From NCBI GenBank assembly GCA_036172245.1, contig JAYWIR010000037.1, positions 1,178,001 to 1,242,000 on the forward strand: 64,000 nucleotides of DNA, written 5' to 3'. Below, one piece after another: positions 1 through 64,000 of the stretch. Positions within the stretch are counted from its first letter, which is position 1. Each line of letters begins with the position of its first letter. The notes beneath the pieces were generated by a model. That model searched no databases. It was not told the origin of the DNA and saw only the letters and a program-made list of their open reading frames with translations. The stretch comes from Raillietiella orientalis (taxonomy: Eukaryota). The translations under genes were made by a program, and so were the position numbers.

Positions 1-1396
1 CAGAAAACCGAAAGCAGAGGGTGATGAACGCAAACGGACAGCACGGCCGAGACGCATACGAGACGCCTTATAGGCCACCTGCCAACGGACATCACGAACT
101 CAGTATGGGTCCTACCATTCTTCAGAGAGAGGTCATTGGGAAACCACATCCAGTAGCATATAAGGGAATTCAATAGGCCAAGAAGTCATATACGTAGTGG
201 CATGAATGCCTCGTGAAAGAGATATCTCAGCTTCTCTAAAAGCTCCATTTAGCCGAGATCGAGGAGGTGGTTCATCAATGCTGAAGAAAGACCGGAGGCA
301 CTATCCTTACAAGTGGGCAGGGAAATTAGGATGCGTCTCTAACCTTCGTTCAGGGCACTCTGTACCTTGCACCATCGAGTTGACTTCAACTTTGTGTGCT
401 GTTTCAGAAAGGAGTCAGCAAGAAAGAGCCGCTTAGAAGACACGCAGACCCTTCCCAGGCAAGTCGGCTGAAGGCGTTTGGTATGGTGACTGCAGCATTG
501 TTGACACTGGAGGAACACGTCGGTCTCCACCCTCAGGACAAGAGTGCCGTGTGAGTCCATCCGAACCAAAGTGTACGTTTCAGTATACAGATCCCCGTAT
601 TGTTGAATCGAAGAACATGCCTGCTTCACACTTTTTCATAAGGGGTCGAGACGAAGTCTTACGCAGGACCTCTCAGAAGGCATCTTCTGCAAGCGCGATG
701 GAGGCCAAGGAATTCTTCGGAGGGGCCCTTGTTTTGTATCAGCCTTGGCTGCAGAACAAGATTCAGTTCCAGCTGCCCATCTAAGGGAAAGGTGCGCTTT
801 TCTTGAGGAGAGATGACTTTACGACGATGAGCCATTTCTGGAACCTTCAGCAAAGACACGTCGTGTACAGTCGCCAGATGTCAGAGCCTGTAGAATCGCT
901 CTCTATGCGGACACCTCAGCTAAAGAGGAGATGATTTGAAGAACAGTATTGTTCTCTAATGTTTGCAAGATTGTGGCACTTTCCAACCCAAAGATAGGTG
1001 TTGAAAGTTGAAGCCACTGGCTGTGCTTCGGAATCAAACGATGCCGGGTGCGTGATCCCATGGCATCCAGGAAAGGAAAGATTCTCCATTCTTAGAAAAT
1101 TCTGGTCACGTGCTTGGATTTCAATGATTCAAAATGGACTCGCCGCTTCTCAAACTTCCGAATCACTCTGACCCATGAACTATGAGTTTGGCTATTTCAA
1201 AGTTTCGGCTGCCAAATTAAGCGATGCTGACAAGCGACATTCAAAATAAAAAGTCCCACAGGATGACACACTACTAATTGAGGGATTTCTTTGAATCAGT
1301 GCTTCCGGAATGCAGTTTGCAGCTACACCCAGGAGTCTTGCGTGCTTGTCTTCTTAAGCAAATGAGGATTGGTAACTTACACCAACCGTATTCCAG

Positions 1397-1540
1397 CAGG
1401 AGGATTGATCGTTGCCACCCGGTCACGCCGGGGCGTTTATTATAAATTCTCTATAATTCGTGGTACGAGGCCCCACTACGGCCAACTCAACAGGACCTGC
1501 CGGGTTGCCGGTACGCAGACCTGCCAGGAGGATTGATCGT
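1397..1540. repeat. 112-bp insert flanked by a perfect 16-bp direct repeat (probable target-site duplication)
   Basis: CAGGAGGATTGATCGT occurs at 1397-1412 and at 1525-1540. Confidence 0.7.
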
Positions 1541-1773
1541 AAGCCTGAGGAGATTTCAGTGCATTTCGAATGTGCGGCACGGGATGACTCTTAGAATCCA
1601 ACGTCAACTGCTTTTCCTATGCTATCGGAAAATCTTCGCCTCGCCACCCTACCATCACGTCATCACTTTGTTTCGTTGTAACAGAAAAGCGTGGAGCATA
1701 ACCCACACAATGGACAGAAAGATGTGTGCGATCACCTCAACCTGGAATCTGCTACCCACGTTGCGTTCAAATG

Positions 1774-1900
1774 CTGTCCCTCTTCTCTGGCAGCTGAAGA
1801 CCCAAGTTAGGGGATAGTCCGTACGGGGTCGTGAGTCCAGGAAGGCTCCAGAGAAAGTAGCTTATTCCTCTTATGCTTGGTAGGGAGATCTGGATGAAAC
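1774..1900 (+). mobile_element. Diverged fragment of the LINE 5' leader (copy F), opposite orientation to copy A
   Basis: GAGTCCAGGAAGGCTCCAGAGAAAGTAGCTTATTCCTCTTATGCTTGG matches the reverse complement of 8760-8815 (GAATCCAGGAAGGCTCCAAAGGAAGAACTCCGTTTCTCTTACTCTTGG). Confidence 0.6.
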
Positions 1901-4900
1901 TCTCGCCGTGGTTTCACCCGAACATGCCAGGGAGCTTATTAAAATTCAAAATAGACTTACAGATAGTGACGGAACACGTGGTCCTACCACACTCACTTTG
2001 TCCATGGACCTTCCGGGCTGCCGGTCCCAGACCGGCGAGGTTCACTTCGTAGCGGAGGGGAACGCAAAAAGAAATATAAAAGTTCATGAAATAAAAACAC
2101 ACACACGAGAAAAAAATGGAGGGCTGATAAGGGGTCACTGTCCGCTGGAGGGCGTCCTCTGCATCCTTTCCAAGTTGCTGGCTAGGTCGGTCTTGATTAC
2201 ACCCAGGTGGGGCCATCTTGCTGCTATCCGTAGAAAGCGATACTCGATGGCATCCCTCTCGTATGGTCCTCTTTGTGTATTGCTCCGCAGATGTAGCAAA
2301 GAGCTGCCAGTGCTGCGGCTGGTTTTCCTTCCCTGCCCAGCAGGAGCCTCAAGATTCGGGTTGCCGACAATTCCTTTCATCTCCTTACCTACTCTTTGTG
2401 ACTCAAACCATGTGCCGGCCAAGAACAGGTTGGCATCCACACTTCTCCCGGGAACAGCATAGGTCTGCTTCGGGCTAATTGCGGATTCCGCCGTCTGTCC
2501 CAATTGCTTCAGTTTCGCCAGCAAGTCGGCGTCCGCGTTCAACACGGTGATCAGACGTCAGCTGCTTTTCCTCAGGTCTGCTCCTTTAGGGAGGAGATAC
2601 GCACCCTTGCTGATCGGAATGGAGAGGAAATACCGTTTGCATTCCGAGTAAGGAAAGTTAACTGATGCATCAGGAGGGTGAGCTCTGCTGCTAAGTACTG
2701 TCAAAACTCTTCAGGCAGGTCGTCCTCCCCTGGTGCTTCGAGTCAAGTAGGACTCCTTCTGACCTCCTGTATAGGAGCGTACGCACAGCCTCCGTGCTTT
2801 CAAGATGCTCCTCGAATCAGTCGGTGTTCTCCAGAACGCAGAGTCGTGGTTGCAACGAGATGTTGCATCCGCGCCATCGTTTCGGACCTCCATGTGCTGG
2901 AGCTTCGAATGCAAGGGGGTCACCCACATGGGAGCTGCCTTGATGAGGACCGTCTCAGGGTGGTCTTACCTCCAGTAAGTTTCCAGAGAGATCAGTGCCA
3001 GCATACAGTGCCAGCTCTAGGAAGAAAGAACTGCTGGAAATCAAAGACTTCTGGCCCTAGTCCCCTTTCCTTTAATTACTTAGTCTCCTCTCTCCCACTC
3101 CAGACTTCCTTAAAAATCAATCTGAGTGCCGATAGTCGTTCCTGCAGAATTCTTTTTTTTTTTTGTTGTTGCTTTTTAGGAACTGAGTTCCCAATGACTT
3201 ATGAGTTTATTTTTTGATAAACGTCCGGCGTCATCGAGTCAAAATGCAAGCTGGGAAGGATGTGCCTGAGGTGTGTTGCAGAACACTTCCGGTTCCAATG
3301 CCGTTTGAAAGGTAATTGTCTATTCAGAGAATCTAGCTCGGGAAATCCTTAGTCCCTCTTTTCTATGAGAGTACTCTCATGGCCAATTGCTTTCACTGCT
3401 CGGCCATAGCTGCACTTTTGGGCTGGCCTGACCTTCGATGAGCATATGCTGAGAAATCACATGGGTGAGCTGCGCATGCTACGATGCAGGGAGACATAGT
3501 CTTCCTTCAAATAGAATCAGTAGCAATAGACAAAGGGAGGGAGGACGAGGACCACGCCCTGAGTTACTGAGAGCCACGGCTAACCACTTTCAGCACCCTG
3601 GGGACCGTATACGAGTTCCTTGTTCTTCCGTTCTTACATGCAGCGATTCAGTTTAACTCCGCTAGAAGGCATGCTGCTCAGGGGCAGTGCCGGTCCAATG
3701 TGCAAAGGATATGCAGCCTGGGAGGAGTTGCTTGAAAACCTGCTTAGCCACTGCACGATCAGCATCGATGCAATCACCGAATGCCATGATGAGCCGGCCG
3801 ACAAGCCCAGAGAAATGAGGAAAGGACACCAGGAGATTCTGACATGCAACAGAAGGGACACCGGATTCCGATCTCGTCTGGCGCTGCAGGGCGAAGAGAG
3901 GACAGTGACATTCGGAGTCATCGTCGCCCCTTTCGAAAGGAGCCCGCGCTGAAGGCCGTGTGCCTTAGGTCTCCGCACTTGACACCAAGCGTTACGAGTT
4001 CGAATCCCCATGTGGAGGATCGACTCCAGAGGAATGCGTGAGTCGTGAGTTTCGAGTCTTCTCCGCAGGATGACGCTGAATGGTCCGTGGACTTTGTGTG
4101 AGGCACTGTGGTGGGAGCCGGAGACCTGATGTCCCTGTCGACCTATCTAGATTGGAAGGCGACTCTCTGGAGTCCTTCCAGAAATCAGGGAGCCGGTAGC
4201 CTTCGAGGCTCCCCGCCATCGCGTACCATGAAGCTGACTGGTACCCTCGGGTGGTTGCCTCTTCATATTGCAAGAAGTGCGCTACTGTCTTCAGGAGCGA
4301 CACTTCAGAGAAAATTTGGAAGCGTCCCTTTGATGTCCTCTTTTGAAGAGGACATCGAAGTCATCGCCGTCCTTGTTTCTTCTTCAGAAGAGGAAGAAAC
4401 GGAAAGGTTCCCTTGAGGGTTCCGTCCGTAGAAGATATGAAGAGTGGTCCCTCAGGAGAGAGTGAGAAAGAGATTCCCTCCCAAGCGTAAAAGCAACGGA
4501 CTTTTTTCCTCCGGAACCTTCTGTTGATCAGCATCAGGATGAGTATGCGGGGTAATGGAAAGATAGAAAGTACTGAATCCAGCCCTACGTTTTGCCCCCA
4601 CGGCAGCGGCCCCATCTCCGTACGCGCTCTGGTGGAAGCATCCCTCGGTACGAAGGGCTCGGAAAACTCCAACTCAAGGAGCTCATAAATCTTAGGGAGG
4701 CGAGCAGGACACTTGAAGAAGGAGATGGTGAACACCACCGTTCAGAGCTTGCGGGGGGTCTGTCGAACACTTCGAACAGACCACTCCCAGTAATCCGGCA
4801 TGCAAGCAGCAGGAACGACCATGGGAAAAAGTAGAAAAAGTATGGAGAATATGGGAGACTCCCACCCTCCCACAGACATTCCGTTTCACTCCTCATCGGG

Positions 4901-5533
4901 CACCTCTTCGGTGCGCTTTCCAGTCTGAACGGAAAACCTTTCGACCGGCTGACCAGACAATAGAGGTCGTTTGATGAAACGAAATGGCAAGCCCAGTTTG
5001 CGTACCGTTGGGCATCATTGCTGTGGTTTCGCTCCTTTGCAAAGTTAGTAGTAGAGGCAAATCTCTCTGCAATCACCTGGAAACCGGATCTGAATGTTAT
5101 AGACATCACAGTCAAAGGATGGATTCCCGTCTTCCGTGGATTGCTGCCACCGACTAAACCACTCAAGGTCTATACGACCTCAAGGTTGGATTTCATGGCA
5201 AACCGAAGCCTCTTGACTGTTGCGGTGGCAACCGGTCATCGCGGCCAAGTGCAGCTTGCTAATTAAGACATCTTTCATTTCAAGCTCACGATCCATCAGT
5301 ATGAAAGAATAAAGAGGGTAGAAGCTCGTTTTGCATCCGGATGCTGCTAACTAGGAGGAAGCATCTTCTTTTTAAGGATCATTGTCATGTGCTTTCGAAA
5401 CTGACATTGGTAATCAATACTATCAATACAACGGGAATAGCATTCATGTACAAAGCAGAGAAAAATCGACTTTCTCATCCTGGATGTCCGGACCATTCGT
5501 TTAAATAGAAAAATAAAAGTAAAAGTAGCCAGA

Positions 5534-5885
5534 GGGCAACATGCCGAAACGAAAGGAATGGATTGGAATTAAAATCCCTAAAATCCATACATACATTTAC
5601 GTACAAAAACATATAGGTATAAATATATGTGCAATTATACATAATAAGCGTATATGTTTATTTTTTATAATCTTCTATGTATATATATACATATGTATCA
5701 ATAATATAATCAACAATACAAAATAAATAAATATTTACGTTCAAATAACATTACCGTTAATAACACGTATGTTAATAAATATGAAACACTATGGATGTTA
5801 AATTAAATCTTTATATTAATACCTATAGAATAAGCACATATATTTATTTTCTGGATTTTAATTGGCACCGGGAAGAGGTTACCCT
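5534..5885. mobile_element. AT-rich MITE-like element (family shared with 15622-15949 and 17357-17942)
   Basis: Abrupt AT-rich block with shared internal motif AATAAGCACATATATTTATTTT; left end GGGCAACATGCCGAAA resembles the termini of the other two copies. Confidence 0.45.
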
Positions 5886-6049
5886 CACTGGGGACAGAAC
5901 TAGGGAGGAGTGCAGGGGAAGGAAGGAGGGTCAGTGGATAACGGTCTCGGTGCTTTGTGTACTGGGGTTTCGAGCTAGTCTGTCCACTATCCCTCAAAGG
6001 TCCTCGTGTGCTGACATCCCAGATGGGGTTATTTCATTGCCACTGCCAT

Positions 6050-8885
6050 GTAGCCGATGGCGATTGAGAACATCTGGTTCCTCAGGATGACGGTCCTCCA
6101 TTTTAGCGGTCACCGCTGCCCCTGCTCAGCGAAGGATTTTCAGAGAGGTACCGATGACCCTGATGGAGTAAAGATGCCTTTAAGCAGGTGCTGAGGGATG
6201 TGGAATCGGTGAAGCGCGGGACACTAAGTGCTCCAGCACGGGAGCATCCCTTGGAGAGCTGCCCTCTCGGGGGTGCTGAAGTTCCCTGCCCCGAAGGAAG
6301 ATTCAGTGTACCAGCGAGAAAGCTGACCAATGACTTTTTATTTGAAGGTGCAAAATTGCATGTCGCTCCTTTGTCACGTGCAAGAAGTTAAAGAGTGCCC
6401 GATGACAGTGCCGATTCATTCACCTGGAATGCAACGCGGGAAGGAGACAAGGACGTCTCCGATGAAGGGAAAGACGACCTTCGGTTTCCCTGTCGCCATT
6501 TTTCCTGTTTCTTTCGTTCAACGAGGCAAAAAACGACGAAAGCCCTGTAGCCAGCAGCGTCCAGAACCAAGTCGTGCACACTGCTTCACTGCAATCGTCA
6601 TTTGGTTTCAGGGGACTGCTGTCGCATCCAAGAAGCATATCCCGAGAAGTGCAGAGTGGCTCTTGAATTCGACGAGATCTGCTGGACCTGCTGCTTGTCT
6701 TCGCCGCGTTTCAAAATCTTTAAGCTGCGGAAAGAAAATGGAGAGAGCTTGACCGGGTCAAATTCTCTTGATTTTCAGCCGATGGAAAGAGAAATGAGCA
6801 CTAGGAATCATTTTGAGGAATCGGAGAAGTTCTTATCATAATAAGAGCCCAGCAAAGAGCCAGAGATTGGGACAGACTGGAAGCAACTTTCACTTCTTGT
6901 AAAACAGAGGCGATTGTTGAATCTGCGATTCTGGTTTTTCAAGTTTAAGAACAATGCAATTAGGAGGAGATCTAAGTTTTATCTCAATCTAATCTCCAGC
7001 TTCATCGTGTTTTACAACAGGTTTTCTGATCGGACTTCTGGGCTTTTATCTCCTTTAGGGCTGGTCAAAAGTTTCCATCCAACACAGACGTGTTCAGTCA
7101 AAAACAAATTCACGCCATTCTTTCTTGATTACGTAACGATTAGATCATCTTTTAGGAAGCGGCATTTTGGATTGGTTCTACACGAGATGGCGAGTATCAG
7201 ATTCACACCTCATGCACACCAGCTTTTCAAGACTGCGGCAGTCATTCTCCTGTTGTCATGAGTTATTTTCTCATCTGCAGGAAAAATTTTCCCTTGTACT
7301 GCCATGGCAGATGCGTGTAAGTAGGCGATAGGATCCACGAGACAAAAAGATGACTGCACTCACCGGGGTTTCTGAATTCAGGACTGGAGGATCCACGGCT
7401 GAAGTTCCGCAAAGTAGGAGGAAATGATCTTCAGAAACTTCCATGCGGCTTCCTCTCCCGGTGAAAGAAAAGGAAATCTCCAAAAACCTTCGAAACAGAT
7501 CGCACCACACGTTCAGGGCAAACGTGCGCTGGTCGGAATCGCGAAACCGCCGAAGATCAATCAAAAGCATTTGCTTTCGCTATGATGCGTAGCATTCAGA
7601 TGCAACATGGGGATGCTGTGTCTAGAGAAACGCACGCCTAGTTCCCAGTGCCCATGCAAGTGAACTGACTGCCCCCCTCCTCCCCGCTTCCCTCCATTTT
7701 TATATTGCTCCCCGATCTTTGTACCTTTTATCATTTCATGCCAACATGCATTCAGAAGAGCAGACTCGAGACGACCGTCTGAAAGGAGGCGAAGTCAGTA
7801 GCTAAAATGTTGTACGCCGAATCGATTCCAACTTCCACCTCATACCAGGCACCAGAGTTGCAGTGATGACATTCTCAGAGATATGCAAAGAAGGGAGGTG
7901 ATGATTGAGTCTTTCGAGAGAGAACACTGACTGCATGGATTCGAAGCATCTTTGGAAACGAAACTTTCGAAGCTTCGGATGCTTTCTACTTCCGAACGGA
8001 AGGTCCGTGCTAACTGTAGATCGCAAGAACATCTCCGAGACTCTTCAGACAAACACATCCAACGAAGCAACAGGAATACAAAACGGGGCGAAGGACGCAT
8101 CGCAGACTTTCATTCGAGGATCGGTTCATGGAGGAGGAAGCGCAACACGGGCGGGAGACGTGTCCTTCCACATCTTGACCAGGTCAGCAGTTTCAGATTC
8201 ATAAGAATGAAAAGGAGTTTCCTGTGATTCGGAAGCTGAGCTGAAAGCAAAAACTGCTTGAATTCCAAATCAGAGCTGCAAGAAATGACTCCCTGCACAG
8301 CAAAAAGAAGTGCCCCCACGGCACGGAAAGAGTGCAAAAAGAACTCTAACGGGTTTGGCTGAACAGTCTGTTCCACTAGTCGGTGAACTTAGCCACACGG
8401 CACGCCAATGCGTGACGTGTGTGCCCCTCCAGGAATGAAGTAGCCGGTACCCTTCGCGATTCCCCTCCATCGCGTACCATCTAGCTGGTTGATACCCCCT
8501 TCCCCCCCGGTGGTTGCCTCTCAGAGTGTAAGAAATCGAGCTGTTCTCTTCGGAGCACGCCCTGCAGAGAAAATTCAAAGCGTCCGTTCGCGGTTTCTTC
8601 TAGGGGAGTAAACAAGGAGCGGTTCTCTTGAGGGTTCCCTTCGGAGAAGGAATTCCAAAAGCGTATTCTTTCTGGATTCCCTTCGGAGAAGAAATGAGAA
8701 GGAGCCCCCTTCAGGGGTACTTCTCTCGGGAAAATGAGGATGAGGATACCTTCGGGATTCTCTCCCAAGAGTAAGAGAAACGGAGTTCTTCCTTTGGAGC
8801 CTTCCTGGATTCATAGGGTGGTTCCCCCGGGTCACCCCCTATCTTGAAGAGTTGGAACAACGCACCCTCGGGTGGAGTGGGACAG
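6050..8885 (-). mobile_element. Decayed L1/Tx1-like non-LTR retrotransposon (copy B) with complete structured 5' leader (about 8420-8885)
   Basis: Leader homologous to 51440-52102 and 55575-56119. ORF 7271-7570 reads LIDLRRFRDSDQRTFA...SEDH...RGSYRL (APE endonuclease C-terminal motifs). GQLSKGCS near 6250 resembles the RT motif GxRQGCPLS. Confidence 0.6.
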
Positions 8886-9519
8886 AGGACACTTCCATGG
8901 TTGGAACACTCATGCTACTGTTTGTGTCCAGGAACAGAAGTTGAGTATTGTCTATTCTATTATCATTGCTCACAGCTTCTTCAAAACATGCTAATAAACT
9001 ATCATCTTGAGGTTGCCTGCTATTTTGCTCTTTTTCTCCATCTAGCTTTCCATCACCATCCCAATCAATTTTAAACCTGATTACTCTGGGTGCTGTGGCC
9101 AAAATATTGCGGGTCATCTTATCATAAATAGGAGTTGGAGGTGGATTCTCTCTCATCTCCTGGTCCAAATATTCATTATTTACATAATAACCAACACGGA
9201 TAAATTCTTGCCCTTTGTATGAACAAGTCAATAGCACTACTGTTACTCCCACAGCATCTTGCAATGGAATCTTGCTAGTATCAGGAGGATCAGCTTGAAA
9301 CACAAACATGTGCCTCCCCTCTGGAACTGGACCAACATATACAGTATCTAAGATCTGGTCATACTCTTCACTTTCTGCTGACCCAACATAAATTATCTTC
9401 CACTCCAAGTCTTCCGCTAGATCTTCTATACACTCAGATGTTATTTCGAATTGAAAAGGATTATTAAAGGGTGATGGATTGTCCAATACAATTACATTTG
9501 AAATATGCACTTTAGCCAT
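8839..9519 (-). CDS. ASF1: Histone H3-H4 chaperone ASF1, intronless, 226 aa; probable retrocopy whose last ~15 codons and stop come from LINE sequence
   Basis: Unmistakable ASF1 N-terminal domain (MAKV..NVIVLDNPSPF.NPFQFEIT.ECIEDL.EDLEWKIIYVGSAESEEYDQILD...GVTVVLLTCSY.GQEFIRVGYYVNNEY...PRV.RF.IDWD). Open frame; D54, V94 and R108 retained. Functional status uncertain. Confidence 0.95.
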   Translation of the reverse strand: MAKVHISNVIVLDNPSPFNNPFQFEITSECIEDLAEDLEWKIIYVGSAESEEYDQILDTVYVGPVPEGRHMFVFQADPPDTSKIPLQDAVGVTVVLLTCSYKGQEFIRVGYYVNNEYLDQEMRENPPPTPIYDKMTRNILATAPRVIRFKIDWDGDGKLDGEKEQNSRQPQDDSLLACFEEAVSNDNRIDNTQLLFLDTNSSMSVPTMEVSSVPLHPRVRCSNSSR

Positions 9520-9539
9520 ATGTTTCTATACCCGTTTCG

Positions 9540-11100
9540 AATTCCGTCACTGTTCACACAAGTGAGTCCGGGAAAACGGTTTTTGAGAACGAGCAGCTTA
9601 GCGTTGTCCGGGCGACCGCCGCATCCGCCGTCTTTCGCCGATCGTCCTCCATCTCGAAAGTGCACCGGAATGCTACCGAAGAATGTTTGAACGGTCCATG
9701 GCTTCGTCCCCTCAAACCGTCTGAAGTGGTGGCATTGCGCCCGAAGCCCATATACCACCTTCTTCCTTCACGTCCGTCTCGAAATTTCGACAGAGGGCAC
9801 CAACACGAGTTGCGAGAAAACGTCTTTCCTTGCCAGCAACAGAACACAAAGTCACGCCTCTCCGTATACGATTCAAGGAAGGTACGTGGTACACGGCCCC
9901 TCTGCTCTCCGATACATGCCATGAACAATTCAGTCATAGAACCTCAGCGAGTACAGTTCTGTTTCTACGGTGGAAAGCGAAAGCATCATTTTACTTACCG
10001 CTGAATTTGAAATCTCAACTGATCCCTGAAAGGATTTATCTCGTTTCTTTAAGCAGAGGGCTTTTCCGTTTGGTACCACTGCGGCAGAAATTCATCTTCC
10101 TGGTAGCTCTTCCTGCATTCGGCGATTCGGGAAGATGCTTCTTCTCAAGAGTGGAGATGGCCCGGTGGTGGAATATCTCTTTTACGAAGAAACAAAACTG
10201 TTTAGGAGAAGCTGCATGCCAGAAAATGCAAGTTGGCGAGCATCCACCCAGGAAGGGACGGGACGATATCAGAATGTGGTTCGGCGTCCTTTCGATCGCG
10301 GGTGCCCAAGTGCGACTGTGAACAAATTCTAGATGGGTGCAAACGTCTTCAAGCTCAGTACGTCGACTCCTGGGTCTTCGCGGTGTCAGCCACGGTGTTC
10401 AGATGGACAACGATTGAAGAGACTCTTTGAGACCATTTCAGAATGCCTGGCGGTAGTCGGCGAGAAGGAAATTCGATTTCCGCGAATCGTTCGGTTTTGA
10501 ATCAGCGGTGTGATTTGTGAATGATGGCGTCTCGCGTGCCTTTTTCAGAATCGCAGCATTCGAAGAGCACTTCCTTCTTCAGAAGAAGAGGCTTTAGAAG
10601 CTTCCATTCACTTCATCGGGCTCAACTTCGTCGATCAAACAACTTGAGGTTTGCATTTGTAAACAAAGTTATTGAATTGCTTGTTTAATAAACATCGGAC
10701 GGCATTTAGCATGTTGCGGGTAGACTGAGAGCGATCGGTGCATCTCGCGCTCAGTTTTCCATCTTTTTGCTGCAGCGAGGGGGGAATTCTCCGGAAATTT
10801 TATCTGTCTCAGAGCGTGAGGAGAGATGAATTTCGACCTCGTTGCGTTTCTCAGGCTGGCTTTGCACTGAATGTTAGATTGCTTGCAAGTCGCACACGAA
10901 CTTTTCACGTGGTGTATGTACATCCGAAGCGTGCACGGGAACGTATCCTCACGTGTGAGGATACGTTCATCTGCTCACTTTCATTTTCCTGTTTCGCAAA
11001 AGAGAATCTTGCTTCCCTGCTCACCACCCCCCACCTTCTAGGTTCCATTGTGTCATGACTTCTGCGCCAAAGTGGAGAGCAGCCATTGCCGTGAAAAGGA
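9540..11100 (+). mobile_element. Decayed non-LTR retrotransposon RT region (L1-like), plus strand
   Basis: ORF 9660-10004 contains SRNFDRGHQHEL (cf. EKAFDRVxH) followed by RGTRPLCSP...IEP (cf. RGxRQGCPLSP...EPL); weak zf-RVT-like remnant near 10950. Confidence 0.5.
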
Positions 11101-11702
11101 ATTCGCAATTCTTCACCGAACTCGTGATTCCGCTCTCATGCAAAGGAAGAACCCATCTCGTCCTGAACCTTCTTTTCAGGTCGTCAGCTGTGCCTCATTT
11201 CGGCACCATGGAAATTCAAATGGCAAAAGTCTTTTTCCGAGAGCGATGCCGTCCTTCCACCTGTGGCTGAATTCTTTCTAATTATCAGAGCCTTACAAAG
11301 TCCTGACATCCTCCTTACGACCGAGGAGGAATTTCGTTTCTATTTGCCTAAACTTAGGGAGAGCTGCTACTGCAAAGTACTCGAATGCAGGAAAAGATGC
11401 GCTGCGAACCGCTAAAGATTTACTTTCTGGATATTCCTTGCGTTTTCCCTCACAAGCCTGCAATGCGGGGGAGGGGAGGGATGTCCGCACAAAATGCTGT
11501 ATGGCTTCCTTTCCTAGAGCATTTGTGCATCTTTCATTTGCAGCATTCAGCTCAAAAGCAAGCCTCAGGTGCGTAACTCCTGAAGGTAGGCATGCCTTTT
11601 CATTTTAGTAACCTCTCTTATTAGATCTTCATTAGAGATCATTCGCAAGTGCCGTCCTCTAAGTTTGGAGCAGTCTAAACCGTGCCCCGTTTTGCGCATC
11701 TG

Positions 11703-11703
<1 letters not shown>

Positions 11704-11751
<48 letters not shown>
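11704..11751. repeat. 48-nt T homopolymer (possible young poly(A) tail on the minus strand)
   Basis: Uninterrupted T run read directly; no target-site duplication found. Confidence 0.85.
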
Positions 11752-11754
<3 letters not shown>

Positions 11755-14700
11755 AACTTTACGATTTTAGTTTCACTATTAATTTGATCAGCATGTTGAT
11801 AAGAATTACTTTCCAGAAAGTTGTAAAAAAAAATAGCGAGTAACTGATGTGATTACTATATACGTTTGCGATAATTTGTTTTCCCACGAGGAGGGAAGTC
11901 CACCCATCCTTTGACCGAGGTGTTGTCTTACGGCGAAATTGCAGAGCGCTCTCTTGGAAACAGCAATGGCGCGCATAAATTTTGCGGCTGGAAACCTTGG
12001 TCTCCACACGAGCTGAAGTGCTTTCTAGAAAATTTAACACTACAGTTAAAATTGAAAGGAGGACATAACAGAAAGTTTTTCATTTCTGAAGGAGATTTCT
12101 CACGTTTTCCTTTTTTCCTTTAAAAAAAAAAAAAAAAAACTCGATTGAATAACAAGAAAACAAGTGATCAATCGTATTGAGTATATAGATGAAATGGGGG
12201 AGTGATGGGGGGGGGGGAGACTATTTTTTCGAGTTTCCTTGAAGCCCACAAAGAACACCTATCTCACGAAAGCGTTCAGTCACCACCGGTTAAAAACGCA
12301 ATCGCATTTGCATGCAAATTTAAGTGACAGTAGTCTTTAAAACTACAAACAGCTGCAAATACCTTCCTGCTTGACTTGCAGATTTGCAAAGGATGATTTC
12401 CAAAGGTACTTCCATTTGAGTTTTTTCAACTTGGTCCATGTAAAGCTCGTCGAAGAGAAATTAAATCCTATCGAATCACTACTGGTCCCCGGACCAATTA
12501 CGTGTTACCTCTCTCTCTACTTTTTGGGGGAGCATCTGGTACAGGATTACTCTTTTTTTTTCTTTCTTTTTTAGCGAATCGGTTTCGGAATTCGCACGAA
12601 GATGAACTACCGGATGCTGATTTTTTCAGAATCAGAGAGGAAATGATCATAATCACAATGCTGAGATCACAGATTGACTTGATGGAAGGTGTCCCGAAAC
12701 GTATATGTGTACGTACATAATCCGGAAATACGTCACTTCGCCAGATATCGTGTTACTTGCTGGAAATTTATGTGTGTATGCTAATTCAAGAATTTCTCAC
12801 TCAGTATAGGCATGTGACCTCCACAACTAAGTTTCTTTATCCAGCCAACCAATTGAAATGGAAATGGCTCCATTCGCGTTGATCGTCCTCATCACTTCTG
12901 CTGGACCAAGTTTTCCTTTTAGGAAAGGAGAACGAAATTTCCTGCCGAATATAAGGTAAAATATCCATTCTTCCTGAGACACAGTCGAAAATGGCAATTC
13001 TGTTTCGAACAGAGACCGCTTTTATATTTATTGCCTCACGAGAGACACTTTGTTATCTGCTTCCACGCATTGCATCTGAGAGCTGCTCCAGGATTTTCCA
13101 AAATATAAGGAGCTGCAAAAGGCAGACGTTTAGGGAGAAAACCGCTTTTAGAACTACAGAGTCAACTGATTTAAGGAAGTATAGTTCTTGAAATTTCTTA
13201 CCCTCAGGTAGTGCTACCAGTGATAAATGTTCCATTATTTCATTTCTGAGATGATGTGCCTTTAACCAGTGCCTTGAGGTCCCTCTGTTTTTACGGATAC
13301 TTTATTTTCCGTAAAAACACAGTTGTGGACTTACATCCAAGGGGTGAAAAACATTCATATTTCATTTCCTTGTGCTGGAAAGTAACCTCCCAAAGAAACG
13401 CATTTTGCTAAGCGAGATCCAGAAGCTGCAAGGAAAGTCTAATAGCTGCAGTTCTCTAAACGGTACATTCCGTTTCATTACAAATCTTCTCGGTTTCGTA
13501 AGGCAGAATTCCTTTTTTGTCGGAGGGACCAGCGAGATGAAGAAGCTTTCTTGCATAAAATTTGACTCAGTCGAGGAGATTTTCGTAAACAAGGTAACAA
13601 AACAAAAAGTGATAAAATCAGTACGGCAACAGCACATCCCCATCACTGATAGATCCTATACCATCCAAAATGTGACGTGCAATCTGACGTGGAGTGTCAG
13701 GTTTTCCTGAAATGCACGAGCAGCCGGAGGTAACGAGCATGACGCTGCCACACTTGTGTGGTTCGATTCTTCAGCCTCGATCCGGTAAAGTTTCTGAAAA
13801 ATCTTCTGGAAAATTCGAAAGTTTATTGGAGATTTCGAAATTCTGGGAGAGAGGTGCCTTTCCTTTCTTTGTGAGATCTCTCAGGCAACGCCTGAAGATT
13901 GTATCAAGAATCACATCACGAGGCCGTACAATACGGAGAACGGAGGACGGTAGAAATGAACTGATCCTCGTCATTTGTGCTCAATCTCAAACGTTGAATT
14001 AAAAAATCTGTTGCAAGAAGGTCATCAAGTTTCTGGAGGCCATTGTTCCACTGTTGAAGCCATTCAGCTTGTGAATGAAACTGCCATGCCCGGCACGTCG
14101 ACTGTTGGCGAATTCTGGATCGCCACCAAACGAGAACCAGATCTCACGAGAAAGGAAGAGAAACCAAGGAAAGACGAGTCAGGTCGCTGCGTGCGTTCCC
14201 AGTACCGCGCATAGATGGCAGCAGTCCACGCATCCCCGTGCCATCCTTTTGTCGCTCATGTACCTTTTCCTAGTGAGCTCGTTTTCACCTCTGTATCCGG
14301 CTTGTGCTTTCGAGTCTGGTCTCTCATGAGTGGCAGGAGACAAGATGGTTTTCATTGGGAACCGCATCCGTGATTCCATGAGAACACAACGGATCGAAAT
14401 TTTCGGGTCTCATTCGATTTTTGTCTCACTCGAGCGCGTTGCTGCTTCTCTTGCAATACGAAGAGAATGACAGCAGCGAGCCATCCTGTTAAGAACACCA
14501 GAGTTGAGAACACCAGAGAACGGGAAAAGGAAAGCGCTCTTTGAATGGAAGACTGGTGAAGCAGAAAACATCGACACCTCCATCTTTTTGTCAGCCTCTC
14601 CATCTTATTGTCAGTTTTCTTCGCGGTCTCTGAAAGCACGTGCTTTGCTATGAAAAATGCACGTGTTTCTACCTGATTTTTCCAACTGGGAAGTTACTCC

Positions 14701-15621
14701 CACAAACACGGCACAGTTGAACTGTGGTCACAGCATCTGGTTATCTCGCGCTTTCTCTTATGAAGTCAAAGATTCTTTGCAATACCAGTAAACTGCATGT
14801 TGAAGTAGGTTGATTCAACCAAAATGAAGACTGGAATGTTTGAACACTTTCAAAGGTAAAATACCCATTCCAAGTGTTGAGCACGTATGGAATTCTGTTT
14901 TCGCATGAGCTGGAAAGGTCGAAACGTCCGGATGGTGACAGACGTTGATAGGTGACAGACGTTTTGCACGTACGAGAATCCTTGGGTATGCGCTCTTCCG
15001 ATGAAGAATACCCGTATCCCATGTGGTAGATGTGACTTAAAAGATATGATTCAAATAGGGCGATCGGAAAAGCAATGAGCCACAGTGCTTTCCATAATCA
15101 GTGCTTTCCACGATTCATCCATAGGAATTTCATTCTTTCTTCCTTTCCTTTTTTCGATAAATGAATCTTGGAACACAAAAACAGGACTCGAATATACCAA
15201 AGGAAACCTTAAGTGGACGAATAAGGTCAACCTTCGAAATCTTGTCGTGGCTGGTATGGCTGACTCATTTTCCGAGACCAAGCTAAATTAATGACGACAC
15301 TGAATTATGCGAATGGTAATTCATGATGAAAATGCAGTATTGCATCGGCGGTCTCCACAAGCGAACGAGCAAAGAGAAACCTTTGGAAGATTCGGCAGCA
15401 ATCCGAAAAAAGAAATTTTTTTTAAAAGATCCAAAGAACTTTGTTCAGTCTGAAAAATGTTGCTCTCCGTGACAGATTCTTTAGATAGACATTTGAAACT
15501 CGGAAGCCTCGCTTCATTATAGTATATTACTATATGAATATTTTGAAAATTCGTAGCTCCAAGATTTCTGGAGTGAATTCAAGCGTTTCTCTGCTCTTCA
15601 TCCAGTCCTCTGAGCTCGAGG

Positions 15622-15949
15622 AGATCAAAATACCGAAAGACCTTAAACATAATACATGTGTTCAATACATAGATTAATGTATACTATACAAATTATGAAA
15701 AATAAATACATATATGCAATTATATATATATATATATGTATACATCTATATAATATGCATATGGGTTAATACATATGCATATGGATACAGATTTATTTAC
15801 ATTTATTAATATTTATTGATATACACATTGTTAATAGTAATACTGTCTTAACATATATATTCATTCTTCATAATCTATATTACTCTATGTATTGGACATA
15901 CGTATTTATTTTTAACATCTTTGAGATTTCGGCGTTAGGGATGTTGACC
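15622..15949. mobile_element. AT-rich MITE-like element with imperfect terminal inverted repeats
   Basis: Left end GATCAAAATACCGAAA, right end ATTTCGGCGTTAGGGATGTTGACC. 15926-15941 is a 14/16 reverse-complement match to TCCCGAATGCCGAAAT at the left end of the 17.4 kb copy. Confidence 0.5.
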
Positions 15950-18510
15950 AAACCCCCCTCTGTTCTAGGACTATGAATTGCAAGCAGCATGTCCATTCTC
16001 TACAGACTCTTCAACCGAAGGAACAGTGATCCCAGATGACCTGGAGCTGGCGACGAGCGATTTCATGCGTGGTTATCCGATGATCTGGAAGATTTCTCGT
16101 CCGCGTTCGATCCCAGGTCATGAAATGTCCAGATCCAGTGCACGCCACGTTCTACGTAGGGCGGTATCGGATTTGGGGACACTATTTGCCCAACACCTTT
16201 GTTTCGGCCGGTTATTCATTCATTCATGCGGCACTCGTTTTGAGTCCGTGCGGGCATCGCCACCTGGCACGGCATCGTACAGAAGGGGAGCGCAAGATGG
16301 GAAGAATCTCTGGACCACTCCTCCACCGGTGCACCAACGATAAAGCCATGATCACGGAGAGGTACGGCGTGCTGATCGTACGGCTGCTGCAAGGCACGCG
16401 GCGCTGCTGGTCACCAGTCACCCCATGCCGGTAAAGGACCTAGAGCTTACTCTGGATTTGGTGTTGCAGGAAGGAGAGAAGGCACCTATATCGAACGTCT
16501 CAAGACCCCATGAATGCCCAGCAACGGCGATAGACGTGACAGGGCAAAAGAAGGAGAGCAACATAAGGGATTGACCCTCAACTTGGCCTCCAAGGAATCG
16601 CCTGAAATGGCAAGAATGTCTCCAAAAGCTTGGGCCCCAGAGAACGACCAGGTAAAGAGAAAATCAAAAATTCTGCAGAAGCGGACCGAGTGCATCACAA
16701 AGGAGATGATGTGTTTCTAACATTCCATATTTTCCACATACATGTTATTCAAAAATAACATTAGAGGAAACCAATATACATTGAAGTGATATGGATGTCC
16801 ACAAAGGCAGGGGAGTGCAAAACAAGGAGACATCAGATTGATGGTAATCGAATGAGCGTTTGTTCCGAATCCAGATTCCAACATGAAAGGCAGACTCGCA
16901 GCAAGTACACAAAATGACGTTACAAAATGGCATCCAGAGTTCCCTCTGGGAGGCCAAGGTGGGTCAGAAAACCCTATCTTTCACGCAGCGTATGAGCAGC
17001 CATCAAGACAGATTCATATGAGATCTTGGAACCGACGGAGGGAGGAATTTCTCTTTCTTCTTGAAGTGCCTTCATGTTCCAAGCATGGTGAGCAGCAAGC
17101 GTGCACTCAAGATGCACCGTAAAACACTGCAACGACGGCCATAGGGTGTACAACCCTTTATGGCTAGGAGGACTGACCTCCTGCCTCGGTGTCTAGTTGT
17201 GATGATGGATCAGGAAAACTGTACGGTGCAGCCCACAAAAGTGAATTGCCGTGCATCATAAATGCAGGCGGTCTTCTCACAGATTCACCATTAAATCGCT
17301 GTGTAAGCTCAGTGCACCTTGCAGAGCTTAGCAGTGGGTGTGCAAAATGCGGGTTTGGTTCAGAGTCCCGAATGCCGAAATACCGAAAAGATAAATACAT
17401 ATTTTTTGTATTATGTGTATTAACATGCATACTTTCATGTAGAGTAATATAAAGATTACAAAAATATATATTACATCTTCATTCGGTGTATTCACATTAT
17501 AAAAATAAATACACATGTTTATTATATATATTCATATGTACATGTATGTGAAAGTGTATATATAGATTAGTAAATATATATGAATGCTAATATTTTTCAT
17601 TATATTAAAAAATATGGCTATTGATATACATGATAAACTTTAGAAAATTAAGCTACATCTGTTTACAAATATATACATCAGTGTATGATATACATAAGAC
17701 AGATTACATTAATAACATGCTTGTTAATAATTATTAATAAGTATGCATTTAAAAATAAAATTGCGTGTTAATCTATACATAAATATACATAATAAGCACA
17801 CATGAGCATTTTTGATAATCTTTACAATAGATGTTATTTTCTATATAAATCTGTATAGAACTATGCATATTAATACATACAATAAGCATATGCATGCATT
17901 TTCTTATGATCTCTTGTGATTTGGGCGAGCGAAACGCAGACCTTGGTGTGCGCGTGGTGGGACGCCTAAACGAACACCCGGTGCCCTTTCATTCCATAAT
18001 AGTTTTCGAAGCAGCAGGTCATCCGTCAGGGTGCTCCTCTATCGCGTCTCCAGAATCCACATACCATGTGATGGTGAAAGAAAGCACCGGAAAAAGATCG
18101 AGATCAACCAGGTTGTTCCCTCTATAGAAAAGTCTGTGACTCGGCCGGGGCCCAGGAATGCGTTAGCGATTAAACAAAGTCTGAGGAACCCGTATCGGGC
18201 ATCCTGTTCAGAAAGACTGGTGTCCTTGTCTTCGACGTCCTCTCTTAAGAGTGCCATTCATAAGAGAGGATTTCATCATCACTGAATTGCTGAAGACACT
18301 GAAGCGGGTGTAAACCGTCGCTGCTCCTTGGCTGACCCGTACTGGAGTTTTTCCCGCGAAAGGACGCTATACATCAGGGTGTACATCAGTGCCATAAATC
18401 TGCAGAACGGCTGAACCACAGTTTCCACAACCACAGTTGGCATTCCTGAACTCGCAGGGAGTGAAACCGCTTATCCTTTAAACAGCACCCCCAGACACTA
18501 AGAGCACCCG
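15950..18510 (-). mobile_element. Decayed LINE 3' half, interrupted by a MITE
   Basis: CLGVLF near 18490 (cf. RT motif KYLGV); ELW...NVILCT...FC near 16800-16950 resembles the zf-RVT region. Weak motifs only. Confidence 0.35.
17357..17942. mobile_element. AT-rich MITE-like element
   Basis: Left end GGTTCAGAGTCCCGAATGCCGAAATACCGAAA; very AT-rich body with repeated AATAAGCA(C/T)A(C/T) motifs; sharp compositional edges. Confidence 0.5.
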
Positions 18511-19599
18511 TGCAGAAATGGCTAGGAGAAACCTTCATTCTCGCTGACATCCATCAGCTCATTGGTTTTTCGCTGCCTAATTTTCTGTACGTTCAGTACT
18601 TTTCCTGTTTTTAACTCTTGAACTGGACTTCGCTGAGTCTCAGCGAAGTCCAATTCAAGGGTTTTTTTTTTTTTTTTCTTTCTTCCCCCGTCATGTAAAA
18701 CATATTCACAAATTTGAATCATCACGGAGCATTTCAAGAAAGCTGCACGCTAGAGTGGACCACAATGTCCATGATACGTACTGTGAAAGTCCAAGTCTGC
18801 CCACAGTTTAATGGGAATACCTAAATCGCTAGCTCCCGAGATGAGGAGAACTTTTCCAGGCGATGCAAACTGTGGCCAATCCTGGGAATACCTGTTGAGC
18901 TATTCCTTCGATCTTGGGATCGGGAACAGTGGATGTATTTTCCTCGGATATCCACTGCTGAACTCCGCACATCGTGAATGATGCACAAAAAATGCTCACG
19001 ACGTAAGCACATGCAATGTAATAACGACGTTTGAGGCATAAAGGTAAGCACCCACGTGGTCTTTGATACGAAATGGAATTTTCTTTTTTTTTTTTTTTTC
19101 GCGAGTGTTTTCAAATACTCCTGGAAAAAAAAGAAAGGAAAAATGGAAAGAATGGAGAGTCCCGGAGGAATGGCAGCGGTATTCCCTTTGATTTCCTGTC
19201 TTGGTTGGCATCGGGACTACAACCGCGAAGGGCAGGAGAAATCGCTGTGGACCTGAAGAAACGCTGGCAGACTCTGAGCAAAGATGAAACGACTGAACGG
19301 TCGGATGGCGGGAGTGCCTTCTTTTTTGTACACGAAGCTTTGCATTCTGCCTGAAACGCGGAATCATAAATCTCCGGTCTATCTATGCCTTCATTAAAAA
19401 CTGGCACTTGAGAGGAATTGAAAATTGGGTTCCGTACTGCGGACCGAACAACAGCAAACCAAGTGACAGCATACCGAGTGCTCCAGAAGTCTTCATAGTC
19501 TGGAGGCGCTCTTGCCAGAAAGCTTGCTCCAAGGATTACCAAATAAATGCAAACACCTTTGAGATGCAGAAAAGTAAAAAAAAAAAAAAAAAGAATCCG

Positions 19600-21300
19600 A
19601 TGCCTCCAGTTTGGGTTAATCCCATCATTAAGCTGGCATTAATTCGAAAACCAAACCGTCACGTACAGATTCATTATTCCAAGTTTATTCGAAGAGTGGA
19701 GAATATACGTAAATTTCCGATGTGCCCTGAGGCCTTTATAGGGCACGACACAGCTCGATTCCAGTCTTCGCAAAATATCGTTGCAACAGACGATCGCATC
19801 TTTTTTGAACGCAAGACGTGGTAAGACAGTTTCTGGAACGAAGGACAAATTTTAAATTAAAGCTGTTCCACCACTCAAAACTACAAACAATTCCAAATTC
19901 TAATTTTTTGTTTACTTGCTGGAAACCTTGATATTATCTTGCTTTGCAGTAGCAAAATCGCTCTCTACTTCGTTAGGATTTACCCATGATGGATGATGTC
20001 TTCTCTCGATACAAATGACTGTGCTTTAAGCTTTGCACTTCCTGGTCTTCCACTTGCCAAGTGAGCTGCATCAGAATATCCTCTCTTCTGCCTTTCAGGA
20101 AGCGGAATGGAAAGTTGCTGCTTCGAAACCTATAAATTCTGCTTACCTCCTTTGAAGAATCTGAAAGATCGAAAGTGCTTGGCTGAAGGGACGGAGGTGA
20201 AAACCAAGCTTTTCTATGATTTTCTCTCCCGTGCAGGATTTCATCATTAACGTATCGGAAATTTTTCCGAGGATGGGTACCTTTGTGGAGTTTTCTATCG
20301 AACCAATCAGGAAGGAAGGAACGCAAATGAAGAAAGAGAAACGAATAAGAAGACATCTGCTTCAAGTTTCCTAGCAAGAGAAGCTTGCCAAAAATCACTC
20401 TTGTGATAGGAAATGAAAAAAAAAAATTCAAAGTGTATTTTGAGAACCCTTCACGCAACTCGAGTTTTTTTGACTCGAGTTGTACATCGTCTTCGATGAA
20501 CTGTATCGGGGTTCTGCCGTGACGTCACTTACGACTCCGGAATGTTGCTTCATATTTCGACAAGGTATGCAGAACCTCCGTCCCTTCAAAGATCAAGCTT
20601 TAGAGCTGCGTTCGTTTCATTCTTTCAAACTGAATGCATCTTTCACCTACTCTTTTTTGTTTTCGTTGCCATCTACTGGAAAGCGAAACAAACCCACGAA
20701 GACATTTTCCTCATGCCTAGGAGTACCAGATTCAGTTATGTAAGATGGAATTGCAAGACCCTTCGCCAGCGAGCACCGACTTCTAGAGCGTTTGAGAATA
20801 CATTTTGGCTCTAGAATGGGATGTCTTCTCCTTACGTTCCTTGTTTCAAAGGGCGGGGAGAAAGATCTTAAGAGTTTGAAACAAAAAAAAGTCAGTAAGG
20901 GACACATAGTGGAACCTCGCTTTGCTGACCAGGAAAATAATCTTGGATCATCCCCAGGCTCTTGCATATTCCTGAAGGTTCTGAGGAGATAAACGGACCC
21001 CAAGGAGAATGTGTTTGTATCTGAACAGAAGTCAGTTATTCGATTCAGCGCAACCGGAGAGTCCACTGATGAAAATGCGTGCTCCAGGATACATGTCTTG
21101 TACCAGAGACTCAGTTTCCTGTTGCAAGTTAATCCACTACAATCGGGAACTGCAAAGTTGAGTATGAAATCACCTGAGAGTCTTGGGCTCCCTCTAATGG
21201 AATCCTCACGGGTTTTGAGCGTTTGTTATAAATTTGTGGAGTCCACACGCAAAAGCCCAAGTTGCACAAGCAGCAGAGTGAGTTGAGCGATCAGTCTTGG
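19600..21300 (-). mobile_element. Decayed L1-like ORF2 remnant
   Basis: In the expected order: LRTFRNMQEPGDDPRLFSW (endonuclease DxFR..P..FTW), EGFSKYTLNFFF (linker GEKxTxFF), AIVCCNDILRRL (weak RT motif). Confidence 0.35.
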
Positions 21301-21497
21301 TGGGTGAGATGTGGTAGAAATAGTAATGTCAGTAGAAATGAATTTCTACGGTTAACGGCAGTATAGCAGAAATGTGGAAACTACGGGCTGGGAATGCTGT
21401 TCATATCAGTTCCTCGATGGAGATAATCCTGTCTAACGCACGGATAGGATGGTTTCGCAAGAGGTGGAAGTCAGAAAATCTGCAAAGTATTACGTGC

Positions 21498-21537
21498 AAT
21501 AATAATAATAAGTATTATTATTATTATTATTATTATT
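21498..21537. repeat. (AAT)n followed by (TAT)n microsatellite forming an imperfect palindrome
   Basis: AATAATAATAATAAGTATTATTATTATTATTATTATTATT read directly. Confidence 0.8.
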
Positions 21538-23049
21538 CTAGTTGCTGACAAAACCACGTTCTTTTCGATGCATTTGCTTTCGAAATGATCCGAAAATTCA
21601 CTCCCAAAACCACATCCGAAAGAACGATCGACACGAGAAAACGATTCGCAGCTTCCTGAAAGATACGTAAAGATCGAAAAGACATGAGTCAAACACCACT
21701 CTGATGCTTTCCCTTTTGTCAACGAATGGAAACGATCGAATCGTTCGTCGCCAGAACGCAATTAGACACAAAACAGGGCGAGCTGATTCACCTCGTCGTT
21801 TCTGAATCAGTGTCCTGAAGCTGAAAGTACGGCATTCCGAGATGGTAGTCTTGGCTGAGAGATCAAATTCGCATCTCCGGCAGCTTTTTTAAAAACGAGC
21901 AACGTAGGATTTCGACCGAACAGTTGCACGAAGAGGAACACAGCCACTCTTAAAGGCAGCTCGGAATAAGGGTCTCCGACGTGCCACCACCCTTCTTGCA
22001 AATCTCCAGCTTGCCTTTTATATAAGAAGCACTGATGGAAAAGAGGACGCTGGATCGGTCAGGGATTTTCTCACCGTTCGGCGACTCTGAAATTGCCCAG
22101 AGAATCCGAAAGTCCTTTCCATTACCACGAAGCGAATTTACTGTGGAGAGTCCCTGACTTTCAACCGTACGGATACAATGTGCCGATGTACGGAACGATG
22201 AAAGGGAAGACGAACGCTGAAAAAAAAAAAAAATCCAATTGGCCGAATTCTAAAGCACCTTTGACAAAACGTCTCCCCAAGACTGTCAAAATGGCACGTC
22301 AAAACGAAGTGTACAGTTTAAATGACTTATCATGGTGATCCCGTTCAAACACCTCGCTTGTACACTGGGAACATTCGCTTCTCTGGAGTGATGTTGAGAA
22401 CCTCTGAGAAGCATGGAGAGTAATCCACGATTTGTTCTCAAGAGATCGCCTGATAGAACCTGTTAAGAGACCCGCATTTATTCATTTTTATATTTTCATT
22501 TTTTTCTTCACCTATTTTCCGTTCCTACTCATTATTTACTTATCGGAGCTATTGAGATCTATCCATGAGCTTGTTGGAAACCAGGCAAAGTTTCTTCTAC
22601 CGCGAGAACAATCTGAAAAGCAAAGCGGAACAAACAAAACATGATTGAGGATTTAGGAACCGCAGAATCTAAAATGCAATTTATTCATGAATTACTTAGT
22701 ATAGGAAGATTCGAAACATCTGACGTAAATAGTAAACAAATAGTACCGTAAATAGTAAATAGCACCTGGTCCTGAACCTTATTCAAGATCTATCTTCGAT
22801 AGTAGTAATGCATTTCCACTCAACGACAGCCCTTTAGCGACAAGTGATGAATTTTCGAGTTCTCATTAATCGTGCCTCACTGATTTGAATGATTTTCTCT
22901 GGTCTAACTTCATGACGTCTTCCCGTAAAAGCTCTATTATTTTTCAAGCACTTCTATTTTACAAAGGAAGTAAGTAATGATAACGAAGCAGCTGAAGACA
23001 TTGATTCAATATTTTCATAAATTTTAAGACACCTCGCTTAACTTGAAAA

Positions 23050-23220
23050 TTCCTGCTTTGCAAGATGAGGTCCCTAGCGAAGACCATTTGATCTTTTTAG
23101 AAAAGAAATTACACGACCAGGCGGACACCATGTTGTGCACGGATTGGGACTCCAAGATGTAATCAGAATTTGGTACCTCCAAGATGCCCGTTGAGGAGCG
23201 CGTCGTCATGAACGCACACA
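23050..23220 (-). mobile_element. Small LTR-retrotransposon (Gypsy-like) integrase zinc-binding fragment
   Basis: Minus strand reads VHDDALLNGHLGGTK, matching the HD...GHLG..K pattern of integrase H2C2 domains; followed by a stop. Confidence 0.35.
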
Positions 23221-26200
23221 TCATATCAAAGCATAATGAATAAAAAAAATCAACTCGAATTCAGTTCTAACATTTCATTCGAAGTTCACAATTCGAAGGG
23301 CCTATTTCTGAAGTGATTCCCTAAAAACTCTTCCATCCACATGAAAAATCACTTGAAAAATCTCCCAAGGCATAACTTTTTATGAGTGCATGCGACAAAA
23401 GATACTCTTGGAAGAGATAAAATATTCCGGTTTCCTTCCAATTTGCCATTATTATTATTATTTTTTTGGATTTTGTACTATGCCATTATCTCTCCAGACA
23501 GTATCGCATTTTTCTCTTCGTTGACTGATGCGCGCAATATATATATACATACATACATACATACATATACATATATATATAAGTTTGCTTTTGCTCCGAA
23601 TTATAGGTAATGAAAACAGCAGAATTATAGCTCAGTACAAATGCATGAAAGGATGTCTTGGAAGTCTCAGGATAGGATGGCATTAGTTAAAAGCAAATAT
23701 TCAATTTTTTTTTTTTTTTCGCCGATCAATCTGTCTTATCATATAACAGATTGATGAGTGGCTGAACACGAGTTTTTCGGATTCTAGAAATCCTAGCAAA
23801 TTTCATTTATTCAACATGTTAAGCTGGTGGCATGACAGTACCTTAGCAGCTTTCAAAGAAAGGAAGGAAAAAGAACTTCTACGGCTTCGATCTCGACCGG
23901 AGCTTATTTGAAAGGGCGGCTACACACAGATCGTGAGGAAAGTTTCCACAGCTTCGCATGGACTGATTCATTCCACCTGATGTTCAGAAAGCCTCTCAGC
24001 TTAGCTTTGGAACATTCCGAAGATTCTTCTATTGGAAAGCGATGTTATTTATTAAGCGATATTAATTTTATTCAGCGATATTCATTATTTCAGAGAAGAA
24101 AGTCTGTATTTTTTTCATTTTTTTTTTTTTTTTTTTTTTCCACTAGAGAAGTAAACGTGTGAGGATCTTCCTACTAGCTGGACTAAGACTACTGTCCCAA
24201 AAATTCATGCCGGTTTCTTGACTTCTACGGAGCAGGCAAAGCAGGGCTGCATCTTCGTTTCCCTGAATGCTAAGGATGCATAGCCGTGTTGTCTTCAGTG
24301 AGTTGCGATGTATAACAAAACCGCGTTACTTCCGCCTTTGAATTTTCAGACAGTGAGTGCATGTGTAAATTCATGCATGAGCTTGTGGGTATATCTACCG
24401 ATCGTCGATGGAGATATTTCGTGCCCGTATTGCAATATCACTTGCTTCTGTTTTTAAGAGTGTCACTTTCCTGTCAATGGTTAATGCAGATTTTATTACC
24501 GTTATTTTGTACATCAAGGAGAACAGATCACAAGCGAAAGCTTCAGAATCCAAGAGAGACTTCCTCAGATACAAACTTAATTATTGCGCATGCGTTATGC
24601 ATATGACAGATTTACACTTCCGGTCCCCAGAATGCAAAGTTGATGCATTCTCAAAGTTTAGTTGAATTAAAACAAAACAACTGATACAAGTGGGCTGTGG
24701 AATGAATTCATGATTGCTCCGGTAGTTCGGTAGCAAACCTTTCTCAAAACCTGTAGAAAGACCCGAGGACAAATTTTACTCTTTTCCGGTCCATCCTTGT
24801 TTATACGATATGTTACTTCTTGAATTTTTTACGGATGAGAGTGTGCAGTTGGTAATTGCAGCTTCATGAAAGAACAAATGGATCGAGTCCCAAGGTGATC
24901 TTATGCGATGGGAACCACTTTGTGGAAGCAGAACGGCAAATGAGCAGACAGGAATGGTCAGTATTAAGGACAGTCACTTCATGGTTCTGCGAAGGTAGCT
25001 TGGAATATCCACAAAAAGCGAAGCTACCTGCAAGGGAAATTCGAAATCAATCCGGATAGGAGCCGACTACGATAAAGCCCGTTTCTGATACACAGGAATT
25101 GAAATGCTTTTTGCGTAAAAAGTGGAGCACTGCTATCCGATTTCATAGAATAATTAAAAATGGTAAAAAAAAAAAAAAAAATCAATTCTAACGAGATTGA
25201 ATTGGCGATAAAGAGGAGACCATGCTGAAATAAAACCAAATAGTGATGATTAGGAAGCTATATTACGCCTTTGGAATAGCGATTTCGAGTTCCTCAGCTC
25301 GTTCTTCTTGGATCCCACTGAAATCATTCCAGCAAACCATGAGCTGAAGCAAAATTTGAGTTTCAAATATCTCAATGGCTTTGCTCATAATTGACAGCCG
25401 TTTTTCCAACTAATCTTGAGATGATCTCCTCATAAGAAACGCAGCGCCGTGGTTTTTTTTTTTTCCCAAGGGGTGCCGCAACCAACTGATTGCACGAGGC
25501 AGGAATCCGTCCGAGTAATTTCTTGCATTCATTTGAATTGCAGCAACGAAAATTTTCAATTCCGTCTTCCGAAGCTCCGTAACTGAAGGCAATCCATGCA
25601 AACGAATACCAACCCCTGCAATTGCATTCATGGGTTCCATTCGATTGGTTGCTTGGTATCACGGATTCCGTTTCATTTACACTTCTATACCTTTTTATGC
25701 AACAGGATTTCCATTTCACCCACTCCTTTTCAAACAGGATTCGTTCCCGAAATTATGTTCTCCTTCAGGATGAAGAGATACTTGAGACATGTGGAATATA
25801 ACGGAGGATTCACCCTTTCCCCGCCTCCCAGATTCCTCGAGATTACGAAGAAAAATGCACGCAAGCTGTTCTGATCGGAGAGACCTAAATTAAGGAAAGT
25901 GATGCGATGCTGCACACCACTTGGAAGACGCCATGGAATTGAGAAACCAGCAAAGATCCACATAAATGAATAAAAGTCTTCGATGTTCAGTTGCCAAAAT
26001 GACAACCACAGGAAAAATACAGCAAACGAACGGTGAGCGGCTCAAATAATTCAAGAGTTCTTCAAAGTGGACGCCTTTAAAAATAAAAAGCAAAGGAAAA
26101 ATTTGCGGGAGGGTAAGTGGACTTTCGAGAATAAGGAGAAGTGCTTTAAAAGACGAAATGAACGGAAGAAAGCATAAATTTGAAAAAAGTTGGAATTACA

Positions 26201-29200
26201 GGTCTACGATAGGTAGTCTATTTCCTGAATAGAGGGGAAAACACACACGCACGTTCTAGGAACCAAAAGACATGTACTCATTAAATTCAAACTCCACCTA
26301 AACATGGTCAGGTTGTGTCTCAGAGGTGACGAAGCGTTCCTTCACATCCTAATTCAACTATCTACATCTATTTAAGAGATGGCAACAGGACAACAGGAGG
26401 TCTAGATGCTAGAGACAAGCATCCGGACCAAGCTAGATTTTTTCGAAATTCCCGATACATTAAGACAAGAAATTGAGCTCCAAAGCGTACAAAGTTAATT
26501 GCCGAAACTCTCTTTGCTTCATATTGAGGCGAACAGCTCAGATCGATGTGACGAGGAAATGGTACTCCTGTCGTTATCTAAAGGGATGAGAAAGCACACA
26601 CACAGAAGCCAAGTCAGAAAAAACGTCTCCAACGAAAAGTGGTCGTCGTCGAGAGCTTATCATAAGCACACCAAGCACGCATCTCGTCAAAAACATCAAG
26701 AGAATCACTAGGCACACCCAATTGCGAACCCGTCGATAGGGGGATAGCATTGCATCCAATAGATTAATGCGAAATACAGAGAGAAACAAAGTGCTTGGAT
26801 GGAAAACCGAGAATGCAAACAGAGGACCTTAGCTGAGCAGCATCGAGGAAGAAAGGAAGGCAGCTCTTTCCCTGGGAATTCCCAAAATGTGTTCACGCAG
26901 TAAGGAGTCCCGAGCTTCATAATCCGGAGGGATTAAACATTTCAAGACAAACGAAAATCATCGCAGCCAAAGTTCGAACTACCCTACTGCTTATGAGTAC
27001 GAGACACGAAATTCTTTATTTTCCACTACAGTTTTTCTAATAACAGTAAGAAGAAATGCGCCATTCCATGTAGCGTCACACTTGGAAGCAGAGCACTTGA
27101 CGGTGAAGTGTAGGGCAGCAAACACAAAATGGATGAAAAGTTCAACTTGGCTAAAATGAGGAACGAGACGAGGACCTCCCCGCATTTCTTCACTGTTCGG
27201 TTTTAGTGAAGTACGGTTCGGTTCTGTTCTGCCCATCTATATCTCCTTTTCCTTACATGAGAAATTTTTGCTGATGAAACGGAATGCCGTATTTGAAAGC
27301 TTTCCGCGCGGAAATTCACATGAATAAGAGCGAATGATATGTCATCACATACTGAAGAAATGAGGTTCGATCAGGAAATGAAGCACGATTCGGTTTTCGG
27401 ATAGCTCTTGAATACTTGCCGGGGATGGTGCCCCTGATCTGATCAATGAACTGAAACTTCTTCATGACAACTGTGTGTCAATGACTTTACATTTTCATGC
27501 ACGGTAACTCCGTACACATACATACCTAAAGTCAAAAGACCCGAATGAAAGGAGGGAGGGGGGGGGGGAGGAAAGTCATTAGGCTACTCCGAATTCCATA
27601 CTATAAAATTTAGAAAGATCTTCAAAGAATTCTTTGATACCAATGGAAGATTAACAATTGAGTCAGCTTTAAGGGTAAAAGTATTTTGACATTAAAATGG
27701 AATCAAGTTTTCCATTAAAGTCTACTGTGAACAAAAGGCCTTCAGAAAGGAGCAATAACAAGAGAGTAAAGAGACAGAGATAATCAGAAGTCAAAAATAT
27801 CTTTCACGTGAATTCCCTGTTTCTTTTGGGAGCACTTTTATCCGAATCGTACTATGCTGATCTCGATTTTTCATTCTCAATGTCTTTCTAAAAATGCTTT
27901 CCTTTTCATTCTGGAATATTTCCACAAAACTTAACTGCTTTCCACACACCTCCACGCTAGTTTATTAAAATCTTCAGCAGCGATCTTATCCACATAAATT
28001 GACAGACCTTTAGTTTGCACCTCCGAAGCACTGAAACCCGAAACCAAATGCAGTCCAGTCCCGTGCTATCCTCGTTTAGCAAAACAAATGTTCAGAAGGG
28101 CAGACGCGATTTCTGGAGGAAGGATTTCCTGCAGGATTCGTAAATCGAAATCTTTCCGTTTCTCAAAGCCACAAACGAAATCCAGACAGTAAAATGGCAA
28201 TAATGAACATCCGCATTCCGTAACTGGCAACCCTTATAGCCCACTTCAGAGGTACACATTACCCATTAACCTCATTAATGTTTGATAGATTAATCCTCGA
28301 GTTTGAACGACTGATTATTAACTTTGAGAAGTTTGTGAAATCTGCTTCGTTTTCATCCACACGAGATCTTAAAATCCATGTTGAGGCCGGCCACAGATGT
28401 TAGCATGTATCGTGAGCAGCAGCGCACGTTTCTTCATTGCTAAAACTTCACTTTGTTCAAAATTAAAGCGTATCGTCCCCATCTCTTTACCTATTCTATT
28501 CTTGCTGGCATACTTCAAACAGAAAACCTTCAAAAAAAAATCCTACTTTTTCTTGCTGAGTTTTCGGACATTAAATGAGCACTTTTCTAGCAATCTAGAG
28601 TGGTTATTGTTCCGCAACTAATGAGTCGGCCTTACAAACCAACTTCTTAGTCGATTCTGTAAAATGAAATTGAAATTTCTGTTTACAATTGCTTAAACAC
28701 ATTGTGCGTAAGCAAAGTAAAGTAACAGTGCTAACTGCTTGCTACCCAACCGTGGTTTTCAAGTATATTAATCGAATCTCACAGCAAGTTCGATCGGTAA
28801 TTCACTGCTACTTCATTGCCTCGCATGGGACACCGTTTAAACCCACGATTACCATTTTTCCAATATTTATACCAATTCCAATATAGTTTAAAAATAAGAC
28901 AACTTGGTCCATCAGAAAAACGGATAATCTCTGCTGACCAAGGAACACCATGAATTTTCTTCTGCTTTGCTTTTTTGACGATGCAGTTGCCATCGTGATT
29001 CAATTTCAGAGAATCAAAGCGCTTTGAAGATATCTATTTTCTAAAAGAACACAAGCTCAGTGCCTGTACTCCCTTCTGGATGATGATTGGAAATTTCATG
29101 AACCCAGAATTATTGAAGAGATCTACTTGATCATAAAAACACCCTTCAGGAAAAAAATTAGAGGGTACTTCCACATACAAAAACCAATACAGTCTTCAGA

Positions 29201-30536
29201 ACAAGCACAATGTATTCACTTCATTGAACATTTTATTGATTTATTAGCTGTTTTGCTAGGTTGAGTTCAATCGTGAAATGCATTGCGACCTGAGTAACGA
29301 ATTTGTTTTAGTAGATCTCACATCCAGCTTCACACAGAGCTGCATTAAGCAAACCTAAAGTATGAGCACCAGTCCAGTTTCTGAGAGATGCAGAGGTTTC
29401 CTTTCCTTTTGAATTTACGATTACATGATTCAACTTCTTACATCCATCAATAACAGATGACTATTCCTACAGGTTCCAATTCAAAACTCGGGATTGGGGA
29501 CACGCAAACACCACTGCTCTTCAGTGAAGTTAAGGTTAATGCCAGTGCCTTTGAAAGTACGTGAAAAATTTTCTAAATTTCTCGCCCATCAATCATGGGT
29601 TCATGCCAATAAAATACGATCGTTTCTTCATACTCAAGCAAAAAGCAAAAAAACCGCGCAGCCCCGATCAAAAAAATCAGCCACACTGCGGTTACTCCAA
29701 TCCCATAATGCCTGATAAAACGGTGCAATTTGTAACCTCGTAAAATGATAAATATTTAGAACACATGCTTTTGAGGAAAACTTACAGCAAAACTGTTTCC
29801 CCCGAGGAACGACGGACTTCAATTTACAAATCCACTGCTATCCCAAGGCTGAACCGACAACACACACAAAAACACAAGAATCTTCACACGCACCTCCAAA
29901 ACAAAAACAAAGTCGGAAACGAAACGCTACGCTACTCTTGACATATTCACTTTGAAATAATCAAAGGTTTGCTTGGATAATTGTACATTAGTCTTACAGT
30001 TTCCATATCAAATAAGGAATTGCGCCCTTACTTTTAGCAGTTTGAAAACGAAAGTAATTTTTTTGAGGTGCTGAGTGAGTCCTGATTCTTTTGATCGAAA
30101 TGAAATCACTGAGACTCGATGCTGGCAGAGCTCCACCTTTAGGTTTCAGCATTGGTGGTACTTACGTAGTTATCATGCTCAATACCTACACCCAATACAT
30201 ATGTATATAAATATACGTTTATCCTCCGATTAATTTCATGTTGTAACTGCTATGTAGGTCACTATTTGTAACTTGCACACCTGCATGCATAATGCAAATG
30301 GATATATTTCAAGAGCAGTCTGAACGGAGCAGTCTAAGCTGAACGAGTAACATCATTTTGGAAAATTTTATCCATTATAATTATAATAACATGGCAAGAC
30401 TCGTGACATATTTAGATGTGTGAATAGAATGGAATATGTTATGCAGCTTTGGCTACTACTCATATTTTTGTAATACATATACATGACGAAAGTTAACATG
30501 AAAAATATTATTTTTTTCAAATGAATAAGTTTATGT

Positions 30537-33500
30537 TCAGGAAGTTACTTCTGTACCAAGTTGTGATAGCTGAAATTCCAATTATTTCATGTTAGAAAGT
30601 AATGCAGAAACTGCTTACTTCTTTGAGAAACTGGCTGCCATTACTGAGACAGGTGCATCCATAGATAATTCTCTTTGGATTCTGTCCACCACGGCTCTAC
30701 AGTAGAATGAGTAAAATGTATTATCTACTGATTTGCTTACTTTAGTGTATTCCACAAGGTTTTGATACTCAATATAGTTGCCACCACCTACCATGAACAC
30801 TAATGCTTCCTGAAAGGGTGATCGTGTTTTAGGCATTGGCATCTGCTCTGCAGGTCTTAGAAATTTTGGATCAAAATACCGATATTCATCTACTTCTGGA
30901 TTTACTTTGTGTTCCATGAGAGCATCTGTGATTCGGGTTACCGGAAGATTCTGGTAGGATACAAGATACTGTGCACATCTCCCAATCTAATCTACATGTT
31001 TCTTCACAACAAGATTTTTCACTCCTTCCATTACAAAAGAAGAACCTTGGGACATCAGCTTAGAAAACATGCTGACTGTCTTGGTCTCACCACCGGAGAA
31101 CTGTGAAGGATGGCTATATGCTCTAGGAGGGGCATAACATGTGATAATATATTAGCATTCCCTACTTCCAGCGTTTCAAGTATGCCAGCGAGCTCAAATC
31201 ACAGCCTGCTGCTTTTAGTGCACTGGTAAACTGTTCCATCTCCATCTGTTAAGTGACATAAGACCAACTATCCAGTAACAGATCTTACCTCATTCATAGG
31301 AAGCCCACAAATATAAGCAATGAGAAAAAGTCTCAAGCGATCATCAGGGTTACCAGCACCTTGTGTAACCAGCAATTCCATTAAAGGCTTACTGTCAGTT
31401 ATAGCATGACTCATCACTTTCTCTTCTATCTCAAAATAAGTATCCAGTTTTCTGGATTTGATATGATCTAAGATGGCTACATCATGCATAAAACCAAAGC
31501 CAAGTTTTCCACCAATAAGACCTGCCTGTAGCTACAGTAGTGTGCAAATCAATAAGACGTTTCTTCTCAAGCAGCTCAGGTAAGGAACTCACTGCTGATG
31601 TCAGAATAGCTGTATTATCCGCCAACAAACTGATGGTCTCATCAGCTTCGCCATCCAAGCCCTAGACCCACTTAGTGCTAAGGAAGTTCAGTTCAACTAA
31701 CCATGGAAGACTTCAGTCTCTTCACTTCATCCTCTGAAGCACGATAACGATCCAGCTCTTCTTGAACAGCCTCAGCAACTGCTGGAAAAGGGCTACAGAG
31801 ATTTGCATTCCAAAACGTACAATTCTTGTTTACCTGCCTTTCTGAGCAACCCAAAACTTGTCTTTAGGGTTAAGCTCAAACATCTTGTTCTTCTTTCGCT
31901 CAATCTCTTTGAGAAAAACTCGGTTGAGGCGAAGATCAAGAACATCGTGAGCAAGAGCTTCATAAGTCCAGGGATGATGCAAAGGTGTGGTCAGATCAAT
32001 TGAACGATCCAAAATAACTAGCAAAGGGCGCTGAAAGCTGCATCAATCATAGCTTTCAATTTTATTCAAAACAATCATCTGTTCCGACCTGAAATGACCT
32101 CCCTGTATGTAGTCACCTGCAAACAGACTGTTCCTTGTATCTCGAAGATTTTCTCTCAGTTTGCGATCCAGCTTTTCAGCAACCATTTCTGCAGCATTGC
32201 CTCTTGGGCAACGAATTATAGGAATAGCACCTGATTGCAAATAATTACTTTGCAGCACAATGTTCAAAACTTACTCAAAGTAACAAGTACAGAAAAAAGA
32301 CCATCCACTATCTCATTCATTATATCATCTACATCCACATCTTTTAATTTGCAGTGGTTCATTGCTTAAGAGGTAGAATTAATTTTCTGCTTCATTTTTA
32401 CTTTACTTACCATAGTATGAAAGTGTTTCATTATTAGGTTTCAAAATAAACAAATCATCCTCTAGAGCAATGAAATTCATATACTGATCATACACCTGAT
32501 AAACATAAAAATATAAAATTTAAAATTTGAAATCAAAGCATGTGCAAGACCTTTTGAACATGTGACACACAGCTAGCCTGCAAAGCTGCTGAAGCTAAGG
32601 TTTCTAGCTTCTCTCTAGATATCGGTGAAATGAAGTTAAGATAATAGGATTCATAAAGTCCTGCATTGAAATCCTGAGCAACCTGCACAACATTTTCTTT
32701 TGTAGGTAACACAAAATACACAACAGGTACATCTGGAATGCTATCATGGTCAGCATGCAATAATCTACAAAAAAAAGAACAAGATTTCATAATGCCAAAA
32801 TGTCCTGTTATTGCCAAAGGGTAAATTTGGGCTTGCAAATTGTAACTACATTAACTAGAAACTCTCACATTCACAAAAATGTTTCTAATAGTAAAATTGT
32901 TAACAGTACATAAGAAGCATAATAATTAATAAATCAGTATTAATAAATGCAATATGTTCTTAACACCACAATTTGTTGAAGTTGCAAATTTTATCATAAT
33001 CGGCTGCTAAAATTTCTGATGCTCTCGAATATGGCACAGCATAATTGTTGATCTGCATACAAAAAAATATCTTTACACCAAAACTTATAAAAGTACATAC
33101 TACATGAAAAAATGTAGAGTAAAAATATTTACTATATATGCAAATTGAGCAAAGAGGTTGCCTTTTGAAGAACATATATGCAGCAAAAAATTAAGGTGAA
33201 AACAAATCATTAAATTTGCTCACTTAATGTGCAAATTTCAATGTTTTTTATGTAACAGTACGATCCAAACTAATAGAGAAAATTTTAAACAGCTAAACCA
33301 TCTAGTTTAAAAATACATTAAAAAATGATAGTTTCCAACAGAAGCTATGAATGAAAATATTTAGGAAAGGATTACCCTTGAATTGTTCTAAATGCATAGA
33401 AGACACTCACAAAGTGCACTTCCAATCATGTCTTTTCTAAACCTGAACAAAATTGTTGACCACAGACATATTGCACTACAAATAATAAATTACGTAGTAA

Positions 33501-36500
33501 TTTGGTTTAATCACAGGGGAAATGCAGCAACTTTAGGTTCAAAAAAGTATACAATTTTACAATCCATGAGATCGAGAAACTGTGAAAAAAAAAGGAAAAA
33601 ATACGTGATAAAGTCTTCAAAAATAGTGAAGAAATGCAACAGCAGTTAAAATTATGATGGTGAAAATGAATACAAAATAATACTGAACTTAAGAATCCAA
33701 GGAATTTGTCAAATTTTTTTTTCTTCTAAACATGGAAAAGTTGGCATCCGATATCACTTTTTGAAAATGAAAGAGAAAACGGAGGATTATCAAATCAGTG
33801 TTCATATATATTTGAAAACAAATCAAAATTCTTCTCATCTTATGTATGATGAATAACAGTGACAGAATGTTAATAAGTGATAGACCAAAAAAATTTGAAT
33901 GACAATTTGAATTCACCAGAAAAATGACTTTTAAGCATGGCATTCTTGAAAAGTCTGTAAAGATACCTATAATATCAAATTCTTCAAAGAGGAATACGAC
34001 TTACCATCGCTTTTCAAACTCAAAAAGATAATGATTCAAAACAGATACCTTCAAAATCACCCTAGATCAAAAAGCCTGAAAAAACTACTTTTCTTGTGTT
34101 TTTACACATGCAGACTACTGAGAAAATTGCAATGTATCAATTAGAAAAGAGACAAACATTAGAAATCACTTTATATTTAGCATTAAAAGCATTAAAACAA
34201 TCAATCAATTTTCGTTATAAAAATGTGTAGAAATACTAAATGCAGCAAAGCTGCATTTGCTTATGCATTTTACAATTGAATAAGGTATCTTATGCTTATG
34301 TGTAAACCCAGAAAATGTGATTGCTGCAAATAAACTATTCACAAATCAAAGAAAGGAATATGATTTGTAATTATGTTATTCCATTCAACCAAACAATAGA
34401 CCTAAACAAAAAAGGAAAACTTAAAGAACTTAGAAAGTTTCAAAACACCTTGTAAAAAAGTACAAAAGAAAAGTTGAAATGGTCAATGAAAAATGAAAAG
34501 CAGTTTGTACCATTCTCATGAGTCTTGAGCTTTTCAAGTTCTAGCATGGTTCTAACATGCCTGCTCAGCAATAGTTTTTCTGAATCTAAAGCTGTCTTGG
34601 AGATTGAACAGCAAGACAAAAAATTTGCAACAGAAAATACCAACATAAAATCACCAATGATGGCAAAGTAAAGCATAAATTTTATAGAGGTTTAGAGTAT
34701 TAATTCAAAGTTTCATGTAAGGAAACATTTTAGCCTATTTTACTTTTTTACATGCTTTGGGTACATCAGTGAAGTTCTTTGCAGAGATTTTATAGTTTTC
34801 ATAATAAGCAGCAGTACTGAAGCTTAACAGAGCTTCCACTATAATTATATAATCGACAAGTAACATTATGAGGAATCACAGCAAAGTTTAAGGATAAATT
34901 AGCCATTTGCACACAATGTCTCATTATTGCTTTTGAATTCTAAGAATATAGGTGCCAGGTTTTGATTGGGATCTTAAGCACTCTGAATCTTTGGTTATGA
35001 TACGAAAATGCTAAACACATGAAAGACTAAAAATGCCGGAAAATGCAATCAAATGAGAAATTTGTTCTCAATAGGATAGTTTTATAGAATCCAAAAAATG
35101 CTTTTGCAATCAACAATAGCAACCAAAAAACTCCATACAGTTACACTTCATCCTTATGTAAAAACAGTATAAATTCAAATAGAAAAATTCACTTAAATAT
35201 GTGTGGGTGTGCTTTTCAGCTCAAGCCACTTTGAGAGCTGCATGAAGTAAATTGCATTGTGGTTCCAAATTTGAACACATTGGATGTAAGATGATTATTC
35301 TAATGTCACAAAGTGTTTCATCTGGCTCCTCAAGAATAAAGCAAAAGTCTAATCAGCATTAAAAATTTCAATGCAAGCAACACAAGTGAAATCCAAGACT
35401 TCATATTATAAGCAACTTAAGTTCATTAACACTGACAACTACTTAAGAATATAACCACATTTTTTTAAAGTCCTCAACATTTATCATTAAGGATGGGTGT
35501 TTTAAAGAATGTGAAGTTATAGTTTCATCATTTCATTTTGTCAAAAGATTCACAGCCCTTGTACTGCGAGAAAAGTCCAATTTAATGACTTCCAGGTGCC
35601 AAAGAATTGAAGACATGGCATCAAAATTATACTGGTAAGACAACATAATATGGGCATGATGATAAGTTTAGATGATACATTTAACAGTGGACTAAATGAC
35701 AATCTGCTTGTTAAGAACCTGCACACAGGAAACAAAAATGAAGCTCAACTGACATCCTCATAAACTAGCTGATCCCCAGTAATTATCATATCCACTAAAT
35801 AAAATGTTCTGTTTCATGACCAAGAACAACAGATATTTGGCTTTACCTTTTTAAAACACTTTCAAAGACACAACACAACATTTTTTTGAAACAAAAATCG
35901 AAAGCTTTACTTGATTAATTTTTCATGCTGTTTTATCAGCAAATGTAGACTGATTTTTAAATCTTAACCAGATCACAAAGAAATGTTAACTTATAGCACA
36001 GAAACTTTACATATTTCTAGATGTCTACAATTTTTTACTCACAAATGCAATGTAACTCCGAGTTCTCTTAATTCTTTGGGGGAGATTAAAGTTGATATAA
36101 TGTCTTGTCCATAATTATCATATATAAGAATCTTCCAAATAGGTTCCTTGATGCCTGTGGTTTCAATGGGAATGTTTAAATTCAGCATCCGTCTAAGCAC
36201 ATCTTAGGACAAATAAAAATCATTTTATGATCATGTTTACTGGACCAAATTTTCTTGCTCATACAGATTTTAAGGAATTAAATAATATTCACTCAAGTTT
36301 GCATATGGAGTTTACAAATTTGAAAATTAGGAAAGCTCTTACGTAAATTATGATTGTTTAAGGAAGTTACTGTAAATTCATGATGAATATTTCCGTATTA
36401 TACATTCCTATCTTTCAATAGAAAATTTCAATTTGCACTAAAACAAAAATGCTGCAAATTGTCGAATAATGCATCACATTAAGCGAATAATAATTTTTCT

Positions 36501-36568
36501 CCAGTTAGTCATACAGAGTAGAAAACTAATCACTTACTAATCTGATTTTCTCTTATAGATATCGCCAT
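30537..36568 (-). CDS. SCFD1: Sec1 family domain-containing protein 1 (SLY1 orthologue, ER-Golgi SM protein), 15 coding exons, 622 aa
   Basis: Manually spliced exons in transcription order: 36538-36568, 36043-36202, 32551-32764, 32411-32495, 32275-32364, 32089-32230, 31834-32037, 31702-31792, 31526-31661, 31289-31476, 31166-31245, 30996-31122, 30741-30950, 30619-30696, 30537-30569. Total 1869 nt, all phases consistent, no internal stops. Hallmarks: SIRENQ..LRRMLN, EPIWKILIYD..GQDII, LRELGVTLHL, FQRPLLVILDR, SLPELLEKKRLIDLHT, VFMVGGGNYIEYQNL, QFLKELSQLG. Confidence 0.97.
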
Positions 36569-38209
36569 GCCTTTCACGTGTAAAATACATACTATGCTAC
36601 ATCATCAAATTCAAACCGGAATGCTACTCGAGCTCGAACTCATTACAGGACTAAAGCACATCTTTCCTATTCACAGTGCTAAGGTACAAATTTTTATAAA
36701 TGAAAACAAAAATTAAAAAAGAAGTCAATATTTTCTATAACATGAAATCATATTCATTCGTAAAATATAATAACACTCATGCATATGCTGGAATATTTAA
36801 TTGGGCGTACAAGTAAATAGCTAGGAGCTCATTGAGGAAATTTTGGAAATTACAAGCACACGAAAAACATAAGTTATTGGGTAACTAATCCCGGAAAGAA
36901 AACCTTAATGACTAGCAAGTGTACAACAACGGTTGACGGTGGAAGTGGAAAGTTACAGCAGGCAAGAATCAAAAACTGTCATCTAATAATTGAATCTAAA
37001 AACAAAAATGGAAGAGTAAAAACAGAAATACTAAGAGATTCCCTAATCTCCTGGTGTTCCTAAGAGCTTCGCTAATTCTGTGCAGGAAATTAGAAATTTT
37101 ATTCGATTACTGAAAATGCCTTTATGATCTCAAAACCATAGAATGTCAGAACCCTTTCGTTCGAGCTGCCCAGAAAGGGAACGAGAAATTTGAAAATTAA
37201 AAAAAAAATGCGATGGAGTTTTGAATCGGAGAAGTACGAGGGAATTGTAGCGATTTGTAAAGAAGCCTTTTTCACGATGAATTGAATTCACAAATGAGAG
37301 TGCATTTTTGCCTGTAGGGATGTTAGGGAAAGAGGAAAGAGAAAAATCACTCCAATTTGAAGGAAGAATTTCTTCAGTGTTCATTATGAACAAGAGAAAT
37401 AACAAGCCGAACGAACACACAAAGGAACCGTAAGTCTTTACTTCATATATTGTTTAAGACGATAAATAAGCCTAGTTGTTCATGAGAATACAAAAACAGT
37501 GTACGTTAATAGTTTTCAAAAACAATTTGCAAATTTTAAAAAAATGAATAGATATGCCATTTGCTAAGGCACCATTCAAAGTTCACATCGAAAACCCGTT
37601 ATGCAACCTGAGTTGTAGATATATTTTAAAAAACATCATCTGTTACTAAAGTAGGTGTCTTAATTTTCAAAGTTGATGCACACTCTTACTTCACAAAAAA
37701 AACACAATATTACAGATATATCCCATATAGCTGTGGGAGAACTCGGAATGAATTCTTGATAATCTCTCGAAAAAAGGAAACAGTCGGATCAAAACTTTCA
37801 GCAAAGTGCTTTATCTCTTGTAAAACTCGGGTTTAAGAAGGAAAGCTCTTTCCTTCTTAAAAATTCATAATTGGGTCTTAAAGCCGAGCTCGAGGAGCGC
37901 TTTTTCCCAAAAGCTAACTGAATGAGCGATCGAATAAAATGCTACAATTTGTAACATTGCATAAAAATCTCTCATTACTTCTGTCTAATGGGATATTAAA
38001 AAATAATCCTAAAAACTGCAAGATGAAAAGAGGAATTACCTATTCATCTTGAGAATTTTTTATATTTTCAGTTAAAAAGAGAATATCACAACCTGTTGAT
38101 ATGGTGGCGATTTCTAGAACAATATATATTTGCTTCCTTCTGATTTTATATTAGAAAGCACAGGGTAATGTTCTTTAGTATATTTTCCTTAAAAGGACTG
38201 AATAAATGA

Positions 38210-39370
38210 AATGAAGATCGCGCCTGGAAGCAAGGAACTCTGGGAGGAAGAAACCATCTTGGTGATCCCCTGGATGCTCCCGTTCCCTAGCGACACGAGG
38301 TGCTGGATCTAACAACTGCTCAGAGTCATTCCTACAGAGAATACAACAGTGGAAGCGGAGTGGATTCCACCATCACTCCCGGATACTGAGACACATCGAC
38401 ATGATGACGGGAAGGTTCACCCACAAGACCCGCGAAGTATGGAAGAACCACAACTACGCGTGATCCAGGGTAACCAAGAAAAATCTATGCCGCATCATAG
38501 GAGAAGAAGACAAGGACACCAGTGCCCTCCAGGAAGCTGCCCATCACCACGGGGTTGACACCGTCAACCTGCTGGCGATCGGAACCATAATCTGGAGGAG
38601 TGACCTACCGCCGGACACCCAGGAATACCTCTTGATGTTCTATCACGATGGAATCCGGAGCGGGTCCAGAATAAAGTATTTTACAGGAGAAAGACAAGAT
38701 GAGGACTGCAAAGCATGCGGGAATGTGGGCATCAGACTTCATGTCTCGACCTGCCCCACAATCCATCAAGACTGGCAAACTCTGAAAAGGGTCATAGGGT
38801 TGCAGAATCACTCGCCAGCAGAAGTCCTAGCCAAGATGTTCCAGAGAAGTGGAAACGTCCCCTGTTACAACTCAATGGATAGGATGACCATTGCTCTATT
38901 CATCACCGCCATCCTTATAAAATGGTAGAAGATGAGGAACTTCAGAACGGCCGCATCTTCCCTGGAAATCCTGCAAGGGGTTATTCAGAAAGAGATCGGC
39001 ATAAGGAACTGTGGCAGAGTGCCGTCCTGGACTTATCGGTACATCCTGAAAAGGATAGAAGATAATGCCCAGCCCACCCTATTGCAGAACATTGCTGTGA
39101 CCCCTAGTTAGTGGACCTCAAAGAGAACATAAGTGACAGTGAGAACTGGATAGAATGAACGATTTGCAGTGTGAATGAGAATAAATTTACCCCAACCCTT
39201 GTGTGGCTTTGGGAAAATCATGAATGAATGAATCCGATGAATAAATGAACAAGTGCAAGATCCTGGATAGAGTACTTATTAGGATTCACATTCATCACAT
39301 GGTAAGAAAACCATGATCGATCTAACGATTGTGAAAGTTACTGGAAAAAAAAAGAAAAAAAGAAAACAAC
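38210..39370 (+). mobile_element. 5'-truncated LINE 3' end with CCHC finger, 3' UTR and A-rich tail
   Basis: ORF 38632-38928 has CKACG...LHVSTCP...W (zf-RVT-like). GC-richer block with sharp edges in AT-rich DNA; A-rich tail about 39345-39369. Confidence 0.65.
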
Positions 39371-41094
39371 TTAAAAGGGAGCTACAGAATTCTTGTTTCA
39401 GAAATTGTAGAATTCATAAAACACATGAAATCCCTCTGCGTTGCTTTTATGTGAATCGGAAGTGACCTTTCTCTCAACTGTTCTAATCAATTTGAGAACA
39501 TCCTTGCAAATAAGTACCGGTATATACTAGTAATTCTGGATGGGTATGCTCCTCCTAACCCGTAATATTTTAACACAGCAAAGATGCATTTATGAAGAGA
39601 TCAATCGATCGATTTCAGTACCCTGAGAAATGGTTCTCCGACAGTGCAAATCTCATGCCTCGTCCCCAAAATCCAAAATTCTCGTGCTAAGTGGAACAGA
39701 GTATTATTCCGATTTCCCTTCTGTGTTTTTTTTTTTCACATTTAGCAATTCGCTTACTTTTCAAAGTTCTTGAAATTGGTGAGAGTGCAAACGAATATTG
39801 TATTCGCCGTTTTGTCGTGACAGCATCGGTATGTATGAGTCATAAAGCTAAGGGAATAATTGAAAATCTAAAGCCCCCATGCCAAGTGCATAAATGAAAC
39901 TGCAATAGAGTTTTTAGAGGTTCTTGCTTTGAGAAGAAGACGACGAAGAAGGATGGATGAAATCTAGAAGATTCGGGCATCAAAATGAGCTTTGCGGTGC
40001 ACGTAGACACAGACTCAACTGTAATAGAAAAAGTAATCTCCTGAATCACATAAATTGCTTTGCGGATATCATGTAACTCACGAAAAGCAACTGAAAGCAA
40101 TTTTATGGGTGAATTGGAGTTTATTTTGTGCCACGATGACGATGCAAAATCACTGTATGTTACAATCGCTCAAACGAATACTTGGCCTTAAAGAATTGCA
40201 TGACAATGTTAAAATCATCATATAAACTAAGGTCTTAATACTTAATCGTGGTGTAGTAGCCATCAAAATGAATACCATCTCCCATTAGTTTACAAGAAAT
40301 AAGCAGATTAATAAACAAAAATGAAAGCATTAAGGGTGGAGGTTCTTTTAATTAGATTCCTATTTGGAACTCGGAGACATTTCAGCACAAAAGTGCACTG
40401 CGGATTAATCATGCCGAGGCAATAAAAAGCGCGGGAAATAGAAGGAAATAAAGTTAGAAAGCTTGTAAGCTGAAGTTAACGAACAGAAATAAACAGGAAA
40501 GACTTTAGTGAAGATCCTTGAGAAACCCTGGAATTAGATTAAATCTACCTAGGTAGGGGTAACACATACACACACACACACATTCTTCGTCATTTAGGAA
40601 AGGTCAAGCAGTAACGTTATCCTTTCTTGCGGAAAGAATTGTAGATGACGTTATCTCAAATCCAAACAGAAGAAATTCGTTTCATTGAGCATTATGCAGA
40701 TGATCAATCACTCTCAGTCGAGCCTAAACCAGGACATAACGAGGGAATAAGTTTTTCGAATTGTAGCACTTGCTCCGCGAACACCCTGTATCCCGTCGTT
40801 TCCATCAAATGGATGGGCTTGAAATCGGATGTGGCCCAGCTTGGCAATCAACAGGTTTCAGAATTGAGTGGAATGTATGCTGTCTCACATCTTCCAATGA
40901 AAGTATCATTTGCATGTACTTCTTTAAGTGACATTCATGCGCATTAATCTGTGCTTATTTCTACCAAAAAAGGGCGTCTCGTCAAGAAACCTAAATGGAC
41001 GGAACTAAAACTGAATCACAGTACCGTCCTAGTTCTTTGTTTTTGTCTTTTTTTACTTCATTCTTTTCCTTTTTTTTCTTCTTCTACCAATCAT

Positions 41095-41520
41095 ACACCA
41101 GGAGGGTTTAGTCTGGATAGATCGCAGTGCGGTGGTTGCTCTACCAAGTGCGACATCCCATTCGGATTGTACCGGAACGCACGTGTCGTCTGCAAACTAT
41201 CTACACCCTCACGTTTGGAGAGCGGGATGCTGGATACGATCCCGGTGACGAAAGCGCACACGTCGGCGGGCTGAGTCGTTCCGCGAGGACTCTGTGCGCA
41301 GACTGAAGGCGCGAAGTCTTTCTCTCGTCTGGGCTTGGCAGCGTCGACGGGATCCATCCCTGGAGAGCGAAAGAAAGAACCCAGCACGCTTCTAACGTGT
41401 CAGTCTGCCGGAGGTGCGACGGCACTGTCGTTCTCGACTGGGATAGATTTTCAGCCACCATCCGCCGGTCCATGTCATGGACCGGCGGATGGTGGCTGAC
41501 CGCTCGACCAACAGCGATCA
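41095..41520 (-). pseudogene. Diverged copy of the extreme 3' end of 28S rRNA, followed by an A-rich tail (about 41033-41083)
   Basis: Plus strand GAGGGTTTAGTCTGGATAGATCGCAGTGCGGTGGTTGCTCTACCAAGTGCGACATCCC...GTCGTCTGCAAAC matches the reverse complement of the conserved 28S 3' terminus (..ATAGATCGCAG....GCTGCTCT..GTACGA.ACCCC..GTCGTCTAC). Confidence 0.8.
41451..41499. repeat. Perfect 23-bp inverted repeat with 3-nt spacer
   Basis: TCAGCCACCATCCGCCGGTCCAT-GTC-ATGGACCGGCGGATGGTGGCTGA. Confidence 0.95.
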
Positions 41521-41749
41521 GCCATTGCTATAAAACTGCCCTGACCGATATCAAATTTCTCATTTAACGACATTTCCTGGCACGTTTAGTCTTTCATGTG
41601 TATCATAACCCAGTTTCATTTTTGTGTCATAACCGAAGTGCTCAAGATCCCAATCAGAGCGCTCAAGATCCCAACCAAAATCTGGCACCTGCATTCTTAG
41701 AATATACAGGCAATAATGAGACGTGTGCAAATGGCTAATTTATCCTTAA

Positions 41750-42450
41750 AATTTGCTGTGGTTTCCCATTATAAAGTCAGTGTCAATTATAAAGGTGAGG
41801 AGTGACCTGCTGCTCAGCAAAAAGGAAGAAACTCTTTGGCAGTGGTCAATGAGAGAGCTGACGGACGCTGAGACCCCGAGTGTTCCACCTAAAGCACTGC
41901 TACATGAGACCCATCTTTCGAAGATTCCTCCAGAAGATTTGATGCTGCCTGCTACACCTGCGAACAGCTCCATTCTCCCTTTTAAGTCGTCAAAAGTCGG
42001 CGCTGCTGGTCATGCATTGGAGCTTTTCCCATGTGAAGCAAGCCTTCATCACTGGACCCAAGGGCGTGTGAACCCGAACTGTGCCAGGTGTGGGGAAGGA
42101 GAAACTCTTCTGCACCTGCTTGTGGACTGTGTTGCCCTTCGGCATCTTTGGGACCGTTTTTCGACCAGTTCCCTAACAACAACCTGAGAGATGTTGTCAG
42201 GCACTCTTCAATCACAAGCCACCATACTCGTGATTAGCAACTTTTTGCTTACTGAGCAGGGTAGTGGGGGTGTGCAACGCCAGCAGAAGTTTCTCTCATT
42301 GGACGGAGGTGCCATCCAATAAGAGAAAAACTTATAAGGATTGCCGCGATATGTCCCCATCTGAAAAGCACTAAAAACAAACTTGGCAGCATCATCCAGA
42401 GGATGAACGTAAAGCAACCACTGTGATCCCATCCAGAACACTCCAAATAA
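41750..42450 (+). mobile_element. LINE 3' fragment with zf-RVT domain
   Basis: ORF 41753-42187 has CARCGEGETLLHLLVDCVALRHLW, a canonical CxxC...ETxxHL..C...W finger. Confidence 0.75.
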
Positions 42451-42589
42451 ACACTTTTTAAACTTTTTTTTTCCGTTTTATTTTTCCCCATCCTATGTGC
42501 CTCACATCGATGGAATCGAATTGCTGCATGAGACAGGGCCAAGGGTCCCACAAAAACTTCAAGTTTATTTTTAAAACAAATGTTCTCAC

Positions 42590-43410
42590 GTGCCCGGGTA
42601 AGAGACCTGTCCGTTCGACGCTGGAGGTTTGGGGGTACCATCGCTCTCGACCGGAACGGATTCTGCCCCGGAGGCGTTCAGGCACAATCCAGAGGATGGT
42701 GGCTCGCTGTTCGACTAAGAACGAGCGCCAGATGTCCGGATCTGCGATTCATCTCGTACACCAAACAGGAATTTCCATCTCAATAACCGCTCATCATCAG
42801 GTTGAGGCGAATCCGCCTCGCGACAGTCCAAACCCAGCTCACATTCCCCGCTGGAGGGTGAAGGATCCAACGCTTGGAGGATTCCGCTTCACGATGTTGG
42901 GAAGAGCCGACGTCGAATGATCAAAAAGCGGCATCGCTATGAACTATGGACCTCCACAAGCGTTCCCCGTGGTATATTTCCTGGCATCTCTTGCTCAGAA
43001 CTCCTGATCTGCGTGCACGGTCAAAGGGATCGCAAAGCCTAGCTTTCGCACTCGTACTGAAAATGTGGATCAGGCTGGTCAGGCTGGTCTTTTGCCCTTC
43101 AGCTACGCGCACGGGGTTTCTGTCATCTCTGAACCGACCGCCTTAGGGCACCCGTGTTAGCTTGTGAGGGGTGTTCCTCGCCAGTCAAACTTCCCGACTG
43201 ACACTGTCCTCTGAGCGGATCGCACTTCGCCCACACCTAGAGGCGGTGGCGCATGTTCGCACACCGAGAAAAGCGCGCCGCAATCCAGACGATCGAACAA
43301 GTTGGGTGCCCCCAAGCATGAGCTCTCTTAGAGATCAGCAGCACGGCCCGCTCTCAGCCTCGTCGAGTCAGCAAAGAAATGATGAAACCTCTGTTTCGTC
43401 TTTCAGCGAG
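42590..43410 (-). pseudogene. Diverged 28S rRNA fragment covering domain V (peptidyl-transferase region) through the sarcin-ricin loop
   Basis: Collinear reverse-complement matches to conserved LSU blocks: GAGGCGTTCAG (about 42671), TCTCGTAC (42752), AACCCAGCTCAC (42831), ATCCAACGCTTGG, GGAAGAGCCGAC.TCGAA.GATCAAAAAGC (42900), CGTACTGAAAAT, TTTTGCCCTTC, CCTTAGG.CACC, CCAGTCAAACT (43181). Indels in invariant blocks indicate a non-functional copy. Confidence 0.92.
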
Positions 43411-43559
43411 CTGTAATAGAGGAGACGAGGAAACTGTCGGGTGGCGGCTGGGCCGATAAACACGCCGGTACCGAGAACCGAAGCGACCACCCGGAAAGAC
43501 AACCACTCCGGGAAGATCCTTACGGAGTTCTCCTAGGGGCTTCCCGAAACTAGTGATGT

Positions 43560-46550
43560 ATATAAGCATAACCAAACTTCACGTAAGTGGACAGGACTCC
43601 TTGCTGCTGTAAGGGAGTGTCCAGGCGCCCTTCAGTACGACTGTCACCCACTGACGGCGGGGTGTTTCCTCTCCAAACAAAGGGAGGCATCCTACCAGAC
43701 TTCCGAGTTCATAAAGGGTCAGTGAACCACCGACTCGCATATCGGCCACACAAAAGTACAGGGCAAGCAGGATTGAAGGGGAAGGAACAATAAAGAAACC
43801 CACAAATAAGAGAGATGAAGGCACAGAGGTCAAAGGTCTTCAGTAACGTCTTCAGTAAGCTGCGGGCGATGCAGGCGGAGTCCTCCATGACTCCTACATC
43901 CTTCAAAGGACATTTTGCAGCGTGTCTCATGATTGAACGATTGCATGTGGTTCCTCTTCTTTGTGGGTGCGCCTCCTTCTTTGTGCGTGTATTGTGAAGC
44001 CATGAACTCCCTCGTTCAGAGCGGGATCGACGACCAGGGAAGCAGACGGAAGGTCTGTCTCCCATTAGTGGTGCAGCACCAGCTCCATTGATGTCCTTTT
44101 GGGCGAAGCGGGCGCACAGGAGCAAGGCGTTGCGAAGCTCACGGAAGCGTCCTGCAACCCTGCAACCTGCTTGCAAACAGAAGACACACGCGCGATCGTT
44201 TCCGCTTCCCTGCACCTTGAGACGTGTGACGATGTCTGCACTGTCTGCACAAGGAGTAAAGCCCGCGCGACGCGAACCTGAGGAGGAGCCGTTCCATCAA
44301 AACAAGTGATGCAGATTTGCGAGACTCAAATGTTCAAATGTTTCTCCCATCGAAGCAGTCCTTCCGCGCGGAGAACTGATTACCAAGAAACAAGGAAGTA
44401 TCAAAAGAATCCAAGAGAGGCAAGCAGAGGTGACAAGGGAAAACATCACTGGTAGCAACATCCAACGTTCCCGGAACTGGAGCTACAAGGCGTGTTCCCG
44501 AATGCTAACAACTTTCAAACAGGAAAGCGATGAAAAAGCGATCTCCCACATTGCTGGCTGGCGACTGTCAACCCTTCTTTCTCCTGTAGGGAGGTCAGCA
44601 ATGTGGCTCGGGGGACAGCATCGGCTTTTTTCCACTTCTTTTGGTCCCTTCCCACTTCCTCCAGCGAGCCAGTTCCCAGGTAACGGATGGAACGTGTCGA
44701 GTCTGCTTCAATGAGAGTTAAGCGGTCCAGGTGCACACTGTCGCTGATCCGTTGTACTTTGCAGGTCGGCAGTAGATCTACTGATGCAATTCCCACATGG
44801 CAGCGATCTGACTCAGTGGGAACGCGAGCTCCTTCATGTGGTCTCGGCAGCGAGGTGGCAGCGACGCCATTCCATCGCACAACATGCCGTGCTCAGGCAC
44901 CGGAGCTACAACCGCATCTCGACCATCAAGGTCATCGTTATTCTGAAGTAAAGCCATGACACCATCTTATTCACAGCGAGGAGTTCTGAGTCTGGGGTAA
45001 CGAGAACTTTGAGGCGAACGACCACTATTGCGGTGCTTTCTGCACGAGAGCGTCTTCATCATGGCCTACCTCGAATGGCGGGAACGAAGTCAGAGAAATG
45101 GGCCAGAGGGCCAGAGAAAGTTCGAAATAAAGGATTCCAGCATGAAAAAACTGCCATCCTTCAACGATGCTAGTTCCATTTCTGCCGATGGAGGCAACCG
45201 GACCGAGTATCCGCGCTAAAGAAGTCGCCTGAGTATCTTGCCAAGGGATTTTACCGGGCTGCCCACGGGGCTCCCCAATCCAATCCAATCCAGCTACTCT
45301 GTGCACGTTGCACTGAGAGGAGCACCTTCCACTTCGTCCTATTGACGCTCGCAACCGCCTTCCGGGAAAGAATTCCTTCGGAGCGCTGCTGCGGTGGACG
45401 TGGACAGCGAGAGGAGGAGGCCACCGGCACACGCCGCCACGGCTGGCAGTGCAGAGGTGGGAAGTTGGCAGAGTCTCTCGAGATTTCCCGCCAATTCGAA
45501 GAAGATGCTGAACATGATGGAACTCGAGCTATGCGCTTGATCCCCCCCGCACTGGCAAGCCGCGCAAGTAGCCAGCCAGCGACCACTGAAGGAAACGTTC
45601 ATCAGCGCATCGCTAGCTCAGGTGCAGCGCCAAGGTTTGAGGCTTCTAATCTTCCCGGAAGCTTCAGAAGGAGTCCCTCGTTCTTGCCATGGAACGCCCA
45701 CTGGGCGGTGGCTGCGACCGCCGGGGTTTACAGCGTTCGAGGCACTCCAGTAGGCAGCTGCTGCTCCGTGAAGTCACGCTAACCGTCTTTCTCACCTCTT
45801 CTGGAGCAAGCGAAGCATCTCCTCCGATGACTTCCCACCCCTCTCCGAATTCCTGGGAAGGCAGGAGGTACGAGAGACACCGAGCGTAAACCTGCCGGAG
45901 CGATTGCTTAAAGTGGACCCGTCCCTATTCGAGGACTTTGGTAGGTGCAAAGCCACCGAGGAAAAAGAAAGACAGGGAATTGTCTCTCTGCTCCCGTCCG
46001 GGTGGCAGGGTCAATCCCGAGGCAGCCTCCGCTCATTCGTCGGGGTCCCATCCCGGGCGGAAGTAGATCCAGCTCTATCCTGGAGTGGTCAGACAGGGTC
46101 GATCTCGCTCTGCCTTTCCGGCCCGCCCGTGAATCCAAGTGGTCATCGACGAAGGCGCGGTCGACCGAGTCCCAAGTGCCGGGCAGTGGATCTCGTGCAC
46201 CGGCACGCGTAACTCGCGGTTGCCAGCAACGGCCTTTCCCCCAGCATAGCAGTTGATGGCAGGAGCACCTGCCATCGGATGCCCTACGTTGGGACCTCCG
46301 AGCACACCGAGAAGACAACTTTTTCCATGCGCACGTTGTGGTCCCATAGCGCGTAGGCGTTCCGCCATACATAATCGACCTCTGGTCGGGCCACTTGAGG
46401 GCAACATGTCAGGCATTTTCTCAACAGACGGGCCCCATGCGTCGCCTCTGTGGAAACCACGTGCTCGGAAAGCATGCTCGAGGAACCACGCCTCCCAGTG
46501 CGGCTTACTCTTCTCACGCCTCCTTTTTTCCAAAGTCTCGCAAGTTTCCC
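43560..46550 (-). mobile_element. Decayed L1/Tx1-like ORF2 (copy G): endonuclease, RT and CCHC remnants plus 3' UTR
   Basis: In order on the minus strand: AINCYA (cf. INVYAP), SVDRAFV...LSDHSRIELDL (APE SDH motif, about 46090), GGLLLSL (about 45420), SIRYLG (about 44685), RCREAETIARV..C (about 44200). Confidence 0.7.
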
Positions 46551-47699
46551 GAAGACCGCAGACTTTCAGTCACTAGATGACATTACCGGATAATGGGAGA
46601 TTCCAGAAAGCTCCCACCGTCCGGTAGCATCATCATCCGCGAGATTTCCGAAAAGGGGAAGTGAGCAGGGTAAGCCACACTGAGGTCCACCTGGTCCAGA
46701 CAACAACTAGCAGACGATGCACGCGAGATGTCCCTTTTTGTGGCTGGGAACTTCCCGAAGGAGCTCCCGCCTCGCTCACTACCAGACGGCTCTCCGGTAG
46801 CGCCGACGCTTCCGGGATGTTACAGTGGCTGCGTCCCCAGAAGCTGCTCGTGTGCGCGTCTCCACCTCACAAGGAGAAACAGCTTCGCATGCGAAAGGAA
46901 CGCTCTCTACAGGAACCTGCGCTTTCGGCGGTATCTTTACCCAGAGGAGGTTTCGTACCGCCTTCGGAATCTGGCCCCGAGGCTCTTCGTACCCTGGGTT
47001 CTTTCGGCGGGATTTTACAGCTCCTGCCCGGAGTCGGAAGTTTTCCGACAGGATTCATAAGATCCCTTTTTTTTCTCCGCCAAATTCCCCGCTGTTGCCA
47101 TATCGTGGCTGAGCTTGGAGAAGGCAGGAGCCTCGTCTCCGCGTTCTGCAGTGATGACCGCACCTCAGATCGCCGAATCGGTAGTCGCGTTAACGTTCGC
47201 GACTTGACCGATCGCTATAGCGCACCCCAGCGTCACCTGGCACGATCTTATCCTCTCCTTCCTCTGTTCTTCGCCGTAGTGGTGCTCGGACTTCCTTTCT
47301 TCTTTCACTTATTAGCAACCGAGCTCCATTGAGCGTCCTCGGAGGAAACCATGTTTTCCCCTGCGGCGTAGTAAGCGGCATTCGCCTAGTTTGCGAGTTA
47401 ATGCAGGTCCTGGCCGGTATTCGACTTTTCGGTCCTCCTTTTCAGAGCGCGTCCTTTTTTTTTCTGTATCCGCTGAGGGAAGAGCTAGGCTAATGTTTCA
47501 TGTGCGCACAGTGGTTGATTGCGTGTTCCAGCTGCTCACAGTGCTAACATTTAGTTTCAAGACTCCTTCTCTTCAGGTATTTCGTCTTGTTGCAATTACT
47601 GCATACTTTCGGTTATCCTGGAAACCATAAGTGGACACATTCTGCGCCCACATACAGTCTAGAGGAAAGCTGTTTATCTTCGTGTAGGGCTACGCACGC

Positions 47700-50600
47700 T
47701 GTAACGAAACCAACGGACAGTCCCTCTAGTCCCTGGAACAGGCTTGAACCATAACAAGGGCCATGTCGCACACTCGGCTAATTCATGTCAGAGGGACCAC
47801 CATAGCTGGTCCTCCTTGACTGGAAAAAGTCTTCTGTCACCGATGCTGGTTAAGTATTGTGGAGTATTTGAGCAAGTCCTGCATCCTTGCAGATGGGCTC
47901 AACTACTCGCCCATGCACTCTACATCGTGTGGCTTTCCGGTTTTCTCCTTTTCGCGCTTAAGTTGCAAAGTCCTTCTACGAGAAAGCGCGCAACCGAAGC
48001 AAGCTCCAAGATGGCCTACCTTATGTCGTAGGGTTTGTAGGTGCCCTTGAAACACGTAGGCACTGGTTTCTGCCTGAGCAGCAGGCGTCACCGTTGCCAT
48101 CAATTGGCTCCAAGTCCTCCCGTTTTCCGAATGAGATTCTTCGGAAGCTGCTACCCATCTCCATGGGAAGGGGTGATGAAGTTTCGATTGCGGCCTCCTC
48201 CTCCGTTAGTGGTGATTGTTGGAATTTCCACCTTTGCGACACCGCAATCCCTGGTGCCATGAAAACAGGAAAAACTGACCAGAGTGTACTTCCTTCAAGC
48301 AGGGTGGGAAAAACGTTCGCACGTCCGTTTGGAGAGAGCCAACAGGGAGGAGTCGAAGGTCGTTCCTGTCAGTGCAGCAGCATGAATAGGGCAGCTAGGA
48401 GGTGTCCTGCCTCATTGCAGCACGAAAGAGATATCTAGGTTCGTGGACGACTCGGCGACTGACGGACGTTGCGACTCCTAGCGACCCCTAGTGTGCCACC
48501 CAAAGGACTTCGCCAGGACGAGCTGCTGGGGATTCCTCGGGAATTCCAGATGTGGCCTCCACTGTTTCAAGACAACCGCGACCTCTCTCTCGAGTGGCAA
48601 AAATTGGCGCTGCTATTGCTGCATTGGAGGATTCCATGCAAAGCTCTCCACTGCCACTGGACTCTGGGAAGTGTTAGTTCAGAGTGCAGCAGGTAAATCC
48701 CCAGGACACCCTCCCTCACCTGCTCCTTGACTATGAGGCTCTCCGGCCCCTGCGGCAGCATTTTGCAACTGTCTCCAGATCCCCCGGAGCAATTCCAGAG
48801 ACGTTGTCAAGCGCCTCTCCGTGCGTGAACTGCCACGAGCCGCGTACAACTGCCACAACCGCCACGGCAACTGTATGCTGCAAACGAGGGGTAGTGGCGG
48901 CATGGGACGCCACGAAAAGAGGCCACCACAACAAAGGTGCCATTCATTGGTCTATTTTTGAAGATCGCCAGTGGAGGACCCCATCTAAGAAATGACATAC
49001 GTCAGCTTGCATCCTCCATTCTCCAGAATCCAGAAGATGAACGGAACGTCGCAGGATACACAGTGATCCCTTCCTAATGCCCCTTCCTCCCCACTAAACA
49101 AGTTTACAACTTTTTTATTTATTTTTGCTTTGTTTTTCCTCATCCCTCGTGTCCCCGCATCAGACCCCAAGAAGCAAGCTGGAAGAAACTTCATTTTTGT
49201 ACGCGGTAGAACCAAGTCTCCTACCAAAATATGAGTTTATTATTTTCGTAATAAATCCCCCAGCAAATCCGGGTGGGGAAAATCCCCTTTTTCTCTGTGT
49301 GCGCTTCTCTCTCGACAAGCTGCTTGCTAGTAGTGCAACCTCCAGGATTTCGAGGAATGTTGAATTCCCATGGTCGCTGGAAGCTGCAGCTATGGGCTGT
49401 AGAACAGATTGACGTCCATGCACCTCCTGGGAACAGCGTACGCCTGCTCGGGGCCAATGATGGATTCCTCTGCCCGTGCCAACCTCTCAGCCCATAGCTG
49501 GACTAGCAGCCTAGCATACGGGTTTACCGCGGTAATCGGACGCCATTTGCCAATGTTGCGGAGGTCTTCCTTGTGAAGAGCTGAAACAAAACGAGCACTT
49601 CGTCCGCTTAGAGAATCAGCGTAGCTGACAGATGTATCAAGGAAGTGAGCTCTGCCCGCAGAGCCCTGATAGAACTCCACAAGCAGCGTCCCCCTCAGCT
49701 TTCCGATGGCTCTGGTGACTTCGCCGATCGTGAAAGGTGCACTGAAGCTTCGCCATCACTTTTTCCTTTGCGCTGAAACGCTCTAGGGCAACAGGCGTTT
49801 CGAGAAATTGCTCTCCAGAGGTGCCCTCGCATAAGGGAAAGAGCAAATAGCCCAAATGATGCTCCTTACCTAGGGTGGTCCCCATTACGAGCTCTAGTGT
49901 AGGGTTTCAGGAAACAGAAATTTCGTAGGGAAAAATTTACGTTGCGAGCTCAGAGCAGTTACAGAGCATGTGACACTTCAATTACGCTCGTTGCACCCTC
50001 CCTCCTGCCACTTCAAAGAAAGGGAGTCCTCTGGAAGCTGAAGCTCCTCGTGTGGGATTCCTAGATGCTCTGCGCGGTGAAGCAATCCTCTTGCTGTGTC
50101 AGTTGAAATTGCAGCATCCCTCAGTGGATAAATGGGCCATCCCCAAGAGGTTTCACTATTCCTGCAATGCTGCAGGTAATGTGCCATCTTGCCGGTGCTC
50201 CGCTGCCCAAGGTTTTCCTCAAGGAGAAGAACTCTGAGGAAGGAGGGGGTTCTATATTTGTTAACTTGTTTTTCATTTGTTTGCTTCCTCCTCTCTGTAG
50301 CCGAGGCGGACCTCGCCAGTCGGTGTACTGGCACCTCGATATGATCCAAGTGCTTTTGGCCGTGGAATGGTTTGGTATCCTACCACTGCTTGTTGCATGT
50401 TTATTCTAAACAAAAACCTACCGGAGCAACCGGGTGACAACACACACAGGAGCAACTTCGCATAGTAACGGAAAAGTTTTTCACTCGGTAACGTGAAAGC
50501 ATTCATTTGAAGAATGAACTTTCAAGTTGGGAACCCTGTTCCCAGATGACAATAAAAAGTTCACCTTCACGGAGGCTGCATTCTAAAAAAGTCCGGAATG

Positions 50601-52102
50601 AAAATAAAAACGGAAGGTAGAGAGGGTAGGGACTTTGAGAGGAAGGGTCTTTGGCATGAGATGCGCCATTATTCCTAGAACTGCTGCTGAATGATGGCGA
50701 TTTCCCTGGAGACTTCTTGCTCCAGGTGACGCCGTCTCTCATTCGGCTGGCTTCATCCGGGTGAAGCCAGACTAATGAAAACGGTTGCCATGCGAGTCAC
50801 CACCCATCGCTGCACCGGCAATTCGAACACATGGTGGTCTGTGATGACGACGCGGATACAAGGTCACGTTGCAATCACGCCTCCTGACGAAAGTCTGCCG
50901 CACGCGTAGAATCTTCGCAGATAGTCCATGGAGGTGTCCCCAAGGTTCAGGAATGCTCAAGGCAGACTCCTCCACAGTGCAGCCATGGGGGGGAGGAATG
51001 ACTCAATCGACCCGCACCTTAAACAGTTTTAGAGACGTATTTCCCCCGGAAACCAGGTGCCTGCACCGGGTACTCTAGTGAAGAATTATCGGTAGATCCT
51101 GTTTCCAACGCAATGGGAACACCGAGGTGTTGGTACACGGATTGACCTCGACTTCTTCGGGTGGCACACTAAACAGCTCGCTCTACCGAAGCAGTCTTCC
51201 CGGGGACGAGGAATAGAGGCATTCACTAACTCCCTCGTAGAGGAACGAAACAGTCGCCATGACCCACGTCGGAGGCTTTGTGGTTGAGGCTTCCGAGCGT
51301 GGCACCATGCGTCGCGGGATCGAATACTCCGGCAGAAACTGACGCAACTGCGTCGTTGGGTTCCGAGTTTCTCCTGCAATGGCGCTGGTTGGCCGAGACA
51401 TTCGGGCGTGGCACCGATGGTCCTTTAAGCCGGAGGCCCCTGATGAAGGCCGGAACAATGGGAGTTGACCTTCAGGTCCTTCCAGGAATCCAAGGAGTGG
51501 GGAGTTCCCCCTCCGGTCTTGTACAACGGAGAGCAAACCCCCACACCGGGGAACCCCTCCGGTTTCAACATGGAGCAAGGAGCCCTCACGGGCACCTCTC
51601 CTAGTTGTTCGATGGAGCGGACCCCCCCTGTTGCGGGGGGGGACCCTCCGAGTCGTCGCTTCTTCACAGAGTGCAAGGAAGCAAGCGAGAGTGACTCCCT
51701 GTGGGAAGCTGCAGCGCCCCTTTTGAGATTTGGCAGCGTCCCTTCGGGGTTCTCTTCAGAGGAGTGAACAGGAGCAGTTCCCTTGCAGGTTTCCTCCGAA
51801 GAAATTCCTACTAGCGGAATCCTTTCCGGATTCCATTCGGGGAAGTTGAAATGGAGAGGACAGCCCCTCCCCATTGCGGGGGGTGTCCCTCCGGAGAGAA
51901 TAAGGAAGGAGATTCCTCTTTGGAGAAAACCAGTGTGGAGATGATCCCCATTTCCGGGGATCTCTCCCCAGGCGTGAGAGGAACGGACTCCTTCCTGGAC
52001 GAAGGCGTGAGAGGACGGAGTCCTTCCTGGATTCATAGGGAGGACCCCTCCCGGGGTACCCCCTATCTTGAAGACTACCCACCCTCGGGTGGCGTGGAAC
52101 CG
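47700..52102 (-). mobile_element. Decayed L1/Tx1-like element (copy C) with complete structured 5' leader (about 51440-52102)
   Basis: LQEK (cf. LQET, about 51375), ELVNASIP (cf. LVNVYAP), ITDH (about 50840), RT segment VEFYQ...EDLRNIGKWRPITAVN.YARLL..LWAERL..IIGPEQAYAVPRR...NLF (49390-49680), AETSAYVF (zf remnant, about 48060). Confidence 0.8.
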
Positions 52103-52140
52103 TGTCGAAGAACTGTGAAGACAAAAAAGAATTTCCATCT

Positions 52141-52800
52141 GTCCGAAGAGACCCTTAGAGGGGTCCGCTCCGATTTTTCTTCTCTGAAGGGAACCCGGAA
52201 GGGATCCGATCGTGTTTTTACTCATCTGAAGAGAACCCAGAAGGTGACGCTTCCGAAATTCAGAAGGACGCAGCTTCCCCGAAGGGATCGGCTCACGTCT
52301 CTGAACTCCCTGGAGAGGTGGTGGCGACACAGCTACTCTATCAGTCCGACGCGGAAGGGTACTCCCCGGAATGGGGGTCTGCTCCTTCACAACCGGAGGG
52401 GAGCTCCCACTCCGTGATTCCTGGAAGTACCCGGAGGTCGACTCCCATTTGTCATGGCCCTTATCAGGTGGCATCCGATTTCAACCGCTAGCAGTGCCGC
52501 ACCCGGATGAATATCGACCAACCAGCGTCATCTTGTGGGGTGAACTCGGGACCCACGACGCACTGCGTCTATTCCTTCGCAGTATTCGAACCCACGACGC
52601 ATGATGCCACGCGCGGAGACCACCGTAACCACACGGCCTCCGACGCGGGCTGTCGCTTCTGAAACATCCTCTCATCTACGTTGCTCGGTTTCGCCAAGGA
52701 AGTCTCCGGTTGCACTTTCCAGTTCGAGATAGGCAGGAGTCCCACTAGCTGGTTGCTCAGTTTGGGAACTTCTGATTTCCGTTCAGCCATGGTCGGCTAG
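52141..52800 (+). mobile_element. Partial leader plus endonuclease start of the same LINE family (copy D), head-to-head with copy C
   Basis: 52500-52660 is a diverged reverse complement of 51240-51420; 52141-52470 carries the same hairpin modules as 51440-51900. Confidence 0.8.
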
Positions 52801-55574
52801 AACCACAAGAGGAAGCCGTGTCCGGAAAGCAGAAAATTTCCACTTTGACACTCCGCAGTTATTAACAAAAATAATTAGAAGCCTGCACGCTGAGAACATC
52901 CATATTTTGATAGGATGAGTGCACAGATGTTCGTGAAAACATCTTGAGGGCATTTTAATCGAACATATAAACGTACAATATAAACAATGCAGTTTCTTTC
53001 CTGACCACAGATTAAATGTATTTATTAAGTTGTAATCAAGATGTATATGTATTTTGTTTCATTATATTTCTTTCAATCATACCTTCCTGTATGCTTCATT
53101 TGCAACTTTGTCTTTACCGTTTATTTCCTCTTGCATTGAAATTGATAAAAAAATGTGAACACAGCTCTGAACAGAGCCATTCTGGATTAAAGGTTTACAG
53201 AGGATTCTGGATAAAAAATTATCATCGGCTATTCCCTAACCACTTCCAGGAGTAAAAGTTATAAACGAAGTTTTCTGTCTTCATGGAACTTTGAAAGATG
53301 AAAACGCTCTGGAAAGAAAGCTCAGCATCCGTGGCCTGTCGAAAATTCAATGCCATATGGACAGCGAATTGGCAATGAGTTTTGGAATTTTGATTTTTCA
53401 TAGCGGAAGGACTTTTGGGTAACTCGGAACCACTCCTGCGAGGGATTGTTTCGTTTATCTTAGCACTGTACTTGTTTCTTGCTTTCAGTACGAAACGAAG
53501 TAGACTTTTACCAGTTTCATACAAAATGGTAGTGTCCACTGCACCTGAATTCTGTTTTCAGAAAGTCATGGAACGCTCCACGCGTCAAGAAATGCAGAAA
53601 TAGAGTAAAGCGATAATTCCAAGAGACTACTCCTTCAGCACTTTCTGAATGGCGTCGTGGAAGGTGCTTACAAAAGTCCTAAATCCAGAATTAGCAGTTT
53701 GGACTTGGAGGAAGAAGGAAAGAAAGGCGATTTCTTCTGAAGGCTCATTCTGTTGCTTCAGCGAAGCCAGTTTCCCGAAGGCTGGATTTTCGAGACAAGA
53801 AGTACCTGTCAGCATTCCTGTCAAAATTGATGTGGACAAATACGAAACGGCATGCGATAATTAGCGACAATAACAGTACGGATGGCTCTCGCGCAAGGCA
53901 AAATGAGTGCGTCGCCATGACGAGTGATGGTTGAATTCCGAAATTTCACGGAGGAACCCTGGTGGTCCAAGTAGCGTGTTTTCTCGGCATTGAAGAAATG
54001 AAAATCCAGCGCTAAAGTGATTTCCCCTGCACTAATTGTGCAATTTGCATGCTGCTCATGGATGGGCAGATTCTCTAGTAGTCCAAATCAGCAGATAACA
54101 AAGCAATAGCATTTTGTACGCTGAAGAGATTAAAGAGGTTCTATTGGACATGAGCAACGTAGATTGCCCTTGTGTCGTGATCGTGCTCAAGTAACTGCTA
54201 CTAAGAAATGAAAAGCAGGGACTATTAAAACGGGAAATCCCTCTCTCCTGGAACATTGCAGAAGGATTTCAGGATAGCAAAGAAAAGGCAAGGCAATCTA
54301 CAGAGAAAACAGCAGAAAATCTATAAAACACCAGAACACAGTCCAAATGAATTGAGCCGATGCTGGTGTTCCAATTCTACTGCGATGTCCTTAGGTGGAT
54401 TCCGTGATTAGAAGTTATAAATAGTATCACTATGAGCACGCTGAGTTTCCATCACAACTCAAAGTGTGCCCAGGTTCTTCATTGTATCCCAAGGAAACAG
54501 ACGAGAAGTCTTCTCTAAATCTCTCACCTACGGAAACCGTCTGATTAAATGAAGTCAATTTTCGATTCATCCAGATAAAACGAATTTTTAGATTGGCGAG
54601 CCAGAAAGAAAGAAGAAAAAGAGAGACAAGCACAACCATTGGAGCAAATCAAGAACAAACTCATCCTGAGTGCTCTGAATTTTCCGCTGGCCTGAGAACT
54701 TACTTTGGGGAAATTTCCCTGGACCTACTTACGTTTTTAGGTCTGTGATCAGGAATCTTGTTCAAATGAAAGAAGCGGGCCCTGATAAAATGAAAAACCG
54801 CTTTCCGAATAATCAAGATCCCTAAATGACTCATCAATTTCAGGTATCATGAACTTTTCAGAGAAATCCACATCAGTACAGTTACTTCCATTTAATAAAA
54901 TGTTTCGAATACAAAGCAATCAGCTGGGAAGGATGTCTGAGACAAATGACAGCTGCATGGAAGCGCAATCACTGAAGATGATTAGTTTTCAAGAGTCCAA
55001 AAAAAGACACAAACGAGCGCGAACAGTAGGGATTGCAAAACTGCTTGTGAACAGGAAAGAAATGCTGCCAGCCGAAGCGGTAAAACAAGAAGTAAAAGTT
55101 TTCCTGTTTTCTCCAGGATGCCAAGGACGGATGCCTTGAGGGGTGGATGAAAGAACTGTTCTTCCCAATGATCCCCGAAGCGTACTCAGTGAGCAAAGTT
55201 GCTCGCGTTGGTGGCCGTGTGGCTACTGCCTCCGCGCGTGGCGCTCAAGAGCCGACAAGAATCGACGCCTGAAAAATGGGGGTGCGTCCTGGGCTTCGTG
55301 TCCCTCATTCGCAAGATGACGATGGTTGGCTTATATTCGGATGCAGCACTGGTTGACACCCGGACACGCCAGGGTGTTTATTGATAAAATAAATATACAC
55401 GTCTGTGGTAGAACGTTTGATCCTGTCACTTTACCTCTTAATACGAAGAGGAACCTGACGGGAACTGGAACGCAGTCCAGAGGGGCTCGCTTCGGCAGTA
55501 TAGCGGAAGGGGGACAAACAAAAAGAAAAAAATAGGTAAACCAAAAATATACGGTCGAAAAAATAGAGGGATGG

Positions 55575-56119
55575 GGGGTTGCGGCACTGGTGGAAGTCGG
55601 AAGCTGGAGGCCCCTGTTGAGTGGCCGGGATTGGAAGTTGACCCTATAGAGTCCTTGCAGGAATCAGGGAGCCGGTTCCCTTCGGGATTCCCCTCCGGTT
55701 GTGCAAATGGAGTCGTCACCCTTGAGAGGGTGACCCTCCATCGCGTGCCATGAATCTGGTGGGTTGATACCTCTCCGGAGTGTGAAGAAGTGAGCTGTTC
55801 CCTTCGGGAAAGCGCCCTTCAGTGAAATCTGGAAGCGTTCTTTCAGGGTCCACTTCAGAGAAGGGAACAAGAGGCGATTCCCTTACGGATTCGCTCCGGA
55901 AAAAGATGCTGCAAAAGCGGATCCTTTCCGGATTCCCTTCGGAGGAGCAATGAGGAGCGGTCCTTTCAGAGTCCCCCTCTAGAGAAAATAAGGAAGTGGT
56001 TCTCTCCGAAGCGTAAGAGGAACGGACTCCTTTCTCCGAAGTCTTCCTAAATTCTAAAGAAAACAACTCTCGGGGTACTCCCTAGCATCACCACCTCATC
56101 ATTGGGTGGTGTGGAACAG
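55575..56119 (-). mobile_element. Isolated complete 5' leader of the same LINE family (copy E)
   Basis: Collinear similarity to 8420-8885 and 51410-52102, ending at the same terminal motif (plus strand GGGTGGTGTGGAACAG). Confidence 0.8.
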
Positions 56120-59100
56120 TCTTAAAGAGCTTCGTGAGTCCTCAGGCGAACGGATCTTGAATATTTAGCGAACTCCTCCCAGAAAAAAGCTGAGAAAAAA
56201 CTGGGAAGAAATGATAAAGAAAGATGTTTTATTTCATCTGATGGATTTTTGTAGTGTGAATGGAGGGACACTGGATTTCTCAGAGCAAGCGAATCTTTTC
56301 ATTCCCTAAGAAACACTTTCGCTGACACAGACACCTGCCAGTCTAAGAGAATGAAGGTGTCTCCAAAAGCACAAAGGAGCCATATTTTCCGTGTCGTGGT
56401 CGTGATCTCAGTCCTGTATCAGTAAGGATAAGGGAATTTTTTTTTTTTTTTTTTAAATGTGAATCACCAAAAAGTACGAGAGAGAAAGGACTCTGATCTT
56501 AGTATCAATATTGGGGAGAGCTGCGTTGAGAAAAAGACTGAACATGAATGATTCAGCGGAACGGAACGGCTTGCGCCAGACTCAAAGACTTCTGTAGGGC
56601 AACGGATGTCACCACTCTGTTAACAAAATGAGGTAAAAATTCGATCTGTGTAGATCAATGGTCATGCTATGACCTGAATGACCCGAATGTCTGCCAGTGG
56701 GGGTACCGTTCTTTCAAGGCATCATGTGTTCATTTTTTTCCTTCGCAGAAATTTGCGCTATCGTTTTCTTCCTGGTCCACCGAAGAAAATGCTTCTCATT
56801 TCCGCAGAGTTATTTTCCCACTGAATTCAAAGATGAGCACAATGATGAAAATGCACAGAATTCCCAGTGCGTCCCTTTCGAGATATGGCTCTCTCGCTAT
56901 TCCTTGCTCACTTTCCTTCAGTTCCCTTGCCCGCTCTTGTGAACACCGTCAAACCATTCCCGTTTTTGCATCTTGACTTGCTCACAGTTGACTTCCCAAA
57001 TCTTCCTTCATCGCTTTTTTCCTTTTTAGGATAATTAACCCCTGTCACGTTTGAAAATGCAGGCTCCAGAAAAACTGCGAATGGATTCTTTTTCTATGGC
57101 ATTCCCACAAGTTTTCGGAGACACCTTTTTGTGGAAATCCTTTTAAGAAGAATCGTCTTAGCCATCGCTGTGCGCAATTGCAATCAAAAAGCAGTTTTGT
57201 CGGTAAATGCAGTTCGCATATAAAACAAAGTACCCCACTTTCTTACGATTCCATTTTTTTTTTTTTTCAGTAAAACGACATAGGGATAGATCTTGACCTC
57301 AAGGGTTATGCGGAACAGCACTATCTGCATCAGGGACGAGCGCACATCAGCTCAGCTCTCCGATGAATCTTATAGGATCTTCTTTGAACACTTTCACTTC
57401 TTCGAACTTACCATTTTCCTCCTAGCTGGCGATCTTCCAAGTGTAGCCTACGATCAATTCTAAAATGGAAAGAAAGCGTGGTCTCTGGAGCGTCGTCTGG
57501 AGACCGTTTGCAATCGCTGGCTCCAACCGGGAGGAGGAATAGGAGAAGACTTTACGACACTTCCGGAGAGACCTGTGATGGCACCCATTTTTGCTCAGTG
57601 ACACCTGACCGAGGTGCTCGGACGTCACTGAAATCAGTCCATCCAATTTCATCCAAGTCCATCCCATCTACATCCCAGTGTCATGCTCCTCCCCTTCTGT
57701 TCCTTCCGCAGGCATGTCCCTGGTGAGATTAAGAAGCTTCCGTTTAAGGCCAGCAGATGTCTGATTTCTTACGATATTTTTTGTTCGCTCATTTTAAATC
57801 AATAACACAGGATACCAGGATGAAAAGGTACACGATCAATGGTTGCAATTAACAAACTGCAAGTGCACACAATATCTTGCTGTTCTTATTTTCTCAAAGG
57901 GACTCTTGCCGGCAGAAGCTTTCCATGACATGTAAAAATACTCCCGAAGATTCCTTAAACCTGCCTTGTAGGATGCATCCCGAAAAAGGAGTAGCGATCC
58001 CTGAGCATATGTCCCCCAACAAGACTTGAGAACCCTTCAACCTGTGCAAGTGAAGCTTCCGCTAATCAGTTCACTTGACATCGAGAAAAAGAGCTACAGC
58101 TGAGCGAAAGACGACTACCAGGGAACACAACTTTCGATGAGCGAAACAGGTAACCAGGCAACAGCTAGAGGATTCGTTTCGTGAGGCCTGGAGATGTGCA
58201 AGTGCACACGGAGACGCGATTTCTTTCCAAATGCAGCAAAAGTGGTGAAAGGTGACTGAAAAGTTCTGAATGTGATTCAGGAGGTCATCTTAAAATTTTC
58301 TGCTGAGATTTCAAGAAGCACATAAATAAACAGACGAGATTTTTCAAAGGAAATACGGAAAATTATCAAAGGTTCACAATTCCCAAGTAAGATGATCAGA
58401 CAGATGTCACCTTAGCTGTTGTCCTGAAAGAAATCTCTTGTTTTCATCTATTTCAAATGACAAATATGGAGAAAAGGAAGAATTTCATTAGATCTTAAGT
58501 TATTGAAAGTAAGCATCTACGATGCCTTCAGTGAAGCCTCTATAAAATACAGGGTGAGATATTTTTCAGCATGCAACCAGCAGATTTAAAGAAGGGGAGA
58601 TTTAGACGCGGAAAAATGAAGGAGGGGGGGGAACATCTGCTTTCTCCCTTTTCCAAGGGAAATATCTTTTCTGGAGCAGCTGTCACATTCAGACGTAAAA
58701 TGGAAACATCGTGAAAAATTGAAAATAAAAGAAATATGGCAGAAATACTATGGAAAGAATGAAATGAGTTTACGGGAATGGCATTTTATTATATTAGAAG
58801 ATGAGAAAATGAACCAGACTCGCTGATGAATCAGTCACAATAAGTTATCCATTGCGATGGCTTCACCTGATCACGATGTTTTCCAGTTGAACAGAATACT
58901 CCCTTGAAAGATGTAAAGCAGGGCTTACAATGTACACCGAATTGCTTAAGGCAACGGAACAACTGTCAAATCCAAGTTTTAATGACATCCGTGGCAAGAG
59001 GAAAAACACGCGACCACTGCACTCTGCTAGTCGCGAAGTGCTCAGAAGAAAAACTGCCGTTCGCCAGCATCACTTGGTGAAGGGTCAGCATTGGAGTTTC

Positions 59101-61363
59101 TCCACCGTTCTGCGAACTGTCTGCAAGAAGGCAGCATTCGAAGGAAAATGCGATTCTTGCACAGAGCTGGGTCGGATGGTCTCTAGCAAGAGACAGCTGA
59201 ACTGCGCTTTTCGCCTACAAAGAGGACGGTGTGAGGCCGCCATTTCTCTTCCGACTTGATACTCTAAACAAACCAAAACCTTGATCAACGGTGGGGAAAT
59301 GGGAGAACAGGAAAAACTAGCAGGTGACTCGCTTTCAAAAGCAATTCCACTTCTCCTAAAGAGAATTCCAAAGAAGATTGAAAAGGAACGAGGAACGTCA
59401 AGGGAGAGTCGAAAAGGGTGTGCATTCGGAGATCCCAGTGGTCAAGAAAGCAAAGGAGAACAGTTCCTTCGAGGAATAAGGCAATATTGGTGAATACTGG
59501 ATTTGCATGAACTCAGCATCGAGAGCACGAAGGATGCTCTTACGAGGCAGACAACTGGCAACAGTTTCAGTGCGTCACCAATAAAGAAATGAGTCATCTA
59601 CCTGTGCAAGTTCTCTGAAAAATACACGAAACATGCATTTCTAAAATGCTACTCGTTCCAGTGTTTTTTTTTTTTTTTTTTCAATGGCAATCGTTAAATT
59701 TTAGGGAAAGTTAGCCTTGCATCTCACACAGGATGCAAGGTGAAATTAGGGATAAGAATTTGACCTGCAAAGCCGTCGAAAATACAAAAGTCTGGTAGTT
59801 CGATTGCTTGTCATAGGGATGGTGCTGTGCAAAGCGGACTTACCGGCTGATGTTGTAACTTCTGTGGCCTCCTGTGCAACAAGAAAGTTCATCACTGAGA
59901 CTGGGAACCTAAGAGATGAGTTTTTTAAGTCATTTTGAGGAAGGGACACCGGTTCTACATGGCTTCACCTGTCGAACGTTGAATCAAGACTCAAGAAACG
60001 CGAAGAAGATGATTTACAATCCAACGAATTCAGAAGTGGGGGTGCTCAAATGCACGGGAACGTGATAGATAGGTTAACTTCATGCTGCAATCCCATGCTC
60101 CTCATGTTCTGGATCTTTTTTGTCAAGTAAACTCCAATAGGAAGACCTGAATCCGCAACAGAGAGTGGACTCCACCCAGAAGCATCTGTGAAACCGTCCC
60201 GAAGAAGGGATTGGTCTTCAGAAGATGCAGCAGTGTTTTAGAAAGAATCTCATACCCTGATAAGATTCCAGTTAGCAACACCAAAAACAGGATCCTGAAA
60301 AGGGAAAGGACAAAGTACTGTTGTACCCCAAGTGGCAAAGAGAATAATCCATGTGAAAACATTGGAAATCATTTTACCAAAACTATCGTACCCACAGAGA
60401 ACAGGGGCAATGAAAGATCCTATTCACCCATAATGTCATCAGAATACTCAATGCCTGATATGGCAATATCGCAAAAGAATAGACGGATCCCGTTTTTTGG
60501 TCTATTGTAATCCTGCCTTTTTTCTTGCAAAATTCCTTTTACAAGAGAGGAGCTGGAAGTAGAATATCCATTGACTGACAGTCTAAGAAATTCAGGGAAG
60601 ACATAGAATTATCAAGACTCATAATAAAGCTTATTTCAGGAATGAAGGAAGAATCGAAGTCAAAGATTACTTTGAAGAGAATTTTAGTTCGTTCGTGAAA
60701 CCTAAGGAGTCATAAGAATCACAAGAAAATACCCGCAAGCTCCATTTCGAATTTCTGAAACTGCCATCTGCGATTCTGATAACCTTCCTTTGAGTGAATG
60801 CCAGATAGCTGAAGCACGAAACACAAAGATACGTCTTAAATGGATGCTGCTATTTTTCAGCAACACAAACGCGCTCCAGATTATAAAAATCCGTTCTCCG
60901 ATGTTGCTTCAACTTTCAGTTCTATAGGAAGATCTGTCTGAAAAAGAGAGATTTGAGCGCCTAGAAGTTTCGAAATTGAATCCAGAAGAAATAGCTTCCT
61001 GTCTTCTCAGGAGCCAGATTCAAGGATAAAGTTCAGTGAGATGTAAGATTAAAAAACATTCCTGTAGATTGATCGTAGTTCTGAGTTTCAGGGTTTGACA
61101 ATATGCATGTGATGCAGACGCAGATTTCAACAGTTCCATAACACACTTCGATCTTGGCATGCTGCTTCACTTTATGTTTTCATACCACCTACTTTCGGAT
61201 TTCCGAAAAGCTGAAGAAACTGTTTCTCTCATGTGCTGGCTCCTCCTGAAGCTTAAAGAAATGCGAGAAGAAAGTTCCAAAAGATCAAGGGCAATAGCTT
61301 AGACAGCCTGCTCACAAGCAATTGAAACATTCTATTTCTAGAAACATTTCTGCTTTTCGAACT

Positions 61364-61395
61364 AATTTTAGTATATGTACCGCCGAAGCAGGTAC
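61364..61395 (-). pseudogene. U6: U6 snRNA 5' fragment (nt 1-32) with fold-back extension to 61408 and 13-bp target-site duplication
   Basis: Minus strand GTACCTGCTTCGGCGGTACATATACTAAAATT is the U6 5' stem-loop plus the conserved CATATACTAAAATT. TTTCGAACTAATT occurs at 61355-61367 and 61407-61419. Confidence 0.88.
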
Positions 61396-64000
61396 ATATA
61401 CTAAAATTTCGAACTAATTAAGTTCCATCCTCATGTTTATTTATGCTACTAGAAGCAACACATCATCACTGCTTCCACAGAAAGCTTTAATTTTGTATCA
61501 GAGTGAAATTCATTAAAAATTGATATTTAATGTTGGATGCCGATGAGTTAAATAAAATGATTGCTATGCGCAAGGAAATATGGCTGAATTTGACCATGGA
61601 AGTACTCGAAGTATATGTTTAACTTTGTATCAGAGTGGAATTAATTAAATGTATTGGCTATGCATTTGAGGTCCTTGAACGAAATGGAGTTCTCCGATGT
61701 GGCATTCGAAAATCCCGAGAGCTCCAGAGTTTCCACAAATCATGGGATGCATTGGCATCCACGTCACATTGAATTCTGATTGTCTTTTTAAAGGTTTACA
61801 CTATTAGATCACTTTGACTAATAACTCAAGACCTATCAGACTTGCTTGCCTCGAAACGGTCGTACTCTTTTGAGGCAACGGAAGATCAGAGAAGTTCGAG
61901 TTCATTCATTAACTTACCCTTAAAATCCCTGCAGATACTCAGGAACTGTTGCAAAATTGTCCATTTCTAGTATGACTGTTTTTAAATAGGGAGGTGGATT
62001 TCTGTCCCTAAAAGTAGGATGTCCATATACAGTGGCCAGGATATTTCATCATCCAGATCAACGTTTGCACTGATGAAAAGCATCGGGAGGTGCTCTTTTC
62101 AGATGCATGCCATTTGAGTGAGCAGAGATTCCTGCGATTTCATTTCGCTTTGCAGAAGTATGTGACTGTTTAGGCAGTGCTTCGTAAAATAAGCCTTCTA
62201 TGGGTTAGGGAGATGAATGCATAGAGACTTAAAATCCAAAATTGCAACAGTCACAGGAATGAAGTTTATGAAAAAAAAAAGTCTCCCAAGTTTATCGGTC
62301 TTGCCAGATGCTAATGAGGAAGAGATTTCCACATGCTATTTCAGCGTACGTGTTAAGCTAGCGGCAACACATTTAAGATCATGAAAAACTCATACACTTG
62401 CATCTTGAAACCACCAATCCCCAAATTTTCAAGTTCGAATCTGTGCACGGTTTCTTTCCATTATCCAGCGATCTTGAGAGGAACACAGCCGATTCCTTGT
62501 CGTAACTGGTTAGGGTGCACATTTCTCGATCTGTACAGTGTACAAGACAAAAGACAACATGCCGCAATTCGAACTGGCTGTTCGTGTACAGGCAGGCATC
62601 GTTTGTCGTGCCATTTGAGCATCTCTTTCAGACCAATTTCATTGCTGGTGAGATTGGTGTTTTCGATTTCCTTATCAAAGAAAAGACAACCTGCTCGAGA
62701 TCCCGGATACTCTGCGATAACCATCCATATCTGGAGCTGAAAGAAGATAAATTTCTTGACTGTTTCGTGACTGGTTTACGGATGAACCAATCAGATTCAG
62801 AATCTTTTGTGAATTGAGTAAGGGGCATTTTTTCTTTCCATCTAAGAAAAATTAACTTCAGTCCCTGCTGAAGTCATTAATCGGATGAAATGCACGTCTA
62901 GCGTTTCTTCTTCAAGTGTTGTTTTGGGTTTCAAACTCTTCCCGATTCGCATATTCGGAAACGCATCTGAAATTCCGTTTTCCGAGGTGAGACCTACAAA
63001 TGATGAGACTGACTTTTCAGTTCTGGTTTCTCATGCACCTTGGAAACAATTTGAAATTAAATCAGGAACAACGCATTATAAGCATCCCTATCTCTTTCAA
63101 ATTCACGAAAAGGTTCCCATAGGTGTTCTGTTTTGATGCACTTCTTTCAGAATGACGTCAAGAAACGATAAGTTTCCATCCAAAAGAGGTTTGGATGAAA
63201 CCATCCCATATGCTATGAGGGTTTTGCATGAAAATTTCGCAGGTCACAAAGTGCAAGTTTCGTATCACTGAGGAAATCTGGAACGGCCTGGGCTTCAACA
63301 GACTGAGCGAACTGCAGAATATTTATGAGCAGCTGAAACTTGGAAACGAGGAAAATTTTGGCTGGAGTTTGTCCTTCAGTAGAAAACGGGCATAAAATGA
63401 AAAAATTTGCAACCTGTAGGAAGTCGAAAGCATTGATAATGAGGACATGCACGGAAACATTTAAAACTGGAGAGTACAGAAGGTAGTCCACAGTAAGTCT
63501 GTATTTCTAAATAGAAAAACTGAGATGCTTAGAGCATCATCACAAAATTAGAAAGATACTCTTGAGTTTCCAAGATTACGTTCACCGTTGCATGTCGAAT
63601 ATGTGGATTCGACTGGAAAGACAAGGACACGCTTTCAAATGCGTTACCATGCAATTACCATTCCTAGTTAAAACACGTGGTACATATGCAATGCACATGT
63701 ATTCATGTGGCATCACTAATAGTTTGAGTATTTAGAACACCCACATTATTCACACATACACTTCTTCCAAAACTTATGAAAATGAGAATTCGTAGGTATG
63801 TGTTACATTTCCAAAATACTGATGGATACGTGAATTAACGAAAAGCACTGCATGGAACTTCCACGTTCTTCTGTTTCATCCTTTATGGAAACCAGGGTCG
63901 TTGGAATTCTCACATTGATGGCAGGCACAAGGAGAGGCATCTGCCAAGTGCAGGACAGCAAAGAAAAAAGTAGAATTCAAAGAGGAACACGAGAAAACCG

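Follow-up and report, generated by a model that had tools for sequence, protein, structure and literature searches.

An intact ASF1 reading frame that runs on past its lost stop codon into the exact end of a short repeat

How does the gene for a histone chaperone come to end inside a repeated sequence? This question is raised by a locus in a stretch of 64,000 nucleotides of DNA from Raillietiella orientalis, all of which was analysed and which we call the window. An earlier note on this DNA had described an ASF1-like coding sequence fused at a single base to the 5' end of a LINE, and had offered two origins, a template jump of reverse transcriptase from the LINE RNA onto ASF1 mRNA or a later insertion at that terminus. 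The features at and around the reading frame are as follows.

8886..9519, minus strand: coding block derived from ASF1, made up of 211 codons and the T of the former stop (Pfam match, homologue alignment, composition)
8839..8885, minus strand: repeat-derived extension SVPLHPRVRCSNSSR and new TAG, 15 codons, the first of them split with ASF1 (ORF call, motif search, alignment of copies)
9520..9530, minus strand: possibly a remnant of the ASF1 5' UTR, 11 AT-rich CpG-free bases with an in-frame TAG at 9526-9528
9531..11703, strand not assigned: CpG-rich upstream flank, with a CpG observed/expected ratio (o/e) of up to 1.35 (9601-9800), ending at the poly(T) at 11704-11751

The reading frame is intact, as had been claimed. 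An ORF of 226 codons (226 aa) lies on the minus strand at 8839-9519, starts with ATG and stops with TAG, and residues 1-154 of its protein match positions 1-154 of the 154-position Pfam profile PF04729 ASF1_hist_chap (E 5e-73; 244.5 bits against a curated cut-off of 27), that is, the full length of the ASF1 domain. Among proteins of solved structure, human ASF1A is the best match (E 1.1e-78). The product is thus predicted to be a full ASF1 histone chaperone. Its core is about 80% identical to the cores of human ASF1A (2io5, 1tey) and arthropod ASF1, and like the known ASF1s it has an acidic or polar tail, which here ends MEVS at residue 211. The ORF is colinear with the full-length homologues of an alignment of 16 (alignment A2) and therefore has no intron; the gene is a single exon with no recognisable UTRs. 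The window holds a single ASF1 match, and no nearer ASF1 was found among 3116 database relatives. Using the tail alone (residues 150-226) as query gave 4 candidates, none of them at E up to 10.

In order to locate the native end of the protein, we compared it with the C-termini in alignment A2. M-E stands at the aligned position in 14 of the 16 homologues, with the stop 1-3 residues further on, and MEV[S/V/I] is the C-terminal end in 9 of the 16. The protein of the window reads ...PTMEVS followed by SVPLHPRVRCSNSSR in place of a stop. The part derived from ASF1 therefore reaches as far as base 8886, the T of the stop codon that was lost; this bears out the end point given earlier. Known ASF1s stop after their MEVS-like end, whereas the window protein runs on for 15 residues of repeat origin. 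The sequence TGTCC is present on both sides of the junction. We saw no poly(A) at the junction and no A run after the ORF, and the sole long homopolymer within 1-13000 is the 48-nt poly(T) at 11704-11751. There is no convincing target-site duplication; one 9-mer recurs at 4706, and the bases preceding it are not stop-like. Beyond the adjoining repeat copy, too, we saw neither an ASF1 3' UTR nor a poly(A) tail nor a target-site duplication: from 8425 leftwards the DNA is rich in CpG and has no T run, and a composition scan of this side for an ASF1 3' UTR gave only short CpG-poor patches (3001-3200 and 6801-7000), none of them tail-like. The earlier statement that intron, 3' UTR, poly(A) and target-site duplication are all missing therefore agrees with a colinear ORF and with empty searches for the other three.

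The sequence on the other side of the junction belongs to a repeat with a unit of 0.5-0.85 kb, both ends of which are defined. Six copies or fragments were seen in the window.

8425..8885, plus strand (probable sense): copy A, right terminus at 8885, about 210 nt of the unit missing on the left
3949..4520, plus strand: copy B, left terminus present, last ~85 nt missing
51263..52102, plus strand: copy C, both termini, 840 nt
52135..52649, minus strand: copy D, inverted against C, left terminus present, right part missing
55580..56110, plus strand: copy E, right terminus at 56110, with an extra left-part fragment at 55194-55357
1774..1890, minus strand: copy F, right-terminal ~115 nt of the unit alone

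Four of the six have the right end in common, namely A (8885), C (52102), E (56110) and F (1774, as reverse complement); these ends read ...G(G/A)AC(A/C)G, are preceded by a terminal hairpin, and the sequences diverge beyond them. The terminal motif at 8863-8885 recurs at 52080-52102 with 3 mismatches and was matched in none of 100 shuffles, so that the terminus formerly assigned to C and E is confirmed. Copies B, C and D share the left end, beyond which their DNA is unrelated. In local matches, copy A shares 70-79% identity with the other copies. Inspection by eye spoke against an LTR or TIR element, as the ends of the repeat are not mutual inverted repeats and show no TG...CA.

The repeat had been taken for the 5' leader of a LINE, and this part of the earlier account is not supported: the unit is short and its far end is defined as well, and the enzymes of a LINE were not detected near it. 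A Pfam scan at E up to 0.01 of the stop-free translated segments around the copies (55 + 132 + 140 = 327) gave no reverse transcriptase or endonuclease (RVT, Exo_endo_phos), and so nothing marks the repeat as a LINE leader; one weak zf-RVT match (E 0.0039, below cut-off) lies at 41750-42184, far from every copy. The last residues and the stop of the ORF are accordingly repeat-derived, whereas the claim that they come from a LINE is not supported. Being short and non-coding, with two defined ends and copies truncated from the left (A and F), the repeat is like a SINE, even though copies B and D are without the right end. It resembles in these ends the tRNA-derived SINEs without poly(A) and with a LINE-like 3' tail that are treated in the excerpts of PMC3272025 and PMC4758252, and the B-box-like motif near the left end, the right-end hairpin and the left-truncated copies extend the likeness. 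Unlike those SINEs, as far as the excerpts describe them, the window repeat has no tRNA by ARAGORN or Rfam and no partner LINE seen, and two of its copies lack the right end. Relaxed ARAGORN matches on the repeat heads (including 3943-4019) could not be told from 235 background matches across the window and were dismissed as noise.

Several weak hints suggest that the sense strand of the repeat is the plus strand, opposite to ASF1. The right end is retained in the left-truncated copies A and F and is missing from B and D, so that truncation polarity stands at 2 against 2 or 3. In copies B, C and D, a B-box-like motif was found by eye at 59-69 nt from the left end. The consensus folds at -27.5 kcal/mol with 7 compensated pairs on the plus strand versus -22.9 kcal/mol with 2 pairs on the minus strand, and TTCG occurs 21 times on the plus strand versus 9 times on the minus strand. 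In a DNA sequencing run (X1), 6-8 distinct contigs match the right-terminal part at 8778-8795 versus 1-3 at 8589-8657, a depth that according to the tool's own warning is unfit for ranking parts of a sequence. Each of these hints is weak, and they are concordant but non-independent, the copies being homologous. Target-primed reverse transcription joins the exact 3' end of an element to the target DNA. If the polarity is indeed opposite to ASF1, then 8885 would be the 3' end of the element, and an insertion at the stop codon fits better than a template jump, since a single template-jumped cDNA needs both of its parts in the same orientation. The later insertion is therefore the better fit of the two origins first offered, and the polarity hints oppose the template jump.

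Composition separates the ASF1 block clearly from its surroundings. The 634 bases at 8886-9519 hold 4 CpG (o/e 0.17; GC 0.388), matching the earlier count of about 4 in some 630 bp, and CpG o/e is 0.70 at 8425-8885, 0.87 at 8000-8424 and 1.28 at 9520-9999. The edges are sharp on both sides, and the CpG-poor block extends no more than 11 nt beyond the ATG on one side and stops at the stop codon on the other. The same window has a Sec1-family exon within a 6-kb CpG-depleted block that we read as a gene body with introns. ASF1 and this host gene are similar in GC (0.39 versus 0.40), GC3 (0.32 versus 0.35) and CpG o/e (0.17 versus 0.33), and therefore the ASF1 sequence is host-like. Both flanks had been described as CpG-rich transposon remnants; they are CpG-rich and the left one is a repeat copy, but for the right flank (from 9520 on) neither a Pfam match nor another copy in the window was found, and its description as a transposon was not borne out.

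The protein is conserved to an extent expected of a working ASF1. Of 90 positions at which the 16 homologues show no variation, it differs at 3 (V10I, F28S and T147I, the latter two at positions at least 95% conserved) and keeps the other 87; in a leave-one-out comparison, the 16 other sequences had 0-6 differences at such positions. Departures from a 121-sequence consensus number 25 against a median of 21, with as many or more in 26 of the 120 other sequences. When neutral evolution was simulated, at most 3 changes of this kind arose in 15% of the runs with 3% divergence and in 0.2% of those with 6%. Since the core is conserved like that of working orthologues, the copy must be either recent or kept by selection. 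The earlier idea of selection on the ORF is plausible, but it hinges on how old the copy is. In a tree of the 121 ASF1 sequences built by a quick method, the window sequence falls into an unresolved polytomy with an end branch of 0.93, within the 0.75-1.2 of other isolated taxa, which gives no placement and no clear acceleration.

The account that we tentatively prefer, as a possible rather than a probable history, is a processed ASF1 copy whose stop codon and downstream sequence were replaced by a short, non-autonomous, SINE-like, 5'-truncated retroposon in opposite orientation. A host ASF1 mRNA would have given rise to an intronless processed copy among repeats; the truncated retroposon would then have entered in the orientation opposite to ASF1, its exact 3' end primed at T|A of the ASF1 stop codon. 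The stop codon and everything downstream would have been replaced, and the ASF1 frame would since have read 15 codons of antisense repeat up to a new TAG. As no 3' UTR, poly(A) or target-site duplication is seen beyond copy A, one has to assume that a deletion or later events removed the 3' UTR. The copy may still be in use, and the locus may be a retrogene that functions with a tail taken from the repeat. Processed retrocopies made by LINE machinery are likewise intronless, host-like coding sequences in unrelated DNA, and functional retrogenes keep their frame intact as does the ASF1 of the window (both in the part of the review PMC5470649 available to us); the window copy differs from the retrocopies described there in being without poly(A) tail, 3' UTR and target-site duplication. 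Several further points count against this history. No search confirmed a tRNA or SINE origin of the repeat, the polarity hints are each weak, and F28S and T147I alter highly conserved positions of the protein. The closeness of both block edges to the ends of the coding sequence is a coincidence under it, and the locus could be the organism's only ASF1, no parental intron-bearing ASF1 having been seen in the window.

It is somewhat unlikely that the locus is instead a native working ASF1, single-exon in this lineage, with the CpG-rich upstream DNA as its unmethylated promoter and a tolerated repeat insertion at its stop. Such a gene would explain conservation within the range of working orthologues, composition and CpG depletion like those of the neighbouring gene body, the lack of any other ASF1 in the window or of a nearer one among the database relatives, and a CpG o/e that peaks for the first 13 kb (1.35, GC 0.58) at 80-280 nt upstream of the ATG. 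However, the frame is intronless while the neighbouring gene appears to bear introns, CpG-rich DNA begins already 11 nt before the ATG, neither AATAAA nor ATTAAA occurs within 1.8 kb downstream of the ORF, and no TATA-like motif is found within 580 nt upstream of the ATG. Further ASF1-like loci, which would also speak against a sole native gene, are hinted at by the contigs of X1, which has a word share of 0.07 and was compared with the window at 80% likeness. Of its 40 contigs matching the window, 39 match partially, and most of 5000-8093 and 9420-11600 is uncovered; some follow ASF1 to 9408 or 9414 and then differ, one of them staying ASF1-like over 30 translated letters. Under a very doubtful reading, these would be other members of a retroelement family that, through a template switch or in some other way, captured, spread and kept an H3-H4 chaperone under selection, with the ASF1 frame as part of the mobile unit. 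This would make a transposon-borne H3-H4 chaperone; for 37 longer ASF1-domain proteins, the Pfam families listed include no reverse transcriptase or endonuclease, which is weak evidence, and among the papers that our literature search listed, none was, by its title, on ASF1 retrocopies, retrogenes or captured ASF1. The same contigs bear on an assembly artefact, in which ASF1 sequence was wrongly joined to repeats. The sharp edges on both sides would suit this, as would the lack of a piece bridging the junctions at 8885 and 9519 among the X1 matches listed, but it has little chance of being right: a 151-nt DNA contig of X1, possibly the source sample, matches 8909-9059 with one synonymous difference, the frame continues smoothly across the junction, and an assembler has no cause to break exactly at start and stop codons.

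The preferred processed copy with a later insertion must also be weighed against two single events. A template jump, in which reverse transcriptase at the 5' end of the repeat RNA switched to ASF1 mRNA and made one co-oriented cDNA, would account for a junction at the exact repeat terminus with no ASF1 3' UTR, poly(A) or duplication, and TGTCC could have served as microhomology. We consider it unlikely, as reverse transcriptase and endonuclease are absent from all 327 segments near the copies, the repeat is short with a defined far end that has no poly(A) or duplication, and the polarity hints point to the other strand. The template jumps described in vitro, moreover, enter the acceptor RNA at its 3' end and not at an internal stop codon. 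Template-switch chimeras made by LINEs are nevertheless published, and in the excerpts of these reports (PMC2104539, PMC4476161, bioRxiv 10.1101/2025.02.02.635956) the U6-L1 type resembles our locus in being a fusion of two unrelated transcript-derived pieces, one at its natural end. Unlike the chimeras described there, the partner in the window has no LINE signs and is probably in opposite orientation, the acceptor would have been entered at an internal stop codon, and poly(A) and duplication are missing; nor is there a downstream LINE or mRNA 3' end with a duplication as in the U6-L1 type, copy A ending at 8425 without a tail. Distinctly improbable, in our view, is a repair capture in which a partial ASF1 cDNA, lacking both of its ends, was joined without target priming into a double-strand break beside or with retroelement cDNA. 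Retrotransposon and spliced-mRNA sequences are captured at breaks in mouse zygotes, according to the part of PMC4516963 available to us, and a coding-only piece that has no poly(A) tail or target duplication and adjoins retroelement sequence would be such a case, but repair predicts neither a cut exactly at the stop codon with the whole frame kept nor an exact repeat terminus.

In its overall form, the locus looks like a processed gene copy beside a mobile element and not like a new kind of system. If expressed, it would provide a histone chaperone carrying a repeat-derived C-terminal tail, and a small clean case of an essential chromatin gene whose end was rewritten by a mobile element; the window ASF1 might be a retrogene joining or replacing a parental ASF1. 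The exactness of such a junction can mislead, as the one base at 8885 reads as the 5' end of a LINE or as the 3' end of a SINE, and the two readings imply different mechanisms.

A single open frame of 226 codons lies on the minus strand at 8839-9519, and its residues 1-154 match the ASF1 histone-chaperone domain PF04729 whole (Pfam, E 5e-73), with human ASF1A as the top solved relative (E 1.1e-78). Judged by sequence similarity, its product belongs to the ASF1 family. The best 120 of 3116 database relatives show identities of 61-85% over the best local alignments; those with a named source come mostly from arthropods, and no sequence is identical to the ORF. The C-terminal tail alone (residues 150-226), used as query, found no match in the database, which therefore contains no close species. 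In a quick tree of 121 ASF1 sequences the window sequence was unplaced, with an end branch of 0.93 as compared to 0.75-1.2 in other isolated taxa. No second ASF1 match was found inside the 64-kb window.

In an alignment with 16 homologues, M-E falls at a common column with the stop 1-3 residues later in 14 of them, and nine have the C-terminal end MEV(S/V/I). The window ORF instead reads ...PTMEVS (residues 206-211) and then SVPLHPRVRCSNSSR-stop, so the ASF1-derived DNA ends at 8886, the T of the former stop codon. Leftwards, starting with base 8885, the DNA belongs to a short repeat family, whose members we denote copies A to F; copy A (8425-8885) adjoins the ORF and has the following local matches.

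8425-8588, matching 4174-4330, 73%
8509-8812, matching 55762-56054, 71%
8796-8883, matching 52017-52100, 79%

The earlier note had placed the junction at 8886/8885, on a terminal motif shared with other copies, and both points hold. The motif was found again at 52080-52102 with 3 mismatches (0 of 100 shuffles matched), and the end ...G(G/A)AC(A/C)G is common to copies A (8885), C (52102), E (56110) and the inverted short fragment F (1774), directly beyond which the four sequences differ. Position 8885 is thus a real element terminus.

The repeat also has a sharp left end, common to copies B (from 3949), C (from 51263) and D (from 52649, inverted), beyond which the DNA is unrelated. Copy C has both ends and measures 840 nt. 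Profile search added two fragments.

55194-55357, left part of the repeat
End at 1774, inverted, right end of the repeat (fragment F)

With both ends identified, the unit is short (0.5-0.85 kb) with defined termini. Copies C and D (51263-52649) point at each other with their tails and form an imperfect palindrome (51263-51561 versus 52649-52352, 74%), and copy D is without its right part at the point where copy C ends. We scanned 327 translated stop-free segments against Pfam at E up to 0.01: 55 of at least 110 aa from the whole window, 132 of 45-109 aa from 1-12.7 kb and 140 of 60-109 aa from 38-57.5 kb. The second set was drawn from 152 such segments; the 20 omitted lay over the ASF1 ORF, in the repeat at 8444-8941, over a poly-T run or in 12083-12625. 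None of the 327 matched a reverse transcriptase or endonuclease family, and the reading of the repeat as a LINE leader was not borne out. Sec1 was matched (E 2e-7), as were, weakly and each under its curated cut-off, four other families (zf-RVT at 41750-42184, Misat_Tub_SegII, Lambda_CIII and ASFV_J13L). In its behavior the repeat resembles a SINE that lacks poly(A), for which a tRNA origin is putative.

The polarity of the repeat decides between mechanisms. Some 210 nt of the left part are missing from copy A, and fragment F consists of the final ~115 nt only, both with the right end kept, which is the pattern of 5' truncation on the plus strand. A B-box-like word was seen by eye 59-69 nt from the left end in copies B, C and D. 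The final ~180 nt, folded from three sequences only, give -27.5 kcal/mol with 7 compensated pairs as plus RNA and -22.9 kcal/mol with 2 as minus RNA, and TTCG words number 21 on plus and 9 on minus. In run X1, a single DNA sequencing run that matches the window and is possibly its source sample, the right-terminal part occurs in more distinct contigs than the middle, although contig depth cannot rank sequence parts. Against plus polarity, the right end is absent in copies B and D, and neither ARAGORN nor Rfam found a tRNA in the repeat. Relaxed ARAGORN matches were pure noise (235 hits). Since the copies are homologous, these hints are not independent; we take a plus-sense repeat, which would run opposite to ASF1, to be somewhat more probable than a minus-sense one.

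The ASF1 block (8886-9519) has 4 CpG (o/e 0.17), GC 0.388 and GC3 0.32, and the flanks have CpG o/e of 0.70 (8425-8885), 0.87 (8000-8424) and 1.28 (9520-9999), in agreement with the CpG contrast noticed earlier. The depleted block runs from the stop codon to a point 11 nt before the ATG. Elsewhere in the window CpG is strongly depleted at 30-36 kb alone (o/e 0.13-0.49), a stretch that contains the following exon and that we used as composition baseline.

30618-30986, minus strand, Sec1-family exon (Pfam E 2e-7)

This exon has GC 0.40, GC3 0.35 and CpG o/e 0.33. The ASF1 block resembles it, is thus composed like the gene bodies of the host itself, and is not foreign DNA. The 6-kb block around the exon (30000-36000) is AT-rich and resembles a methylated host gene body. 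Inverted repeat arms at 34865-35087 and 41528-41772 (~220-250 nt, 75-90% complementary, 6.4-6.8 kb apart) may be the terminal inverted repeats of a DNA transposon that lies in the Sec1-family gene or next to it.

Among 90 positions that do not vary in the 16 other sequences, the ASF1 of the window has 3 changes (V10I, F28S, T147I); leaving out each of the 16 in turn gave 0-6 such differences, and 2-6 in isolated taxa. Over the 155 core positions it shows 25 departures from the consensus (median 21 for the 120 relatives, 26 of which depart equally or more). When the coding block was simulated under neutrality, no more than three such changes were seen in 86% of runs at a divergence of 1%, in 15% at 3%, in 0.2% at 6% and in none at 10%, and in a companion simulation the frame stayed stop-free in 49%, 25% and 11% of runs at 3%, 6% and 10%. 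Copy A is only 70-79% identical to other copies over local matches; if this divergence reflects age rather than subfamilies, the frame would have been held by selection. One X1 contig matches closely, over 8909-9059, with a single, synonymous difference. Two others track ASF1 to 9408 and 9414 and then depart, one remaining ASF1-like, though divergent, in translation (30 letters). This is a hint that ASF1-like loci exist elsewhere, as a parental gene or as extra copies.

We tentatively prefer the reading that this is a processed copy of ASF1 and that a short retroposon in the opposite orientation struck its stop codon with the 3' end. With plus sense, 8885 would be the 3' end of the repeat, and repeat and ASF1 would lie tail to tail. 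One continuous cDNA cannot produce this arrangement; target-primed insertion fits it, because the exact element 3' end joins the nicked target, here just past the T of the stop codon. The ASF1 3' UTR expected left of copy A under insertion was not found, so that this model has to call on a deletion in the target or on later events. The template jump proposed in the earlier note would, with a minus-sense repeat, account for the missing UTR, but it demands an internal landing that hits the stop codon precisely, with a partner other than a visible LINE; we regard it as distinctly unlikely. Direct fusion at a natural end is shared with template-switch chimeras, whose defining features are otherwise absent or doubtful here. 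Of that proposal the exact repeat-end junction and the lack of poly(A) and target-site duplication stood, and the LINE leader did not (0 of 327 segments).

Processed retrocopies or retrogenes are the closest genomic object, but that class has a poly(A) tail and a target duplication; no poly(A) tail follows this ORF and no credible duplication was found. Neither AATAAA nor ATTAAA occurs over 1.8 kb downstream, nor a TATA-like word over 580 nt upstream. Within the first 13 kb, CpG o/e (1.35) and GC (0.58) peak in the segment 9601-9800, 80-280 nt upstream of the ATG; it is CpG-island-like and could be a promoter. That the locus is a native single-exon ASF1 gene seems rather unlikely. Capture of partial cDNA during break repair (PMC4516963), a third route, is improbable here, and misassembly is very improbable. 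That a mobile element carries ASF1 and keeps it under selection is likewise very improbable and has no direct support; the remaining weight lies with other readings. In every model both block edges lie near the CDS ends partly through survival of the frame, since it remains open only in copies with the junction at or past the stop. A literature search, judged by titles, found no ASF1 retrocopy or transposon-borne ASF1, and 0 of 37 long ASF1-domain proteins carry reverse transcriptase or endonuclease annotation.

Two homopolymers are probably tails of two other retroposed sequences: a perfect 48-nt T run at 11704-11751, which reads as poly(A) on the minus strand and lies 2.2 kb upstream of ASF1, and, 370 nt beyond it, a run of 18 A at 12122-12139. 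Two adjoining eukaryotic rRNA fragments were also found.

42637-43342, minus strand, 28S rRNA (Rfam LSU model 2412-2984 and 3007-3161; 163 and 41 bits)

They are isolated in a GC-rich block (41-53 kb) in which other rRNA parts were not detected, and constitute an rRNA pseudo-fragment, possibly carried by an rDNA-specific element. The weak zf-RVT match, on the plus strand, lies near them.

What the first reader, a model, noticed from the sequence alone, without database searches (positions are those of the whole stretch)
51440..52102. Apparently ORF1-less L1/Tx1-like retrotransposon with a modular multi-hairpin RNA leader
Seen: six copies (1774, 4100, 8420, 51440, 52141, 55575) of a 450-700 nt GC-rich region. 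Three end at the same terminal motif (sense C(T/G)GT(T/C)CCAC.CCACCC), and in copies A, C and D (probably also B) the other end runs directly into APE-endonuclease motifs, leaving no room for ORF1. The leader is a tandem array of roughly 5-8 modules of about 40 nt with consensus CYGRAG-R-stem-purine-rich loop (GAAA, GCAA, GAAG, GCGA)-stem-GCTYC, for example CCGAAGGGAATCC-GGAAA-GGATCCGCTTT and CGGAGGGTCCCCCCCC-GCAACA-GGGGGGGTCCGCTCC. Inner stems change sequence and length between modules and copies but largely keep pairing. One hairpin covaries: ATAGGG/CCCTAT with a GGGA loop (52035-52066) versus CTAGGG/CTTTAG with a GAGA loop (56054-56085). TCCAGGAA and TTCCTGGA bracket the array in copy B (8428, 8802) and copy C (51481, 52024) and could close it in a long-range helix. 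Established: L1/Tx1 elements normally encode an ORF1 RNA chaperone. Inference: a structured RNA acting as a multivalent protein-binding scaffold, an IRES or a processing element in place of ORF1. I do not recognise it as a described motif.
Basis: partly seen in the sequence, partly recalled or inferred. Interest (0 to 1): 0.82.

Follow-up and report, generated by a model that had tools for sequence, protein, structure and literature searches.

The report
Hairpin-rich GC repeat beside LINE relics
The flagged stretch is one copy of a high-copy, non-coding, GC-rich repeat that is rich in short hairpins and is probably the front end of an old LINE-type jumping gene, but nothing here shows the hairpins are a selected RNA device replacing a missing protein.

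Summary
The repeat is real. The window holds five substantial copies and one fragment, 60-80% alike. Three share one terminal motif (3 hits against 0.01 expected). Copy C (51440-52102) folds far better than shuffles (z about -5.3 to -5.6). Copies E and F do so moderately, D and B not at all.

Both strands fold equally well. Substitutions between copies keep pairs no more often than independent change predicts: 309 of 453 against 307 expected, with 11 compensatory pairs against 13. The best hairpins of C lie in C-only insertions. A DNA run of the same species shows other copies skipping or replacing 55-212 nt blocks. The region is therefore a hypervariable, non-coding array of quasi-palindromic modules.

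The claimed APE endonuclease motifs were not detected by Pfam, a family HMM, hhalign or the ESM Atlas. L1-like reverse-transcriptase relics do lie 1.2-1.4 kb downstream on the same strand in 2 of the 4 copies that keep that end. However, homology among all four copies stops at one point (about 51263), and so does the high-copy signal in the DNA run.

Best reading: the 5' region of an old L1/Tx1-like LINE or a short derivative, acting as a modular promoter or UTR. A selected RNA scaffold or IRES is not supported. Interest is modest.

The parts
51263..52102 (-). Copy C of the repeat (the flagged copy). It comprises the hairpin-rich module array 52102->~51520, a transition holding possible start codons, and the conserved ~220-nt 'block' 51480->51263.
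52103..52130 (.). A 28-nt A-rich spacer between the facing ends of C and D. Its first ~20 nt resemble the flank of copy F.
52131..52651 (+). Copy D, inverted relative to C. It lacks the first ~250 nt of the array and ends at the same homologous point as C.
8420..8885 (-). Copy B. It has the terminal motif and array but is cut before the block. Its 5' end lies inside the tail of the ASF1 reading frame.
55206..56119 (-). Copy F, with terminal motif, array and block. It is interrupted by a ~230-nt AT-rich insertion at 55346-55575.
3925..4532 (-). Copy E. It lacks the first ~110 nt and has array and block.
1782..1906 (+). Fragment A, a ~125-nt piece of the array (profile positions 71-159).
49396..49878 (-). 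L1-like RT N-terminal relic downstream of C on the same strand (37% identity over 174 aa to P0122, with stops).
2381..2739 (-). L1-like RT N-terminal relic downstream of E on the same strand (56-64% identity to P0122).
45240..45677 (-). Weak RT-core relic (P0122 residues 249-394, E=5e-4). It may or may not belong with the relic at 49396-49878.

Best explanation
The flagged stretch is one copy of a dispersed, high-copy, non-coding GC-rich repeat of about 0.6-0.9 kb. Its body is a variable-length array of short quasi-palindromic modules. It most likely represents the 5' end (5' UTR plus the first codons) of an old L1/Tx1-like LINE family that has no room for a conventional ORF1, or a short non-autonomous derivative that kept only that end.

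Inferred mode of action in the live element: a modular internal promoter / 5' UTR whose module number changes by gain and loss, much as mouse L1 monomer arrays do. On this reading the hairpins come from dyad-symmetric DNA modules and from how such modules arise. They are not shown to be a selected RNA fold.

Shown: the copies, termini, hairpin excess, non-coding nature, hypervariability and multicopy status. Inferred: the link to the LINE and the promoter/UTR role.
For: Copies and termini.

Hairpin excess: present in C, E and F but absent from six control segments.

Non-coding: 61 of 278 indels between copies are multiples of three. Mismatches by codon phase in the leader are 144/152/126. No Pfam family is found in any ORF of the region.

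Hypervariable modules: 53 of the 213 pairs of C's fold (helices 5, 16, 17, 18) lie in columns where only C has letters. In DNA run X1, contigs skip or replace 55-212 nt inside the array. X1 is the same species, since two of its contigs show 0 differences.

Multicopy: 119 X1 contigs lie on 49300-52800 at 80% likeness or more (classes 5/11/40/63). Summed depth is 17-37 over 51289-52692.

LINE link: L1-like RT relics sit on the same strand 1.2-1.4 kb beyond the block in C and E. P0122's best solved relative is human LINE-1 ORF2p, and longer relatives carry APE+RT+zf-RVT. In E, a short ..LETH-like peptide at 4053 lies 438 codons upstream of the RT anchor. The relative P0125 has about 405 codons between its LQECH and the same anchor. 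D and E are shortened on the side that would be the LINE's 5' end.

Analogy: mouse L1 promoters are tandem monomers of variable number (abstracts of PMC6454616 and PMC9022269, seen in the search listing). Single-ORF APE-type LINEs are known (PMC3894237, abstract and passages).
Against: No APE domain was detected between the array and the RT relics. The methods were Pfam, an HMM of 23 relatives (the last with Z=1), hhalign (probability 0.2) and the ESM Atlas.

Homology among C, D, E and F ends at one point. In the next 500 nt, 6 of 6 pairs score at chance (z -0.7 to +0.8).

X1's high-copy signal also stops there. Depth is 2.45 in bin 51172-51288, 0 over 50119-51171, and 0 from 52693. Three loose ends behind 52651 agree at 0.57, which is what random flanks would give. 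A LINE should leave more 3' than 5' sequence, so the abundant unit may be a separate short element.

Near C there are LINE relic pieces in both orientations, which weakens the association argument.

Modules are barely alignable to one another, unlike true monomer arrays.

No target-site duplication or tail was found. Promoter activity is untested, and a spot check of one transcription-factor-like palindrome showed no clear enrichment (5 hits against 2.05 expected).
Confidence: 0.5

Rival explanations
1. One reading: the array is a selected multi-hairpin RNA leader of an ORF1-less L1/Tx1-like LINE. It would act in cis as a protein-binding scaffold, IRES or processing element in place of ORF1.
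For: Copy C folds strongly (z about -5.3 to -5.6). One long-range helix (TCCAGGAA/TTCCTGGA) is kept in 4 copies, with a both-sided change in E. The tool's shuffle control is marginal for both-sided changes (24 cells against 18.1; 23 of 500 shuffles reach it). A 400-580-nt, highly structured 5' UTR with several upstream ATGs (read) would hinder ribosome scanning, so some special initiation is conceivable (inference).
Against: With C excluded, 309 of 453 pairs stay canonical in the other copies, against 307.3 +/- 5.4 under independent substitution (p=0.41). Compensatory pairs number 11 against 13.0 (p=0.78). The covariation score is 0.111 against 0.102, reached by 66 of 500 shuffles. The RNAalifold covariation term is a penalty (+4.56). 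Both strands fold equally well (-315.9 and -310.5 kcal/mol; sums over five copies -865.1 and -862.7). The best hairpins are C-only insertions, and other genomic copies delete or replace modules. No Rfam family, ribozyme or IRES model matches, even at E<=10. No RNA run was available.
Confidence: 0.12
2. The unit is an independent short non-autonomous element unrelated to the neighbouring LINE relics. Options are a SINE-like retroposon read on the opposite strand with a tRNA-like head, a solo LTR, or a foldback-type element whose inverted arms are built of subrepeats (the C/D pair).
For: There is a sharp common terminus in 4 of 4 copies, and it also bounds the high-copy signal in X1 with random-like flanks. 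A second common terminus is seen in 3 copies. On the opposite strand the conserved block starts about 10-30 nt before an A-box-like and a B-box-like motif at tRNA-like spacing (read). C and D form an inverted pair with conserved outer ends and variable inner arrays, and 2 X1 contigs carry opposite-strand joints. C and F could be read as starting TG and ending CA.
Against: tRNA is not supported. ARAGORN finds nothing at default settings, and relaxed settings are at noise level (43 and 235 hits in the window). The Rfam tRNA model does not match even at E<=10. B-box-like sites number 11 against 10.25 expected and A-box-like sites 215 against 210.7. No target-site duplications were found for C, F or the C/D pair. 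Only one of the copies forms an inverted pair. D and E are shortened on the side that would be a SINE's 3' end. RT relics follow C and E on the same strand at similar distance.
Confidence: 0.28
3. The array is protein-coding: an unusual ORF1 or an N-terminal extension of the LINE ORF. In C, a 351-codon stop-free frame (51425-52480, minus strand) runs through it.
For: The long open frame in C is in phase with the peptide that precedes the block. C and D keep the same frame for about 40 codons upstream of the block.
Against: The open frame also runs through the antisense of D, and five of six frames there are stop-poor, which is a composition effect. Only 61 of 278 indels are multiples of three. 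There is no third-position excess (144/152/126), although the RT positive control is also weak (33/29/40). There is no Pfam family and no 2A-type NPGP motif. Other genomic copies skip 55, 58, 89, 109, 116, 121, 202 or 212 nt.
Confidence: 0.04

Closest known systems
L1/Tx1-superfamily non-LTR retrotransposons (LINEs)
   Same: The RT relics next to copies C and E match P0122, whose best solved relative is human LINE-1 ORF2p. Longer relatives have APE + RVT_1 + zf-RVT. The copies are GC-rich and truncated at the 5' side.
   Different: No APE was detected and no ORF1 is present. Continuity between the repeat and the RT relics is not shown, and the abundant unit ends about 85 codons into the putative ORF. 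[quoted passage not shown]
Single-ORF APE-type LINEs (Ingi/L1Tc, Vingi and others; some with an N-terminal 2A peptide)
   Same: The architecture has no ORF1 (PMC3894237, abstract and passages).
   Different: No NPGP-type 2A motif occurs in any frame of the copies. It is recalled, not tested, that these elements belong to clades other than L1/Tx1.
Mouse L1 5' UTR monomer arrays
   Same: A 5' region built of repeated units whose number varies between copies and which carries the internal promoter (abstracts of PMC6454616 and PMC9022269, search listing only). Here module content also varies between copies.
   Different: It is recalled that mouse monomers are about 200 bp and clearly alignable. 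Here the modules are about 35-45 nt, palindromic and barely alignable to each other. Promoter activity is untested.
Structured or ribozyme 5' leaders of R2 and L1Tc (HDV-like ribozymes); viral and cellular IRESs
   Same: The general idea of a functional RNA structure at a LINE's 5' end (recalled).
   Different: No Rfam family matches at gathering score in the window except a 28S fragment elsewhere. Only 8 weak sub-threshold hits appear at E<=10 over 51150-52750, and none is a ribozyme, IRES or tRNA.
tRNA-derived SINEs
   Same: On the opposite strand the conserved block has box-A-like and box-B-like motifs at tRNA-like spacing close to a sharp terminus (read).
   Different: The motif counts are at chance level. 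No tRNA model matches. A length of about 0.87 kb is unusual for a SINE (recalled).

Membership tests
L1/Tx1-like LINE (the repeat as its 5' end) | Reverse transcriptase of L1 type in the same element | tested here: inconclusive
   RT relics lie at 49396-49878(-) and 2381-2739(-) on the same strand 1.2-1.4 kb beyond copies C and E. Homology between copies is lost in between, and relic pieces of both orientations lie near C.
L1/Tx1-like LINE (the repeat as its 5' end) | APE-type endonuclease N-terminal to the RT | tested here: not met
   No Exo_endo_phos was found by Pfam in 300 stop-to-stop ORFs, nor in 10 pieces at E<=10. The family HMM gave no hit even with Z=1. hhalign gave probability 0.2. 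Only a short ..LETH-like peptide at a plausible distance was seen.
L1/Tx1-like LINE (the repeat as its 5' end) | ORF1 upstream of the APE-RT ORF | tested here: not met
   Three copies share a 5' terminus. Only about 400-580 nt lie between it and a conserved ATG. There is no Pfam family and no frame conservation.
L1/Tx1-like LINE (the repeat as its 5' end) | 3' tail and target-site duplications; more 3' than 5' sequence in the genome | tested here: inconclusive
   No 3' end could be assigned and no TSD was found. In run X1 the region beyond the block is not high-copy, which is the opposite of expectation.
Selected structured RNA (leader, IRES, ribozyme) | Base pairs kept through compensatory change; match to a curated family | tested here: not met
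   Searches show no excess, with 5 decayed copies and low power. RNAalifold covariation term +4.56. No Rfam family matches.
Selected structured RNA (leader, IRES, ribozyme) | Strand-specific folding (G-U pairs on the RNA strand) | tested here: not met
   MFE is -315.9 against -310.5 kcal/mol. G-U counts and energies are alike on both strands in all 5 copies.
tRNA-derived SINE | tRNA-related head with Pol III A and B boxes | tested here: not met
   Searches give no tRNA above noise. Box-like motifs are at chance frequency.
Solo LTR | TG...CA termini, 4-6 bp target-site duplication, adjacent primer-binding site or polypurine tract in some copies | tested here: inconclusive
   TG/CA can be read in some copies only. 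There is no TSD and no gag-pol domain in the window.
Foldback-type element | Long inverted arms made of subrepeats with conserved outer ends | tested here: inconclusive
   The C/D pair fits, and 2 X1 contigs have opposite-strand joints. The other four copies are not paired, and there is no TSD.
Monomer-type LINE promoter array | Variable number of repeated units in the 5' UTR with promoter activity | tested here: inconclusive
   Variable module content is met. Unit-to-unit homology is weak. Promoter activity is not testable here.

The most novel reading that the evidence does not exclude
An arthropod L1/Tx1-like LINE lineage that has dispensed with ORF1 and relies on a modular, expandable array of GC-rich hairpins in its 5' leader RNA. 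The array would serve as a cis-acting multivalent scaffold for RNP assembly or cap-independent initiation. The abundant short units would then be non-autonomous riders that keep just this leader.
Probability: 0.08. Interest if true: 0.75.

Novelty: new member of a known kind. Interest (0 to 1): 0.3.

Why it matters
If the repeat is simply the variable 5' region of an old LINE family or a short derivative, it is ordinary. It would be useful mainly for repeat annotation of a poorly sampled arthropod genome. The closest RT relative in the protein collections searched is a single metagenomic protein.

It would matter more if young copies showed that a single-ORF L1-like element uses a selected, expandable hairpin array in place of an RNA-binding ORF1 protein. 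That would bear on how LINE RNPs assemble without a chaperone. The present data do not point that way.

Tried and rejected
- No whole genome is held for this window, so genomic copies could not be collected.
- Earlier findings of the scan returned nothing by place or by sequence.
- A metagenome pattern scan with a conserved block motif gave 6 loci. All were 64-74% GC with only chance-level profile hits (E 0.065-0.1), so they are not relatives.
- Sequencing runs: one DNA run (X1, share 0.15) and no RNA holder were listed. Expression and transcribed strand are therefore untested.
- X1 shows no cover over 50119-51171 and from 52693. This is a low-coverage run of short contigs, so absence there is weak evidence.
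- tRNA/SINE head idea: relaxed ARAGORN is at noise level and box motifs are at chance frequency.
- A 2A-peptide idea prompted by ..EENPEG.. in one frame: no NPGP motif was found.
- A STAT/ETS-like site idea: TTCCNGGAA gives 5 hits against 2.05 expected, with 7 of 100 shuffles reaching 5. The consensus sequences are recalled. This was not pursued.
- Codon-phase test: the RT positive control is itself weak, so this test says little.
- TSD search found only 5-6-nt chance-level matches.
- The ESM Atlas on the 170-aa frame of copy E gave no usable hit.
- My by-eye reading of an APE C-terminal-like peptide at about 50700-50790(-) was dropped. The homologous segment in copy E lies on the opposite strand relative to its RT relic.

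Full report
CONTEXT. The window looks like arthropod nuclear DNA. An intronless ASF1 histone-chaperone frame (8839-9525, minus strand) is 80-84% identical to crustacean, tick and fly ASF1 over the domain. Sec1-family exons lie at 30615-32850. No whole genome is held.

WHAT IS THERE. Self-blastn, blastn with copy C and an nhmmer profile define five substantial copies of one repeat and a small fragment. Local pairwise identity is 71-81%.

Three copies (B, C, F) carry the same terminal motif, 3 hits against 0.01 expected. C and F stay alike for about 20-25 nt further out. D and E are shortened on that side, and B is cut on the other side.

The alignments show two parts. One is a poorly alignable array with many indels. 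The other is a better conserved ~220-nt 'block' at the far end.

HAIRPINS.
- Copy C folds much better than dinucleotide shuffles on both strands: z=-5.25 and -5.34, MFE -315.9 and -310.5 kcal/mol.
- With pairing span limited to 70 nt and 60 shuffles, C gives z=-5.6, E -3.7, F -2.9, D -0.5 and B +1.2. Six control segments give -0.1 to -1.15.
- Hairpin excess is therefore a property of the family, clearest in C and absent in two copies.
- It is not a tandem repeat in the usual sense. TRF reports only one 32-nt x1.9 duplication, and C has only one other internal direct repeat.

IS THE STRUCTURE SELECTED AS RNA? Four tests say there is no evidence for it.
1. Both strands fold equally well in every copy. 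The sums over five copies are -865.1 and -862.7 kcal/mol, and G-U counts are alike. A selected RNA usually folds worse on its complement.
2. I projected C's local fold (217 pairs) onto the other four copies. 309 of 453 aligned pairs are canonical, against 307.3 +/- 5.4 when each copy's substitutions are dealt out independently (p=0.41). Both-sided changes that keep a pair number 11 against 13.0 +/- 3.2 (p=0.78).
3. The tool's count on alignment A1 includes C, from which the structure was derived. It gives 74.2% paired against 71.7% (0 of 500 shuffles), 24 both-sided cells against 18.1 (23 of 500) and a covariation score of 0.111 against 0.102 (66 of 500). By the tool's own caveats this is marginal at best. 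RNAalifold's covariation term is a penalty, +4.56.
4. The most striking hairpins of C (helices 5, 16, 17 and 18; 53 of 213 pairs), including the flagship C-run/G-run hairpin at 51614-51649, lie in columns where only C has letters.

No Rfam family matches the region, even at E<=10. These tests are underpowered, because five decayed copies mostly record neutral decay.

IS IT CODING? A 351-codon stop-free frame (51425-52480, minus strand) spans C, but it also runs through the antisense of D, and most frames there are stop-poor. Between copies, only 61 of 278 indels are multiples of three. Mismatches by codon phase in the leader are 144/152/126, though the RT control is itself weak (33/29/40). No Pfam family is found and no 2A-type motif. 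The region is non-coding.

THE LINE QUESTION. Pfam on 300 stop-to-stop ORFs across the window found no Exo_endo_phos and no RVT_1 above threshold. Reading the minus strand below C showed an RT N-terminal-like frame at 49390-49755.
- A full search of 1.84 billion representative proteins gave 4 hits. The best local match is P0122, 45% identity.
- P0122 maps to 49878->49396 (37% over 174 aa) and to 2739->2381 (56-64%), both on the minus strand. These sites lie 1.2-1.4 kb beyond the block of C and of E, in the same orientation.
- P0122's best solved relative is human LINE-1 ORF2p, E about 1e-39. Its longer relatives (26-30% identity) carry APE + RVT_1 + zf-RVT.
- P0122 is a singleton with no closer relatives.
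- In E, a short ..LETH-like peptide at 4053 lies 438 codons upstream of the RT anchor. That is similar to about 405 in relative P0125.
- An ACGCGATGG site is conserved in E, B and F, about 400 nt from the shared terminus. The equivalent position in C is about 580 nt from it.

AGAINST THAT OUTLINE.
- No method detects an APE domain between the array and the RT relics: Pfam at E<=10 on ten pieces, an HMM of 23 relatives (and 83 with Z=1), hhalign (probability 0.2) and the ESM Atlas.
- Homology among C, D, E and F ends at one point. In the following 500 nt all 6 pairs score at chance.
- The DNA run X1 is from the same species, since two contigs show 0 differences. It lays 119 contigs at 80% likeness or more, in classes 5/11/40/63. 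Summed depth is 17-37 over 51289-52692 only, 2.45 in the next bin and 0 beyond on both sides. Three loose ends behind 52651 agree at 0.57, the value expected for random flanks.
- The abundant unit is thus array + block and does not include a LINE body.
- Near C there are relic pieces in both orientations. E 3026->2841 matches C 50669->50883 inverted, which weakens the association argument.

I cannot reconcile these points fully. The abundant unit may be a short derivative that kept only the LINE's front end, or it may be an unrelated element.

OTHER CLASSES CONSIDERED. On the opposite strand the block begins near box-A-like and box-B-like motifs. These occur at chance frequency (11 against 10.25, and 215 against 210.7), and no tRNA model matches. 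No target-site duplications were found for C, F or the C/D pair. The C/D inverted pair with variable inner arrays resembles a foldback element, and 2 X1 contigs have opposite-strand joints, but the other copies are unpaired.

MODULARITY. X1 contigs skip or replace 55-212 nt inside the array at many different places (tables 5 and 5c). Within the window, whole hairpins are present or absent between copies. This matches a 5' region that changes by gain and loss of modules, as described for mouse L1 monomer promoters (abstracts of PMC6454616 and PMC9022269, search listing only).

Single-ORF APE-type LINEs are already known (PMC3894237, abstract and passages). [quoted passage not shown] I read no supplements of these papers.

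VERDICT. The most likely account (about 0.5) is a hypervariable, dyad-symmetric modular 5' UTR / promoter region of an old L1/Tx1-like LINE or its short derivative. An independent short element is the main rival (about 0.28). This is a new member of a known kind and of modest interest.

Noticed in passing
8839-9525 (-): Intact intronless ASF1 histone-chaperone frame (Pfam ASF1_hist_chap, E=5e-73). Its last ~15 codons run into the 5' end of repeat copy B on the same strand (the repeat reaches 8885, the stop is at 8839). This could be a retrocopy joined to the repeat, or an insertion that replaced the gene's own C-terminal end.
   Followed up: partly
42637-43342 (-): Diverged fragment of eukaryotic 28S rRNA (Rfam LSU model positions 2412-3161; 163 and 41 bits). 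It lies outside any rDNA unit, next to a LINE C-terminal relic.
   Followed up: no
41750-42187 (+) and 48411-48776 (+): Two relics of a LINE C-terminal region (weak zf-RVT, E=0.004), 31% identical to each other over 130 aa. They lie on the strand opposite to the RT relics near copy C.
   Followed up: partly
30615-32850 (-): Exons of a Sec1-family gene (Pfam Sec1, E=5.5e-13 and 2e-7).
   Followed up: no
34865-35087 and 41528-41772: Inverted repeat, 75% identical over 248 nt, with arms about 6.5 kb apart. It is another repeat family.
   Followed up: no
55346-55575 (inside copy F): A ~230-nt AT-rich insertion flanked by an imperfect 14-nt direct repeat (at about 55342 and 55580). It looks like a later insertion of another small element.
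   Followed up: no
51425-52480 (-): A 351-codon stop-free frame spanning copy C and the antisense of copy D. It is an effect of GC-rich, stop-poor composition and has no Pfam family.
   Followed up: yes
P0124 (database protein, not in the window): A distant APE+RT relative starts with a 2A-like ..DIEENPGP.. peptide. This fits the published link between single-ORF LINEs and 2A sequences (PMC3894237).
   Followed up: no
50669-50988 (+) versus 3495-2841 (-): A segment between the repeat and the RT relic is shared by the C and E regions, but in opposite orientation relative to the RT relics (66-69% identity over 62-112 nt). It is an inversion or a second relic.
   Followed up: partly
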